From contig NC_068983.1 of the NCBI RefSeq assembly GCF_001194135.2, forward strand, positions 157,515,007 to 157,579,006: a stretch of 64,000 nucleotides of DNA, given 5' to 3'. The notes under the pieces are model-generated. The model was given only the letters and a program-made list of their open reading frames with translations, ran no database searches and was not told the DNA's origin. The position numbers and the translations under genes are program-made. Every line of letters starts with the position of its first letter. Position 1 is the stretch's first letter. This document shows positions 1-64,000 of this stretch, piece after piece. This DNA is from Octopus bimaculoides. Its lineage: Eukaryota.

Positions 1-541
1 TCACTTTAGTAAGTATGTGTGAGTGTCCATACACACTGTTAATGCAGAGGTATGCTATCCCCAACTCTACCTTGGTACCTTTGTTATCAAAGTACCTTGA
101 TTTTACTGGATCCTGAAAAGTTTATAATATATATATTAAATATATACAGTGAAATTTAACTTGTGACAGAGTAAGACCAGTTGCTAAGCTCAGTAAGTCC
201 ATGTAAATGTTGCAAGGGTTCAGAAAGTCCCTGTACATGAATTAGTTTTGAGTGAGTCAAGTGTTACACACCACTGAACCCACTTTTCAGTGCAATCAGC
301 TATAACACCAGTGGTGCAACAGAGGTTGAGATAACCAGAAACAAACTGAGCTTTAGGTTTGTTTACCTTCTTCTCGAAAGACGTTCAAAGAAGAACTAGG
401 GGCCCTTCGTTCTCAGTGGTTCACATGCTAGTTAACCCATAGCTTGGATCCTGATCCATGTCGGAGTAGACCTGGGAATAATAATGGCTAAAAGGTGGTT
501 ACACACTCCTCAAAACTCTGGAACTCATGAACGAGAGCCCC

Positions 542-870
542 AGGTTTTGCTTTCATATCTGGAATTTCTTCTCTAACTTTACTATAAATTCAGTAAAAAG
601 AACTAGATAATCAGCAAGTAGGATTTCTCAAGAATCGTCAGCCTCAAGTTCCTCTATGAGGGCCTGTAAATTTATGATAAATTGAGAGGGTTGAGGACTG
701 TGCCTTGATAAACTTCTACCTTCATGCTAAAGTCATTATGACCATCACTTTACTGACATCACCTTTGTATATAGTTTGTACAGCTTTCAAAAGCCATTCA
801 CATACTGACATGCTGACAAATACTTAGTGGTTTACTCTTAATCAAAAATTTCTCTTGCAGTTACCTCATG
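542..870 (-). mobile_element. Decayed RTE-clade RT fragment, duplicate copy A
   Basis: Minus strand reads approximately EWLLKAVQTIYKGDVSKV..FSMKVEVYQGTVLNPL..LQALIEE..LLADYLVL, homologous to the RTE RT at 15.7 kb; near-identical to 14930..15259. Confidence 0.7.
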
Positions 871-1130
871 GCATGGTTTCTAAAGACGGATGCCCTTCCT
901 AATGCCAACCACTTTACAGAGTGTACTGGGTGCATTTTACATGGCACAAACACCACCAAGGTCACCAAGTACTTTGCAAGATAAGACCCCACAACCGGGG
1001 GGGTAAGTAGCATTGAGGGAGGTGGCTTTGTACCAGGTGATGAAAGGTTAGAGTGTGAGTAGAGGGACAGAAATAGATGTCTTGCATTAAAAGAGATACA
1101 TGGTTATGTTAGCTGGAAAAAGAGAAAGGA
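871..1130 (-). mobile_element. RTE-3'UTR-derived repeat fragment
   Basis: ggatgcccttcctaatgccaaccact...gagtgtactgggtgc core shared with many copies in the window. Confidence 0.6.
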
Positions 1131-1132
1131 CA

Positions 1133-1134
<2 letters not shown>

Positions 1135-1175
<41 letters not shown>
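1135..1175. repeat. (AG)n microsatellite; many others, e.g. (AAT)n 20019-20053, (TA)n 21691-21733, (CA)n 46538-46590, (TG)n 57748-57784
   Basis: Directly visible. Confidence 0.95.
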
Positions 1176-1178
<3 letters not shown>

Positions 1179-2675
1179 AGATGTGTCAGGGGGCATAGAT
1201 TCAAGTTACAGGGTAGTGTATATGACTGAAGTGAAACAGAGGATTAGATAGGTGGGTGGGCAGGTATCCAATCCTCTGTATGAAAGTGCAAAAGGAATGT
1301 AGTAGATAGGGGGAAGGAATATAGTATGAAAAGTGGAAATCTGTTTGTAGAAAATTTGCCTCAGTAAATTCCATCTGACCCATGTGAACATAGAAAAGTG
1401 AACATCTAAAACAATGATAATGTTGATGATGATGATAAGTTACAGAAAACAGTAATGAAATGGAATGATTTATACAATTCAATGAGTTACCATGGAGCAA
1501 AGGCTTAAAACTTTTTCCAATATTCTTCCAGCAATCAAAAACTGAGGGTTGTCAGTAACGATATGAATAAATTAGAATTTCTAATAGACCCATACTCTGA
1601 CACCAACCATAGAAACCAAAATCATACGAGAGTTTCAAAATATTAAAATTCTTGGCCTAGAGGATTAAGAATTTCCAGAGGGCATTTGCATAGGGAAGGG
1701 AACTGGCTACTTGGTACATCTTTGTTTTTACTCCAGAAACTTCTTGCCAATGTCTTTCTTATTGGCATTAATCACACTGACTGCTTCAATCTAGAAGGAC
1801 CTGCTGTGCAGTTATGGGTGTTGCCTATCTTTCTTATACTATATAATACAAAGATCTTAAAATTGTATTGAAGGCTATAGGCAGCACAGCACAAATCTTT
1901 TCCAGTTTTCTAAATTGTTGAAGTAACATGAAAGTCTTATCTTGACACAATCAACTAACATTTACTATGCTTTCTGACTTTCTTTTGAATATGATTCTTT
2001 TCTCTAATTTATCTTAATGAGATACTACACATTAAAATATTGCACACACTACCAGCGCTCAAGTTAGAATCTTTGGATTTGCTCATGTTTCATTCCTGAC
2101 AATTTGCTTTTCAGGCCTTTAATTTTATGGTATAAAAACAGTGGGCTTTTCTTTGTAAATACCAGACTCAAAATACAAAGAAGTCATGCAAGTAAGAGAG
2201 GTTATGCACTTTAACTGATCTGTCAAACACTGTTCTAACTATAAATGAAACTCAGTATAGCTTTTAACTTCGTTCTTACAGTAGTTATTTAAAATAACCC
2301 CTAAAATCTCATATACATCCTTGGACAAGATCATCTTGATGCCACTACACAGTGTATAACAGAATCTAACACTGCCAACCTACAATCAATATCTGATGCA
2401 AATGCAGTCCAAATCTTATAACACAAATACAAACGTGTATCACATCACTATCAACATTCTCCATGGTCAAGTATCAAAATTGTAAAATAAGGAAAGTATT
2501 AATTTATTTTCAAGTAGGATATCAAATCAACAATGAATCCTATGAATCCTCAGTGGTGACCTCAATTTCTCTGTCCTGGATGTTATTACAAACAACGCTC
2601 TCTGCATAAGCTGCATATACACAGCATCTAATGATCATTTATGGAAAAGAAGAAAAAAAAAATCAAAGTACATAG

Positions 2676-3034
2676 GTCCAAACATGGCTGTGTAGTAAGA
2701 AGCGTACTTTCCAACCACATGGTTCTGGGTTCAGTTCCAGTGATTTTTTCTGTAGTCTCAGGCCCAACCAAAGCCTTGTGAGTGGATTTGATAGACAGAA
2801 ACTGAAAGAAGCCTGTCATATATATGTATATATATATATCTGTGTGTGTGTGTGTGTGTGTGTGTCTGTGTTTGTCCCCCTATCACTGTTTGACAAACAG
2901 TGTGGGTGTGTTTCAATCCCCGTAACTTAACAGTTTGGCAAAAAAAGTGCTAAGGTCGACATATTCAACTATAAATTCGTCAAGGTGGTGCCCTGGCATG
3001 GCCACAGCCTAATGACTGAAGCAAGTAAAAGATA
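2676..3034 (+). mobile_element. tRNA-derived SINE, family with internal (TA/TG)n linker
   Basis: Head ggctgtgtagtaagaagc...ggttcagttcc; body gtttgtcccc...gtaacttaacagtttggcaaaa; tail gactgaagcaagtaaaag; related copies at 17950, 18955, 19405-19945, 35172, 49965. Confidence 0.75.
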
Positions 3035-3684
3035 GACTTAAAAAACACATAGAAAAGCAAGATAAAACAGATGTTCCCAAAGACAATATATCCAATTTCC
3101 TAGAAAATCCTAGACAGAGCAAACCAATATCCTCTCTTAGATAACTCATGTTCCAAACAAAATCAAAAGATATAGGCAAAATGGATTTTTGTTCTTTGCA
3201 CACAAGTAGACTTTTGTAATGTAGTGAAGGTAGCCCCTTAGCATATTTGCAGTTTGTAATTGCCGACAAACATTGGCTATATTTGTACCAAAACTCTGTT
3301 GAAGAAAGAATGGATTAAGTAATTTTAAAAGTTCTTAAAGTTCTTTACAAACCCTATCTATGAGACAGCTATTTATTATTACCGACTTATAACGGTATCA
3401 GTAGTTTCCTTCTATCAGTGTTACCGGATATTGTCAAAATCCTTATCAGCAGTATAATATAGATTAGATAAAAAGGAAAACAAATTTTTTAAAAAAGAGA
3501 ATTAAGAGAAATTTGTTTTCACAGTTACATTGCTGGAGTTATCTTCGTGGGAGGTTTTATTGTAGGTTGAGAAGGAACTGTATTAATGGTGGTTTGTCAT
3601 AGGCTGTGTTCAGCAAGACCGTTTTGTGTAGGGAATTTATGAGAAGGTTAATAATTGAAGATTGTTTTTTGTGTGGAGGAATAA

Positions 3685-5161
3685 TCTATATATATAAAAA
3701 TGAGAATGTGTGTCTGTCTGTCTGTCTGTCTGTGTGAATCCCTAAAACTCGAGAACTACGCAACCAATTCCATTCAAATTTTACAGATGCCTTACTTAGG
3801 GTTCCAGTTGTGTTTTAGTCAAAAAAAATTTTAACTTCTTGCAGAGTTCGAGCCCACGGCAACATAATATCTCCTCCACTATTTAAGTATTACGTGTCAA
3901 AAGTGAAACAAAAACACTCATGTCAAATACTTTCACTTTAAAAATGAACCTATTCCACTAACTGAAACAATCACATTTTGATACTGTAATGACAGATACT
4001 TTCAGAGAGAGAGAGAAAGAGAGAGAGAGAGAAAGAGAGAAAGAGAGAGAGAGAGAAAGAGAGANNNNNNNNNNNNNNNNNNNNNNNNNNNNNNNNNNNN
4101 NNNNNNNNNNNNNNNNNNNNNNNNNNNNNNNNNNNNNNNNNNNNNNNNNNNNNNNNNNNNNNNNNNNNNNNNNNNNNNNNNNNNNNNNNNNNNNNNNNNN
4201 NNNNNNNNNNNNNNNNNNNNNNNNNNNNNNNNNNNNNNNNNNNNNNNNNNNNNNNNNNNNNNNNNNNNNNNNNNNNNNNNNNNNNNNNNNNNNNNNNNNN
4301 NNNNNNNNNNNNNNNNNNNNNNNNNNNNNNNNNNNNNNNNNNNNNNNNNNNNNNNNNNNNNNNNNNNNNNNNNNNNNNNNNNNNNNNNNNNNNNNNNNNN
4401 NNNNNNNNNNNNNNNNNNNNNNNNNNNNNNNNNNNNNNNNNNNNNNNNNNNNNNNNNNNNNNNNNNNNNNNNNNNNNNNNNNNNNNNNNNNNNNNNNNNN
4501 NNNNNNNNNNNNNNNNNNNNNNNNNNNNNNNNNNNNNNNNNNNNNNNNNNNNNNNNNNNNNNNNNNNNNNNNNNNNNNNNNNNNNNNNNNNNNNNNNNNN
4601 NNNNNNNNNNNNNNNNNNNNNNNNNNNNNNNNNNNNNNNNNNNNNNNNNNNNNNNNNNNNNNNNNNNNNNNNNNNNNNNNNNNNNNNNNNNNNNNNNNNN
4701 NNNNNNNNNNNNNNNNNNNNNNNNNNNNNNNNNNNNNNNNNNNNNNNNNNNNNNNNNNNNNNNNNNNNNNNNNNNNNNNNNNNNNNNNNNNNNNNNNNNN
4801 NNNNNNNNNNTTTCTGCAATGTGGTGCATAAATTGTCAAGTAAATGAGACGCATCTTTGCCTCCAATGATTCACTTGCAAAGTGTTGAGTAAAATTATTT
4901 CGTTGCAGACCTCCTTTGAGTCTTTTTATTATCACTGCGACACACATAGTCCCCAGTTGGTAACATTGATTTCAAGGCCCTCCTAGATGAGAGACTGGCA
5001 TTCCACTTAATGTCTATGTTCCATGCTGGCATGGATTGGAGAGTTATTAATGTAGAAATATGGTATCGTAGCTACTAACAGTTGAGGGTTGCGTAGTCTA
5101 GACGGCGTTTTTAGATTTCATTATTCTCTTTAACCCGGGCAAAGCCGGGTATTTCTGCTAG
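3685..5161 (+). mobile_element. Non-autonomous Helitron-like element (spans the 4065-4810 gap)
   Basis: 5' a|TCtatatatataaaa followed by (GTCT)n; 3' hairpin cccgggcaaagccggg then CTAG|t; sits between A and T with no TSD. The two ends may not belong to one copy because of the gap. Confidence 0.55.
4065..4810. other. Assembly gap (others: 29078-29087, 32478-32829, 34800-35171, 37579-37588, 47370-47428, 48497-49176, 54765-54774, 58012-58021)
   Basis: Runs of N. Confidence 0.99.
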
Positions 5162-7720
5162 TTAATTATAATCCTATGATAAGGTTATTATTATTTTTAT
5201 TGTGTAGTTGTTACATAGGGGCTCCTCCTTTTGTTAATTTAGTGAGAGAAGTTATGTTGTACAGTTCTATATATAAATATACATTAAACGTGCTACTCCA
5301 GCATCAACAAAGAGGGTTCTTCAAATTCCACATGTAAATTAAATGAGATAAAGAGATCAATCCTTTAATAAAATACTTCGTGAAATGCAGATGAAAGATG
5401 CCCTCTTGGGTTAGAGAAATGGAGCAAACCTATTATCCTATTTATTTGTGTAACAAAGAGTGATTGTCCAGAACAAAAGTGTGGTTATCTACAGCAGAGG
5501 AAGCCTTTCCCCAACATTGGGATATATTTTAATCATTGTACTGTTTTGAGTTATGAATTTGTTTTGTAGTTTTTGTGATATTGTTCGTTGTTTTAAAACA
5601 AGTTGATGTGATCAGTGTTAACACTGATTGTAAGTTCCATCTTTCTACTCTGACTGACCAGTAGAAAGCACAGTTGAATTGGAAATGGGAAGAAACCAGT
5701 GGTTTGATAGTTAGCATGAACAGGCATCATTGGAACAATTGTCTATTTCAAGTTTAGTTCAATAGACATGCTTTCTCTCGTAGCTTCTGTTTATACAATC
5801 ATGTTAAAGCTGTTATTATGAAGACGAAGCAGTATCTTACTTGCAATGAGGTATACAAGGGTTATTTTATTTACTGGCACACCTCTGGAAACATGTTAAC
5901 CATCTCAAAAATCAAGATGCTATACATAAAGAAAATTATGTACAGGAGCTTATAGCTTGGCATCTGAAGAAATAATACCAATCTAGTCAAGAGTTTATCA
6001 CTGGTGGCCAAAATTTTACACATCTGCCTTTTATGAAAAAGCTTGGTCTCCTTGCTGTGAAAATTCTTCAGTAGTCACTTCACCGAGTCTGGATTCCCCC
6101 ACAATTTGTGTAGATATATGCTAAATGTTGCTAAGACATTTAAAGAAATACCTAGATGAAATATAGCTATCCAGGAGTCTTTAAGCAGCACATTGGTTTG
6201 ACTATGCTATAAAGTCAGAGTTAAGCCAATGATTACATTTCAAGTGTTGTTAGAAACCATTTTTGCTTTTACTGCTTTCTATAGAGGTTAGTGGAAAACA
6301 TGACTAATAGTTTGGTTCAGCAAAAAACTTTTCATAATTCTCAAGCTAATAGCCAATTTCTAGAAATCCTTAGCTCTGCTGGTTCAAGAAGACCTTAGAA
6401 GTATAGCTACATTGATCCAAAATGTAAAATAATCGGAGGTTAATCTGTTGGCTTATATCAAAGTTAAGGTGTTATGTAAGATGAGTTAAATTTTCAATCA
6501 AGTCTAATGGGAGCACTATTCTGCTGACTTTCAGTAGTAAAGATGGACAGTTTTTTCCCAATCAGTCTATGATCCCATGAATGGGTTTAATATCACTAAT
6601 TTCACTTTTCTTTCAAGTGAGTAGAATTGTTGTGAGAAGAGTGATAAGATTCTAAAATTTTCTCATGGACTGATATTAGATAATAGGAGTGTTAAACTAT
6701 TTATTCAAAATCTGTTTGTTGAAGTATTTGTTTTAATGCTTGGGCTAAGTACTTTACAATCAGGTCCCTGAACTTTGAACTATTTTATTATAAAAATTGA
6801 TAAAATTCTGTAGAAATGGAGAGATTGCATTGACATGAATAAGTATCCAAACTTTCAAACAATAATTCAATGTTCTTCTAGCTTTGAAGCATTTTGTTGT
6901 TATATTTCCATTAGAAACACTTGACTTGGCAGATATATCAGAGTCTGTAACTACTTTTGTTTTGCTTAAAGTTTGATCCCTCTGTACTTAGAATTATTAC
7001 ACCCCTATTTTGAGGATGTATTGCCTTTGACAAATAATTCAAATAAATTGCTGAGTCATTTTGCAAAATCTTTAGCTGTTTCAATTACAAACCTTTTTCC
7101 AATTTATCCAGTTAAAAGTGTGATACTGGATATTTTTAGTTAATCAAAACAAGAGAGCAACACACATAACTCTTGCAGGTTTTCCAAACTTAGTGGGATT
7201 GATCTTCAGTTTGATGCTCTGTAAGTTAATGTAAGTAGCATAAAGCTGGGCCGAGAGGGAATTTCAGAAGGTTGTATTTAGGAGAATGATAGGGAAAAGT
7301 CTATAGTGTGATTGGGAGTTGAAATACAGTAAAAACAATAAGAGAAGGAAAGATGAGTGTTTCAGCTGAGTGGAGGTAGTATGCAGTTTGTACAAATAGG
7401 AACAGAGATTGTAGTAGTAGTAGTAGTAATAGTAGAAGAGACAGAGAAAAAACAGTGAGTCTGGCCCAGTCATATTGGAGATTGATATATTCATAACATT
7501 AGCATGAGAGATCATCAAAGCTAGCAGTTGTAGCAAATATTTTTTAGGAGCTTTAATTGTATGTGGTTTGTGTGCAGAGGTGTGATATGTAAAGTAATAT
7601 ATTATTTTTGAAGGAAGTTTAGGGTTTCAGTTTATGGAGGTACTGCAAGTTTGGGGAGAAGAATTAGCTGGCATACAGATAACATATGTAAGAATGGTTG
7701 AAGAGTGAAGGATATTCTTT

Positions 7721-7726
7721 TTTATT
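7721..7726 (-). terminator. Candidate AK2 polyadenylation signal AATAAA
   Basis: Plus-strand tttatt, about 270 nt downstream of the stop; judged by position only. Confidence 0.35.
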
Positions 7727-7996
7727 TCACAATATTACTATAGCTCTCAGTTTAAGTTGTTGTGGTACCTTACAAATATTATTATCATTATTTCTGAATG
7801 AAGATGATCATAGTTGAAAACTAAAGCAAAAGAAAGTTTACTGTGGTAGAAACTTTGGAAGAGAAGAAACATACACATCTGTTTTGAATGGAGTGTGCAT
7901 TTATGTTGAATGACTAATTGCTGTATGAATTTATATAAAAAAAAAACAAAAAAACAATAAGCAATGATGTTTTTACCAGACAAAATTCAATCAATT

Positions 7997-8227
7997 TTAT
8001 TTATGGCTAAAAAACATAACTTTGTCTTTCGAAGTAGCTTTTGCAAAAGCTGCTCGAATGCAAGCAAATACAATTTTTGGTGGTTGAGAAGCATTGACAG
8101 CTTCATGGATACCTTGTTTACTGTAATATTCTACTAATGGACTGGTCTGTGAATGGTAACTCTCAAGACGCTTTTTTAGTGTTGCTTCATTATCATCAGC
8201 TCTTGTGATGAGAGATTCACCGGTTAC
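7997..8227 (-). CDS. AK2: Adenylate kinase 2, terminal exon 5
   Basis: ctctacccAG|[35 protein letters not shown]...[17 protein letters not shown]; 231 nt; joined CDS is 741 nt and open. Confidence 0.95.
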
Positions 8228-9655
8228 CTGGGTAGAGAAAAAATACAATATTAATATTAGTTTATAAATTCAACACATTAAAATTTCTTAATTCCCTAAA
8301 CATGTTCAATGAAGATTAATAAAACTTATAACCCAGTTTAATGACAAAAAAATAATACATTATATTTGACAAGGAAACTTGAAAATTTGATAAGAATCTA
8401 TGCTAATATAAACAATCAAATCAACAGTCTCTTTGATAATGTACAGTAAATGTTTGGATAAACTAAAAAAAAACAAATCTTTATCATTATCATTGTTCAA
8501 ATATACACTTTCCCATGCTTGGATGAGTCAAACAGAATTCAGTGAGATAGATTTTTCTGTGGTGGGATGCCCTTCCTGTCACCAACCCTCACCTATTTCT
8601 AAAAAAGGTAATATTCCCCATTGCTGCACATGTTTACATGGAAAAGTGGAAACTCCTTTACAACTATCTCATGACATCAAGACACATACACACACAATGA
8701 GTTTCTTTCGGTTTCTAACTACCAAATCCACTTAAAAGGCTGAGGTCAGCCTGGGACTATAGTAGAAGACAGACTCAAGGTGCTAAACAGCTGGACTGAA
8801 CCTGCAGCCACATGGTTTGGAAGCCAACTCTTAAATCATGTGTTGTACAGCTGCCTGTATTACAAAGATAGATAAGATATTCTAACTAAAAAACATAGGA
8901 TGGAAAAGAAAATGTATCACAGTCTAGGAAACCTTTGATAATCAGGACATTTAAACAAAAATAGAGTGAACATATGTAAGAAATGTTTATAAGTAGAGAT
9001 TGATTAAAAGTATCTGGATTAAAGTACTAACGAGTACAAAATGTGTAAACAAATGGATCAAGAATGAAAACATTACTTGATTACATTAATCAAGCATTGA
9101 TGACACAACAAAAATTTGCACATAAACTGTAAGACAAATGATATTTCATTATTACTATCACGTATTATCGTATTGCCATTCATCATAATCGTTTCTTGAT
9201 TTAAGATAAATTAATAGGGAATTTAGAAATAACTGATGATGGAACTATTCTGATATGTGCGTTGTATTGTAATCTAAACTGGTGTAGTATTTGGATTTAG
9301 CAATGGAACTACATTGTCTTCACTGTCTCTTCTATAGAGTAAAGTAGTGGTAGTAGAATCTCATAAACAGTGGTCTAGCTACCTCCAGTTGTGTGACACA
9401 ATGAGAGATCTTTTATATTGCTGGTTGTCTTAATAGAAACAGCATCCCTCAAATTATATTTTACTATTTTTAAAAAAAGAATGTTGGACAATGTAGTCTT
9501 TGAAATGCAAAAAAAAAAATGAAATAGTCATAGCTGGAATGTTAGGAGTGTAATTTGAGAGAGATTTAGATGCTATTTTTAGCAGAATATTAATTGCAAT
9601 TTTTCATGGTTCTATAAAATATGATCAAAAATAAAATGATAATTAGAAAACTTAC

Positions 9656-9823
9656 ATCATCAATATTATCCACTTTAGGAGGATTAAATTTTACATGATA
9701 TGACCGCCCACTTGCAGGATGGATCCTTCTTCCTGTGATACGTTCGATCAATAAGGAGTCATCTATAGAAAACTCAATCACAGAATCTAATGCAGTTTTC
9801 CGCTTTGTCAGTAAATTATCAAG
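9656..9823 (-). CDS. AK2: Adenylate kinase 2, exon 4 (start of LID domain)
   Basis: ttttcAG|[56 protein letters not shown]|GTAAGT; 168 nt. Confidence 0.95.
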
Positions 9824-12392
9824 CTGAAAAATAAAATTAAAAAATAAAGTTACATCTGTCTCAATAATTTTAAATGAATTTTAGGAGTTTCTTTGATTAT
9901 TTGTTTAGAGCAATTTAGTTATTCTGTTGTTTTTAGTCTTTTGGCTTGATACTTAGAAATAGTAGGGAAGCAAAAAGTTCATTAGACTGAGAAGAAATAA
10001 TAATGTCCTTAGCACTTTAAACTTGCTGGCTTGGAATTCCAGGGCCACAACTGTTTGACTACATCTCACCAGTCTGGTATTCCATTATGCCACTACTTCT
10101 GTTTGCTACTATGATTTACATGAACTTCCTGCACCAATCAGCAACTGTTTCACATTGAAAGACACTGTTGTGATTTTTACTAAAGTTTATGAGAGATCTG
10201 AGTGACAGATTTGATTTTAGTGATAACAAGGGGTTCTCAACGCCTCTGATTATAACCACAAAAGTAATTTCAAAAGCAAATATGATATGGTAGATGGTGA
10301 TAACAAGCCACAAGATGTTCCTATACAAAATTTACAGCCAGCTCATGATAGGAAAGCGAAGGGACCTGCTCAAAGGTGGGGAGAAAGAGGCATTGTGATG
10401 TTACTAATGCTTACCTTTGGGTTAGTAATACTGACGGTTCTTTTCTGATGATGATTTCAACTCTACTGAACATCCCAGGCTTAGAAATATCCTAGGCAAC
10501 CTTACTGCAAGGTCAGATAATGTGGATTGGCTTGTTGTTCTAAATGCATACATTGTGGCCACTGTTAGTTGCTACTGGTGTCAAAGCAGCTAAGCCTAAT
10601 AATTATCATGTAAAGAACTTTAATTTAGTAACTGTGGTGAAGATGAAGCCTATATTGATCGCAGAATTGCAATAGAAATCTAGCACTTAAAACAGATTAT
10701 GATCAATGCTGGTGACAAAAAATTAACTTCATCATCACTTCAGGTTTCAATAAAATATTTGTCAGAGACTGATTCATGACCATCTGAAGTTTTCTGCACT
10801 GTGTAAATGAAGATGAACCAACTGTTGATAAAGATAATAAAATCTATAAATCTAGACCTGTGTTCAATTACATTTTGGAAAAGTTCAATCATTATTACAC
10901 ACCAAAATAGAATCTCTTACTTGATAAGGGAATGACCCTCACAAAAATTTCTCAGTCAGTAAGACAATAACAAACCCATCCACTGGGACATAAAAATCAT
11001 ATCTTGTTTGTGATAGTGAGAATGGGTAAATATGTAATGCTGAAATACACATTTGTAGGGTAGTCAATGCAAAAGAAGGGGATAATCTTGGAGTGACTGG
11101 GAACTTTGTCTGCCTACTCAAAGCATTTCATTATCAAGATTAACATATGTATTAGGACAGATATCAATTTGGAATTGAACTAATCCAGTATTTGGACAGG
11201 TGCCACAGCATTACATTGACACCAATCAAACCAACAAAGGCTAATTTTCCCCAAAATATAATAAAGGCAAAGGCTCAAATAACAGAGAGATGGAGGGGCC
11301 AATTGAGGTACCTCATCATCTCTCTGTTCTTTAGTTCTCCACTCACAAGTGTATCACAATATGATGCTAAGAAGAGTGCCAGTTCTATGCCCAAAACTCA
11401 TTACTGCATACAGTAGGTACCTAGAAGGAACAGACAAGAATGATCAGATGACTAGTAAATATCACTACAAGTGGCTTCACAGGATGATGGCATGAGGACA
11501 CTTACATTTTTGTTGTATACTTGAGTATATATGTAACAATTTTGTTGAGTATTTTAATCACCAACACCTGTTGACAACACCTTCACCACTGTTAAGGATG
11601 TTGGCCTGCATTCAGTAGAGAGAACCACCATACCAATACAAACAGCTTATATGTTGTCAGCTCAGAGGCCAAATGCAGAATACAAGGATTTTCCAAAGAA
11701 GGAAAAGAATCCTGATATATTATATCAGGATTATTATATCCATTGGCAATGGATATAAATCTGTTGGAAAGGAATACTGGATGTAATTAAAGAGAGAAGA
11801 TGAAAGGAGTAAGAGAAGAGATGTCTAATTACAAATGAGACATAGCTTATTTAATTTATTAACATTTTCTAAGGTTTAATTGATGAATGTCAGTTTTTCA
11901 GGGATTTTCATGTCAACGCTCAGGAATGGAAATCACACTCAACAGAGGGTCAGGAACCAAAGAGTTACTCATCTTAGACTAAGGCATTCTATTACTTAAC
12001 CAAGAAAGCAAATAGGATATCAGCTGCTGCAGGTTGTTGGGTACAAAAAAAATTCTTCAGTGTGTGTGTGTGTGTGTGTGTGTATAGAAAGAGAATAAGA
12101 AGGAAGATAAAAAGTAAAGAGAATAGTAAAGCAAAGGAGATAAAAGAATAGAAGGGAAAGATGAAGTGAAAAAGAGATGTAGATCACTGTGGAGTAATTG
12201 TTATTTTCTATTAACGCTTAATTGTTCACACAAATTTGAATGGTCAACATCAATGAAACTAGAGAAAATGAAAAGTGTTAGAATGGACTGAGGCAGGGAA
12301 ATATTAGGTGAAATGAATGTTCTCTAATATAGATAGCAATAATGATGACAAAAGGAGGTGATGAGGAGTTGAAGAAATTACATAGACATGTA

Positions 12393-12567
12393 TACACTCT
12401 CTGAGTGGTTGGCGTTAGGAAGGGCATCCAGCTGTAGAAACTCTGCCAAATTTAGATTAGAGCCTGGTGTTGCCATCCGGTTTCACCAGTCCTCAGTCAA
12501 ATCGTCCAACCCATGCTAGCATGGAAAGCAGACGTTAAACGACGATGATGATGATGATGATGATGAT
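12393..12567 (+). mobile_element. RTE-tail SINE/LINE 3' end with (GAT)n tail
   Basis: gagtggttggcgttaggaagggcatccagctgtagaaac...ccatgctagcatggaaagc.gacgttaaacgacgat(gat)n. Confidence 0.8.
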
Positions 12568-12713
12568 GTATACAACATTAACCCTCCAACTCACTATCAC
12601 TTCTAAAATATTTCCTGCCTCTAGCACACTATAGCTGCTGAGACAACAAAGGTACGGCTAAATAGTGGCCTGCTAAGAACAGAAGTTTTAAGTTTCCTCA
12701 AATCACACCTAAA

Positions 12714-12926
12714 CCCTTCAGCAGTCAGGTTACTTTATCAAATGTAATGATTATTTATTCACAAAGTTTTAAATTAATCATGTATTATCATGTAGCTTTT
12801 AGATTTTAATGATGTCATTGTTTAGTTTTAGGATGAAAATTGCAGAGTAAATATGAGAGACCAAATCTGCCTTGTTTGAACATAAAGCATATAGTATATT
12901 TGGGCCTGATATAGTTGGTTTAAAGG
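12714..12926. mobile_element. piggyBac-like MITE, degenerate
   Basis: taaaCCCTTcagc ... tttaAAGGGttaa; internal similarity to 61205..61381 in opposite orientation. Confidence 0.5.
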
Positions 12927-13162
12927 GTTAAAGGAAGGATGTGTTGGACAATGTAATCCTGGTTATAAAAAACTGGAATGGCCTACTCAATCATAGGGTT
13001 AAACAACAACAATATTACAACTAAAAATTATAATCATTATAAATCATTATAATTATCAACATCATCATCAGAAAAAAAAAAAACGGAGGAACTGTGAATA
13101 AACAGAACAGACACAAAAAACAATATACATAATTTAGATAACTAAAAAGAAAAAATGCTTAC

Positions 13163-13353
13163 TGCTTCTGCTTGGCTAACATTCCTTGGAAATCCATCAA
13201 GCAAAAATCCATTTGCACATGCTTCTTTATCCAAATTCTGACTGATTATTTCAATGACTAAATCATCACTAACTAGTTTTCCCTCATTAATTACAGTTTT
13301 AATTTGTTCTCCAAGCTTTGATCCAGAGGCCACCATAGCACGTAACATATCCC
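13163..13353 (-). CDS. AK2: Adenylate kinase 2, exon 3 (NMP-binding region)
   Basis: tttttAG|GG GAT ATG ... [33 protein letters not shown]...[16 protein letters not shown]|GTAAGC; 191 nt. Confidence 0.95.
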
Positions 13354-14929
13354 CTAAAAAAGCAAATTTTATAAACATTTAAATTTTACAAACACACAAG
13401 ACAGACAGGTAGATACCTGTAAACAACTTTATCTCTTAAAAATTTCATATTGCATTATTTTCATAAATGCAATGTTATATTTGTATACTGCTGCAGGTGT
13501 TGTGTTGTAAACTTCAACCTGTAAACACAACACTTAATTTTACTTGTCGAAAACTAATTAGGAAATTAAAATAATGAACTAATTATGACTAGCTGTAACT
13601 TGCTATCATTAAAATTTCATTTTTATTAACAAAACATTTTCTACATATATTTTCCCATGCTGGATGTCCATACTATTGCTGGGTGGGAGACTTAACCCAC
13701 TGACTGGTTTAATACCCAGATGGGGTACGCTGGGTGCCTTTAGCAGAGTCTATTCTGTTGCAAGTGTTTGGACTAAGTTTCCAGTTTGAGGACATCTTCC
13801 TTCTTCTCACCTTCAGAGGCCCTATCACAAGTCATGGGTACTACCTTACATCCTATCTAAAAGATAAAAAAAAAACTCACTCAACTAAGAAAAGAGTGAA
13901 CAGTATTTTGTCAATGAAGCAATCTTGATAAAAAGTTATGTACACTGCTCAAGGGCACATAACTGCTGAGGCTAGTAATCCAGCACCTTATCTTTACAGC
14001 TTTTGTGCTTAAAAGTTGGCAAAACAAGGTTGTTTCTTATCAAATTACTTTCTCCCCACTGAAAAAGTGGTGATTGATGAATTGACTGGATTTAGATTGC
14101 CTTCTCTTCTATTACACTTATTAGACTAAAGCAAATCATGAGGGGAAAAAAGCTCTCAGAACACAACGAATTGTCAGTTGCACTTTATGAACTTCATATT
14201 ACATCATCATCATCTCCACAGTGTGAAACTGTACTGCTCTGGTATACGAGTTTAACACTTTGCAAATGACTGATAAATCACTGTCACCAAATAATTGAAG
14301 TACTGGATTAACAACTATTTTCAAGTAGTTGATTTAATTCAACATAATTTTACTAATTGCGAGTAAAGTGACTTCTAAGTCTTATAAGGGAACATGCTAT
14401 AGTCAATTACTTTAATCACAATGCAGAGGGACAGAGTGATTGGCCGTGAGAGTTGACAGTAGTATGATAGATAAAGCAAGGCCCACATTGTGTTACCATG
14501 CAGCAGTATCATACAATCTGTTCTTCACTCAAAGGAAAAAGCTTTTTACAACCAGCAGAGGTAATAATTCTTTAAAATCTTTTCAGTTTGTTCTTACCTG
14601 GGTAATATACATTCAGAACAACCATTAATTATGTCACCTTGGCAACAAAAACTATTAACTACTTTTAGTGAGCTTTCTGAGCATTTAAAAGAATTTATTT
14701 CTGGTGCACTGTTAGTGCTTATTGTCACTGTTGCATGTGTCACATACAAAGCCCACCTGTGATTCTGATACACCTCTTGTGTATGCATAATTTACATTAA
14801 GTATAGCATGCAGAGTTCCTACCAACTGAGCCAGACCATTTTCCTTGACAGTACCAGGGTCCTGTTTTTTTTTTACTACTTATTAGCACCATAGTCTTTG
14901 CTAAGTTTATCTTAAAGTCTCTCAATTCT

Positions 14930-15259
14930 AGGTTTTGCTTTCATATCTGGAATTTCTTCTCTAACTTTACTATAAATTCAGTAAAAAGAACTAGATAATC
15001 AGCAAGTAGGATTTCTCAAGAATCGTCAGCCTCAAGTTCCTCTATTGAGGGCCTGTAAATTTATGATAAATTGAGAGGGTTGAGGACTGTGCCTTGATAA
15101 ACTTCTACCTTCATGCTAAAGTCATTATGACCATCACTTTACTGACATCACCTTTGTATATAGTTTGTACAGCTTTCAAAAGCCATTCACATACTGACAT
15201 GCTGACAAATACTTAGTGGTTTACTCTTAATCAAAAATTTCTCTTGCAGTTACCTCATG
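14930..15259 (-). mobile_element. Decayed RTE-clade RT fragment, duplicate copy B
   Basis: Matches 542..870; by eye the only difference is one extra T (tatgagg vs tattgagg). Confidence 0.7.
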
Positions 15260-15701
15260 AGAAGATGGCATTTGTGGTACCCCTTGAGGGTATAAAACCA
15301 AACTGCATCTTATCTAGGTTAGTTCTGTTCCTAATCAATTGTACTATAACTCTTTCCTTGAGCTTCGTAGCCTGATGCAATAACTTGATGGCTTTGTAAT
15401 TTTTTCTTGCTAGTAAATATCTCCTTTACCCTAGTAGCAGCTCACATTCACATTGGTACTGTTATACCAGTCAGTGGGCACAATATTTCCCTGTGTTACC
15501 TGATTTGTGACCGTTTGGCATGTATCCCATTTTGCCAGATATTTTGATCATCTCAGTGACTATCCCAGTTAGTCCAGTAGCTTTTCCTACTTTTATATCT
15601 AATCCCTATCTACCATACTGTTGTCAATTTGAGTTGCTGTTCCCCCACTTGGGTCAATATTATAGCTTTATGTATGTGTGTGTATATATATATATTCATA
15701 A

Positions 15702-16578
15702 TTGACAGGGTCCCCCGATCCCTTATCTGGTGGTCAATGAGGAAACTAGGGATAGATGAATGGTTAGTGAGAGCTGTGCGAGACATGTACAGGGAAGCTG
15801 TCAGTAAGGTGAGGGTTGGCAATGAGTACAGTGAAGAATTCCGGGTTGAGGTAGGGGTCCACCAAGGTTCAGTCCTCAGCCCCCTCCTATTTATCATAGT
15901 CCTCCAGGCGATAACACAGGAATTCAAGACAGAATGCCCCTGGGAGCTCCTCTATGCTGATGACCTAGCTCTAATTGCTGAGTCACTATCAGAACTAGAG
16001 GAGAAGTTTCAGGTGTGAAAGCAAGGATTAGAATCAAAGGGCCTAATAAGTAGGAAAGTAGGCAAACCACAAACCCCTTCAGGTAGATGGCCCTGCTCGA
16101 TCAGTAGAAAAGGTGTAGGTAGAAACTCTATAAGACGATGTCCCCAGTGTAAGCTACGTACACATAAGAGGTGCAGCAATATGAAAGGAAGGCTAACTAG
16201 CAAGATAGTTTTTGTATGTGGCAGATGCTCAGGAGCAATAAACACTGAAAATATGCAGAGAACTACTTCTGCCACATTCCAGGGAGAAAAACTAGAAGTA
16301 GTTGATAGCTTCCGTTACCTAGGTGACCAAGTCAGTAGCGGAGGAGGGTGCGCTGAAAGTATAGCTGCTAGAATAAGAATAGCCTGGGCAAAGTTCAGAG
16401 AGCTCTTACCTTTGCTGGTGACAAAGGGCCTCTTGCTCAGAGTAAAAGGCAGACTGTATGATGCATGTGTACGAACAGCCATGCTACATGGCAGTGAAAC
16501 AGGGGCTGTGACTGCTGAGGACATGCATAAGCTTGCAAGAAATGAAGCCAGTATGCTCCAATGGATATGTAATGTAAG
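15702..16578 (+). mobile_element. RTE-clade LINE reverse transcriptase fragment (stops and deletion)
   Basis: GVHQGSVLSPLLF and LLYADDL motifs; downstream C-x2-C knuckle and FRYLG...RIRIAWAKF..L.KG...YDACVR.AML.GSE. Confidence 0.92.
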
Positions 16579-17240
16579 TGTCTCTTCAAATTGAGAATTG
16601 TTTGCAGAAAACAGTTATTTACACTCAAGTTAACCTTGGTGAAGCAGTTGTGATGGAAACCTTCCATCAGCAATCATTTGCCTTTTCATGTATCAAAGAT
16701 ATAACCTCTAATGTATACTTCCAAGTGATTGATTTTGGCACTATGTATTTGTAAGTATAAACTAGAGTAATCGTACAGAAATTCGAAGTCAATATTCTTT
16801 TCTACTCTAGGAACAAGGCCTGAAATTAAATCAACCCCAGTATGGAAGGGGTACTTAATTTATCAACCCCAAAAGGATGAAAGGCAAAGTCAACCTTGGC
16901 GGAATGTGAACTTGGAATGTAAAAACAGACGGAAATTTGGAGTCAATATTGACTAATTGATGAATTTGTAACAGATTTGATCATTCAAAACATAGATTCA
17001 ATTACTTAAAAGCTGTGATAGAAAAATTTATAATGGAATAGATTTTAAATCAGTTAATTAGTTAATAGGCAAAGCACACAAGAAAATTATGCAAATTAAC
17101 TTCAACTTTAAAAAGAGGAAAAGGCAAATTCAAACCTTCACAACCATTAATTTCTAGCTTTAACACATACTAATAAACAGCCATTTCCCTAAACTTGGAG
17201 AATTGGCTATAACCATTGCCTCCTACATCCAATGCCTTGT

Positions 17241-17503
17241 AAAAAAAAAAAAAAAAGCGCCCTTTTAAAGCCTAGCCAGGCTCATGGGCCCGGTTTCCCA
17301 GTTTCAATGGCGTATGTGTTCCCCAGCTGGATGGGACGCCAGTCCACCGCAGCGTTACTCATTTTTGCCAGCTGAGTGGACTGGAGCAACGCGAAATGAA
17401 GTGTTTTGCTCAAGAACACAACGTGTCGCCCGGTCCTGGAACCGAAACCACAATCTTACAATCATGGTGCTGACATCCTAACCACTAAGCCACGCGCCTC
17501 CAC
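17241..17503 (-). mobile_element. Full-length tRNA-derived SINE with 12-bp TSD
   Basis: Head gtggaggcgcgtggcttagtggttagg (A box) ...ggtttcggttcc (B box); TSD ccaatgccttgt at 17229-17240 and 17504-17515. Confidence 0.88.
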
Positions 17504-17949
17504 CCAATGCCTTGTGCTTAAGCAAAATACTATTCACTATTTATTAGAACACCACTATGCATTTGAAGGAGCTAAAAGACACTGCCAGTAAAATCAGGTT
17601 CATAATTGGAACAGCAGATATTTGATTAAAGATAAGAAAAAACCCCAGCATACCTGCAGCTCTATTGTCAGAACCACTTCCTTTATTTGGCTCTATGTCA
17701 ATAAAAATAATACCGAGGCAGGCTTATGTTGCAAGAAAGATCTTCCAGCCAAGACCAGCCTACCTTTTATTTAGATAAAGTATATAACACTATGTAATCC
17801 AATTTCTTTTTTGATACAGTAATTTAAAGAAGATCTAGTGCTGTTTCTTGATTGGTCTTACTGTTAGATCTATTTTATAACTTAAGTGAGTTTACCATTA
17901 TAAAACAAATATAAATTCTAATAAAACATCTGATATTAGTTCTGAAAGA

Positions 17950-18183
17950 AGCCCATTGTGTATATATAAATGTTTATGTTTGTGTGTCTGTGTTTGTCCC
18001 ATCCACCATCAATTGACAACCAATGTTGGTGTGTTTACGTCGCCATAAATTAGTGGTTTGGCAAAAGAGACCGATAGAATAAGTACTAGGCTTACAAAGA
18101 ATAAATTCTGGAGTCGATTTGTTCAACTAAAGGTGGTGCTCCAGTATGGCTGCAGTCAAATGACTGAAACAAAAATAAAAGAA
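17950..18183 (+). mobile_element. 3' half of linker-type SINE ending about 25 nt from the AK2 exon 2 donor
   Basis: gtttgtccc...ggcaaaagagaccgatagaataagtactaggc...gcagtcaaatgactgaaac. Confidence 0.8.
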
Positions 18184-18209
18184 TATATTTGAATATATAA
18201 AGATCTTAC

Positions 18210-18255
18210 CAGTTGATAAATGACACACTTTATAGTGATCCGCCAGTAATGGAGC
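18210..18255 (-). CDS. AK2: Adenylate kinase 2, exon 2 (46 nt; too short for the ORF track)
   Basis: tttactttTAG|GCT CCA TTA CTG GCG GAT CAC TAT AAA GTG TGT CAT TTA TCA ACT G|GTAAGA = APLLADHYKVCHLST(G), matching the AK2 motif APxLAxxxxVCHLxTG; phases 0 and 1 fit both neighbours. Confidence 0.93.
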
Positions 18256-18954
18256 CTAAAAGTAAAAATTAACACTGTTTGATGAAGTAATTAAAGTATA
18301 TATTGAGTTAAGCATTCTCATAAGACAAAATCAAACTACAGAACATGCCAAATGCAATATCATAAAATATAAGATATTTATATTTATTCAAGGAATATTT
18401 AGACTAGTAATTATGAGCAAGCGGCTAATAGAGCTTCTGCTTACTTATCAAATACATAACAGCTCATGTTTACGCTTCCAATTCACTCACAATTAGGAAT
18501 CTCAACAACACATTATTACTTTCCTTCATTGTTACAGTTAATGTTTGCATTCTTCTATGCCTTCAAGTCAATGCTCAATAAAATTAAACACTAATCTTAC
18601 CAGTAACAATAAAATAACTGCTGTAAGACTATGAAAGCAAACAGCTTAAACAATAGAGGTAAAATGGTTCTGAAACTCTCCTTTGTTTCAGCTCTCCATT
18701 CAAAGAGATTTACTAATGTATGTGAAGAGCTTGTCATTTAAACTTTCCACACAATCCATGTCTATAAAATTCAGAAAGCAAGTTTGGGCAAATAAGTAAT
18801 AAAACTTCAGGGGATCTTGAATTAATGGTAGAATAAAACAAGAGATAATCACAAACTAGGATACTTTAATTCTATCATCTTAAATGTAGAAGAAAAGAAA
18901 AAAGTATGGAGTGGTTAGTAAAATATAAAATGTATCCAAAAATACAAATGAAAG

Positions 18955-19945
18955 GAGTGACTGTGTGATAAGAAGCTTGCTTCCCAATGACATGGTTCCT
19001 GGTTCAGTCCCACTGCATGGCACCTTACACAAGTGTCTTTTACTATAGCCTCAGGCTGACCAAGGTAGATTTGGTAGATGGAAACTAAGAGAAGCCCTTT
19101 GAATATAAATCTGTGTGTGTGTGTTTGTATTTGTCCCTCACCATTACTTGAGAACTGGTGTAGGTGAGTTTACATCCCCATAATTTAGCGGTTCAGCAAG
19201 AAAGACTGACAGAATAAGTACCAGGCTTAAAAAATAAAGAGTACTGGGGGTCGATTCATTTGACTAAAATTCTTCAAGGCAGTGCCCCAGCATGGCCACA
19301 TCCTAATGACTAAAACAAATAATAAAATAAAAGAAAAGAATAATGCAAACAGCAAAATAAGTTTTCCTGATAGCTTACAATCTTCATCTTTTACCCTTTA
19401 CTTGTTGCAGTCATTAGACTGGCCATGCTGGGGCACTGCCTTGAAGAGGTCTTAGTCAAATGGATCTGCCTCAATACTTAGGGTTTTTTTCTTTAAAACC
19501 TGGTACTTATTCTAAGGGTTTCTTTTGCCAAACTGCTAAGTTATGGGAACGTAAACATACCAACACTGGTTAAGAGGTGGTGGAAGATAAACACAGACAC
19601 AAACACACAGATATATTTTCTTTTATTCTTCTACTTGTTTCAGTCATTTGACAACAGCCATGCTGGAGTACAGACTCAAAGGACTTTTAGTTGAACAAAT
19701 TGACCCCAGGACTTATTTTTTAAGCCTAGTACTTATTCTATTGGTCTCTTTTGCCGAACTGCTAAGTTACTGGGATGTAAATATACCAACACAGGTTGTG
19801 AAGCGATGATGGGGAGGACAAACACGGACACAAAGACATACACACAAATATATACATACAACAGGCTTTCATAAGGCTTTGGTCAGCCTGAGTTTATAGT
19901 AGAAGACACTTGCCCAAGGTGCCACACAATGGGACTGAACCCCCA
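18955..19945. mobile_element. Cluster of linker-type SINEs: one plus copy (about 18955-19335) and two minus copies (about 19405-19945)
   Basis: Same head, body and tail motifs as 2676..3034, in both orientations. Confidence 0.75.
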
Positions 19946-20018
19946 AAATTTATAGTGAACCAATAGAGTTTATAAACTCACGTTAGCTTGCTTCCATTCT
20001 GTATTTGTTTTTTAACGC

Positions 20019-20054
<36 letters not shown>

Positions 20055-20139
20055 CACTTCAAATTTTTGCCAACCTCACCTTACTGACAATAATAATTAT
20101 AATAATAGTTTCAAATTTTTCCACAAGGATAATCATTTT

Positions 20140-20322
20140 GGGGGAGGGGATGAGTTGATTACATCGACCCCAGTGTTGATCTGGTACTTATTTTATCAAC
20201 CGCAAAAGGATGAAAAGTAAAGTTGACCTTGGTGGAATTTGAACTCAGAATGTCGTGATGGGCGAAATACTAATAAGCATTTCATCTGGCGTGCTAACAA
20301 TTCTGCCAGCTCGCTGCCTTAA
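20140..20322 (-). mobile_element. tRNA-derived SINE, family 'ttctgagttcaaattcc..aggtcgactttgcctttcatcc'
   Basis: Reverse complement of the family at 39708, 44388 and 55660; further minus copies near 16800, 59290 and 60660. Confidence 0.75.
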
Positions 20323-20334
20323 TAAGAATAATAA

Positions 20335-21110
20335 ATGAAGTGCTTATGTTCAAGAACAAACATTGAGGACAAACTATGAGAAGTGCAGAAATGATAAAAC
20401 AACTGAGCGCGACAAATTCAGAATCTGTGGTGAGAGAGGGCTGAAACAATGTTGCACATTGTTAGTGAATGCTCAAAATTGACACGAGTGTAATAAGAAA
20501 GGTTACATAACAATGTGGCAAGAATGATCCACTTGGAGCTCTGTGGAAATTATGGCCTAGAAAGATCAAAGATATGGTATGATCAAATCCCAGGAGTTAC
20601 TGAGAAAGAGGATTGCAATGATTCAGTGTGACCATCAAATTAGACATTGGAAACCTGACATTATTGTAGTGAACAGAAAGGAAAAAAAACATGCCAGATA
20701 ACTGACATAGCATTCCTGGTGACAACAGGATCAAAGAAGAAAAAAGGGAAAAGTGAATAACTACGATAAACTGAAGTGGGAAATATGCAGGTTATGTGCA
20801 ATGATGAGAGTGAACTTGATACGAACAGTGATTGGCACACTTGGAATTATTAGTACCCAACCACCAGCACGGCTCAAAAAGATTGGTACAAATGTAAAGA
20901 TAGAACACCTACAAAAATCATCATTGCTTGGAACTGCAAGAGTTCTCTGCAGGGTTCTTGAAGTATGATCAACGAACAAGTGTTGCCTTAGTCTGCTGGC
21001 TGTGGGCAGTGGACACTTTCCATCATACCCAGTAAAATAAGCTGAGAGTTTTCATCAAAATAATGATAGTAACAATGATAACAACAACAATAATAATAAT
21101 AATAATAATA
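20335..21110 (+). mobile_element. R4/Dong-like non-LTR retrotransposon 3' end (restriction-like endonuclease relic) with (AAT)n tail
   Basis: HIVSEC..H.NVA..IH.ELC..YG; KPDIIVV; YDKLKWEICRL..VIGTLG; LQKSSLLGTARVL; short 3'UTR then (AAT)n. Confidence 0.75.
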
Positions 21111-21138
21111 GTATCTGAAACACCTCAGACCAGTTTAA

Positions 21139-21355
21139 CCCTTTTGATATCAACTTGCCTGAAACCATCACAGGTTCTATGATACAAACTCATTTTAAAA
21201 TGATCTTTATCAAAACCTTTCATCGAAAATTTCTTTGCTAATTTATGTTCCAAACACCAGCTTAAAATAAAGTTATTTTAATAAATTCTTCATTATTTAA
21301 AATTTTAATTGAAACAAATGAAGAGTATTTCAACAGAAATATGGTAACAAGAGGC
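21139..21355. mobile_element. piggyBac-like MITE
   Basis: TTAA|CCCTTTTGATATCA ... TGGTAACAAGAGGC|TTAA: degenerate TIRs with TTAA TSD. Confidence 0.55.
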
Positions 21356-21688
21356 TTAAGCAAATCAAAACTTATAACGAAATGCTGATGAGAGCTTCTT
21401 AAAACAAGTTTAAAAGAAAGAAAAAAGGATGAATACTTTGAGCAGCTCTTAACCACTCCAGCCCAGTCAATCCGTATTAGATTTGGAATGTGCAAAGGAT
21501 GAAATGAAAAAGACAATATCTTCCCAAAACAGAAAGTAAAAAGGACTAAGCACTAGCTTCAAAAACCACTGGAAGTGGATATTAAGAGGTTTCTTAATGT
21601 TTCACCACAATCTTTAGGGGGGGGGACGACAAGAATACAAGCACTTGACATGTAGAAAATAAGAAACTCTGATGAAATTATCAAAACA

Positions 21689-21738
<50 letters not shown>

Positions 21739-24479
21739 GGAATCTTTAGCCAAGCAGACTAGAGATAGAAGTCTAATGACTTGACTTAGGGGTTGTTATT
21801 GTTGTTTAACTTCATGTTAGCTCATACCAGATCTATGAACATCCTGGCTTTTTTGTGTATTAGAAATACATTGTGAAATGTGTCCAGTTCTTTTTTTAAA
21901 GATAAATGAGTGTAATTTGGAGAATAGCTGACTGTTACTTTTAGTGTTGGGATGTAACACAATAGCAATCATGGGCAAACTGCAGTGTATGGAACTTTCT
22001 GAATTTTTTTTCTTTCTTTTAGTAGTGCAGCCTGTCTGATGATGTATCAGTCCCATTTGGCCTGCTTCTTGAAAAGGTTGCCCACACCTGTACTATAGTA
22101 ACAAGTAATATTTGGCTAGTGATCACGTGATCAGTCAGTTAACAACCTTCCAGTTACTGTGCCCAAATATATGGGTGTATTAATTTCAGAATACTACAAA
22201 AATGTCAAATGGAACACTGATCAATAAAAGCAATTGTTTAACTATATTTCATTTGAAAAATCATAAAATATTATGACAGCATTGTAGATGACACAAATGT
22301 CATATTAAAAATCAGTAACTTAACAGTTTTTACTGTCATGCTTGGAAATGATTAATTATGATACACTAACTACATTTGTGGGAGAAATTTCTGGATTGTT
22401 TGTAAATATTTTACACAGGCAGCAACATATGCAAAAAATTTTCAAGTAATTGGCATTTCTATCTACAGCTCTTTTTCTATATGGGTAAACTGCTGCTATT
22501 TAATCAAAACAGGCTTGAGCTAACCATGATTTGCCAATGAGGTTCAATCAGAGGGAAATATAACCATAGCTCTCCTTTTGTCTGCAAACAATTAAATTTT
22601 CCTGTGAGCATGGAAATATATTTTGGGAAATAAATTCTTAATTTTTTAAAATTATCTCTCTGTTCAGTGAGAGTTAACAATTACTGCTGAGTCTTTGGTT
22701 TTTTTTTAAGGAAATAGCAATTAACCCTTTTGTTACTGTATTTATTTTGAGATGATCTGTGTTTCTTTCAATTGCTTTAAATATAACAAAGAATTTAGTA
22801 CAATAACTTAGTTATCATTCAGCTAGTGTTAGGAGCATAAATTGTGACTAAGGTTTGGTAGAAGATTTTAATTCAAAACTTATGAAAACAAGTTATTTGT
22901 ACTTTAAGGACTTGTAATTACATTTAAAAAATTCTGTTAGTTTAGATTTTGCCTGGACAGTTAAACCAGATTGAGCCATTACAAATAGTTCTGGGGTTTC
23001 TATTTGTACTTGGCTTTCATTTTTGTATTCCATAATCATCTTCAGATACCGAACAGGTATAAAAACATATGCTGTCAAATTCTTTATGAAATAGTACTCT
23101 TCTTGTAGATTTGATCATGAAATGAGCATGTTTTATAAAACATAATCAGGAGATCGCAACAAAATAGTTAAAAAATCTGCAGACCTAGCAGTTGCAAAGG
23201 AAAATAACCTGGTTATAAATTAACTTTGCAAGATAATGCAAGTAAGCTGTAGTGATCAGACATACAAGCATTCACAAAATAACATTAATTTTATCAATTT
23301 TGATGAGTTCAACATTCCTTGAGGTCTAAAATAAAAATACTAGATACAATAAGAAATGTAATTAAGAGCTGTATTTAACAATTAATAACAAGGTGAAATA
23401 AAACTTTATTGTTTAGTTTAAATACTATTCATATGGCCTTAAAGTTTGAAGAAAATCAAAATCATGAAAAATAAATTTCAAAGTTTCATCAACAAGTGAT
23501 GTTAAAGAAACCCCGAAATACGCTAGTTAATTATTAACACAAGACTGGAAATATGGTCTTGTCAATTTTGGTGGTTCTGAAAGCAATTTTTTTGCAAAAA
23601 TAATTGATAATTACCAATTAATTAGCATATAATAAAATAATGAAATGTAGCAATAAGCAACTCAGAAGTAAACACTAGAATATAGCTAAAAGGCAAAATT
23701 CTCTGTAAGAGGAGCTTTGTCTTTTTTTTTTTTTTCAATCTATAGAGAAACAGCTAAACTAGCCCTGTTTGTAAGGAACTATATAGGTTACATAAAAATA
23801 TATATTGTCATCTAAAATATTAGAGCTCAAAGTTTACCATTCATAGATCATATGTGAATTCATTCATTACAACTTAATAGATATAATTCAAATTTAAAAG
23901 ATAATCATACATGTATTTAGGTCATACAGTACTTGAGAAATATTTGCTAAAAGAACAATTGTAAAAACTATGAACACCCAAATCTGAATTATCTATGTTT
24001 AAATATGTTAAAGGTTGCTGATTATTGTTTGGAACAAGAAGCAGGAAATTAAAACAATATGATGTAACGACCACCTGCAGAAAACATGTTATAACCCCTA
24101 ATGGATTACAGATCACTAGTCATTGTCTGATATGTTAACAGCTAGCTACGCACTCAGACAATCTATCCTTCTTTTGTCAATTGATTATAAGTCATATGGA
24201 AGAAGTGAGTAGAGTGAACTAACTCAATCAGGAACTGAACTCAGATGCAGACTCGCTTTTCTGGGAATGTCACTACTTCATCAAATTTATATAAGAATAA
24301 AATAGAGCACAACAAAAGTAAAATGAGCTAAGGGAAATAACTCAACTTGATCAATAGCATTAATTTAGATAAATACTTTAAGAGGTGATGTACTGATATA
24401 ATTTCATGAAATTAAGAATTAATTTTACAGCAAATTTATTTACACACTTCTGATCTGTAATTGCTATCAGAGGGACAAC

Positions 24480-24518
24480 TTTGAACATGTTTCAGTCTTA
24501 GTGGGCCTCATCAGCATA
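24480..24518 (-). ncRNA. Minimal hammerhead-ribozyme motif (Penelope-type), degenerate, in AK2 intron 1 sense strand
   Basis: uaug-CUGAUGA-ggcc cacuaa gacu-GAAAC-AU-GUU-caaa; core intact, one mismatch each in stems I and II. Confidence 0.5.
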
Positions 24519-25725
24519 ATATAGCTACTCAAGCCTGTTTTGATCATTTGAGAAGAGTTTTTACATATAGAAAAAGTTAATTTTAGGACAGTAAAATGTG
24601 CATAATTTTTTTTTTAAATGAGCAAAGGGAAATAACTCTAGTGGATCACCAGCATCCTTTTTATGTTCATTTTCTCCTGCTTGCATGACTTGGCCAGGCC
24701 TTCTCCAGCATAGCAGCTTGCCACTTGTTGCCTTCCAATGTTATCTACTTAATGAGACTGAGTCTGTTGAGATGGTCTTCAGTATGTCCTCCCAGGTTTT
24801 TTTCCACAGCTACCTTCCACTTGCATGCATTAATACTTCTTTGCTCAGCTGTTATCATCCAAACACATTAAATGTCCAACCTACTATAATCTTTTCTCCT
24901 GAGCACAACATTTGATTCCTTATATCCAATTTTTCTCTCAGTTCATTTGTACATTATTCATGTACTTTAACATTACACACCCAGCTGTGCATGCTATATT
25001 TTTTTCCAGCCTCTGCCCAAAGCTTATATTTTGCTTACTATGCAACATTACACTTTATACACAAGCACCATATGATTTACCCTTTATTCAAACAGAGAAT
25101 CTCTCTCTTGCTAGTAGACATGAATTTAGATAAATATGTTAAGGTAATGTACTGAATGGAATAGATTGTGAGTTAAGTCTTTTGTAGGAAATTTGTTGTC
25201 TCAAAACACTTTTATTCTAGATATTTCAGCTAGCTATCGAGAACAGGTGTCAGACTTGTAATCACCCAATGATAATGTAAGGTTACGCAACTGATTCTGT
25301 CACCAATATTTTTAACTTGATCAAACCTATATGGTTCTGTTGTGCTTTTAAAATTTTATAGACAGTGGAGGATGGATAATCTTCCTGATCCTTACAGGCC
25401 CTCCCAAACTGATACAGTTGATTATATTTGGATTAAAGTTTTGTAGGCTGACAACCTTATGAAGCAAAATGTGATGCAAATGGATGAAGATAGCTGATAG
25501 CTGAATAAAAAAGTACTGATCACTTAGTGTAAATTGAGCTTAAAGTAGAGGAGGCTGATGAAGATATAGGACAAGCTTTTTCCTAATATCACTTCACTTT
25601 CTTACTACCTGAATGCATTTCTTTTGTTATCCATCCTACCTTCTTTAATACTGTCCTCGATACCCACTTTTTGCATTGATCACCTTCAACCACATCTCTC
25701 TCTCTCACTAGTCTTTTCCCTACTT

Positions 25726-25987
25726 AAATAAATAATAAATGCGCCCTTTTAAAGCCTAGCCAGGCTCATGGGCCCGGTTTCCCAGTTTCAATGGCGTATG
25801 TGTTCCCCAGCTGGACGGGATGCCAGTCCATCGCAGTGTTACTCATTTTTACCAGCTGAGTGGACTGGAACAACATGAAATGAAATGTTTTGCTCAAGAA
25901 CAAAACGCGTCGCCCGGTCCAGGAATCGAAACCACAATCTTACGATCATGGTACTGACACCCTAACCACTAGGCCATGCGCCTCCAC
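25726..25987 (-). mobile_element. Second full-length copy of the same tRNA-derived SINE
   Basis: Colinear with 17241..17503; TSD ttttccctactt / ttttctctactt (11 of 12 match); (ATTT)-type tail. Confidence 0.85.
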
Positions 25988-28900
25988 TTTTCTCTACTTA
26001 CTGTACCTTTATTACTATTCAGCCACTCTTCCTACCTTACCCCGAACTCATACGTATCACTGGCTATCCCCACTCTTAATCCACCATAAACTACATCCAT
26101 CTCTCAACCCCACTCAATTTCTACAGGTGTCATCTACTCTCCCCTACTTATTATCCCTCAACACCTGTTCTTCATTATATTCATCCCTTAACCCATTCCC
26201 TATCTCTAACTCCCCTACATACTCTTACAATCTCAACTCACAAACACTTCCTATTCTCCTGTTCCCACTCACATCTACTCCCTTCCAACTTTGAGGATCC
26301 ACCATGACAGCTCATCACCACTATTTTACCTCTTTCTAGTTCCACTCTGGTTATTCCCACCCTTTCTTCCACAAGTTGAGTAGCCATATAGTTCCTCTAC
26401 AGCAAGAAACCTCTGTTTTGAACATTTCTCTCATACATTATTCCACATCTCCCAGCCTTAATGCCACCTCTATCTCTACTGTCACCTCACTCAGTCGAAG
26501 ATCTTAATCTTGCAAGATGTGTGGCAATCTCACAACTGCTGGTGCACTGAAAAAAAAAAAGCACCCAATACACACTGTAAAGTGGTTGGTGTTAGAAAGG
26601 GCATCCAGCAATAGAAATCATACCAATGCAGACATTGGAGCATTATGTAGATCTCAGATGCATTGGATCCTGTCAAACTATTCTACTATTTGAAATGTTT
26701 AAGATTTATCATGTAAATGTAATTTGAAGCTGTATTAAATTTCTACTTCAGTTTTAAATGGATAAAGTGTACAGATTAATTTTCAGTTACCATATTTATA
26801 ATTTACATTTTAATATTTATAACTTTAAACAGGATTGCTTTTCTAATTAGAAGTAAAAATTCAGTACTGCAATACACAGTATATTTGTTAAGAGTATCAC
26901 TGACATAGGTATAAATCTTTGAAAGATGCTATTAAAACAAGTCTAAATATTTATAGCAGCTATGGGACCATATATACTTGGATGTTTTCATGCATATACT
27001 AGGTAATCATTAGTATCACTGCTGTAATCCTTGTTTTTTTTTTACTTTTCTTTTCTTTCCTTCATTCACCGAACACATCATTTGGGGTTCTGCTACTGAT
27101 ACAGCATTTAGGATTGTATTTTGAATTTCGGTTCCTCAAAAATAGTATCTGGTTGAAAATATTCGACATAAATATATATGGCATCTATGCAGTGCAGTTG
27201 CTACACACAGCTCATTTAAACAGCATCCAAAAGGCCATTTTGACAAAGATTCACTCACTGACATGCTATACTCGCTGGCTCACACGCAATATTTCTTTTC
27301 TATGCCTTTCCTACCACTACAACTACAGCTTCTGCACTGGACTAGTAAACTGCATACATTCACCCGAACTGGTTTCTCTTCTTTTCATTCAAAATTTCTC
27401 TCTCACCACCGGATGTCGTACACAACACATTTCCTAGTCAATCCTTTTCAAATTCCTCTGGAATCCAACCGACACTCGTGTCACGTTTATTTTATTTGCA
27501 AAGGTTACTGAGAATTTCAAACTAAACATGGACTGCATCGAGTTTACTCGTCCAGAAGGGCCGGCTGAAATCATCGGCGCTGTTTTCTTCTTGTGACTAA
27601 CGATAAAAATAATTGTTTGCTATCTGTATATTGTATGCCGATTAGAATAATCTGTGTAGGTACTTGGTAGGGTGTTAAAAGATTAAGCTATATAAGTTAC
27701 GAGGAAAGCATATCACCGGTGTCTATCTAGATTTCTTGATGTAGACGTGTAACCAAAGTAGAGGCTCCAAATAGCATCATTCAATATCACAGACAGAAAA
27801 CTAAGTGACGACAGTCGTTTACATTAGCCCTGATTGAGCAGAACTATGAACAAAGGCGCTCCAAACACGACCATCACATCGTTTTAGGAACTACATTATT
27901 CGAGATGTTTTTTTCTTTTGCTAAGACAGGAGGGTGTAGATTAAGAGATTTGGCTGTTATTTCTAGCAAGTCGAGCAATCCAGTTAGTTCACAGCGAGTG
28001 TTCCAGCGTGGCGATAGTTTGCAAATACATCTGTATATTCTCAATTATTTTAATTTTATTTGTAGTTTTGAAATGAAAAGAAAAAAAATCGAGTTCATTT
28101 TTTTTCCTTGCCTTCCCAAAACAGTTTACTCAGAACAACTAGTAACTTAATATGTTCTAAAATATATAAAGTTTAACGATCCTATATTTTTAGAGAAGGA
28201 GACATGCATGCCCTTCTCAAGGACACTAGCGGCACAAATCATGTGAAATAAAATGGCTTAAAGTGATAATCAAGTCGCGAGGTTGTTTGCCGTAGAATTT
28301 TACTTTGGAGCCAACGAAGAAATCTCTAGATGATCAATCAACGGCTAAAAAATAGCAGTCAAATCTCCCTCGTATCAGAACTAACTGTCTTTCCATAAGG
28401 AAGTGACACATTATACAATTCAGTTTACATACTCCTAAAAAGATGATGTAGCCATGACTGGAATGTCTTTGATAACAGGTCTGCTCAATCAAGGTTAATC
28501 TAGGACTAAACAACCTTGAAAGTGATAAAAAAAACAACAAAACCTGTTCAAAAGATAGGTTTTAAAAAGGTAGCTTGTCGACCTACATACTTTTAATTCA
28601 TGTCATAAAATAAGCATTGATAATATACACGAGACCTACTAAATAGATTAGATATTAAATTGGTCGTGTCATAAAAACATTAATCTGATATTAAGTAAAA
28701 TGAAAAAAAATGTTGTAAATAATATGTTTAAAAAAAACATTTGAATGTCGTGCATAAATTACTTTCTAAGTAGTAGTATCTAGTAGAATATGTATTTCAT
28801 TAATAAATAATGATAATTTCTATTTAAAAATTAATGTTAAAGGTTAAAAGGTTAATAAATTGAAATATATTACCAAAACTATAAATATCTCTTTTGAAAT

Positions 28901-29412
28901 TATGTTGCTTCATCTATATCTACTAATATAGTTAATAATTATCGATTTAACTTTTCAATAAGAAAAGGACAAACAGGTTATAAAGGTTGTGCTATTTTTG
29001 AACAGAAAAACAGTATTCTTCGATTTTAGGCTTTTAGAGAGATAATTGCTAAGATTGGAGAGAACATGACACGTCCANNNNNNNNNNAACAATGTTGGCG
29101 TGCTTATTGAGACGATATTGTTTGAAGCATAAGAATGTATTATTTTAAATATATTCAGATAGAAAACGCCCTTCACAGTAAGTGTATTCTCACTAAACTT
29201 CAAAAACAAATCACGCACGTAGGTCAACAGTCATTTATACTAAATCGATTTTTCCAATAAACATGTTTCACAAAGATTGTGGCGGCAATATCAAAAAATT
29301 CAAATATGATAATTAATTCTTCAAAACAATTTACTTTTATAGGATAATATATTTTTATTAAACCATAAGTAAAAAGGAAAACATTGGAAATTAAAAAAAA
29401 AAAAAAACTCAC

Positions 29413-29517
29413 TTGAGTTCCTTTGCCAGAACCTGGTGGCCCAAGTAATACAGCCTTTACTCCTGGCGTCTGCTCATCTGGTTTTTCAGCAGTCTGTACA
29501 TTTTGTAATGGGGCCAT
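29413..29517 (-). CDS. AK2: Adenylate kinase 2, coding exon 1 (35 aa, contains P-loop GPPGSGKGTQ)
   Basis: ATG at 29517; MAPLQNVQTAEKPDEQTPGVKAVLLGPPGSGKGTQ; donor GTGAGT at 29412; phase 0. Confidence 0.95.
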
Positions 29518-29661
29518 TATTTAACTTCTCCGCCAAATCTTTTAAACTCGAAGGAAGGGAAGGAAATGATTTTAAACGATAAAGCAGTCAGAGATGTAAT
29601 TTTTAACTTTTGCAGTTGGACCCTGCCGTCAATAAAAAGATACGGAGAGTGCTTGAAATTA

Positions 29662-29671
29662 ACGCATGCGT
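29662..29671. promoter_or_regulatory. NRF1-like palindrome ACGCATGCGT in the AK2 proximal promoter
   Basis: Palindrome 145 bp upstream of the AK2 ATG; shares the GCATGCG core of the NRF1 consensus but is not a full match. Confidence 0.35.
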
Positions 29672-30479
29672 GATTGTTATGAAAGGGACATAATTTACTT
29701 CATGTAAATTTATTTAGGTCGCTTAATTTTTCTTGTTCAACGCAAAACTGGTTTTTGAGACTAATTATTCAATGGACTTTGACAATATAAAATAAATATT
29801 TTCCAATAAGTACAGTCTTCTCTTATCAAAAGTAAATATTAAGATATTTGTTCTGTAGGCAATTTTATAGTTATATGGTTATATTTGTTAACGATCACAA
29901 ATATTGATTTTTCATATAACCATAATGTCTGAGATGCGCTATTATAAGAAAAAAAAACAGGTTGTAATTTTCTACTGCATTAGTAATTGAAATAAACTGT
30001 AATAGTAGTTGTTGTTTAGTCCTAGGTCAACTCTGATCAAACAGAACTATGACCAAAAAGCTTCTAGCCGTGACCATCCTGCCTTTTTCTTAGATGAAGG
30101 GAACCAAAAACCGTACCATCCAACGTTTCCTTTTCTGTTCTGTTAACTAATTTGTATTACCAGAATTGCAGGTTATTGGCGGATTAGACTGTATATTAGT
30201 TATACTAATTCTCATTCTCATCAATTTGTAGTTGCTAAAGGTTTCTGTAACTTTGGATTGATTGGCAATGATCTAGTTGATGTGTGTCTTCATTTAGTTT
30301 TAATTTGTATGAAGGTCTAAGACCAATTGATAATTTCAGGACATCTATTGCTTAAATTCCTTCAACTGAAGATAAAATTTGTCCTACTAGACCAGTGGTT
30401 ATTCAGTTCAAAAACGAGATTTATAAGGAATTAATAAGATTATAGAATTAGGATTACATTAATGATAATAATGTCCAGG

Positions 30480-30705
30480 GTTGTAATATTGTAATAATAA
30501 TTGACAAGGTTGAAGACCAGACAAATCTTCAATTTGATCTGTTAGCTGTTATCCAATGGGCGGAGAAGCATAATATGCAACTAAACGAGAAAAAATTCAA
30601 CCTAATCCACTTCAGTAAAGAGACTGCATTCCAACAACCATACACTCTTCCGTCGGGCGAAACCTCGTGGCATCTAGCACTGTTAGAGATCTGCGTGTTA
30701 CACTG
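30480..30705 (+). mobile_element. CR1/L2-group LINE RT C-terminal relic
   Basis: EDQTNLQFDLLAVIQWAEKHNMQLNEKKFNLIHF...YTLPSG..L.ASSTVRDL resembles LQxDLxxxxxWxxxNxMxLNxxK...VRDLG. Confidence 0.7.
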
Positions 30706-30722
30706 AATTGTTTCATTGAATT

Positions 30723-30891
30723 GTTCAACTTATAGCTTTTGAGAGACACTGTTGGTGCTGGACTGCTGACAAGAAAATTTATGACTTACTACAGTCTCAC
30801 CTGACTGAAGTAACAGATTATGCTCAGTCAGAAGCGTACTTAGCTGTTCCAGTGCTCCAACCCCGCAATCACGCTTTAATATTTTGGAGTG
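30723..30891 (+). repeat. 169-bp unclassified dispersed repeat, copy A
   Basis: Direct repeat of 36259..36427, about 6 substitutions by eye. Confidence 0.85.
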
Positions 30892-31029
30892 CCCAAGAGC
30901 TGACTGTATCTCTCCCAGGTGGTGCTATTAAATTAGATATGTCCTTGTCGAACTTCAGCCGAAACTTATCTAAGTAATCTGTATGAAGGTGTTAAAAAAG
31001 CACTGTTCGTTTAGGCACGACAAAAAGAT

Positions 31030-31620
31030 TAGAGGCTTCTTAGGTGCGCAGATTATAAAGTACTCTTAATCATATACAGACATTTAAATTTCCATCTCTG
31101 AATATAAAAACCATCTGCATGGAAATGAAAGGTGCCAAGTTTTTCTCCATGGTTGAACTATTATCCCTGTACTGGCAAATCGACCCTGATGAACAGATCA
31201 AAGATGTATGTACAACATCACTCATGGTCTTCCAGGGTTGACAGATTGCAAATATAAGTTTTATCTCCATATATAATATATAAACATGTACTACATCTTT
31301 TAGAACATTGAGGAATTTTATAAGATTTTGCTGGCAGATTTTTTAGATTAACGTAAACATTAATTTACATGAAAGAAAATTACCAGAGAACTTTCATCTA
31401 GTACTTTCCAAATCTTTCTGTTAAAACTGGATTGAAAGCATTTGGGGAAACAATTCTAGTGTAATTTTTCGCATAACATTGAAACAATTTTAAAAGGAAT
31501 CATTAGCGTTGGTTTTTCAAGGTGATGTATATGTTGCAACATTGTCAAAGCTTCAGAGGAGAGAAAATACAGTTGTTGAACGTCTAAGGCAGCGATATGT
31601 AGCGTACACTCAAGTGAAAT
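31030..31620 (+). mobile_element. Gypsy/Ty3 reverse transcriptase relic (frameshifted)
   Basis: Manual translation: LRCADYKVL; FKFPSLNIKTICMEMKGAKFFSMVELLSLYWQI; FG.TNSSVIFR; VFQGDVYV (decayed xxDD); VVERLRQ. The motif order matches Gypsy RT. Confidence 0.7.
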
Positions 31621-32453
31621 TCCTCTCTCCCTTATTGTATGTACGTACATACGAACGTAGTAGATAACAGCTAGCCTTTGGCTGCTATTTGGACCCCGTT
31701 GTGTCCACTACTTGATTGGTTGGTATTGGCACAATTTTTCTCTTACTCTATCGCGCCAATATGCAGCGTATAACCAGCCGAAGCCCCTAAATAAGATCAC
31801 GTGAGACAACCTGTTCACAATCCAATTTGAGCCTACTGTTACTTATAACAAACCCAGCTACTCCTCGTCTCGAGGTCTTTGGTTCCAGACCTTTTAAGGT
31901 CCAGCCACTGACCACACAAAACACAGCCAGTTCCAGCAACAACACTCGTCCAACAGCAAAACGACCGAGTTTCAACACAACACTGTTCGTGAATTACTTC
32001 ACCAGGGATCAACTGCAAATATACAACCTGCGAGCCAGACGACAACACCCGTCCAACAGCATTACGGCAATCTCTTTCTTTGTCGCTACCATCATCTTAA
32101 CGACATCAACATCTCTACGTACACAGCTCAACCAGCAACACTGCACATGTTCTAACACAGCACTGTTCGTGAATTACTTCACCATGGTTAACAGCAAATA
32201 CTACCTGCAAGAACTCCTGTACAAGTAACTCAGGCAGCAGCATTACAGCTACAACTTCGTACGACACGTACCGCAACCAGCTCTGTATCATCGCCACAAC
32301 TTCTTGATACAGTATTTCTATTACCGCGTACAATTGACTACGAACTGGTATTTCTCATTCTTGTGTCTATGAACATTCGTCTAACTTCTCATTATCGACT
32401 CTTTCACTTTCTCCATTATTCTTATATGTACTTAACGCATCCATCCATGCCTA

Positions 32454-33155
32454 TAGGGCTTTCCTATAAGGTGTTATNNNNNNNNNNNNNNNNNNNNNNN
32501 NNNNNNNNNNNNNNNNNNNNNNNNNNNNNNNNNNNNNNNNNNNNNNNNNNNNNNNNNNNNNNNNNNNNNNNNNNNNNNNNNNNNNNNNNNNNNNNNNNNN
32601 NNNNNNNNNNNNNNNNNNNNNNNNNNNNNNNNNNNNNNNNNNNNNNNNNNNNNNNNNNNNNNNNNNNNNNNNNNNNNNNNNNNNNNNNNNNNNNNNNNNN
32701 NNNNNNNNNNNNNNNNNNNNNNNNNNNNNNNNNNNNNNNNNNNNNNNNNNNNNNNNNNNNNNNNNNNNNNNNNNNNNNNNNNNNNNNNNNNNNNNNNNNN
32801 NNNNNNNNNNNNNNNNNNNNNNNNNNNNNTATTCCTGTCTGAAGTATCGTCCGATACTTCAGACTTATCGTCCGATGAATTTACTTTGTTGACATTCTTC
32901 ATCGACAGAATTTTTATTCCTTTCAACCTTTCAGTCAAGTCCGCCTTTCTTCCAGTAACATACTGTCCATATAATCTTAAATATTTCTTTAACTCAGGCA
33001 CAGTAAATACTTCGATAGCTGAATCATCAAGCTGCTTTATATCCATGATAAGACGTAAAACAATAACAATGGCGTGGGTTAGCCTCCGGAAGTTTAATTA
33101 TCTACATGGAGCGCCGCCTAGCCAAGGGAGATAACCTACTTATAGGAAAGCCCTA
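32454..33155 (-). mobile_element. Small TIR DNA element carrying a SAP-domain ORF (interior partly in gap 32478-32829)
   Basis: TIR tagggctttcctataag (32454-32470) and cttataggaaagcccta (33139-33155), flanked by TA on both sides. Confidence 0.65.
32830..33046 (-). CDS. SAP-domain N-terminal ORF of the TIR element, running into the assembly gap
   Basis: FTVPELKKYLRLYGQYVTGRKADLTERLK fits the SAP pattern xVxELKxxLxxxGLxxxGxKxxLxxRL. Confidence 0.6.
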
Positions 33156-33596
33156 TACACGCATACACTTTGTTCTCATAACGGCCTGTCTATTATTCTG
33201 TATACATGACGCACACAGACACACACATGCTAACCTATCGATAAAACTTCCCTCTCAAATATCCTACTCGGTTGTATAGTGATGTCAGGGTTACCATTTT
33301 ATAGTGGTAATGTCGATTAAATGACACACTATAATTTAATGAGTATGAGAGAAAGAAGGGTCACCATCTTGTACATAACAAGAAAATAGAAATTCGCGAG
33401 ACATTTGTAATAAGTCATAGCATATTTATTACTGGAGGGAATGCATTAACATATAAGGTTAATTGAAGGAAACCTTGTAACATTACATGAATATATTCTG
33501 TTTGCAATCCCATGTCTCCAAGTGAGGCGAAAGTGCGCACGAGCTAGTGTGCATGTGGTAGCTTGGCCTAATGCACGTCGAAGAATCAACAAGCAC

Positions 33597-33705
33597 TGAA
33601 TGGCGCGAATTTAGAAATTCCTTCCTTTATATAAAGGATGCACCGGAAGTCCCCGACTTCCACGTAAACTGGAAGCTTCCAGAATGTTCGAGAACTTTCT
33701 AGAAG
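33597..33705 (-). promoter_or_regulatory. Heat-shock-type core promoter: 7-unit HSE (33671-33705), ETS site CCGGAAGT (33643-33650), TATA (33626-33633), Inr-like TCAGT (33598-33594)
   Basis: gGAAgcTTCcaGAAtgTTCgaGAActTTCtaGAAg = seven perfect alternating nGAAn units; TATATAAAGG on minus strand 30-34 nt upstream of a CA/TCAGT initiator. Confidence 0.75.
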
Positions 33706-33879
33706 CTCGAGGGAGATTACTCTCGTTAAATCCCTTTTTTGTTTTGCTTTCTAACGTGACCGCCAGGGTTCACTACAGTTGTGTCTCTTCTCCTTTTCCT
33801 CACTGGCACCTTACATGTATTATTATAGCCTTCTGAACAGAGTCATTATTAGATGGTTTCACCATGCTTCACCTCGACC

Positions 33880-34797
33880 ATGTATAGATGCACAACCTGC
33901 TGGCTGCATGTGGTGCGTGAAACCATTTTCAAAGATTCTTATTTCAATTTTAGCACCAAATACTCAGGTGACTGGGTTGATGCCATTTCTGTGTCTAACG
34001 TTGGTGGCCTACTCAGCTTGGACGAATTTCACGTCTCCATTGCCCTCAGAGTGGGAGCTGACATCTGCATGGGTTTGAGCTGTTGTTGTGGCAAGCTCTT
34101 CGACTCCACAGGCCTCTATAGCCTTTCTTGCTGCCTGAATGCTGGTCACTTCGCGTGTCACACGGAGTTAAACCTTGTACTCAGGAGGAGCTTGGCCTGT
34201 GCAAACGTCCCCTCCATCTTGGAACCATCTGGGTTGTCCAGATGTGATGAGAAAAGACCTGACGGCTTCACTCTGTGTCCCTGGTTGAGAGGCTGATGCC
34301 TTGTCTGGGATGTTACAGTTAGTGACTCCTTTGCTTCTCATATCTTGGATGCTGCGGCCAGGGCGAGATCTACAGCTTCTGTAGCTGAACAGAACAAAAT
34401 CCTGAAGTACTGCGATCTGTTGGCCAACTACATTTTCCATCCTGTGGCATTCGAGATGTTTGGTAGGGGTTGGACAACTGACTGTGATATTCCTGTCTTC
34501 ACTGGCAGCTCGTCAAGCAGAGGAAACTTGTGAAGCTTGTGAGGGCACTTCGTTGTTCCAGTGCATCAGCCTTGCCATCACCCGCGGCAACCCAGGTTCG
34601 AAATTTCCCCAAGACACCTGAAGAAGGCTAGAGGGTATATCAGCTGAAACGTTGTTAACAACAAACAAGATGAGGACAAATATCTGTCGAATGTAAATAA
34701 TGTACATAATTCCTCATCTCTTAAATATAGAACAGTCATTATAAAGGTTTCCCAACGCCCCAAAATTTTCAACCTAAGGGGGTGAATTGCTTTTTTT
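33880..34797 (+). mobile_element. CRE-like (RLE endonuclease) non-LTR retrotransposon 3' fragment, interrupted at about 34591-34736
   Basis: SGDWVDA..F.VSIALRVG..CCCG..D..G..L.C..H.ELN..EPSGL.R.D.KRPDG.TL.PW..G..LVWD.TV..KY..L..Y.FHPVAFE.FG. Confidence 0.8.
34614..34657 (+). ncRNA. Minimal hammerhead motif in a Penelope-type end inserted into the CRE copy
   Basis: acac-CUGAAGA-a-ggcu(12 nt)agcu-GAAAC-GUU-guua; core present, stem I only partly paired. Confidence 0.5.
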
Positions 34798-35171
34798 TGN
34801 NNNNNNNNNNNNNNNNNNNNNNNNNNNNNNNNNNNNNNNNNNNNNNNNNNNNNNNNNNNNNNNNNNNNNNNNNNNNNNNNNNNNNNNNNNNNNNNNNNNN
34901 NNNNNNNNNNNNNNNNNNNNNNNNNNNNNNNNNNNNNNNNNNNNNNNNNNNNNNNNNNNNNNNNNNNNNNNNNNNNNNNNNNNNNNNNNNNNNNNNNNNN
35001 NNNNNNNNNNNNNNNNNNNNNNNNNNNNNNNNNNNNNNNNNNNNNNNNNNNNNNNNNNNNNNNNNNNNNNNNNNNNNNNNNNNNNNNNNNNNNNNNNNNN
35101 NNNNNNNNNNNNNNNNNNNNNNNNNNNNNNNNNNNNNNNNNNNNNNNNNNNNNNNNNNNNNNNNNNNNNNN

Positions 35172-35202
<31 letters not shown>

Positions 35203-35430
35203 GTATGTGTGTGTATATGTTTGTGTGTCTGTGTTTGTCCCCCCAACATCGCTTGACAACTGATGCTGGTGTGTTTATGTCCCCGTAACTTAGCGGTTCG
35301 GCAAAAGAGACCGATAGAATAAGTACTAGGCTTACAAGGAATAAGTCCTGGGGTCCATTTGCTCGACCAAAGGCGGTGCTCCAGCATGGCCACAGTCAAA
35401 TGACTGAAACAAGTAAAAGAGTAAGAGAGT
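35172..35430 (+). mobile_element. Young linker-type SINE, 3' half (head lost in gap)
   Basis: Motifs shared with 17950..18183 and 2676..3034. Confidence 0.8.
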
Positions 35431-35879
35431 ATATATTAGTTTCCTTCATGTCTTTATTGAGTCAAGTGCCATATCTATCAAAATACACTCCTTTTTTTTG
35501 TGGAATACAAGATATGAACTTGTACGTGTTTTAAACAATTTTAAGATACTTGTTTCCTATAATTTAGTTTCCAGTAGCTCACTGCCTGGCATACAAGAAG
35601 TTGTGATTACGTTGCCTCACCGTGTCTCTTCATTTGCAAGGTATGCTATTATATTTTAGTTATATTCAGAAGCGATGTATGTATAAATTTATTATTCCTT
35701 ATGTAACACTGATTTTCTACTTGCATATTTTGGTACACGATTATGAATATATCAAAACTGAAACATTTTACTATTTTCTACAGCACTGTTTGACCCCTTC
35801 TAATGACGGGAACTTGCTAACATGCAAACTAAAAGAAAGCTTTGGAATGAAAACAAGCAGTTTCAAGAAGCATAGACTG

Positions 35880-36030
35880 ACAAGTACTTCATCACTGAAA
35901 ATACTTCAAAGAAGATCATATGCTTAATTTGTCAAATACGCTTTGGGGTTCCTAAAGAATATAATTTACAAAGACACTATTCGACGAAGCACAAAGACTA
36001 TGAAGCTTTAACGGGAAAGCTAAAAATGAA
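35880..36030 (+). mobile_element. hAT (Buster/SPIN, GTF2IRD2-like) transposase BED-finger relic
   Basis: YFITENTSKKIICLICQIRFGVPKEYNLQRHYSTKHKDYEALTGK. Confidence 0.75.
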
Positions 36031-36258
36031 AATCTGCAGCCCGCCTTGTGTGATTGAATTCACGATATGGTCCTTTGGACAAAAAAGGTTGTGCATCCTT
36101 GGTCTAAGGCATGCAAATATCTCTATAAATGTAAAAAAAAATTGTATATCATGTCTCAGAAATGGAGCTTCTAGAAATGCTGTCTTAGTGTCGATGGAAT
36201 TAAACCTTCACAATGATTAGTGGCTTAAACATGATACAATCTGTCAGTAAATTACATC

Positions 36259-36427
36259 GTTCAACCTATAGCTTTTGAGAGACACTGTTGGTGCTGGACT
36301 GCTGACAAGGAAGTTTATGACTTACTACAGTCTCACCTGACTGAAGTAACAGATTATGCTCAGTCAGAAGTGTACTTAGCTGTTCCAGCGCTCCAACCCC
36401 GCAATCATGCTTTAATATTTTGGAGTG
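36259..36427 (+). repeat. 169-bp unclassified dispersed repeat, copy B
   Basis: See 30723..30891. Confidence 0.85.
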
Positions 36428-37396
36428 TCTCAGCACTTTTTAGAGGGGAACAGTAGTTTCCCTTGGCGCCATGTATCATTTAGGGAGAGGCCCCCTCCAT
36501 TTTCTTACTGGTTCACTTTTGTGAATTATGTTTGTTTTTATTGAATTATTGCAAATAAATTATACACTTAGATATATCCTTTAGGAAAACAATAAAAAAG
36601 GAAATCGAACAGTTTGTAGCAGTACTCAGAACTAAAAACCCTGTCAGTTCTGTAAGGAGAAAATGTCCACAGCATTTCAATTTCCATCCTTTTCAGATGA
36701 TCTTAGCCTATATTTCAGACAAACGTTGTACTGCAACATTTGTGTAGGTATTAAGAGAAATGGAAAATTCTATGCAGTTTCTCGTCAAACCATTGTTATA
36801 AACTGAAATGTGCGGGAAATATGAAACAAAGGAGAGAGAGAACACTCGCAGAGGATTGAAGAGGATCACAGAAGATGGCAGAGCATCACAGCGGTTCAGA
36901 GAGGACGGTAGAGGTTTACTTGGTTAACCGGTACTCATGCCACTCTAAACTTGTGTTAAAAGAACATCTCTTGCCAAGCATACCTTCTCACATCTTGCCG
37001 AGCATAACATTTCCTTCTCTTGCTATATAAAAAGGCGTACTTTTTTTTCTATCCCATGTACACTATCTTTCATAATTTATTGATATTGATAATTTTTTCG
37101 ACCTGCAATTTCATTTCCAATTATGGTGGAATGTTTTAAAACCTATGAGCATTGTTCACTTTTCTGCAGATACCTTTTTGCATGACGCCTCATTCTAGCC
37201 TTGCGTTTCATTTCTGTGCATACTTTCCATGACGTCATTTCTTTGTCAGTTTTTATCCACTATTATGCATACATCATACATTGTTCTTTTGCATTTTAGT
37301 GGTTTTTGCTACCCATTTTTTGACATGAATATTACCATTTAAAGGCATTCAGCTTTTCTGCATCGTTGGCTTCAAACATGTATGCACTCTTCATAT

Positions 37397-37485
<89 letters not shown>

Positions 37486-37656
37486 CATACACATACACAC
37501 ACACATATATAGATATAATATTAGGAATAAAAATCCAAGTTTACAGGTAAAAACTCAATTAAATTCAATTTATCAAAANNNNNNNNNNTTATAAGGATTT
37601 CGTAATGAGATAAAAAACCAAGGCTGTGTATAATATAGAACATTTATAAATAGAAG

Positions 37657-37704
37657 GTCTTACAGCTGTTTCCAGGATATTTATTATATTCCTTCATCGG
37701 AGAC
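37657..37704 (-). ncRNA. Minimal hammerhead motif in a Penelope-like remnant (about 37560-37960)
   Basis: gucu-CCGAUGA-agg..ccug-GAAACAGCUGUA-agac; perfect 4-bp stem I, palindromic stem III, GUA triplet, but U4-to-C in the core. Confidence 0.55.
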
Positions 37705-38094
37705 AGTGTGAGAGGATGGTGAAGCAATAGTTAGTTTACATAAGATAGGAAATAGAGAGTGAATGTAGGGATATTGTATTTGTAAATCCATTGTTTAGGC
37801 AAAATGGTGTACATATAAGATTCCAATACCTTGTGAGTAAAATCCAATAGTCTTTAAGATTGGTCATTGCGTTTGTAAATCCATTATTAAGATTACAATT
37901 TCCTATGAGTAAAATCCAACAGTCTTTGAAATTGGTCATTCCAAATACAGAGTCTATACACAGTGTTATTGAATCAAGAGTTCTGTTTATTTAAACAGAA
38001 CCCTCGGAAAGATGAAGTTTAGTGGTTGAAGTCTGGTTTTGGAAAACTAACATTATTTTTTTAAAACAGAAAAGGCAAAAATGTGGTAAATACA

Positions 38095-38345
38095 ATTGCC
38101 AGCTATGAAGTCTCACAACGCATCGCTGAAAAGATGAAACCTTTTTACAGATGGTGATTTATTTTAAAGACTGCTTATTAGCGGTGTTGGATATTTTTTG
38201 TGCAGAAGAAAAGGTTTTATTTGAAATTAACAGCCTCTTTTTAAAGACGGTCACTCGGCGGATTGAAGAAATATCAGCAGATGTTAAAAATCAATTAATC
38301 AACACCTGCAGTGAATTACAACATTTTCCAATTGCAGTCGATGAG
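38095..38345 (+). mobile_element. Downstream piece of the same hAT transposase relic
   Basis: KPFTDG..F.DCLL..L..FC.E....F....L..KTVTRRIEEIS..VKNQL.....FPIAVDEST. Confidence 0.75.
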
Positions 38346-39707
38346 AGTACACGCATATCATGCTCAAGTCACATGACCAGTCGTGATTATCAACCAATCA
38401 GTTTGCAGCAATATATCATGAACACCATGCAAACTCACCAAGCAAACTCACGCCAAAAGCAACCACGGAGGTTGAGAATCATCAGAGAACACACATCCTT
38501 ACCTCTCGCCACAAACAAGCCAGAGTGCAGCCTAGTGTAGCAGAAACAACAAGTTTTCCATTGCTGAATCCTGCGAGAAATCAAAGGAATTCCTCATAAA
38601 CTTGGACCAACTCCTTTTGACTTCTCAAGCCTTAATCATTACTATGTATATTTATTACACTAGCTCGATTCAGATCTCTTATATTCTCTACCAGCAGTCA
38701 TTAGAACTTTATTTTCACTTGTTCTCCATTTCAATAAAGCTTACAGTAATAATATGTTATACTAGCAGAGATACCCAGCATTGCCCGTGTCACATGGAAT
38801 TGAAGAATTAGACTTTTCTTTTATATTTTCTCTAATGAACTGGAATACCTATGATTCGATTTCATCTAAATTGGAGATTAAAAATTTTAATGAGGGTTCT
38901 TTCCTCTTTACACACCCAAACAAAAATTCTAATCATGACATATTTATCCCATACTACTCATCTTTATGCCCAGATTCCAAAACCCAAATCTTATAAAACT
39001 TATTCAAAGGCTTTTGCTGTAACCTTTTCGAGGCTTTTATCTGTAACCTTTTCGAGTCAGATTTGGGTCAGGGCTGATTACAGAGGAAAATCCTTTGTTC
39101 AGCCCGACCTTATTTAGTTAGTAAAGATATAAATACACAACCACAAATTGGTACGCCCCTCTTTGGTCTCTCAGCCTCAGGTCAAAGAGCATCTCTGTTT
39201 CTCATTTCAAGTATGGCCCGTCATCGCGTGACAATGCAGCTCTTGCACTTTCTACATGTCTGGACTCTCTTATTCTTTCTGTTGTGGTGAAATCCTGACA
39301 CCCCTGTGGGATAGCAAGTGAACTTTCCTAAACCTTATAAAGGCGCATGCGTACTGATAGTGTGAGGTACAATGTGGTGTGTGCAGTCGCATTTGTGAAG
39401 GCAGATGTAGAGGTCGTTGAGAAGAGATATAAGTTTGTCACGTGTTTGTTACTGATTTAGTTTTTGTAGTGTTATAACACTTTTACAGAGTAGTCTATAT
39501 CCAAACTCAAGGATATAATATTTTCTCTCTCCATCAGACCTCCTAGCAGTCAACAGAAGATGAACTTCATTACCTGCAGACTGGACAGCAGAACAACAAA
39601 TAACCTGTATACAATTACAATAAGTTGTTTCTACTTGTAACAATGATAATAACGCTATAATAAAGGCCATTTCAACCAACTAACAATTAATAGTTTCTTC
39701 TCTTTAT

Positions 39708-39922
39708 GGCTGCGAGCTGGCAGAACTGTTAGCACGCCGGGTAAAAATGCTTAGTGGCAGTTCGTCTGTCTTTATGTTCTGAGTTCAAATTTCCCCGAGG
39801 TCGACTTTGCCTTTCATCTCTTTGGTTTCAATAAAATATGTACCAGTTGAACACTGGTGTCGATGTAATCAACTTAGCCCCTACTCCAAACCTGTTGACC
39901 TTGTGCCAAAATTTGAAACCAA
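39708..39922 (+). mobile_element. tRNA-derived SINE (gcgagctggcagaac..gttagcacgccggg head)
   Basis: A/B-box-like head plus the shared body. Confidence 0.8.
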
Positions 39923-40814
39923 TATTTTTCTTCCTTTATACATACACACACAATGTATATTTGTGTACATTGAAAAACATTTCTACGAGGATATATGTGA
40001 TACTTAAAGATTTGCAACATGTAAGATAAAGAAATGTTCTAGTTAAATCTGTTATGTGACATGTATCCATTATCGTTATAAACATAATGAAAAATAAAGC
40101 AGATAATTATATAAAAATGATGCATGTGTGTATGTATGTATGTATGTATGTAGGTAGGTAGGTAGGATTTAAACACAAGGACGATGTACCTTTGCTGAAC
40201 ATGTATACAGTGTATATATTATGTAATGGAGCCTGGTGTTGCCATCCGGTTTCACCAGTCCTCAGTCAAATCGTCCAACCCATGCTAGCATGGAAAGCGG
40301 ACGTTAAACGATGATGATGATGATGAGTAGAAGGAAATCAGAGCATACCTTGCGGAACAAAGTGACAAGGTTCCATCTGGAATTTGAGTTGGCCCTGCTT
40401 GGGCATTCAAACTGTCAACTTTTTATAATCCCAGGCAAAACTTTCTAGAACCATCGAAATACATTTTGGTGGGAAGCCTACATAACTTTTCTTTAATGTT
40501 TGCCACCGTTAACCGATAAATGTCAATTGCTACTGATAGACCAGTTAACATTTACATGTGCATTCTGTCCTCTCAAATCTGATCCTACCTTGTGGATTAC
40601 AACATTGTCAATTTAAATAGTTTTTTTTTACTAGATACTGAGGCAGAATATGGTGACCTTGCTTATTTCTGCGATGTACGCTGGCTTAGCTGAGGATCAG
40701 TGCTAAAAAGAGTACTTGCCTTACACAAAGAAGTGGCGATATTTCTCGAAAGCAAACCTTGGATAGTTCACATTTTCGAGATCCTGATTGGCTTGCAACT
40801 TTGGCATTTATTGT

Positions 40815-40992
40815 GGATATTAGGAAGACCTGGGATAAGGTGGTGAAGCATGACCTTCGAACATTATGCCTCACTGAGGCAATGACTAGTGACCGAGACC
40901 TTTGGAAATATGCTGTGCGTGAGAAGACCCAGCAAGCCGAGTGAGACCATAACCTGTGGCCTATGTCGGGGAACTTGGATGTTAACATCCCT
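40815..40992 (+). mobile_element. RTE LINE ORF 3' end fragment
   Basis: RKTWDKVVKHDLRTLCLTEAMTSDRDLWKYAVREKT. Confidence 0.8.
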
Positions 40993-41469
40993 TAAGAGGT
41001 ATATATCCTCATAATAATAATAATAATAATAATATATACGTGTGTGTGCGCATGCATGCATATGCTCGCATGTGTGGATGCGACGGGCTTATATTCATAC
41101 ACATGTGTGTGCATGAATAGATGCATACATATCTGTGTATATATACATACAAATGTATATTTGTATATGTGCATGTATGCATGTGTGGGTATGAGCACAT
41201 ATACGTGAGTGTGGAGGTATACATATATGTGGGATCTAGTCGGTTTGGCTGCCAGCATCAATTCTGTTCAAATTGATTTCATATTCAGTGTAATGATACA
41301 CTTTCATTGGCTAATGAATGATGTGAAAATCATTTGCACTATAAATCAATAAATAAAGAGTTTGTAGTGGATCTTGCGGGTATGAAGTGGATTTGATCCA
41401 CCATAGCCAAATTTAAATTAACACTTCAACAGAACTTTTCTCATGGTGGAACAATGGTTTTTTTCTGTG

Positions 41470-42062
41470 ACAGCAGGCCGAAATAATATCTTCGACTCTA
41501 TAGGCCCCAATAGCCTTTCTTGCCACCAGAATGCTGGTTGCTTCATGTGTCATACAGAGTTAAACCTGATACTCAAGAAGAGCTTGGCCCAGGCAAACAT
41601 CTCCTCCATCTTGGAACCATCTAGATTGTCCAGATATGATGGGAAGAAATCTGACGGCTTCACCATGTATCTCTGGTCACAAGGCAGATGCCTTGTCTGG
41701 GATGACAGTGAGCGGCTTCTTTGCTTCTGCTCATATCTTGGATGCTGTAGTCAGGGTGATCCACAGCTTCAGCAGCTGAGTGGAACAAAATCCTGAAGTA
41801 CTGTGATCTGTCGGCCAACTACATTTTCCATCCTGTGGGGTTTGAGACGTTTGGTGGGGTCAGACCACTAACTGTGAGATTCCTGTCTTCACTGGTAACT
41901 TACTTTGCAGGGGTAACTGGTGAGGCTCTTGAGGCGCTTGGCTGTTCTAGCACATCAGCCTCACCATCATCCGTGGCAGCACTTCAAGCGTGCTGGCGTG
42001 TCTCAATAGCCATTAGAGAGGTTTCGCTGTGCCCCCAAGTTTTGAACCCAAGGTGGTGAATT
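41470..42062 (+). mobile_element. Second CRE-like RLE 3' fragment
   Basis: CHTELNLILKKSLAQANISSILEPSRLSRYDGKKSDGFT..W..GRCLVWD; 3' end colinear with the 33880 copy. Confidence 0.8.
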
Positions 42063-42244
42063 GTTTTGTTTTCTTTCTTTTTTCTTTTAATTTTTTCAAT
42101 TGTATTCTCTGTTTCGTCCACATGTAAATAAATTTAAATTCATGTTTTCACAATCACATACACAAAAGTTAATATGGACATTTGCCACTTGAATGTTGAC
42201 GTGCACAGCAATGTCTAAAGGGACCATTCTACGGGACATATTTT

Positions 42245-42579
42245 GATAATTTTTCAGATTAACACCTGCATGATCTTCACTAGGGTGTTAGGGTTAGGGT
42301 TTTAGGGTTAGTTTTAGGGTTAGGGTTTTAGGGTTAGTTTTAGGGTTAGGGTTTTAGGGTTAGGGTTTTAGGGTCAGGGTTAGGGTTAGGGTTAGGGTTA
42401 CGATTAGGGTTAGGGTTACGGTTAGGGTTAGGAACAGAATTCCCTAACCCTAACCTTAAAACCCTAACCGTAACCTCTACCCTAAACCCTAACCCAAACC
42501 CTAACCCTAACCCTGATCCTAAAGCCCTAACCCTAACACCCTAGCGAAAATCGTGTGGGTGTTAATCTGAAAAATTACC
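42245..42579. mobile_element. Foldback MITE (Merlin-like ends) filled with inverted telomeric arrays
   Basis: About 50-bp imperfect TIRs (gataatttttcagattaacacc / ggtgttaatctgaaaaattacc); 8-bp TSD catatttt/catatttc; (TTAGGG)n then (CCCTAA)n inside. Confidence 0.75.
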
Positions 42580-43051
42580 CATATTTCTGATGAGTTAAAG
42601 ACCAACTTTGATTTTTGATATCTTTTTCATCCATGAATTTCAGTTTTTGCTTTTTAATTTGCTCTACGTCTGAAACAACAATAATAATGGCAACAGCAGC
42701 AGCTGGAATTCTGGAGTACCAGGCGTGGGAAATGACGGTCTGTATGTGTTATTATTTTAGCCAGAAATCTGCACTCATCCAACAGATTTGTGATTAAAAA
42801 CCGTGACTGTACCGTCTATTTGGAGGAGAGAATACAGAGAAACTTGTACCGAAGGATCGCCGAGAATACATACTAGACAATATTATCCAACACATCCCTC
42901 TCCACTTTTAAAGGAAAATTTGAATGCTAATTCTAGCTTTCTCTCAGCTGGTAGATTTCTGTTTGCGAAAGTAGCAAAGAGTTACCTACCTTCGTTTTAT
43001 CAATTTGCATTTTAATTTTGATGTGAATGAACTTCGATTCATTAAAGAGAA

Positions 43052-43178
43052 ATGACCAAATATTTAAATATTCACCCGAACCTAATTAAGGAAAGGAAAG
43101 GTGCCACTTTCGATCCATATACATTAACTTGTTTACTGTGGGATGGCGACGAGGTCGTAAAGCATAAAAGAAATCTAG
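43052..43178 (+). CDS. ACOX1: Peroxisomal acyl-CoA oxidase, coding exon 1
   Basis: MTKYLNIHPNLIKERKGATFDPYTLTCLLWDGDEVVKHKRNL resembles the ACOX1 N-terminus (NPDLxxERxxAxF); donor G|GTAATT, phase 1, fits next exon. Confidence 0.8.
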
Positions 43179-43705
43179 GTAATTTTCGTTTTCATTTTTT
43201 AAAATATTGTCAATGTTATTCTTTCATTCCAGTCAGCTCTAATGGAGCAGATCCATAATAAATAGCCGTGATTAACACATTTTGTATAACTCGGACTACG
43301 TTCTCCAATGCGTCCTTTGGTGTAATTTGTGAGAGCTTGATTTGTATGTCTACCGTTTATATTTTACTGTATTTGATTACGAAATCTTGAATTATTTTAT
43401 AACTTGTATGTCATCGTTGGTAGTTCACCTTACCGAGGTGTCAGATCACCTTTTAGATATTGCTCTACTCGTTAAGGGTGCTTGGCTTTTCCATCTCGTG
43501 TTGGCTCACTTCAATATATTCTGTTGAATCATGTGGTGTGCGACCAATTGATGCACTTGATGCTGCATTGATGTATTTTTTTTTGGGGGGGGGTGTTTCC
43601 TCTTGTAAAATATATTCCTTTCTACGTAATTGTTTTGACCTCCCGACACTGTAGTAAGCATGTCAGATATTGCAGACAGAAAAAACAGTAGAGTATTATT
43701 TATTA

Positions 43706-43917
43706 GGGGGAGATGGAGTATATGTAATCTGGGTATACCCCCCCCCCCATTTTGTTTTTTTTTTACGGAATCCTATGTTTCAGACCATGGAGAATCCGAT
43801 TCTGGAAAAAATTTTTTACATGATCGGAATCTCCATAGCCTAAAACGTGGGATTCCGTAAAAAAAAATTAATAAATAAGGGGGGAAAGGTTCAGATTACA
43901 TATAGTCCATCTCTACC
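43706..43917. mobile_element. 212-bp foldback MITE, Merlin-like, in ACOX1 intron 1
   Basis: GG...CC ends; perfect 8-bp TSD atttatta (43698-43705 and 43918-43925); outer and inner inverted repeats. Confidence 0.8.
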
Positions 43918-44387
43918 ATTTATTAATTGTGTGTTACTTTAATTAGTGCTGTTTGATTTTTTTTTAATATTTTGAGAATGATTAGTAATTATGATAAAAA
44001 CAATAACTTAGTAATAAAAAACGCCCACTTGAATGACACCGTAAAGATGTTCATTAATTTATTGAGGTAATGAAAAGTTGTAAACAATCCGATAAAATCA
44101 TTTAAAAAGTAATCACAACATAAATAAATAAACACTAATTAACTATAGTTGAGATTAGTGGGCATGGTTGATGAGCTTAAATAAATAAACACTATTTAAC
44201 TATTGTTGAGATCAGTGGGCATTGTTGATTTACTTGTTCAAAGCAAAAGAGATCATTGTTGTAGAAACAGAAAAAGAAGCGAAACAAGTTATGAACAGCC
44301 CATTTGTATAATGTCATCTTCAGGCATGGGTGCTTGGGTGCCTCATGGGTCTAGCGCTCTAAAGCTAAACTGTATATAGTGTGGTGG

Positions 44388-45003
44388 TTTGCTTATCAGT
44401 ATTTCGTCTGCCCTTACGTTCTGAGTTCAAATTCCGTCGAGGTCGACTTTGCCTTTCATCCCTTCGGGGTCGATAAATTAAGTACCAGTTACGCACTGGC
44501 GTCGATGCAATCGACTTAATCCCTTTGTCTGTTCTTGTTTATCCCCTCTATGTTTAGCCCCGTGTGGGCAATAAAGAAATAAGAAACGTTAGCACGTCGG
44601 GTGAAATGCTTAGCGGTATTTCGTCTGTCTTTACGTTCTGAGTTCAAATTCCGCCGAGGTCGACTTTGCCTTTCATCCTTTCGGGGTCGATAAATTAAGT
44701 ACCAGTTACGCACTGGCGTCGATGCAATCGACTTAATCCCTTTGTCTGTTCTTGTTTATCCCCTCTATGTTTAGCCCCGTGTGGGCAATAAAGAAATAAG
44801 AAACGTTAGCACGTCGGGTGAAATGCTTAGTGGTATTTCGTCTGTCTTTACGTTCTGAGTTCAAATTCCGCCGAGGTCGACTTTGCCTTTCATCCTTTCG
44901 GGGTCAATAAATTAAGTACCAGTTGGGTACTAGGGTCGATGTAATCGACTGGTCCCTCCATCAAAATTCCGGGCCTTGTACCTAGAGTAGAAAAGAATAA
45001 ATA
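44388..45003 (+). mobile_element. Head-to-tail array of three tRNA-derived SINE units (217-bp period)
   Basis: Junction aagaaataagaaac|gttagcacgtcggg recurs at 44588 and 44805. Confidence 0.88.
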
Positions 45004-45159
45004 CTGTAGGCCTCAGGGTTAATATATAGTTTAACTCCATGTCCCCCCCCCCCGCAAAAAAAAGCCCAGTCTAGTAGGTGTAAAAAAATGTGTAGAAAAT
45101 GAATATGAAAACAAAAATTTGCGCAAACGAACTGGATGTGGAGAGGATCCAATGTGATA

Positions 45160-45760
45160 TCTGTTTTACAGCCTTGTGACCAAAGAATTTTACACTCCGT
45201 GAAGAACGACTATGAAAATGATTTTAGAAGCTGTGCTTGATGCAGTCAACAAAGTAGTAAAACTGCAAGATTACCTGAAAAAGTTCACTGTTAAGGGTAC
45301 CATCTACTCACTTGGGAATGCTTGAAATAATGTTTATAAATCAACAGTAACAAATGCCTGGCACAGAATTTGGCCAATAACGATGTTTGATGAAAATGAC
45401 TCTATAGATAATGAGTTAGGAGGATTTTGTGTCACCTTACACTAAAAGTTTATTTTGCGGAATGGTAAGAAGCTGACACTAAAGAAATGCTAAACGTTGA
45501 CAATGATGCATTTGTTGTGCATACCTTGAGTGATGAGGAAATTGCTGAAATAGTGTTAAATACAGATAGGAATGAAGACAGATAGGTGAAAGAATTCCTA
45601 TGGACAATATGATGAGAATTTGTGGTCAGTTAATAACTGACCTTGAACACTGGGTATTAATCGGTGAGCAGCAGATTAGGAGAGTTTACTCAAAGAGACA
45701 TTGCTTAGACAGAAACATATGCTAATGAGACAGATGACACTTGAAGAAGTCTTTAAAAAT
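45160..45760 (+). mobile_element. pogo/Tigger-type transposase C-terminal relic
   Basis: QPCDQRILHSVKNDY; FTVKGTIYSLGNA*NNV..STVTNAWHRIWP; EMLNVDNDAFVVHTLSDEEIAEIVLN. Confidence 0.7.
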
Positions 45761-46532
45761 GCCCTCTCTTGTAGTGCTACTTCATCACTTGAGAATCCTG
45801 TTCCTTGCCCATCATTGGAGGTTTGCCTGCAGCCTGAAGATGAAGTTGGTGATACTGTCAGACCCTGTTCTACAACTTAACTGCAGCTACATATTTAGTC
45901 TAGTTTGAATCAATTTATGGCTCTTGCATATGAATAAACTGTAATACCATTTGTAGTCTTTCCTTATTCAAATTAGTGTGAATACTTATGTGTCACTCTA
46001 CAGAAATATTATGGTAATCTGTATATCTGTACTTGTGGATCATGTATTTTTGTTTTAAATTATCCCAATATATGTATTTTGTTATTTGTAATCTTAGTTA
46101 CCACACTATTTCATTTACCAGCATATTACTCTACAAATACTTATTTTCCCCACTGATTGTGAGTGCGTATACATGTGCTTCTGTTACCATAGTAAGATAT
46201 CTATTTTGATGTCTAGTTTACAATCTGGGGCAGCTGACTTTTATTCTGAAATTCAGAACACAACTGTCCCTCAAGGGTTCTGGACAAAGGATTGTGTACC
46301 TGTATCAACAAATAAAGAACAATAGAGCATTGCCAGTGCTAATACTGTCGCCATTACTGTCATGAAAACCCCATAGGAACTGTAAAGGGATTACTAAAAG
46401 AGCATAGAAACAGTGGGTGTCATGAGGTCACTTTAGTTCTGTCTTGTTGAAGACTGTCCAAGCTCTTTCAATGTCGTGCCACTAGAAAATGCTCCTCCAA
46501 CCTCAGCATCCTCATCAAGTCCTGTATATATA

Positions 46533-46592
<60 letters not shown>

Positions 46593-46689
46593 TAAATATA
46601 TATATATAATTGTTAAACTGGACAGCAATCATTAAGGCAAGGCAAACATCTCAAATCATATACAATATTATTATAGGAAGAAATTCAAA

Positions 46690-46745
46690 ATCTTACAGCT
46701 GTTTCAGGGATATCCGCAAGTATGGGATATTCTGTCATCAGAGAC
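46690..46745 (-). ncRNA. Minimal hammerhead-ribozyme motif
   Basis: gucu-CUGAUGA-cagaauaucc(loop)ggauaucccu-GAAACAGCUGUA-agau; intact core, imperfect base of stem II. Confidence 0.6.
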
Positions 46746-46915
46746 AAATAGGGAAGGACTCATGCGCTGGTCTATAATTTTGGAAAGTTGAACTATGAAC
46801 TTTCATGCTTCTTTTTTCTTCTTTCTTTCCATCTCCTTATTCTTTTACTCCCTTCCTCTATGTCATCATCTTATTAATATATATCATTCTCATTTTCCCT
46901 ATTTTTTCCCTATTT

Positions 46916-46971
46916 GTCTCTGATGACAGAGTATCCCATACTCAGGGATATCCCAGAAACAGCTGTAAAAT
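46916..46971 (+). ncRNA. Minimal hammerhead-ribozyme motif on the ACOX1 pre-mRNA strand
   Basis: gucu-CUGAUGA-caga-guauccc(loop)gggauau-ccca-GAAACAGCUGUA-aaau; intact core, imperfect stems. Confidence 0.55.
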
Positions 46972-47889
46972 TTTGAATTTCTTCCTATAATAATATTGTA
47001 TATGACTTGAGATATTTGCCTTGCCTTAATGTTTGCTGTCCTATTTAACAATTATATACCCACTGCATCAGAAATCTGCCATGGCTTCATAACTACCATC
47101 CCGGCTATAACCTTGGAGCCCCAGTCCAGTAATCCGTTACATCACTTACCTAGCATACCTAATCATTTAGATCACCCGATCACAGGTGTATTAGTTTGAT
47201 GCTCAGGAAAGTGAGAAAGTCTTTTAAGTTTCAAGCATATGCTCTTCAACAGAAAGGAATGTGAGAAAATAGAGAGAGAATAAAAAAATAAAAAAACTGG
47301 TGGATTTAGCGATCAAGCATGGCAACATATGCATATATATATCTTTTATTTTTTATCTTTTACTGGTTTNNNNNNNNNNNNNNNNNNNNNNNNNNNNNNN
47401 NNNNNNNNNNNNNNNNNNNNNNNNNNNNATATGCAAGTAAAAATAAATACAAAAAAAAGGGGGTTTGTATGATTGTGTATAGAGGAATATATTATTTTGT
47501 TTAAAAGAGTTCCAACACTGTCTGTTTTTTATGTTTTATTTATATTCCTGCAAAACCAATGTGGGATATAGAATATGGAATATACAATATATAATATAAT
47601 ATACGATATATAATATAAAATAAAAATGGATGGTACAATGAAATAAAGTATTGAATGTCTTATTGAATATATGGAATATGTCTTATTGAATAGATGAAAT
47701 ATTGAGTGTTCAATATAAAGGATTAAATATATAAAGGCGAATACGTATTTTCAATACCTTGTGGTATTTCATCATGGCCGGTATGACAGACTTTAAACAG
47801 ACTGTGTTTTATATATATATATATGTATATATACATATGCATATATATATCTTTTATTTTTTATCTTTTACTGGTTTCAGCCTAGAGCT

Positions 47890-48425
47890 GAGGTCATGCT
47901 GGTGCACCACCTGTAGTTACTCGGTGTTGTTTTTGATATTGTTTTTGGTGAAGTAGCGAGTTGGACGGAGCTGCTCTTCTTTGCATCTCCTGCCATGATG
48001 TGGGTTCATCTGGTATCTCAGACAGAAACCTGTCCAGACGTTCCTTGAAAACTTCCACATCAACACCATGTAAATCTCTAAGGTTGCCCGGAAGGATGTT
48101 GAGCAATTGTGGGCCCTTGAAACCCAGACTATTGCAGTACTGTGTCCTTATTTTAGATGGGAAAGATGGGATCTTTGGTATGATGCAGTGCTGTCCAGTT
48201 TGAGGATTAGTATAGCTGTCAATTCCAAAATCGGGAGCTAAACCCTCCAAGATCTTCCAAATATATATCATCACATATCTCTCTCGTCTTCTCTCCAGGG
48301 AATAGAGACTCTGCTCCTTTAGCCTCTCTCAGTAGCCCATCTTTTGCATCAAGTCCATCTTCTTTGTGTATTGGTGCTGGATTGCTTCGAGTTTCACAGT
48401 TTGTTTCACGCTCTCTGGGGACCAT
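47890..48425 (-). mobile_element. CR1/L2/Jockey-group LINE 3' end
   Basis: RRERY..IYIWKILEG..P; SLGFKGPQLLN.LP..LR; VFKERLDRFLSEIPDEP; SNSLLHQ. Confidence 0.85.
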
Positions 48426-49176
48426 AGTTGGGAGAAAATGTGTTTATTTAGAAATATGTTGATAGGTAATAGAAAGGAAAGACAAGGAAGACAAAANNNN
48501 NNNNNNNNNNNNNNNNNNNNNNNNNNNNNNNNNNNNNNNNNNNNNNNNNNNNNNNNNNNNNNNNNNNNNNNNNNNNNNNNNNNNNNNNNNNNNNNNNNNN
48601 NNNNNNNNNNNNNNNNNNNNNNNNNNNNNNNNNNNNNNNNNNNNNNNNNNNNNNNNNNNNNNNNNNNNNNNNNNNNNNNNNNNNNNNNNNNNNNNNNNNN
48701 NNNNNNNNNNNNNNNNNNNNNNNNNNNNNNNNNNNNNNNNNNNNNNNNNNNNNNNNNNNNNNNNNNNNNNNNNNNNNNNNNNNNNNNNNNNNNNNNNNNN
48801 NNNNNNNNNNNNNNNNNNNNNNNNNNNNNNNNNNNNNNNNNNNNNNNNNNNNNNNNNNNNNNNNNNNNNNNNNNNNNNNNNNNNNNNNNNNNNNNNNNNN
48901 NNNNNNNNNNNNNNNNNNNNNNNNNNNNNNNNNNNNNNNNNNNNNNNNNNNNNNNNNNNNNNNNNNNNNNNNNNNNNNNNNNNNNNNNNNNNNNNNNNNN
49001 NNNNNNNNNNNNNNNNNNNNNNNNNNNNNNNNNNNNNNNNNNNNNNNNNNNNNNNNNNNNNNNNNNNNNNNNNNNNNNNNNNNNNNNNNNNNNNNNNNNN
49101 NNNNNNNNNNNNNNNNNNNNNNNNNNNNNNNNNNNNNNNNNNNNNNNNNNNNNNNNNNNNNNNNNNNNNNNNNNNG

Positions 49177-49490
49177 AACCAGATGGCTACACCAGGCTCC
49201 AATCTGATTTGACAGAGTTTCTACAGCTGGATGCCCTTCCTAACGCCAACCACTCCGAGAGTGTAGTGGGTGCTTTTACGTGTCACCCGCACAAAGGCCA
49301 GTCAGGTGGTACTGGTGACGGCCACGCTCAAAATGGTGTATTTTACGTGCCACCTGCACAGGAGCCAGTCCAGCGGCACTGGCAATGACCTCGCTCAAAT
49401 GTCTTTTCATGTGCCAGTAAGGCGATGCTGGTAATGATCACACTCAAATGGTGCTATTTACATGCCACTGGTATGGAAGCCAGACAGCTG
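49177..49490 (-). mobile_element. RTE-tail SINE copy (truncated by gap)
   Basis: Same family as 50135, 54570, 57240 and 62590. Confidence 0.8.
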
Positions 49491-50134
49491 CACATCTTTA
49501 ATTTTTACTCTGTCTCAATCAAATTGGTTCTTGATGTTCAAACTCAATTCTCTCTTTCCCTATTTCTCTGTCTGTCTCTGTTTCTCTCTCTCTCATGTAT
49601 ATACACATTTATGGTAACATGCCCTTGCTCTTCTGTAAGTATTCACATTTTTATTTTTATAGCCTTTTATTTTATAGCCTTGCACACATGTTGTAAACAT
49701 GAATGTTTGTATTGAATAACAGTAAACTTTTTACATTAATTCATAAAATGAAAGTTTTATGTATCATATTTCTTTGCTGTCATGAATTTTCAAATTTTCT
49801 TACCATGTTGTTCAGCAAGTAAATCTGTCCTGAAATGATTGTTTTACATGCCAATGAATAAAATAATTCTCATATGTATATTGGACTGCCATGCAACTGA
49901 GAAGTGAACTATGAGCACACCAGTACTATATGTGTGTGTGTGTGTATGTTTGTGTTTCTTGTCTGATGCATTGTGGCTGTGTGGTAAGAAGTTTACATCT
50001 CAACCACATGGTTTTGAGTCCAGTCCCACTGTGTGTTTTCTTCTATAGTGCTGGGTTATCCAGAGCCATGTGAGTGGATTTGCCAGAGAAAATGAAAGAA
50101 GCCTGTTATATGTATATATATATATATATATATA

Positions 50135-50530
50135 TCATCATCATCATCATCATCGTCGTTTAACGTCCGCTTTCCATGCTAGCATGGGTTGGACGATTTG
50201 ACTGAGGACTGGTGAAACCAGATGGCTACACCAGGCTCCAATCTGATTTGGCAGAGTTTCTACAGCTGGATGCCCTTCCTAAGGCCAACCACTCAGAGAG
50301 TGTAGTGGGTGCTTTTACATGCCACCGGCATGAAGGCCAGTCAGGCGGTACTGGCAATGGCCATGCTCAAAATGGTGTATTTTATGTGCCACCCGCACAA
50401 GAGCCAGTCCAGGGGCACTGGCAACGATCTCGCTCAAAAGTCCTTACATATGCCGCGGGCCCAAGTGCCAGAAAGGCGTCGCTGGGCACAGGGGTCATCA
50501 CGATTTCGCTTTCGCTTGCCCCAATAAGTC
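50135..50530 (-). mobile_element. RTE-tail SINE copy with (GAT)n tail
   Basis: (atc)n-gtcgtttaacgtccgctttccatgctagcatgg... on plus strand. Confidence 0.82.
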
Positions 50531-51403
50531 TTCGCATAAATATATGTATGTACATATATTTATGTGTGTGTGTGGATGTTTGTGTCTCCTTGTTTTGACA
50601 TTGTGTGATTGTTGTAAATGAATGTCATTCATTTCCAGTATCCTGCATAAACATGTCTGACCATGGGGAAATATTGCTTTGCATGGTTTGGTGATAGGAA
50701 GGGCATCCAGCCACAGGAAAAGCTGCCCCAGTAAAATTTTGTTTGACTCTTGCAAATGTGGAAAAGTGGATGTTAAAGTGATGATGATAAGGATGTTATA
50801 TGATTCACTGATATAACTTAACCTGTCCATGAAAAATTTGACGTTCAGTCTCTGGTCAGTGCTCATCAAAGACATTCTAGCTATGACCATTCCATCATAT
50901 TCAAATAATGTATCAGCATTATCCAACATGTCTTTTCACTTCAAAGTGAGTAAAGTGTGGTTAAAGGGATATTTAGCTGCTATTTTTAACAGCTTGAGGT
51001 GCTGAAAAGTTCCTAGCTTTGAGTAAAAGAAAATACAGGAGGATCAGTTAATTAAGATTTTATTAAACATATTCCCCTCTCAAATTCACACACTTATTGC
51101 AGTGATCTTTCAGTTTTTTTAAGCCCTGTAAAAGAACTCAGAATGTTGGGAATCCACCCAAGCCTTTTTGCAATACCCTTAAAGCCAGGAATTTTTCAGT
51201 ACCACCACCACCACCACCACTCCATATATGCCTCTCTTTGATAAGACCAATTTGATTGAAAGTACAGATATTTGAAATTGCAAAGAGAGTCATACCTGTT
51301 TCTTTTTTTGACTGATATAGATTAATTTTTATGCCCAAGTGTTTAATAGCCTCACAATATGAATTTATAAATTTTAATCTTAAAACATTTTATTTTACAT
51401 CAG

Positions 51404-51557
51404 TTGCATTACTGGAAAATGACCCAAATCTTCAAGATGAGAATTTATCAGACTTTTTATCACAAGAGGAGAAAATTGATTTTGCCATAAAGAAAACTAT
51501 ATATCTCTTCAGAAAACTTGGAATGAATGAGAAAGAATATTACATGTTTTTATTTCA
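51404..51557 (+). CDS. ACOX1: Acyl-CoA oxidase exon 2
   Basis: ttttacatcAG|(V)ALLENDPNLQDENLSDFLSQEEKIDFAIKK...YMFLF CA|GTAAGT; NDPxxxxE motif; 154 nt, phases 1 and 2. Confidence 0.85.
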
Positions 51558-51827
51558 GTAAGTTATAACTTTGAAAAGATTCTTAAACCTTTTATTTTTA
51601 ACTTTTTAGCATTCACCTTGTCCTGTCCAAAGTAATGCTTTTTTATTCACATGTTTTGAATTAATCTTGCATTATCTTGTAGCTTTTGAGATTTTGATGA
51701 GGTGTATCAAGCCACCCAGTAACTTAAATGAGCTTTCTATTATTGTGCGAGTAGAATATGCCTGTTCCAGTCAATGGATGTAGGTGTGATAGCTAACTTC
51801 AAACTATATTATCTGAGAAGAATTTTC

Positions 51828-52383
51828 GGATCTATTTTAAAATGGGGGCCACATTTTTCATTAATGTTTTACGTAGTGTTTTTGGTACGGAAAGACTTTC
51901 AAACTTCGTATACTTATCTATTTTGTGTGATAGAACAGAAAAATATTTTTGTATTCGAATTTATTTCATGTAAAAAATTGTCTTATTTCGATAATTTCAA
52001 CCAATCACTGACAAATATTCAGTTGTTTACATTTACTCCTTTGACTGATTAAGCGATGTAAAGCGTATTTAATCTCCATACCTTCGTTTTATTTGCTTTT
52101 TTCATTTTAAATTTGCTTTAACCCTAACCCTAGGGTTAGGGTTAATTGTTTCAGAATCGTTTGTTTATGTAGTCGGCACTTAATGTATATCGGCTGAATG
52201 GACGTCAGTGATTGGTTGAAATTACAGAAATACGACAACTTTAACATGGAATAACTTATGGATTTCTTTTTTTTTTAAGAAGACTAAGAGAAAAAGATGT
52301 TTTATATGACACATTCTACCAGTGTTCCAAGTTTCAAAGTGTTTCGTTAATGAAAAATGTGGCCCCCGTTTTAAAAAAGATCC
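51828..52383. mobile_element. 556-bp Merlin-like MITE with a central telomeric palindrome
   Basis: TIRs ggatctattttaaaatggggcc.. / ..ggcccccgttttaaaaaagatcc; perfect 8-bp TSD gaattttc; central aaccctaaccctagggttagggtt. Confidence 0.85.
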
Positions 52384-53008
52384 GAATTTTCTAATAACTT
52401 ACGCCCAGGGGTTAGTACTTATAGAGAAAAGTCAGCAAGTTTTTTCTTATAACCACCCTAATCATGAACATAACATAATAATTACAAGAGGCGTTTACAA
52501 TGAGCTCTGTATGTTTGTGTCTCCTTGTCCTGACATGATAGTTGTAAAATGGCTGCCACTGTCATACAAGCAGCGTCATTCATTTTCAACATTCTGTAAA
52601 ATATGTCTGGATATTTCATGTATGTGGTGATTGAAGAAGCTATTTCACCCCCAAATCTTTCATATAACAACAATTTATTGTTTATATTCAGTTTTGAGTT
52701 CTTAAATAACAACTTTTGAGAAGTCAGTTGTAAACTGAATCAACTCCAATATAATATCAATACTTGTTTTATTGTGTCAATGAATTAAAGGATTAAACTA
52801 ATCTCTCTAAAATTTTAATTGTGTACTAAAATACAGTAATATTGTAAAAACTCATAGGCATTTTCTCTGTCCTTCTTATAATCAGTTTTATAAAGTAGCT
52901 AATTTAATGTGTTATAATTTTACATTTTTATTTATATAGTTTGTATCTGCTATATAAAATTGAAAGGTTGCGATCAATTTGAATATTTTTCTTGTTTTCT
53001 ACTTCCAG

Positions 53009-53169
53009 AAACTTCTATCCTTTCCAGCAGCTAGGTTTCCCTCTTCACTTTGTTATGTTTACTTCAACATTAAAACTCTTATGTAGTCCTGAACAGGCTA
53101 ACTACTGGCTACCAAAAGCATCCAACTTAGAGATACTTGGATGTTATGCTCAAACTGAATTGGGACATG
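53009..53169 (+). CDS. ACOX1: Acyl-CoA oxidase exon 3
   Basis: ctacttccAG|...LGFPLHFVMFTSTLKLLCSPEQANYWLPKASNLEILGCYAQTELGH G|GTGAGT; hallmark YAQTELGHG motif; 161 nt. Confidence 0.95.
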
Positions 53170-53245
53170 GTGAGTTTGAATTCTGGGTTAAAAACAGCAT
53201 GTATGCATGCATGTGCACGTGCGCACACACACACACAATCACACA

Positions 53246-53282
<37 letters not shown>

Positions 53283-54569
53283 ACATATACAAGTGTGTGT
53301 GTGTGTGTGTGTGTGCATGCTACTGTGCATAGGATGGGTAGTATATTTGTTAAATTTATTTTAAATGTTCTACATTATTGAATTTGTCGATTCATTCAAA
53401 AATGATTTTTATAATATTAAAGGTAGTTACAGACAATGTTAAAAGGGCTCTTGTAACCTTGGGTTATTGCAAAAAATCAAAAGAATTGCTATTGAATATT
53501 TCCAGCAGAGTAGCAAAGTTGTAAAAGCAAAAATACTGAAAATAATAATCAAAGCTGCCTCCCATGTTATGACATACCCTCATCACTATTATCTTCATCA
53601 TATGTTTGTTTTTCATGCTGGTACGGGTTAGATTGTTCAATAGGAGTTGGATCAAATTCCAATATCTGCTTTGGCATGGTTTCTATAGGCTGGATGCTCT
53701 TCCTGACACCAATGACTTTAAGAGTGTACTGGGAGCTTTTTACATGGCACCAGCACAAGTGAGTCACCAAATAACTTGCACAATAAGAAAAAGAAACTTT
53801 AGTGAAGGGGGAATAGTTTTGAGAGAGGTGGCTTTATGCCAGGTAACGAGAGGTTAAAGTATGATAGAGGCACAGGAATAGGTGTCTTGCTGTAGGGAGA
53901 TACATAGTTGCCCCAACTAGAAAAGAACAAAGATGGTGGTGAAGTTGTGTCAGGGTGCACCCTCAATTTACAACAAGGTGAATATAAGACATGTTTGACT
54001 AAAACTGGTAAGCCAGAGAGAAACTAGTGCAGCCTCCTGGCTTACCAGTTCCAGTCAAACTACCTAACCCATGCCAGAATGGAAAGCAAATGTTAAATGA
54101 TGATGTATTGATAGGCAAATAAGTTTGTGGGAATGAGAAAGAGAGTGGCACACTTTTTCGTATTTTTTTTGTGTTTTTTATAGCCCTCAGTACATGTGAT
54201 GCATATTATTACATATATCTCTACCCATTTAAAATGTGAATCCAGTTTGTAATGCAGGCCCACACTATTTCATATGTCAGTTAGACATGACCTTGTAAAA
54301 CATGTTAACCTATGCATGATTTTATTCTGTGGGATTTTTTTTTATCATTGTATTTAGATGATGGAAGCTGTGCTCTTCACTATGAGTGAGCTATGAGCAA
54401 CTTATAAATTTAGGAAAAAGCTTGCAGTAAGATCAGCATGCAGAGTGGTTCTAGTTTAGTGATGTACTTGGCAATTTTGTACTTTTCTAAATATCCTTTG
54501 TAATTGACCCTAAATGTATGAACTGCAAGTAAATCTATGATCTATTAACATGGAAGAATAGTGGTGTCA

Positions 54570-54764
54570 TCATCATCATCATCATCATCATCATCGTTTA
54601 ACGTCCGCTTTCCATGCTAGCATGGGTTGGACGATTTGACTGAGGACTGGTGAAACCGGATGGCAACACCAGGCTCCAATCTAATTTGGCAGAGTTTCTA
54701 CAGCTGGATGCCCTTCCTAACGCCAACCACTCAGAGAGTGTAGTGGGTGCTTTTACGTGTCACC
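54570..54764 (-). mobile_element. RTE-tail SINE copy (ends at gap)
   Basis: Family match. Confidence 0.8.
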
Positions 54765-55168
54765 NNNNNNNNNNTTTTTTTTTTTTTTTTTTTTTTTTTT
54801 TTGTATGTGTTGAATTTCTTTTCTGGGATGAACATGCTAGTTACCTGCTTTTCAAATTTGACTTTTCAGAAGTGGTCCGTTGGTTTCCTTTGTCTTAAAT
54901 ATACAAACCTCTCATGTTAATGTCTCCTATAGAATCACTTTTGTTATCTCTATTATTTTTAATCTTATTTCTATTTTTATTTTTCCTCTTCCTGCTTCCT
55001 AATGCTTTGTTAATATCAATATTTTAATAAGAATAAGTTTTTAAAATTTCTCACATAACCTTTTACTTGCCTCACTACAACATGTAACTAATCCATTTTT
55101 TAAAATCTTTACAGTCTTTCTCAGTTATTTTTTTTATATGTAACAAACTGAATTAATCATCATCATCA

Positions 55169-55203
<35 letters not shown>

Positions 55204-57239
55204 AATCATCATCATCATCATACATCCCATTCTCTGCTGGCATGGGTTAGATGGTTTGACAGGAGCTGGTTAGGCAGAAGACTGCGCCAGGCTTTGCGGT
55301 TTTTACAGCTGGAGGCCCTTCTTAACTCTAACCACCAAACAGAGTGGAGTGAATGCTTTTCACGTGGCATCAGCACATGGTATCGTTTTTACAGCTGGAA
55401 GCCCTTCCAAATGCCAACACCTTTACAGTGTAGATTGGATGCTTTTTATGTGGCACCAGCACCGGCAAGACCACCAAGTAACTTGCAAGACAAAAATCCT
55501 TTGAGAGGGTAGGGTTTATTGGAGGAGGTGACCTCGTGCAAAGAGAATAATCTTGATACAGTAATAATAATTACACTCTACTTGACACTGAGAAAATTTT
55601 TGTCTTCTTTGTACATTCAATTGTTGGACTTGTTACCATTGTTACTATAGTATAATAAGGTGGTGAGCTGACAGAATCGTTAGCACGTCAGGCAAAATGC
55701 TTAATGGCATTTTGTCCATCCTTACATTCTGAGTTCAAATTCCACTGAGGCTGACTTTGCCGTTCATACTTTCAGGGTTGATGAAATAAGTACCAGTGAA
55801 ATACTAGGGTTGATGTAATTGACTAATCTGCTCTCCTAAAATTTCAGGCCTTGTACCTTCAGTAGAAAGGATTATTACTGAAGTATAATAGTGATCTTTC
55901 ATATTTTCATCGACTCCAATTTAATCCTAAATAATCCAGACAATAGATATCAGTTAGAATAAGAACAGTAATAAATGAGTGAAGAATGAATATATAGTGT
56001 GTGAAATGTAACAATATGTTTCAACACATGGTTTCTCATCAGGAATCTTGCAACACAAGTTCATAAGTGTAATTAAATCTTTTCCTTTTCACTACTACTC
56101 TTAATATTTAATATTTGTTGTATCCTCCTTCTCCAAATGTCATGTTACCACCACAATATTGTGACAAATGGTTCAGATACGCTATACCAGTGTAGTAACA
56201 GTAAACAGGATAACAATGCAGCCGTAATAACAATGCAACGATCCAACAATCACTATTCCGAATGAACTAACCAACCAACACCTTCCGACTTCACTGCAAA
56301 TTCAACTTAAACTAACACACAAACTTCACTCTAACCACTACTATTTGTAATTGCTCAGTCCAGTCTATTTCTTGCAAGGGGATGTCGTGACTCACATCAC
56401 AACAATACTTTTATCATAAGTTATTACTTATAGCTGAATTTGTTTTGAGACACATTGTTGATAAAGTTATATTTGCATATTTCTCCTTGCTTCTACATTC
56501 GTATTTTAATCTTTAATTTTGCAAAATAATAGCTATAAATTGCCTTGCATGATTATTTAGTATCTTTAATATAACGTATAAATACATCACCTCTTTGATT
56601 TGAACAACATTTCCTTCAATTTCCTCCGGTTCATCTTATGCTTGCTTGTTTCTATTTGATTGAAATCTTTCATAATAAAATTACCTGTTCAAAAATCCAT
56701 CAAAGTGGAATGACCACATAACAACACTATTCCAGCTACTTTGAATTATTTAATTAAATTTATCATATTTCACCTTGTTGATGACTATGGATCACCATCA
56801 CTGTCGTTATCAATCATCATCGACATTTTAATGTCTACTTTTCCATGCTTGCGTGGTTCAGATGGAATTCACTGAAGCAAATTTTCTATGGTTGAATGGC
56901 ATTCCTGTTGACAACCCTCTTCTGTTTACAGATAACATTTCTCCATGACCTGCCATATTTTTCATGGAAGAGTTGAAATGAAAATTGCTTGGTTACAACC
57001 ATCTTGATGTTCAGACAAGGAGACATACACATGTGCACACACACACACACACACATGATGGGCTTCTTTCAGTTTCTGCCTACCAAATCCATTCAAGGCT
57101 TTGGCTGGTCCAGGGCTTTAGTAAAAGACACTTTCCCAAGGTACTATGAATCGCAATTGAACCTAAAACCACACGGTTGAGAGGTAAGCTTCTTAATTAT
57201 ACAGCCATGCCTGTATCTGTAACATGTATAACTTAAAGC

Positions 57240-57645
57240 CCTAGGGCCTGGGCACCTGTACCAGTGTGGCACGTAAATAGCACCAGCGTGATCATTACCA
57301 ACGTCGCCTTCCTGGCACTTGTGCCAGTGGCACATGAAAAGACATTCGAGCAAGATTGTTGCCAGTGCCGATGGACTGGCTCCTGTGCAGGTGGCACATA
57401 AAATACACCATTTCCAGCATGGCCGTCGCCAGTACCGCCTGACTGGCCCTCGTGCCGGTGGCAAGTAAAACACCCACTACACTCTCGGAGTGGTTGGTGT
57501 TAGGAAGGGCATCCGGCTGTGAAAACTCTGCCAAATCAGATTGGAGCCTGGTGTCGCCTTCGGGTTCCACCAGTCCTCAGTCAAATCGTTCAACCCATGC
57601 TAGCATGGAAAGCGGATGTTAAACGATGATGATGATGATGATGAT
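57240..57645 (+). mobile_element. RTE-tail SINE copy with (GAT)n tail
   Basis: Family match. Confidence 0.82.
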
Positions 57646-57745
57646 TTATATTTGAATAATATAACAATAAGTTCTATATTTATGTATTGAGCCCTCTTAG
57701 TCCTATATATCAATATATCATTTTTATATACACATATAACCACAC

Positions 57746-57789
<44 letters not shown>

Positions 57790-57852
57790 CTTCTGACTTA
57801 GTAACTGAAGAATAGAAAGAACTGATAAAGTATATTGCAGAACATATTTTTC

Positions 57853-58278
57853 GGATCTATTTTAAAACGGGGGCCACATTTTTCATTAATGTTTTATGAA
57901 GTGTTTTTGGTACCGAAAGACTTTCAAACTTCGTATACTTATCTATTTTGTGTTATAGAACAGAAAAATATTTTTGTATTCGAATTTATTTCATGTAAAA
58001 AATTGTCTTATNNNNNNNNNNACCCTATCACTGATAGAATTGTTTCAGAATCGTTTGTTTATGTTGTCGGCACTTAATGTATATCGGCTGAATGGACGTC
58101 AGTGATTGGTTGAAATTACAGAAATACGACAACTTTAATATGGAATAACTTATGGATTTCTTTTTTTTTTTAAGAAGACTAAGAGAAAAAGATGTTTTAT
58201 ATGACACATTCTACCAGTGTTCCAAGTTTCAAAGTGTTTCGTTAATGAAAAATGTGGCCCCCGTTTTAAAAAAGATCC
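57853..58278. mobile_element. Second copy of the ggatc-ended Merlin-like MITE, abutting the ACOX1 exon 4 acceptor
   Basis: Same TIRs as 51828; perfect 8-bp TSD tatttttc (57845-57852 and 58279-58286). Confidence 0.85.
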
Positions 58279-58298
58279 TATTTTTCTTATTGAAACAG

Positions 58299-58406
58299 GT
58301 ACATTTTTAAAGGGTTTAGAAACCACAGCTGTGTATGACCCACTAAATGAAGAGTTTGTGCTAAACACTCCAACTACAACATCCATGAAATGGTGGTCAG
58401 GACAGT
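58299..58406 (+). CDS. ACOX1: Acyl-CoA oxidase exon 4
   Basis: gaaacAG|[37 protein letters not shown]|GTAAGT; 108 nt. Confidence 0.95.
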
Positions 58407-58589
58407 GTAAGTAGTTAGAAAAAATTTGATTGTAAATTGCAGGAACTCTTTCTTTTCATGGAAAAATAGCTTTGCTTATGTCCAAAAATTTTAACATCGC
58501 TTTGTTTTTCTCATTAAATATGTTTGTTTCTACTTTGTTTTTGTATCTGGTTTGCAAGATTCTTTATGTGAATTCGTGTGTTGAAGCAA

Positions 58590-59027
58590 ATTTTGTTGTG
58601 TCTGGAGAGAACCATCTTGTCTTAATGCCTTATTATCTTACACACTCACAGTTTGATTTCCACTCATTTACTATTTATATATTTTATTTTCTTCCAAAAT
58701 TTTTGTTGCTTTTGCAACTTTGTTAATGGATGTTGACTCTCAACAAGGTTGCAATATCCATTGACAAGGTTGCAATATCCATTGACAAGGTTGCAATATC
58801 CATTGACAAGGTTGCAATATCCATTGACAAGGTTGCAATATCCATTGACAAGGTTACAATATCCATTGACAAGGTTGCAATATCCATTGACAAGGTTGTA
58901 ATATCCATTGACAAGGCTGAAAATTTTGGAAGAAAAATTATATAAATAATGAGTGGAAATCAAATTGGTGAGTGTATTAGATAATAAGGCATTAAGACAA
59001 TATGACTCTCCCCAGACACAACAAAAT
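58590..59027. mobile_element. Foldback element with about 110-bp inverted arms and an internal 21-bp minisatellite
   Basis: attttgttgtgtctgg...tcttccaaaattt and aaattttggaaga...ccagacacaacaaaat; no clear TSD. Confidence 0.75.
58740..58917 (+). repeat. Minisatellite (TTGACAAGGTTGCAATATCCA) x about 8.5
   Basis: Directly readable tandem units with two point variants. Confidence 0.95.
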
Positions 59028-59554
59028 GTTTGTTTTTCTTTTACTTTTAAGACATTTTTCTTTCTCTATACATTATGATATATTACTAAATTGTAAACAA
59101 TTCTTTTATAGATTCTGAGAACATGTTTGTAAAAGAATATCTGTACATGTTATGTTGTGAGTGTATGTATATGTGCATGTGGGTGAGCAGATATAAATGT
59201 GAACTGTATCACTTGCCAGAACTAAAATGTACATTTAAAAATATGATGGGCTAAATTATTCTTTCTGATTTTAGCACAATGCCAGCAATTTTTAGTAAGA
59301 GAGCCAAGTCAATTACATCACCCTCAGTACATATTTGATGCTTAATTTTATCAACCTTAGAGGGATGAAAGACAAAGATGACCTTAGTGGGATTTGAACT
59401 CAGAATTTAAAGTGGCTGAAGAAATGCTGCTTAGCATTTTGTCTGCATAGTTATGGTTCTGTCAGCTCACCACCTTGTAATTGGTTCAAATTTTGACAAA
59501 AAACTAGCAATTTTAGAGCGAGGGAGAAAATTGGTTAGAAAACAGACTCCATCA

Positions 59555-60660
59555 CATGCCAGGGGGAGAAACTAGAAGTAGTCGATAGCTTCCGCTACCT
59601 AGGTGACCAAGTCTGTAGTGGGGGTGGATGCTCGGAGAGCATAGCTGCTAGAATAAGAATAACCTGGGCAAAGTTTAGAAAGCTCCTACCTCTGCTGGTA
59701 ACAAAGGGCCTCTCACTCAGAGTGAAAGGTAGACTGTATGATGCATGTGTGCGACCAGCCATGCTACACGGTAGTGAAACATGGGCCATGACTGCTTAGG
59801 ACATGCATAGACTTGAAAGAAATGAAGTTAGTATGATCCACTGGATGTGTAATGTCAGTGTGCATATGTGACAGAGTGTGAGTGCTGTGAGAGAAAAGTT
59901 GGACAAAAGAAGCATCAGATGTGGTGTGCAAGAGAGACGACTGCACTGGTATGGTCATGTGCTGCGTATGGATGAGGAGAGCTGTGTGAAGAAGTGTCAC
60001 ACCCTAATAGTGGGAGGAACCCGTGGAAAAGGTAGATCCAGGAAGACTTGGGATGAGGTGGTGAAGTACGACCTTTGAATGTTGGGCCTCACAATGACAA
60101 GAGACCGAGACCTTTGGAGATATGCTGTAATTGAGAAGACCTGACAAGTAAAGTGAGATCGCATCTGTGGCTGATACCAGTGTCACATAACCAGCCCATT
60201 TAAAAGTACCATTGAATCGCCAGGCGACACACTGTGCTTGAAAAGACCTGTTGGATCAAGTAAAATCGTAGTCGTGGCTGATGCCAGTGCTGCCTGACTG
60301 GCACCCATGCTGGTGGTGCATAATAAACATGGGTCAGTGCCAGGGCCTCCTGAATGGCTCCCCGTGCCAGTGGAATGTAAAAAGCACCATCCAAATGTGG
60401 TCGATGCCGGTACCCCCAACTGGCTCCCATGCTGGTGGCATGTAAAAAGCACCATCCAAATGTAGTTTATTTGCTGGTGGCACATAAAAAGTACCCACTA
60501 CATTCTTGGAGTGGTTGGCATTCAGAAGGGCATCCAGCTGTAGAAACCTTGCCAGATCAGATTGGAGCCTGGTGCAGCCTACTGGCTTGCCAGTCCTCAG
60601 TTAAACTGTCCAGCCCATGCCAGTATGGAAAATGAACATTAAATGATGATGATGATGATG
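59555..60660 (+). mobile_element. RTE LINE 3' fragment with 3'UTR and (GAT)n tail
   Basis: LEVVDSFRYLG..RIRITWAKF..YDACVR..GSETW..RRLHWYGHVLRM..GRSRKTW; continues into the SINE-shared 3'UTR. Confidence 0.85.
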
Positions 60661-60923
60661 ATCCCAGTACTTGACTGGTACTTTATTTCATCACCCCTTA
60701 AAGAATAAAAAGCATAGTTGACCTTGGTGGATTTTGAACTCAGAACATAAAGAGCTTGAAGAAATGCCACGAAGCAGTTCCTGTCAGCTTGCCACTTTAG
60801 TTTGGATAATGGGTTCTATTCAGGATGTTTGTAACGAATTACTGCTATAAGCTAATTACTTTGTACTTAATTAGTTTTATATTTTATTGTATGTTCATAT
60901 TAGTATTTCTTTTTGCTTTTTAG

Positions 60924-61043
60924 TGGGCAAAGTAGCAAACTATTGCATTGTCATTGCTCAGCTGTATATTATGAATAAGTGTTATGGAATTCACCCATTC
61001 ATCCTACAAATCCGGAGTTTAGAAGATCACAGCTTCATGCCAG
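60924..61043 (+). CDS. ACOX1: Acyl-CoA oxidase exon 5
   Basis: gctttttAG|(L)GKVANYCIVIAQLYIMNKCYGIHPFILQIRSLEDHSFMP G|GTAATT; 120 nt. Confidence 0.95.
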
Positions 61044-61204
61044 GTAATTTAAAACTTAATTCATTATACTATTTGAAAATTTAGATTTTAACATTTTTGT
61101 TTTCTTTTAAACTTATTGAAACACCATTTATATTTGGATATTCTAAGCTACACCTTCTTTTTCTGTTGCCTCTTCTTAAATTCTACATCAAAGAATGGGC
61201 TTAA

Positions 61205-61381
61205 CCCTTTAGCATTTAAACCGGCCATATCTGGCCCAAATATTCTACCTGTTTTATGCTCAAACTGGCCATATTCAGCCTCTTACACCTATCAACTCTC
61301 AAAAAGGAAGTGAATGATTAATTCCAAACAATGTGAATGAATAAGCATTACATTAGACAGAATAATTTGAATGCTAAAGGG
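61205..61381. mobile_element. Complete 177-bp piggyBac-like MITE
   Basis: TTAA|CCCTTTAGCATTTAAA ... TTTGAATGCTAAAGGG|TTAA. Confidence 0.85.
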
Positions 61382-61908
61382 TTAATATGCTTCTTTTGCT
61401 ATTTTACTTATACTTTTTTATATGAAATTTTTGATGATATCCAAATTCAATAATTTGTATTAATTATAACAGGAAGATGATTTTTTTTAATAGTTTTATA
61501 GCTAGAGTTTCTTCAAATATTTTCACAGAACATTTGGGGAGCTGAAGAAATTGATAAGTCAGTGTTAATATCATTAAAGCAGTGAGCATCAAAACAACTA
61601 ATCATAAATACTTATGCGGTGAGGAAAAGACAACCTCAGTGGCTAATATTATTTCAATTACTTCATCAAGAGTGGGAGACAACATTAGACATGTTTCAGG
61701 ATTAATAGAGGTATCAAGTTGTTGGATCAGGTAATGAAGGTCACCGAGAGGGTCATAGCCCAACTAATTAGGGAGAGATTCAATCTAGAGATGCAGTTAT
61801 TACTTTTAATCCAGTTATAGTCCTTGTTTCCTACACAGACACATATTACTAAGACGCATTTGTGAAGAAATATAAATGAAATCATTTTCCTTTTAACTGT
61901 CTCTTTAG

Positions 61909-62024
61909 GAGTAATTACTGGAGATGTTGGTCCAAAAATGGCATTGAATTCCATAGACAATGGCTTCATGAAATTAGATAATGTTCGAATACCCAGAAAT
62001 CAACTTTTAATGAAATATGATCAG
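61909..62024 (+). CDS. ACOX1: Acyl-CoA oxidase exon 6 (gene continues beyond window)
   Basis: ctctttAG|GVITGDVGPKMALNSIDNGFMKLDNVRIPRNQLLMKYDQ|GTAATG; 116 nt. Confidence 0.95.
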
Positions 62025-62086
62025 GTAATGTAAAAAGAAAAAAAAAACAGACTTTCTTTTTCATTTTTTCAAAATTTTCATTAGAC

Positions 62087-62118
<32 letters not shown>

Positions 62119-62589
62119 TCAAACACATACACACAAATGTATATATGCATATGTATGTATGTATGTGTATATGGGAGAATGTACAAAAAAAACAACAACA
62201 GACGAGGACAGGTAGTGTAAACAGCAAAAGGATGTATTAGTATGACGCTCAGGAATACGAAACATATATATAGAAAACAAAGTTATTTTATTCCACACAG
62301 GTAGAAATATAGGAAAAATAGAAGTTGAAAATGCACCAAGAATAGTTGAAATATATTTTATTATTATATTTAAAGATTTAACCAGTTTCACACTTAACAC
62401 TGATTTGGCAGAGTTTCTACAGCTGGATGCCCTTCCTAACACCAACCACTCCGAGAGTATAGTGGGTGCTTTTACGTGCCACCTGCACAGAAGCCAGTCC
62501 AGCAGTACTGGCAACGAACTCGCTCGAATGACTTTTCACGTGCCAGGAAGGCGATGTATATATATATGATATAAATAATATATATATGC

Positions 62590-63222
62590 AAGTTAAATTG
62601 GACACTAAGCTCCACTTGCAAAGACCTGTTGAGGCAAGTGAAATTGAAATCGAGTTAAATTTGACGACTGGCCACCATGCCAACGTCGTCTCAAGTGAAA
62701 TCGAAATCGAGTAAATTGGACACTAAACTCCACTTGCAAAGACCTGTTGAGGCAAGTAAAATCGAAATCGAGTTAAATTCAACGACTGGCACCCATGCCA
62801 ACGTCGTCTCCTTCATTGGACACGAAACTCAGCTTGTGAAGACTTATTGGTGAAAGCGAAATCGTGAAGGCACCTGTGCCCAGCGTTGCCTTTCTGGCAC
62901 TTGTGCCCATGGCATGTGTAAGGATTTTTGAGCGAGATCGTTGCCAGTGCCCCTGGACTGGCTCTTGTGCGGGTGGCACATAAAATAAACCATTTTGAGA
63001 GTGGCTGTTGCCAGTACTGCCTGACTGGCCTTTGTGCCGGTGGCACGTAAAAGCACCCACTACACTCTCGGAGTGGTTGGCGTTAGGAAGGGCATCCAGC
63101 TGTAGAAACTCTGCCAAATCAGATCGGAGCCTGGTGTAGCCATCTGGTTTCACCAGTCCTCAGTCAAACCGTCCAACCCATGCTAGCATGGAAAGCGGAT
63201 GTTAAACGACGATGATGATGAT
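62590..63222 (+). mobile_element. Long RTE-3'UTR/SINE copy with an internal tandem duplication of about 120 bp (62590-62810)
   Basis: aaattggacactaa.ctccacttgcaaagacctgttgaggcaag...ccatgccaacgtcgtctc occurs twice; (GAT)n tail. Confidence 0.75.
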
Positions 63223-63917
63223 ATGTACATACATATATATATATATGTATTTAGATATGCATATACGGGTACAGGACGTCATAAAACGTAAACAACATGA
63301 AATATGAAAATAAAGTTGGGTACGCAAGCAATGAGAGAAACAAATGGAAAACAAGTCAAGTAACATGAAAAACGACCCTTCATCAGTTGTTGGCTGTCCT
63401 TCTCCTCCTTATATCGAGCAGTGAACAACAATATAAAATTTTGAAGGCAGTTGCTCCCACGAACCAAAATAAAATTGGGGATTTGCAGAGGTTCAAAGTT
63501 GGTAACAAAAACAGGACAGTGGAGACATACAAGGAAACTGAACAAAAACAAACATGGAGGGTCAATAGACCAGATGAGGTAAAGTAGTGAATGCTGGAGA
63601 AATATTGTCTTTGACAAGAGAAAAGATAGAAGAAGAGATAGAAAGGAATACGTGCAGTCTGTACAACAGCACTGAAGGAAAAGAAAGATGACGATGGTCA
63701 TGTGTGAGCAACGAGAGAAAGGAAAGGAGAAAGAGGAAGAGAGAGAAAAAAACAGATAGAAGACAGTGAATGGGGAAAAAAAAGAGAATTAGAGAAAGGA
63801 TGAGAGAGAAAACGAAAGTGGGAGAGAGAGAGAGAATAGTAAAAGGCAGAGTCGCAAAAGTATTAAGATAAACTTACTTGGAAATGGATGCGTGACGTTC
63901 AATCAAATAATAATATA

Positions 63918-63958
<41 letters not shown>

Positions 63959-64000
63959 TATATACATACATATATGTACATACATATATATGTATATAGA

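Follow-up and report, generated by a model that had tools for sequence, protein, structure and literature searches.

The sequence lying between the divergent AK2 and ACOX genes of Octopus bimaculoides supports the presence of a complete heat-shock-type RNA polymerase II promoter, which is directed along the minus strand and has no chaperone gene behind it. We estimate at about 0.5 the probability that the O. bimaculoides lineage recently acquired here, from a mobile element or by copying, an autonomous HSF-responsive promoter, which would produce a short polyadenylated non-coding RNA together with some read-through transcripts. The window analyzed in this work, a stretch of 64 kb, is a part of O. 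bimaculoides chromosome CM046603.1 (assembly GCA_001194135.2); the locus retrieved by way of this species' AK2 protein coincides with it fully, including the gaps, and all coordinates given below without a locus name refer to this window.

Heat-shock element array and core promoter

The heat-shock element (HSE) array GAAgcTTCcaGAAtgTTCgaGAActTTCtaGAA, found at positions 33672-33704, consists of seven perfect alternating nGAAn/nTTCn units, which follow one another without interruption, and all six spacers between them (gc, ca, tg, ga, ct, ta) are distinct. Direct reading of the sequence bore out the description of this array in the first-pass annotation, as well as the order of the ETS, TATA and TCAGT initiator elements that follow it on the minus strand. 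An HSF-regulated promoter is expected to contain at least three contiguous inverted nGAAn units, and the seven units found here would be enough to give room for at least two adjacent HSF trimers. The array is not a random assemblage of motifs: at the base composition of the window a perfect seven-unit array is expected by chance 9e-8 times per window, or about 0.003 times per 2.3 Gb genome. The four-unit HSE pattern occurs in the window only within this array (0.01 expected from shuffled sequences), and five of the six three-unit matches in the 64-kb window (0.66 expected) fall within 33672-33704.

All promoter positions were counted from the predicted start site, the A at 33597 of the minus strand (+1), which was placed by its spacing to the TATA box; on this scale the array occupies positions -107 to -75, i.e., it lies just 5' of the TATA box and the initiator. 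Between the array and the TATA box, two ETS cores are present on the minus strand, namely ACTTCCGG at 33650-33643 (CCGGAAGT when read on the plus strand) and an inverted GGAAGT at 33661-33656 (ACTTCC on the plus strand), and together they form the palindrome GGAAGTC-ggg-GACTTCC with a 7-bp stem (33643-33661, -64 to -46). The TATA box TATATAAAGG (33633-33624, minus strand), in which TATAAA starts at -34, also sits in a palindrome, the 14-bp CCTTTATATAAAGG (33624-33637), and it is followed on the same strand by the initiator CCATTCAGTG (33603-33594), with TCAGT at 33599-33595. The placement of the HSE at -107 to -75 is presumably close to that of the proximal HSE of human HSPA1A, and we take the HSE-to-TATA position to resemble that of characterised hsp70 promoters. 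On paper, the promoter looks fully functional.

Genomic location of the promoter

The promoter is located in the intergenic region between the divergent genes AK2 and ACOX and is directed at the former, which encodes mitochondrial adenylate kinase and is the closest host gene on the path of transcription. The first coding exon of AK2 (29517-29410, minus strand) is separated from the predicted start site by 4,080 bp, plus an N gap whose true length may differ, in agreement with the distance of about 4 kb noted at first pass. Further AK2 exons were found on the minus strand at 18255-18199, ~13354-13166, 9823-9650 and 8227-8000, and an exon of the acyl-CoA oxidase gene (ACOX) lies on the plus strand at 51367-51558. 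AK2 and ACOX are likewise divergent neighbors in Argonauta hians (locus L003), with about 9 kb between them. The proximal region of AK2 (29540-29660, minus strand) carries a CGCATGCG motif, which we assume to be NRF1-like. About 30 nt ahead of the AK2 ATG, a strong 3' splice-site-like tract, ...tttccttcccttccttcgAG, is present, and this acceptor-like sequence suggests that AK2 may possess an upstream non-coding first exon.

The promoter unit resides on a 2-kb contig (32830-34799), which lies between N gaps at 32478-32829 and 34800-35171. The promoter unit is spanned by this contig with no interruption, the only break being located inside the SAP transposon described below, which is multi-copy; such continuity suggests that the copy number of the promoter unit is low. 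The transposon inverted repeats flanking the gap 32478-32829 match one another, and their agreement supports the assembly join across this gap.

Sequences downstream of the predicted start site

A chaperone gene is absent from the window. When five highly conserved human sequences, HSPA1A, HSPB1, DNAJB1, the N-domain of HSP90 and ubiquitin, were used as tblastn queries against the whole 64 kb, nothing was retrieved at E<=0.1, which confirms the first-pass statement that no HSP gene accompanies the promoter. Six-frame analysis against Pfam of the promoter unit with the two sides of the transposon insertion joined (33860-33177 plus 32426-31400) revealed no domain, including any gag/pol remnant; the 64 kb hold no chaperone or ubiquitin coding sequence detected by these searches, and no Pfam domain lies downstream of the promoter. 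When translated in six frames, 33236-33800 also matched none of 5.8 billion proteins, a result that is weak evidence of copy number because the promoter unit has no long open reading frame. The exact products of three small open reading frames overlapping the promoter are not on record, and a sequence pattern matching the window was absent from a metagenome collection, in which octopus DNA is not expected.

The predicted short transcribed region of about 190 nt (193 nt; 33405-33597, minus strand) has little coding capacity, its longest ATG-initiated open reading frame being 32 aa, and a 41-aa frame begins at GTG. The candidate poly(A) site (33374-33430, minus strand) is composed of AATAAA at 33430-33425, with CA and a U/GU-rich tract after it. 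The AATAAA hexamer had been noticed before, with a coordinate one base off (33431-33426); it lies 167 nt downstream of the predicted start, and by itself this hexamer is frequent in DNA so rich in AT. At about +108 there is a possible splice donor, CAT|GTAATG. Of the earlier proposal that the promoter drives a non-coding RNA of about 190 nt, the termination signals are compatible with such a transcript, but the transcript itself displays no unusual folding (the 193-nt putative RNA folds no better than shuffled sequences, z = -1.47) and matched no Rfam family.

The adjacent PIF/Harbinger-type transposon

The SAP-domain element lying downstream of the promoter is a separate entity, a copy of a PIF/Harbinger-type DNA transposon (32452-33176, minus strand), and is not a part of the heat-shock promoter. 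Its terminal inverted repeats were recognized in the window at 33139-33157 and 32452-32470, and the homology to the end of the related element in locus L005 extends to about 33176, which puts the transposon end at ~33157-33176, about 420 bp downstream of the predicted start at 33597. The start site and the HSE accordingly fall 420-530 bp outside the terminal inverted repeats. The transposon possesses an ETS site of its own (33086-33093) in front of the SAP-domain first exon of its gene (33046-32831, minus strand), the only detectable exon, as the interior of the element is hidden by the N gap 32478-32829. At least 18 near-identical annotated paralogue fragments of this exon are present in O. 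bimaculoides.

Longer relatives of the SAP protein, about 550-600 aa in length and found in other molluscs, carry SAP, SWIM and YqaJ-type exonuclease domains. A full-length relative, P0143, is encoded in locus L005 (GCA_046254885.1) within a 4.57-kb unit (5898-10467) whose ends are formed by 41-nt inverted repeats (5898-5938 and 10427-10467), and the same unit holds a convergent gene of a transposase with THAP and DDE_Tnp_4 (PIF/Harbinger-type) domains. The core of the repeat, TATAGGGC(A/T)TTCC(A/T)ATAAG, is common to the window, L005 and Haliotis rubra (locus L006, 4900-7106), and the ACTTCCGG site located 45-60 bp before the ATG is also kept in all three, while the proteins of this transposon family are only about 50% identical across Octopus, the species of GCA_046254885.1 and H. 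rubra. No HSE was found in the 14-kb L005 locus; in the 12-kb L006 locus the sole three-unit match lies 2.2 kb upstream in another gene, and none fronts the SAP gene. On the basis of the inverted-repeat boundaries and the cross-species comparison, the SAP element was rejected as the transcription unit of the heat-shock promoter. Transcription from the promoter could physically run into it, as suggested in the first-pass annotation, but the promoter is no part of the SAP element, which has its own terminal inverted repeats and ETS promoter.

Elements of this family appear across molluscs as PIF/Harbinger-type transposons with a SAP-SWIM-YqaJ exonuclease accessory gene; the accessory gene expected in PIF/Harbinger elements is a Myb-like one. 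Upon translation, 31603-31692 (minus strand) also weakly resembles the exon-2 region of this SAP-SWIM-YqaJ family (E 0.087), and this may reflect a chance similarity or an old decayed copy.

The opposite flank, CpG content and repeats

On the side opposite to the SAP element, the promoter is flanked by a degenerate, CpG-depleted, transposon-like reading frame (33853-34533, plus strand), which has no Pfam match. Its module CxxCG..D..G.H..C ... RPDG ... WDVTV is, as we assume, of a type common in invertebrate retroelement proteins. This broken frame is directed away from the promoter and represents a separate fragment.

The observed-to-expected CpG ratio is 0.73-1.0 across 31251-34000 (500-bp windows) and 0.75-1.24 over 31500-33800 (200-bp windows), the median for the 64 kb being 0.31. 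The AK2 5' domain (27251-30000) is likewise CpG-undepleted and is separated from 31251-34000 by about 1.25 kb of CpG-depleted DNA. The use of CpG content as a marker of age was abandoned as ambiguous, since a young insertion and a germline-unmethylated active promoter fit it equally. Further CpG-undepleted islands (ratio 0.7-1.26) were observed at 42751-45250, 51751-52500, 57500-58250 and 62250-63250; the first of them may mark the ACOX promoter, and it also overlaps tandem repeat units.

The segment 31939-32187 contains two partial direct duplications, one of 39 nt with a spacing of 180 bp and one of 25 nt with a spacing of 103 bp. Each of them occurs in two copies and no tandem array was found there; they lie beyond the transposon insertion as seen from the promoter, where CpG is not depleted. 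Many copies of a short interspersed repeat, some 170-280 bp in length, are present in the window, including three tandem units of about 217 bp at 44422-44962 and copies at 12393-12561, 50137-50420, 54575-54754, 57374-57646, 60377-60662 and 63025-63222, and it is common to the O. sinensis, O. vulgaris and Argonauta loci.

Comparison with other octopods

The promoter has no counterpart at the orthologous position in O. sinensis, O. vulgaris or Argonauta. It belongs, together with both flanking elements, to an 8.5-kb stretch specific to the O. bimaculoides lineage (31727-40227). Collinear anchors to O. sinensis (locus L002) and O. vulgaris (locus L001) were identified on its AK2 side at 31063-30890 (91% identity) and 31727-31684 (82%), and on the other side at 40326-40227 (81%) and 41476-41363 (87%). 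Between the anchors at 31727 and 40227 the two species have 1.8 kb of unrelated sequence versus 8.5 kb in the window. Comparison of 33158-33850 with the three other octopod loci gave no match except for dinucleotide repeats, no HSE array of at least three units occurs upstream of AK2 in O. sinensis, O. vulgaris or Argonauta, and the complete AK2-ACOX intergenic region of Argonauta contains no HSE.

Since nearby non-coding DNA aligns at 91-93%, including the AK2 proximal region (93% with both O. sinensis and O. vulgaris), the absence of the promoter reflects an insertion or deletion and not sequence divergence; taking Argonauta as an outgroup, it is simpler and more parsimonious to assume that the O. 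bimaculoides lineage gained the promoter. As far as can be judged from these alignments, the evidence speaks against the promoter having a conserved regulatory role in the host. The earlier suggestion of a distal promoter or enhancer of AK2 is consequently disfavored as a conserved function, as the 8.5-kb stretch is missing in O. sinensis and O. vulgaris, and it is weakened further by the conserved proximal region that AK2 has of its own and by the lack of HSE in Argonauta. A separate block at 43051-43146 (minus strand) shows 75% translated identity to the AK2-ACOX intergenic region of Argonauta (L003, ~5346-5477); either a conserved non-coding element or an old repeat could account for it.

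Search for features of mobile elements

The idea, put forward in the first-pass annotation, that the unit represents the U3 region of a decayed LTR agrees with its layout, but a target-site duplication, a second LTR and a gag/pol remnant were not found. The TATA box and initiator, the AATAAA at +167 and the U/GU-rich tract would correspond to a U3-R-U5 order, an indication that is weak since AATAAA is frequent here. Possible ends of the TGTA...TACA type are 408 bp apart (33777 and 33370, the latter within ..GTACA at 33374-33370), with no target-site duplication around them. A broader search for TG..CA ends with target-site duplications returned one 5-bp candidate that has no inverted repeat beyond TG/CA and is at chance level. 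Neither was a second copy of 33050-33900 present in the window. Three nucleotides past ..GTACA, a primer-binding-site-like sequence, TGGTGACCC (33358-33366, minus strand), presumably agrees over 9 nt with the complement of the 3' end of tRNA-Trp, which is a weak signal; tRNA scans for an octopus tRNA-Trp found none. A purine run at 33784-33801 is located 6 nt before TGTAG, and the two features, the run and TGGTGACCC, would imply differing LTR roles. Light inspection for Helitron termini revealed no CTRR end after the sole hairpin, and a single array was seen instead of dense HSEs.

Probable origin and possible mode of action of the promoter

Considering these data, the promoter most likely evolved outside this locus and did not arise in place as a regulator of AK2. 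Its most likely source is either the promoter end of a mobile element, of the LTR-like U3-R-U5 type, or a copied heat-shock-type promoter. At the chance expectation of 0.003 per genome, the emergence of a seven-unit array de novo since the split between O. bimaculoides and the O. vulgaris group is very unlikely, which points to the array having been copied from another place. A mobile origin is consistent with the lineage-specific setting rich in transposons, in which both flanks of the promoter are transposon-like, and with the LTR-compatible order of promoter, poly(A) signal, ..GTACA and TGGTGACCC; against it stand the lack of a convincing target-site duplication, of a second copy in the window, of gag/pol and of a protein match, as well as the continuity of the contig through the promoter unit, which would be expected of a low-copy sequence.

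According to the mechanism that we propose, under heat or proteotoxic stress HSF trimers would bind cooperatively to the seven-unit array (-107 to -75), basal accessibility would be provided by factors of the ETS family bound to the palindromic pair (-64 to -46), and TBP/TFIID would use the TATA box (-34) together with the TCAGT initiator. Minus-strand transcription would then start near 33597. Most transcripts would be expected to terminate some 170-195 nt farther on, at the signal formed by AATAAA and the U/GU-rich tract, yielding the short polyadenylated non-coding RNA, and a fraction of them would read into the Harbinger-type transposon about 420 bp downstream.

Several other explanations were weighed against this one. 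The unit could be a unique heat-inducible non-coding RNA gene owned by the host, similar to hsr-omega and kept by selection in O. bimaculoides, with the Harbinger element having landed later in its open chromatin; we consider this unlikely, and hold the same opinion of its version in which the short RNA would be accompanied by longer read-through forms over the partly repeated 31900-32200. A host gene of this kind would agree with the completeness of the promoter, with the lack of CpG depletion along some 2.5 kb, a property shared by the AK2 promoter, with the partial direct repeats spaced by 103-180 bp downstream, and with the single copy in the window, the empty protein search and the low copy number suggested by the contig, but it is missing at the syntenic position in O. 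sinensis, O. vulgaris and Argonauta, its RNA shows no structure signal and belongs to no Rfam family, and the downstream repeats, present in two copies only, do not make up a tandem array. Rather doubtful is the assumption that we are dealing with a relic or displaced promoter of a heat-shock gene with its 5' leader, brought by segmental duplication, by transduction or through misplacement of the contig 32830-34799, the coding part being elsewhere or lost. The presumably hsp70-like position of the HSE relative to the TATA box, the location on a 2-kb contig between N gaps and the possible splice donor at about +108 would fit such an origin; however, the inverted repeats matching across the gap 32478-32829 support the join, no HSP coding remnant was found in the 64 kb, and the leader of the promoter unit is not A-rich, unlike hsp70 leaders, which usually are.

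That the sequence serves as a distal alternative promoter or a heat-responsive enhancer putting AK2, and perhaps ACOX, under HSF control appears improbable. The promoter is directed at AK2, 4.1 kb away, the acceptor-like tttccttcccttccttcgAG lies just before the AK2 ATG, and the HSE is situated in the CpG-undepleted region 31251-34000, some 1.25 kb from the AK2 5' domain; these points are countered by the lack of conservation in three other octopods, by the 93% conservation of the proximal region of AK2 itself and by the transposon, poly(A) signal and assembly gap that intervene. Finally, an inert sequence, i.e., a fortuitous or decayed cluster of motifs neither bound nor transcribed, would not be surprising in transposon-rich surroundings, but the chance expectation of the array, about 0.003 per genome, and its correct spacing from the ETS, TATA and initiator elements make this explanation highly improbable.

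Relation to known heat-shock promoters and significance

With the hsp70-class promoters (Drosophila hsp70/hsp83 and human HSPA1A), the octopus unit shares a contiguous inverted nGAAn array within about 110 bp of the start and a strong TATA box near -30 combined with an initiator; it differs from them in having no chaperone gene, in the composition of its leader, which is not A-rich, and in having no counterpart at the syntenic site of related octopods. Mobile elements that carry heat-shock promoters are already known. Helitrons of Caenorhabditis carry HSEs able to recruit HSF-1 and Pol II (PMC6927752). The octopus array resembles them in being located outside chaperone genes, at a species-varying position and in transposon-derived DNA, but it stands alone, has a TATA box and an initiator of its own and does not form dense clusters, and no Helitron termini accompany it by inspection. 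DIRS-1 gives rise to a heat-induced non-coding antisense RNA of 900 nt (PMC3950715), and ONSEN (PMC8376061) is a further documented mobile element with a heat-responsive LTR promoter. Common to these elements and the octopus unit is the combination of a stress-responsive promoter with a poly(A) signal within a few hundred bp, whereas in the octopus neither a second repeat nor a target-site duplication nor any remnant of gag, pol or recombinase was found. As in hsr-omega of Drosophila and satellite III of human, the promoter appears to be of the HSF type with no protein product, and a tiny 5' open reading frame and some downstream repeats are present; unlike those loci, the octopus one has no long tandem array and is unconserved.

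At present, the unit is a well-formed but unconserved candidate promoter element, as judged from its motif content and the interspecies comparison. There is a slim chance that it is a single-copy gain specific to O. bimaculoides and used by the host, which would be either a counterpart of hsr-omega and satellite III or a transposon-delivered HSF switch for AK2 (possibly ACOX). If active, this compact and very strong-looking cephalopod heat-shock promoter could serve as an inducible promoter in octopus transgenesis, and it could show how stress-responsive promoters originate or spread beyond chaperone genes when a genome is rich in transposons. If the unit proves to be one copy of a mobile-element promoter, it would mark a heat-activated transposon family in the octopus. 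If, on the other hand, it is single-copy and feeds AK2, energy metabolism would have been recently rewired to the heat-shock response, and such a switch of AK2, if true, would be a mollusc example of the heat-shock rewiring described for nematode Helitrons.
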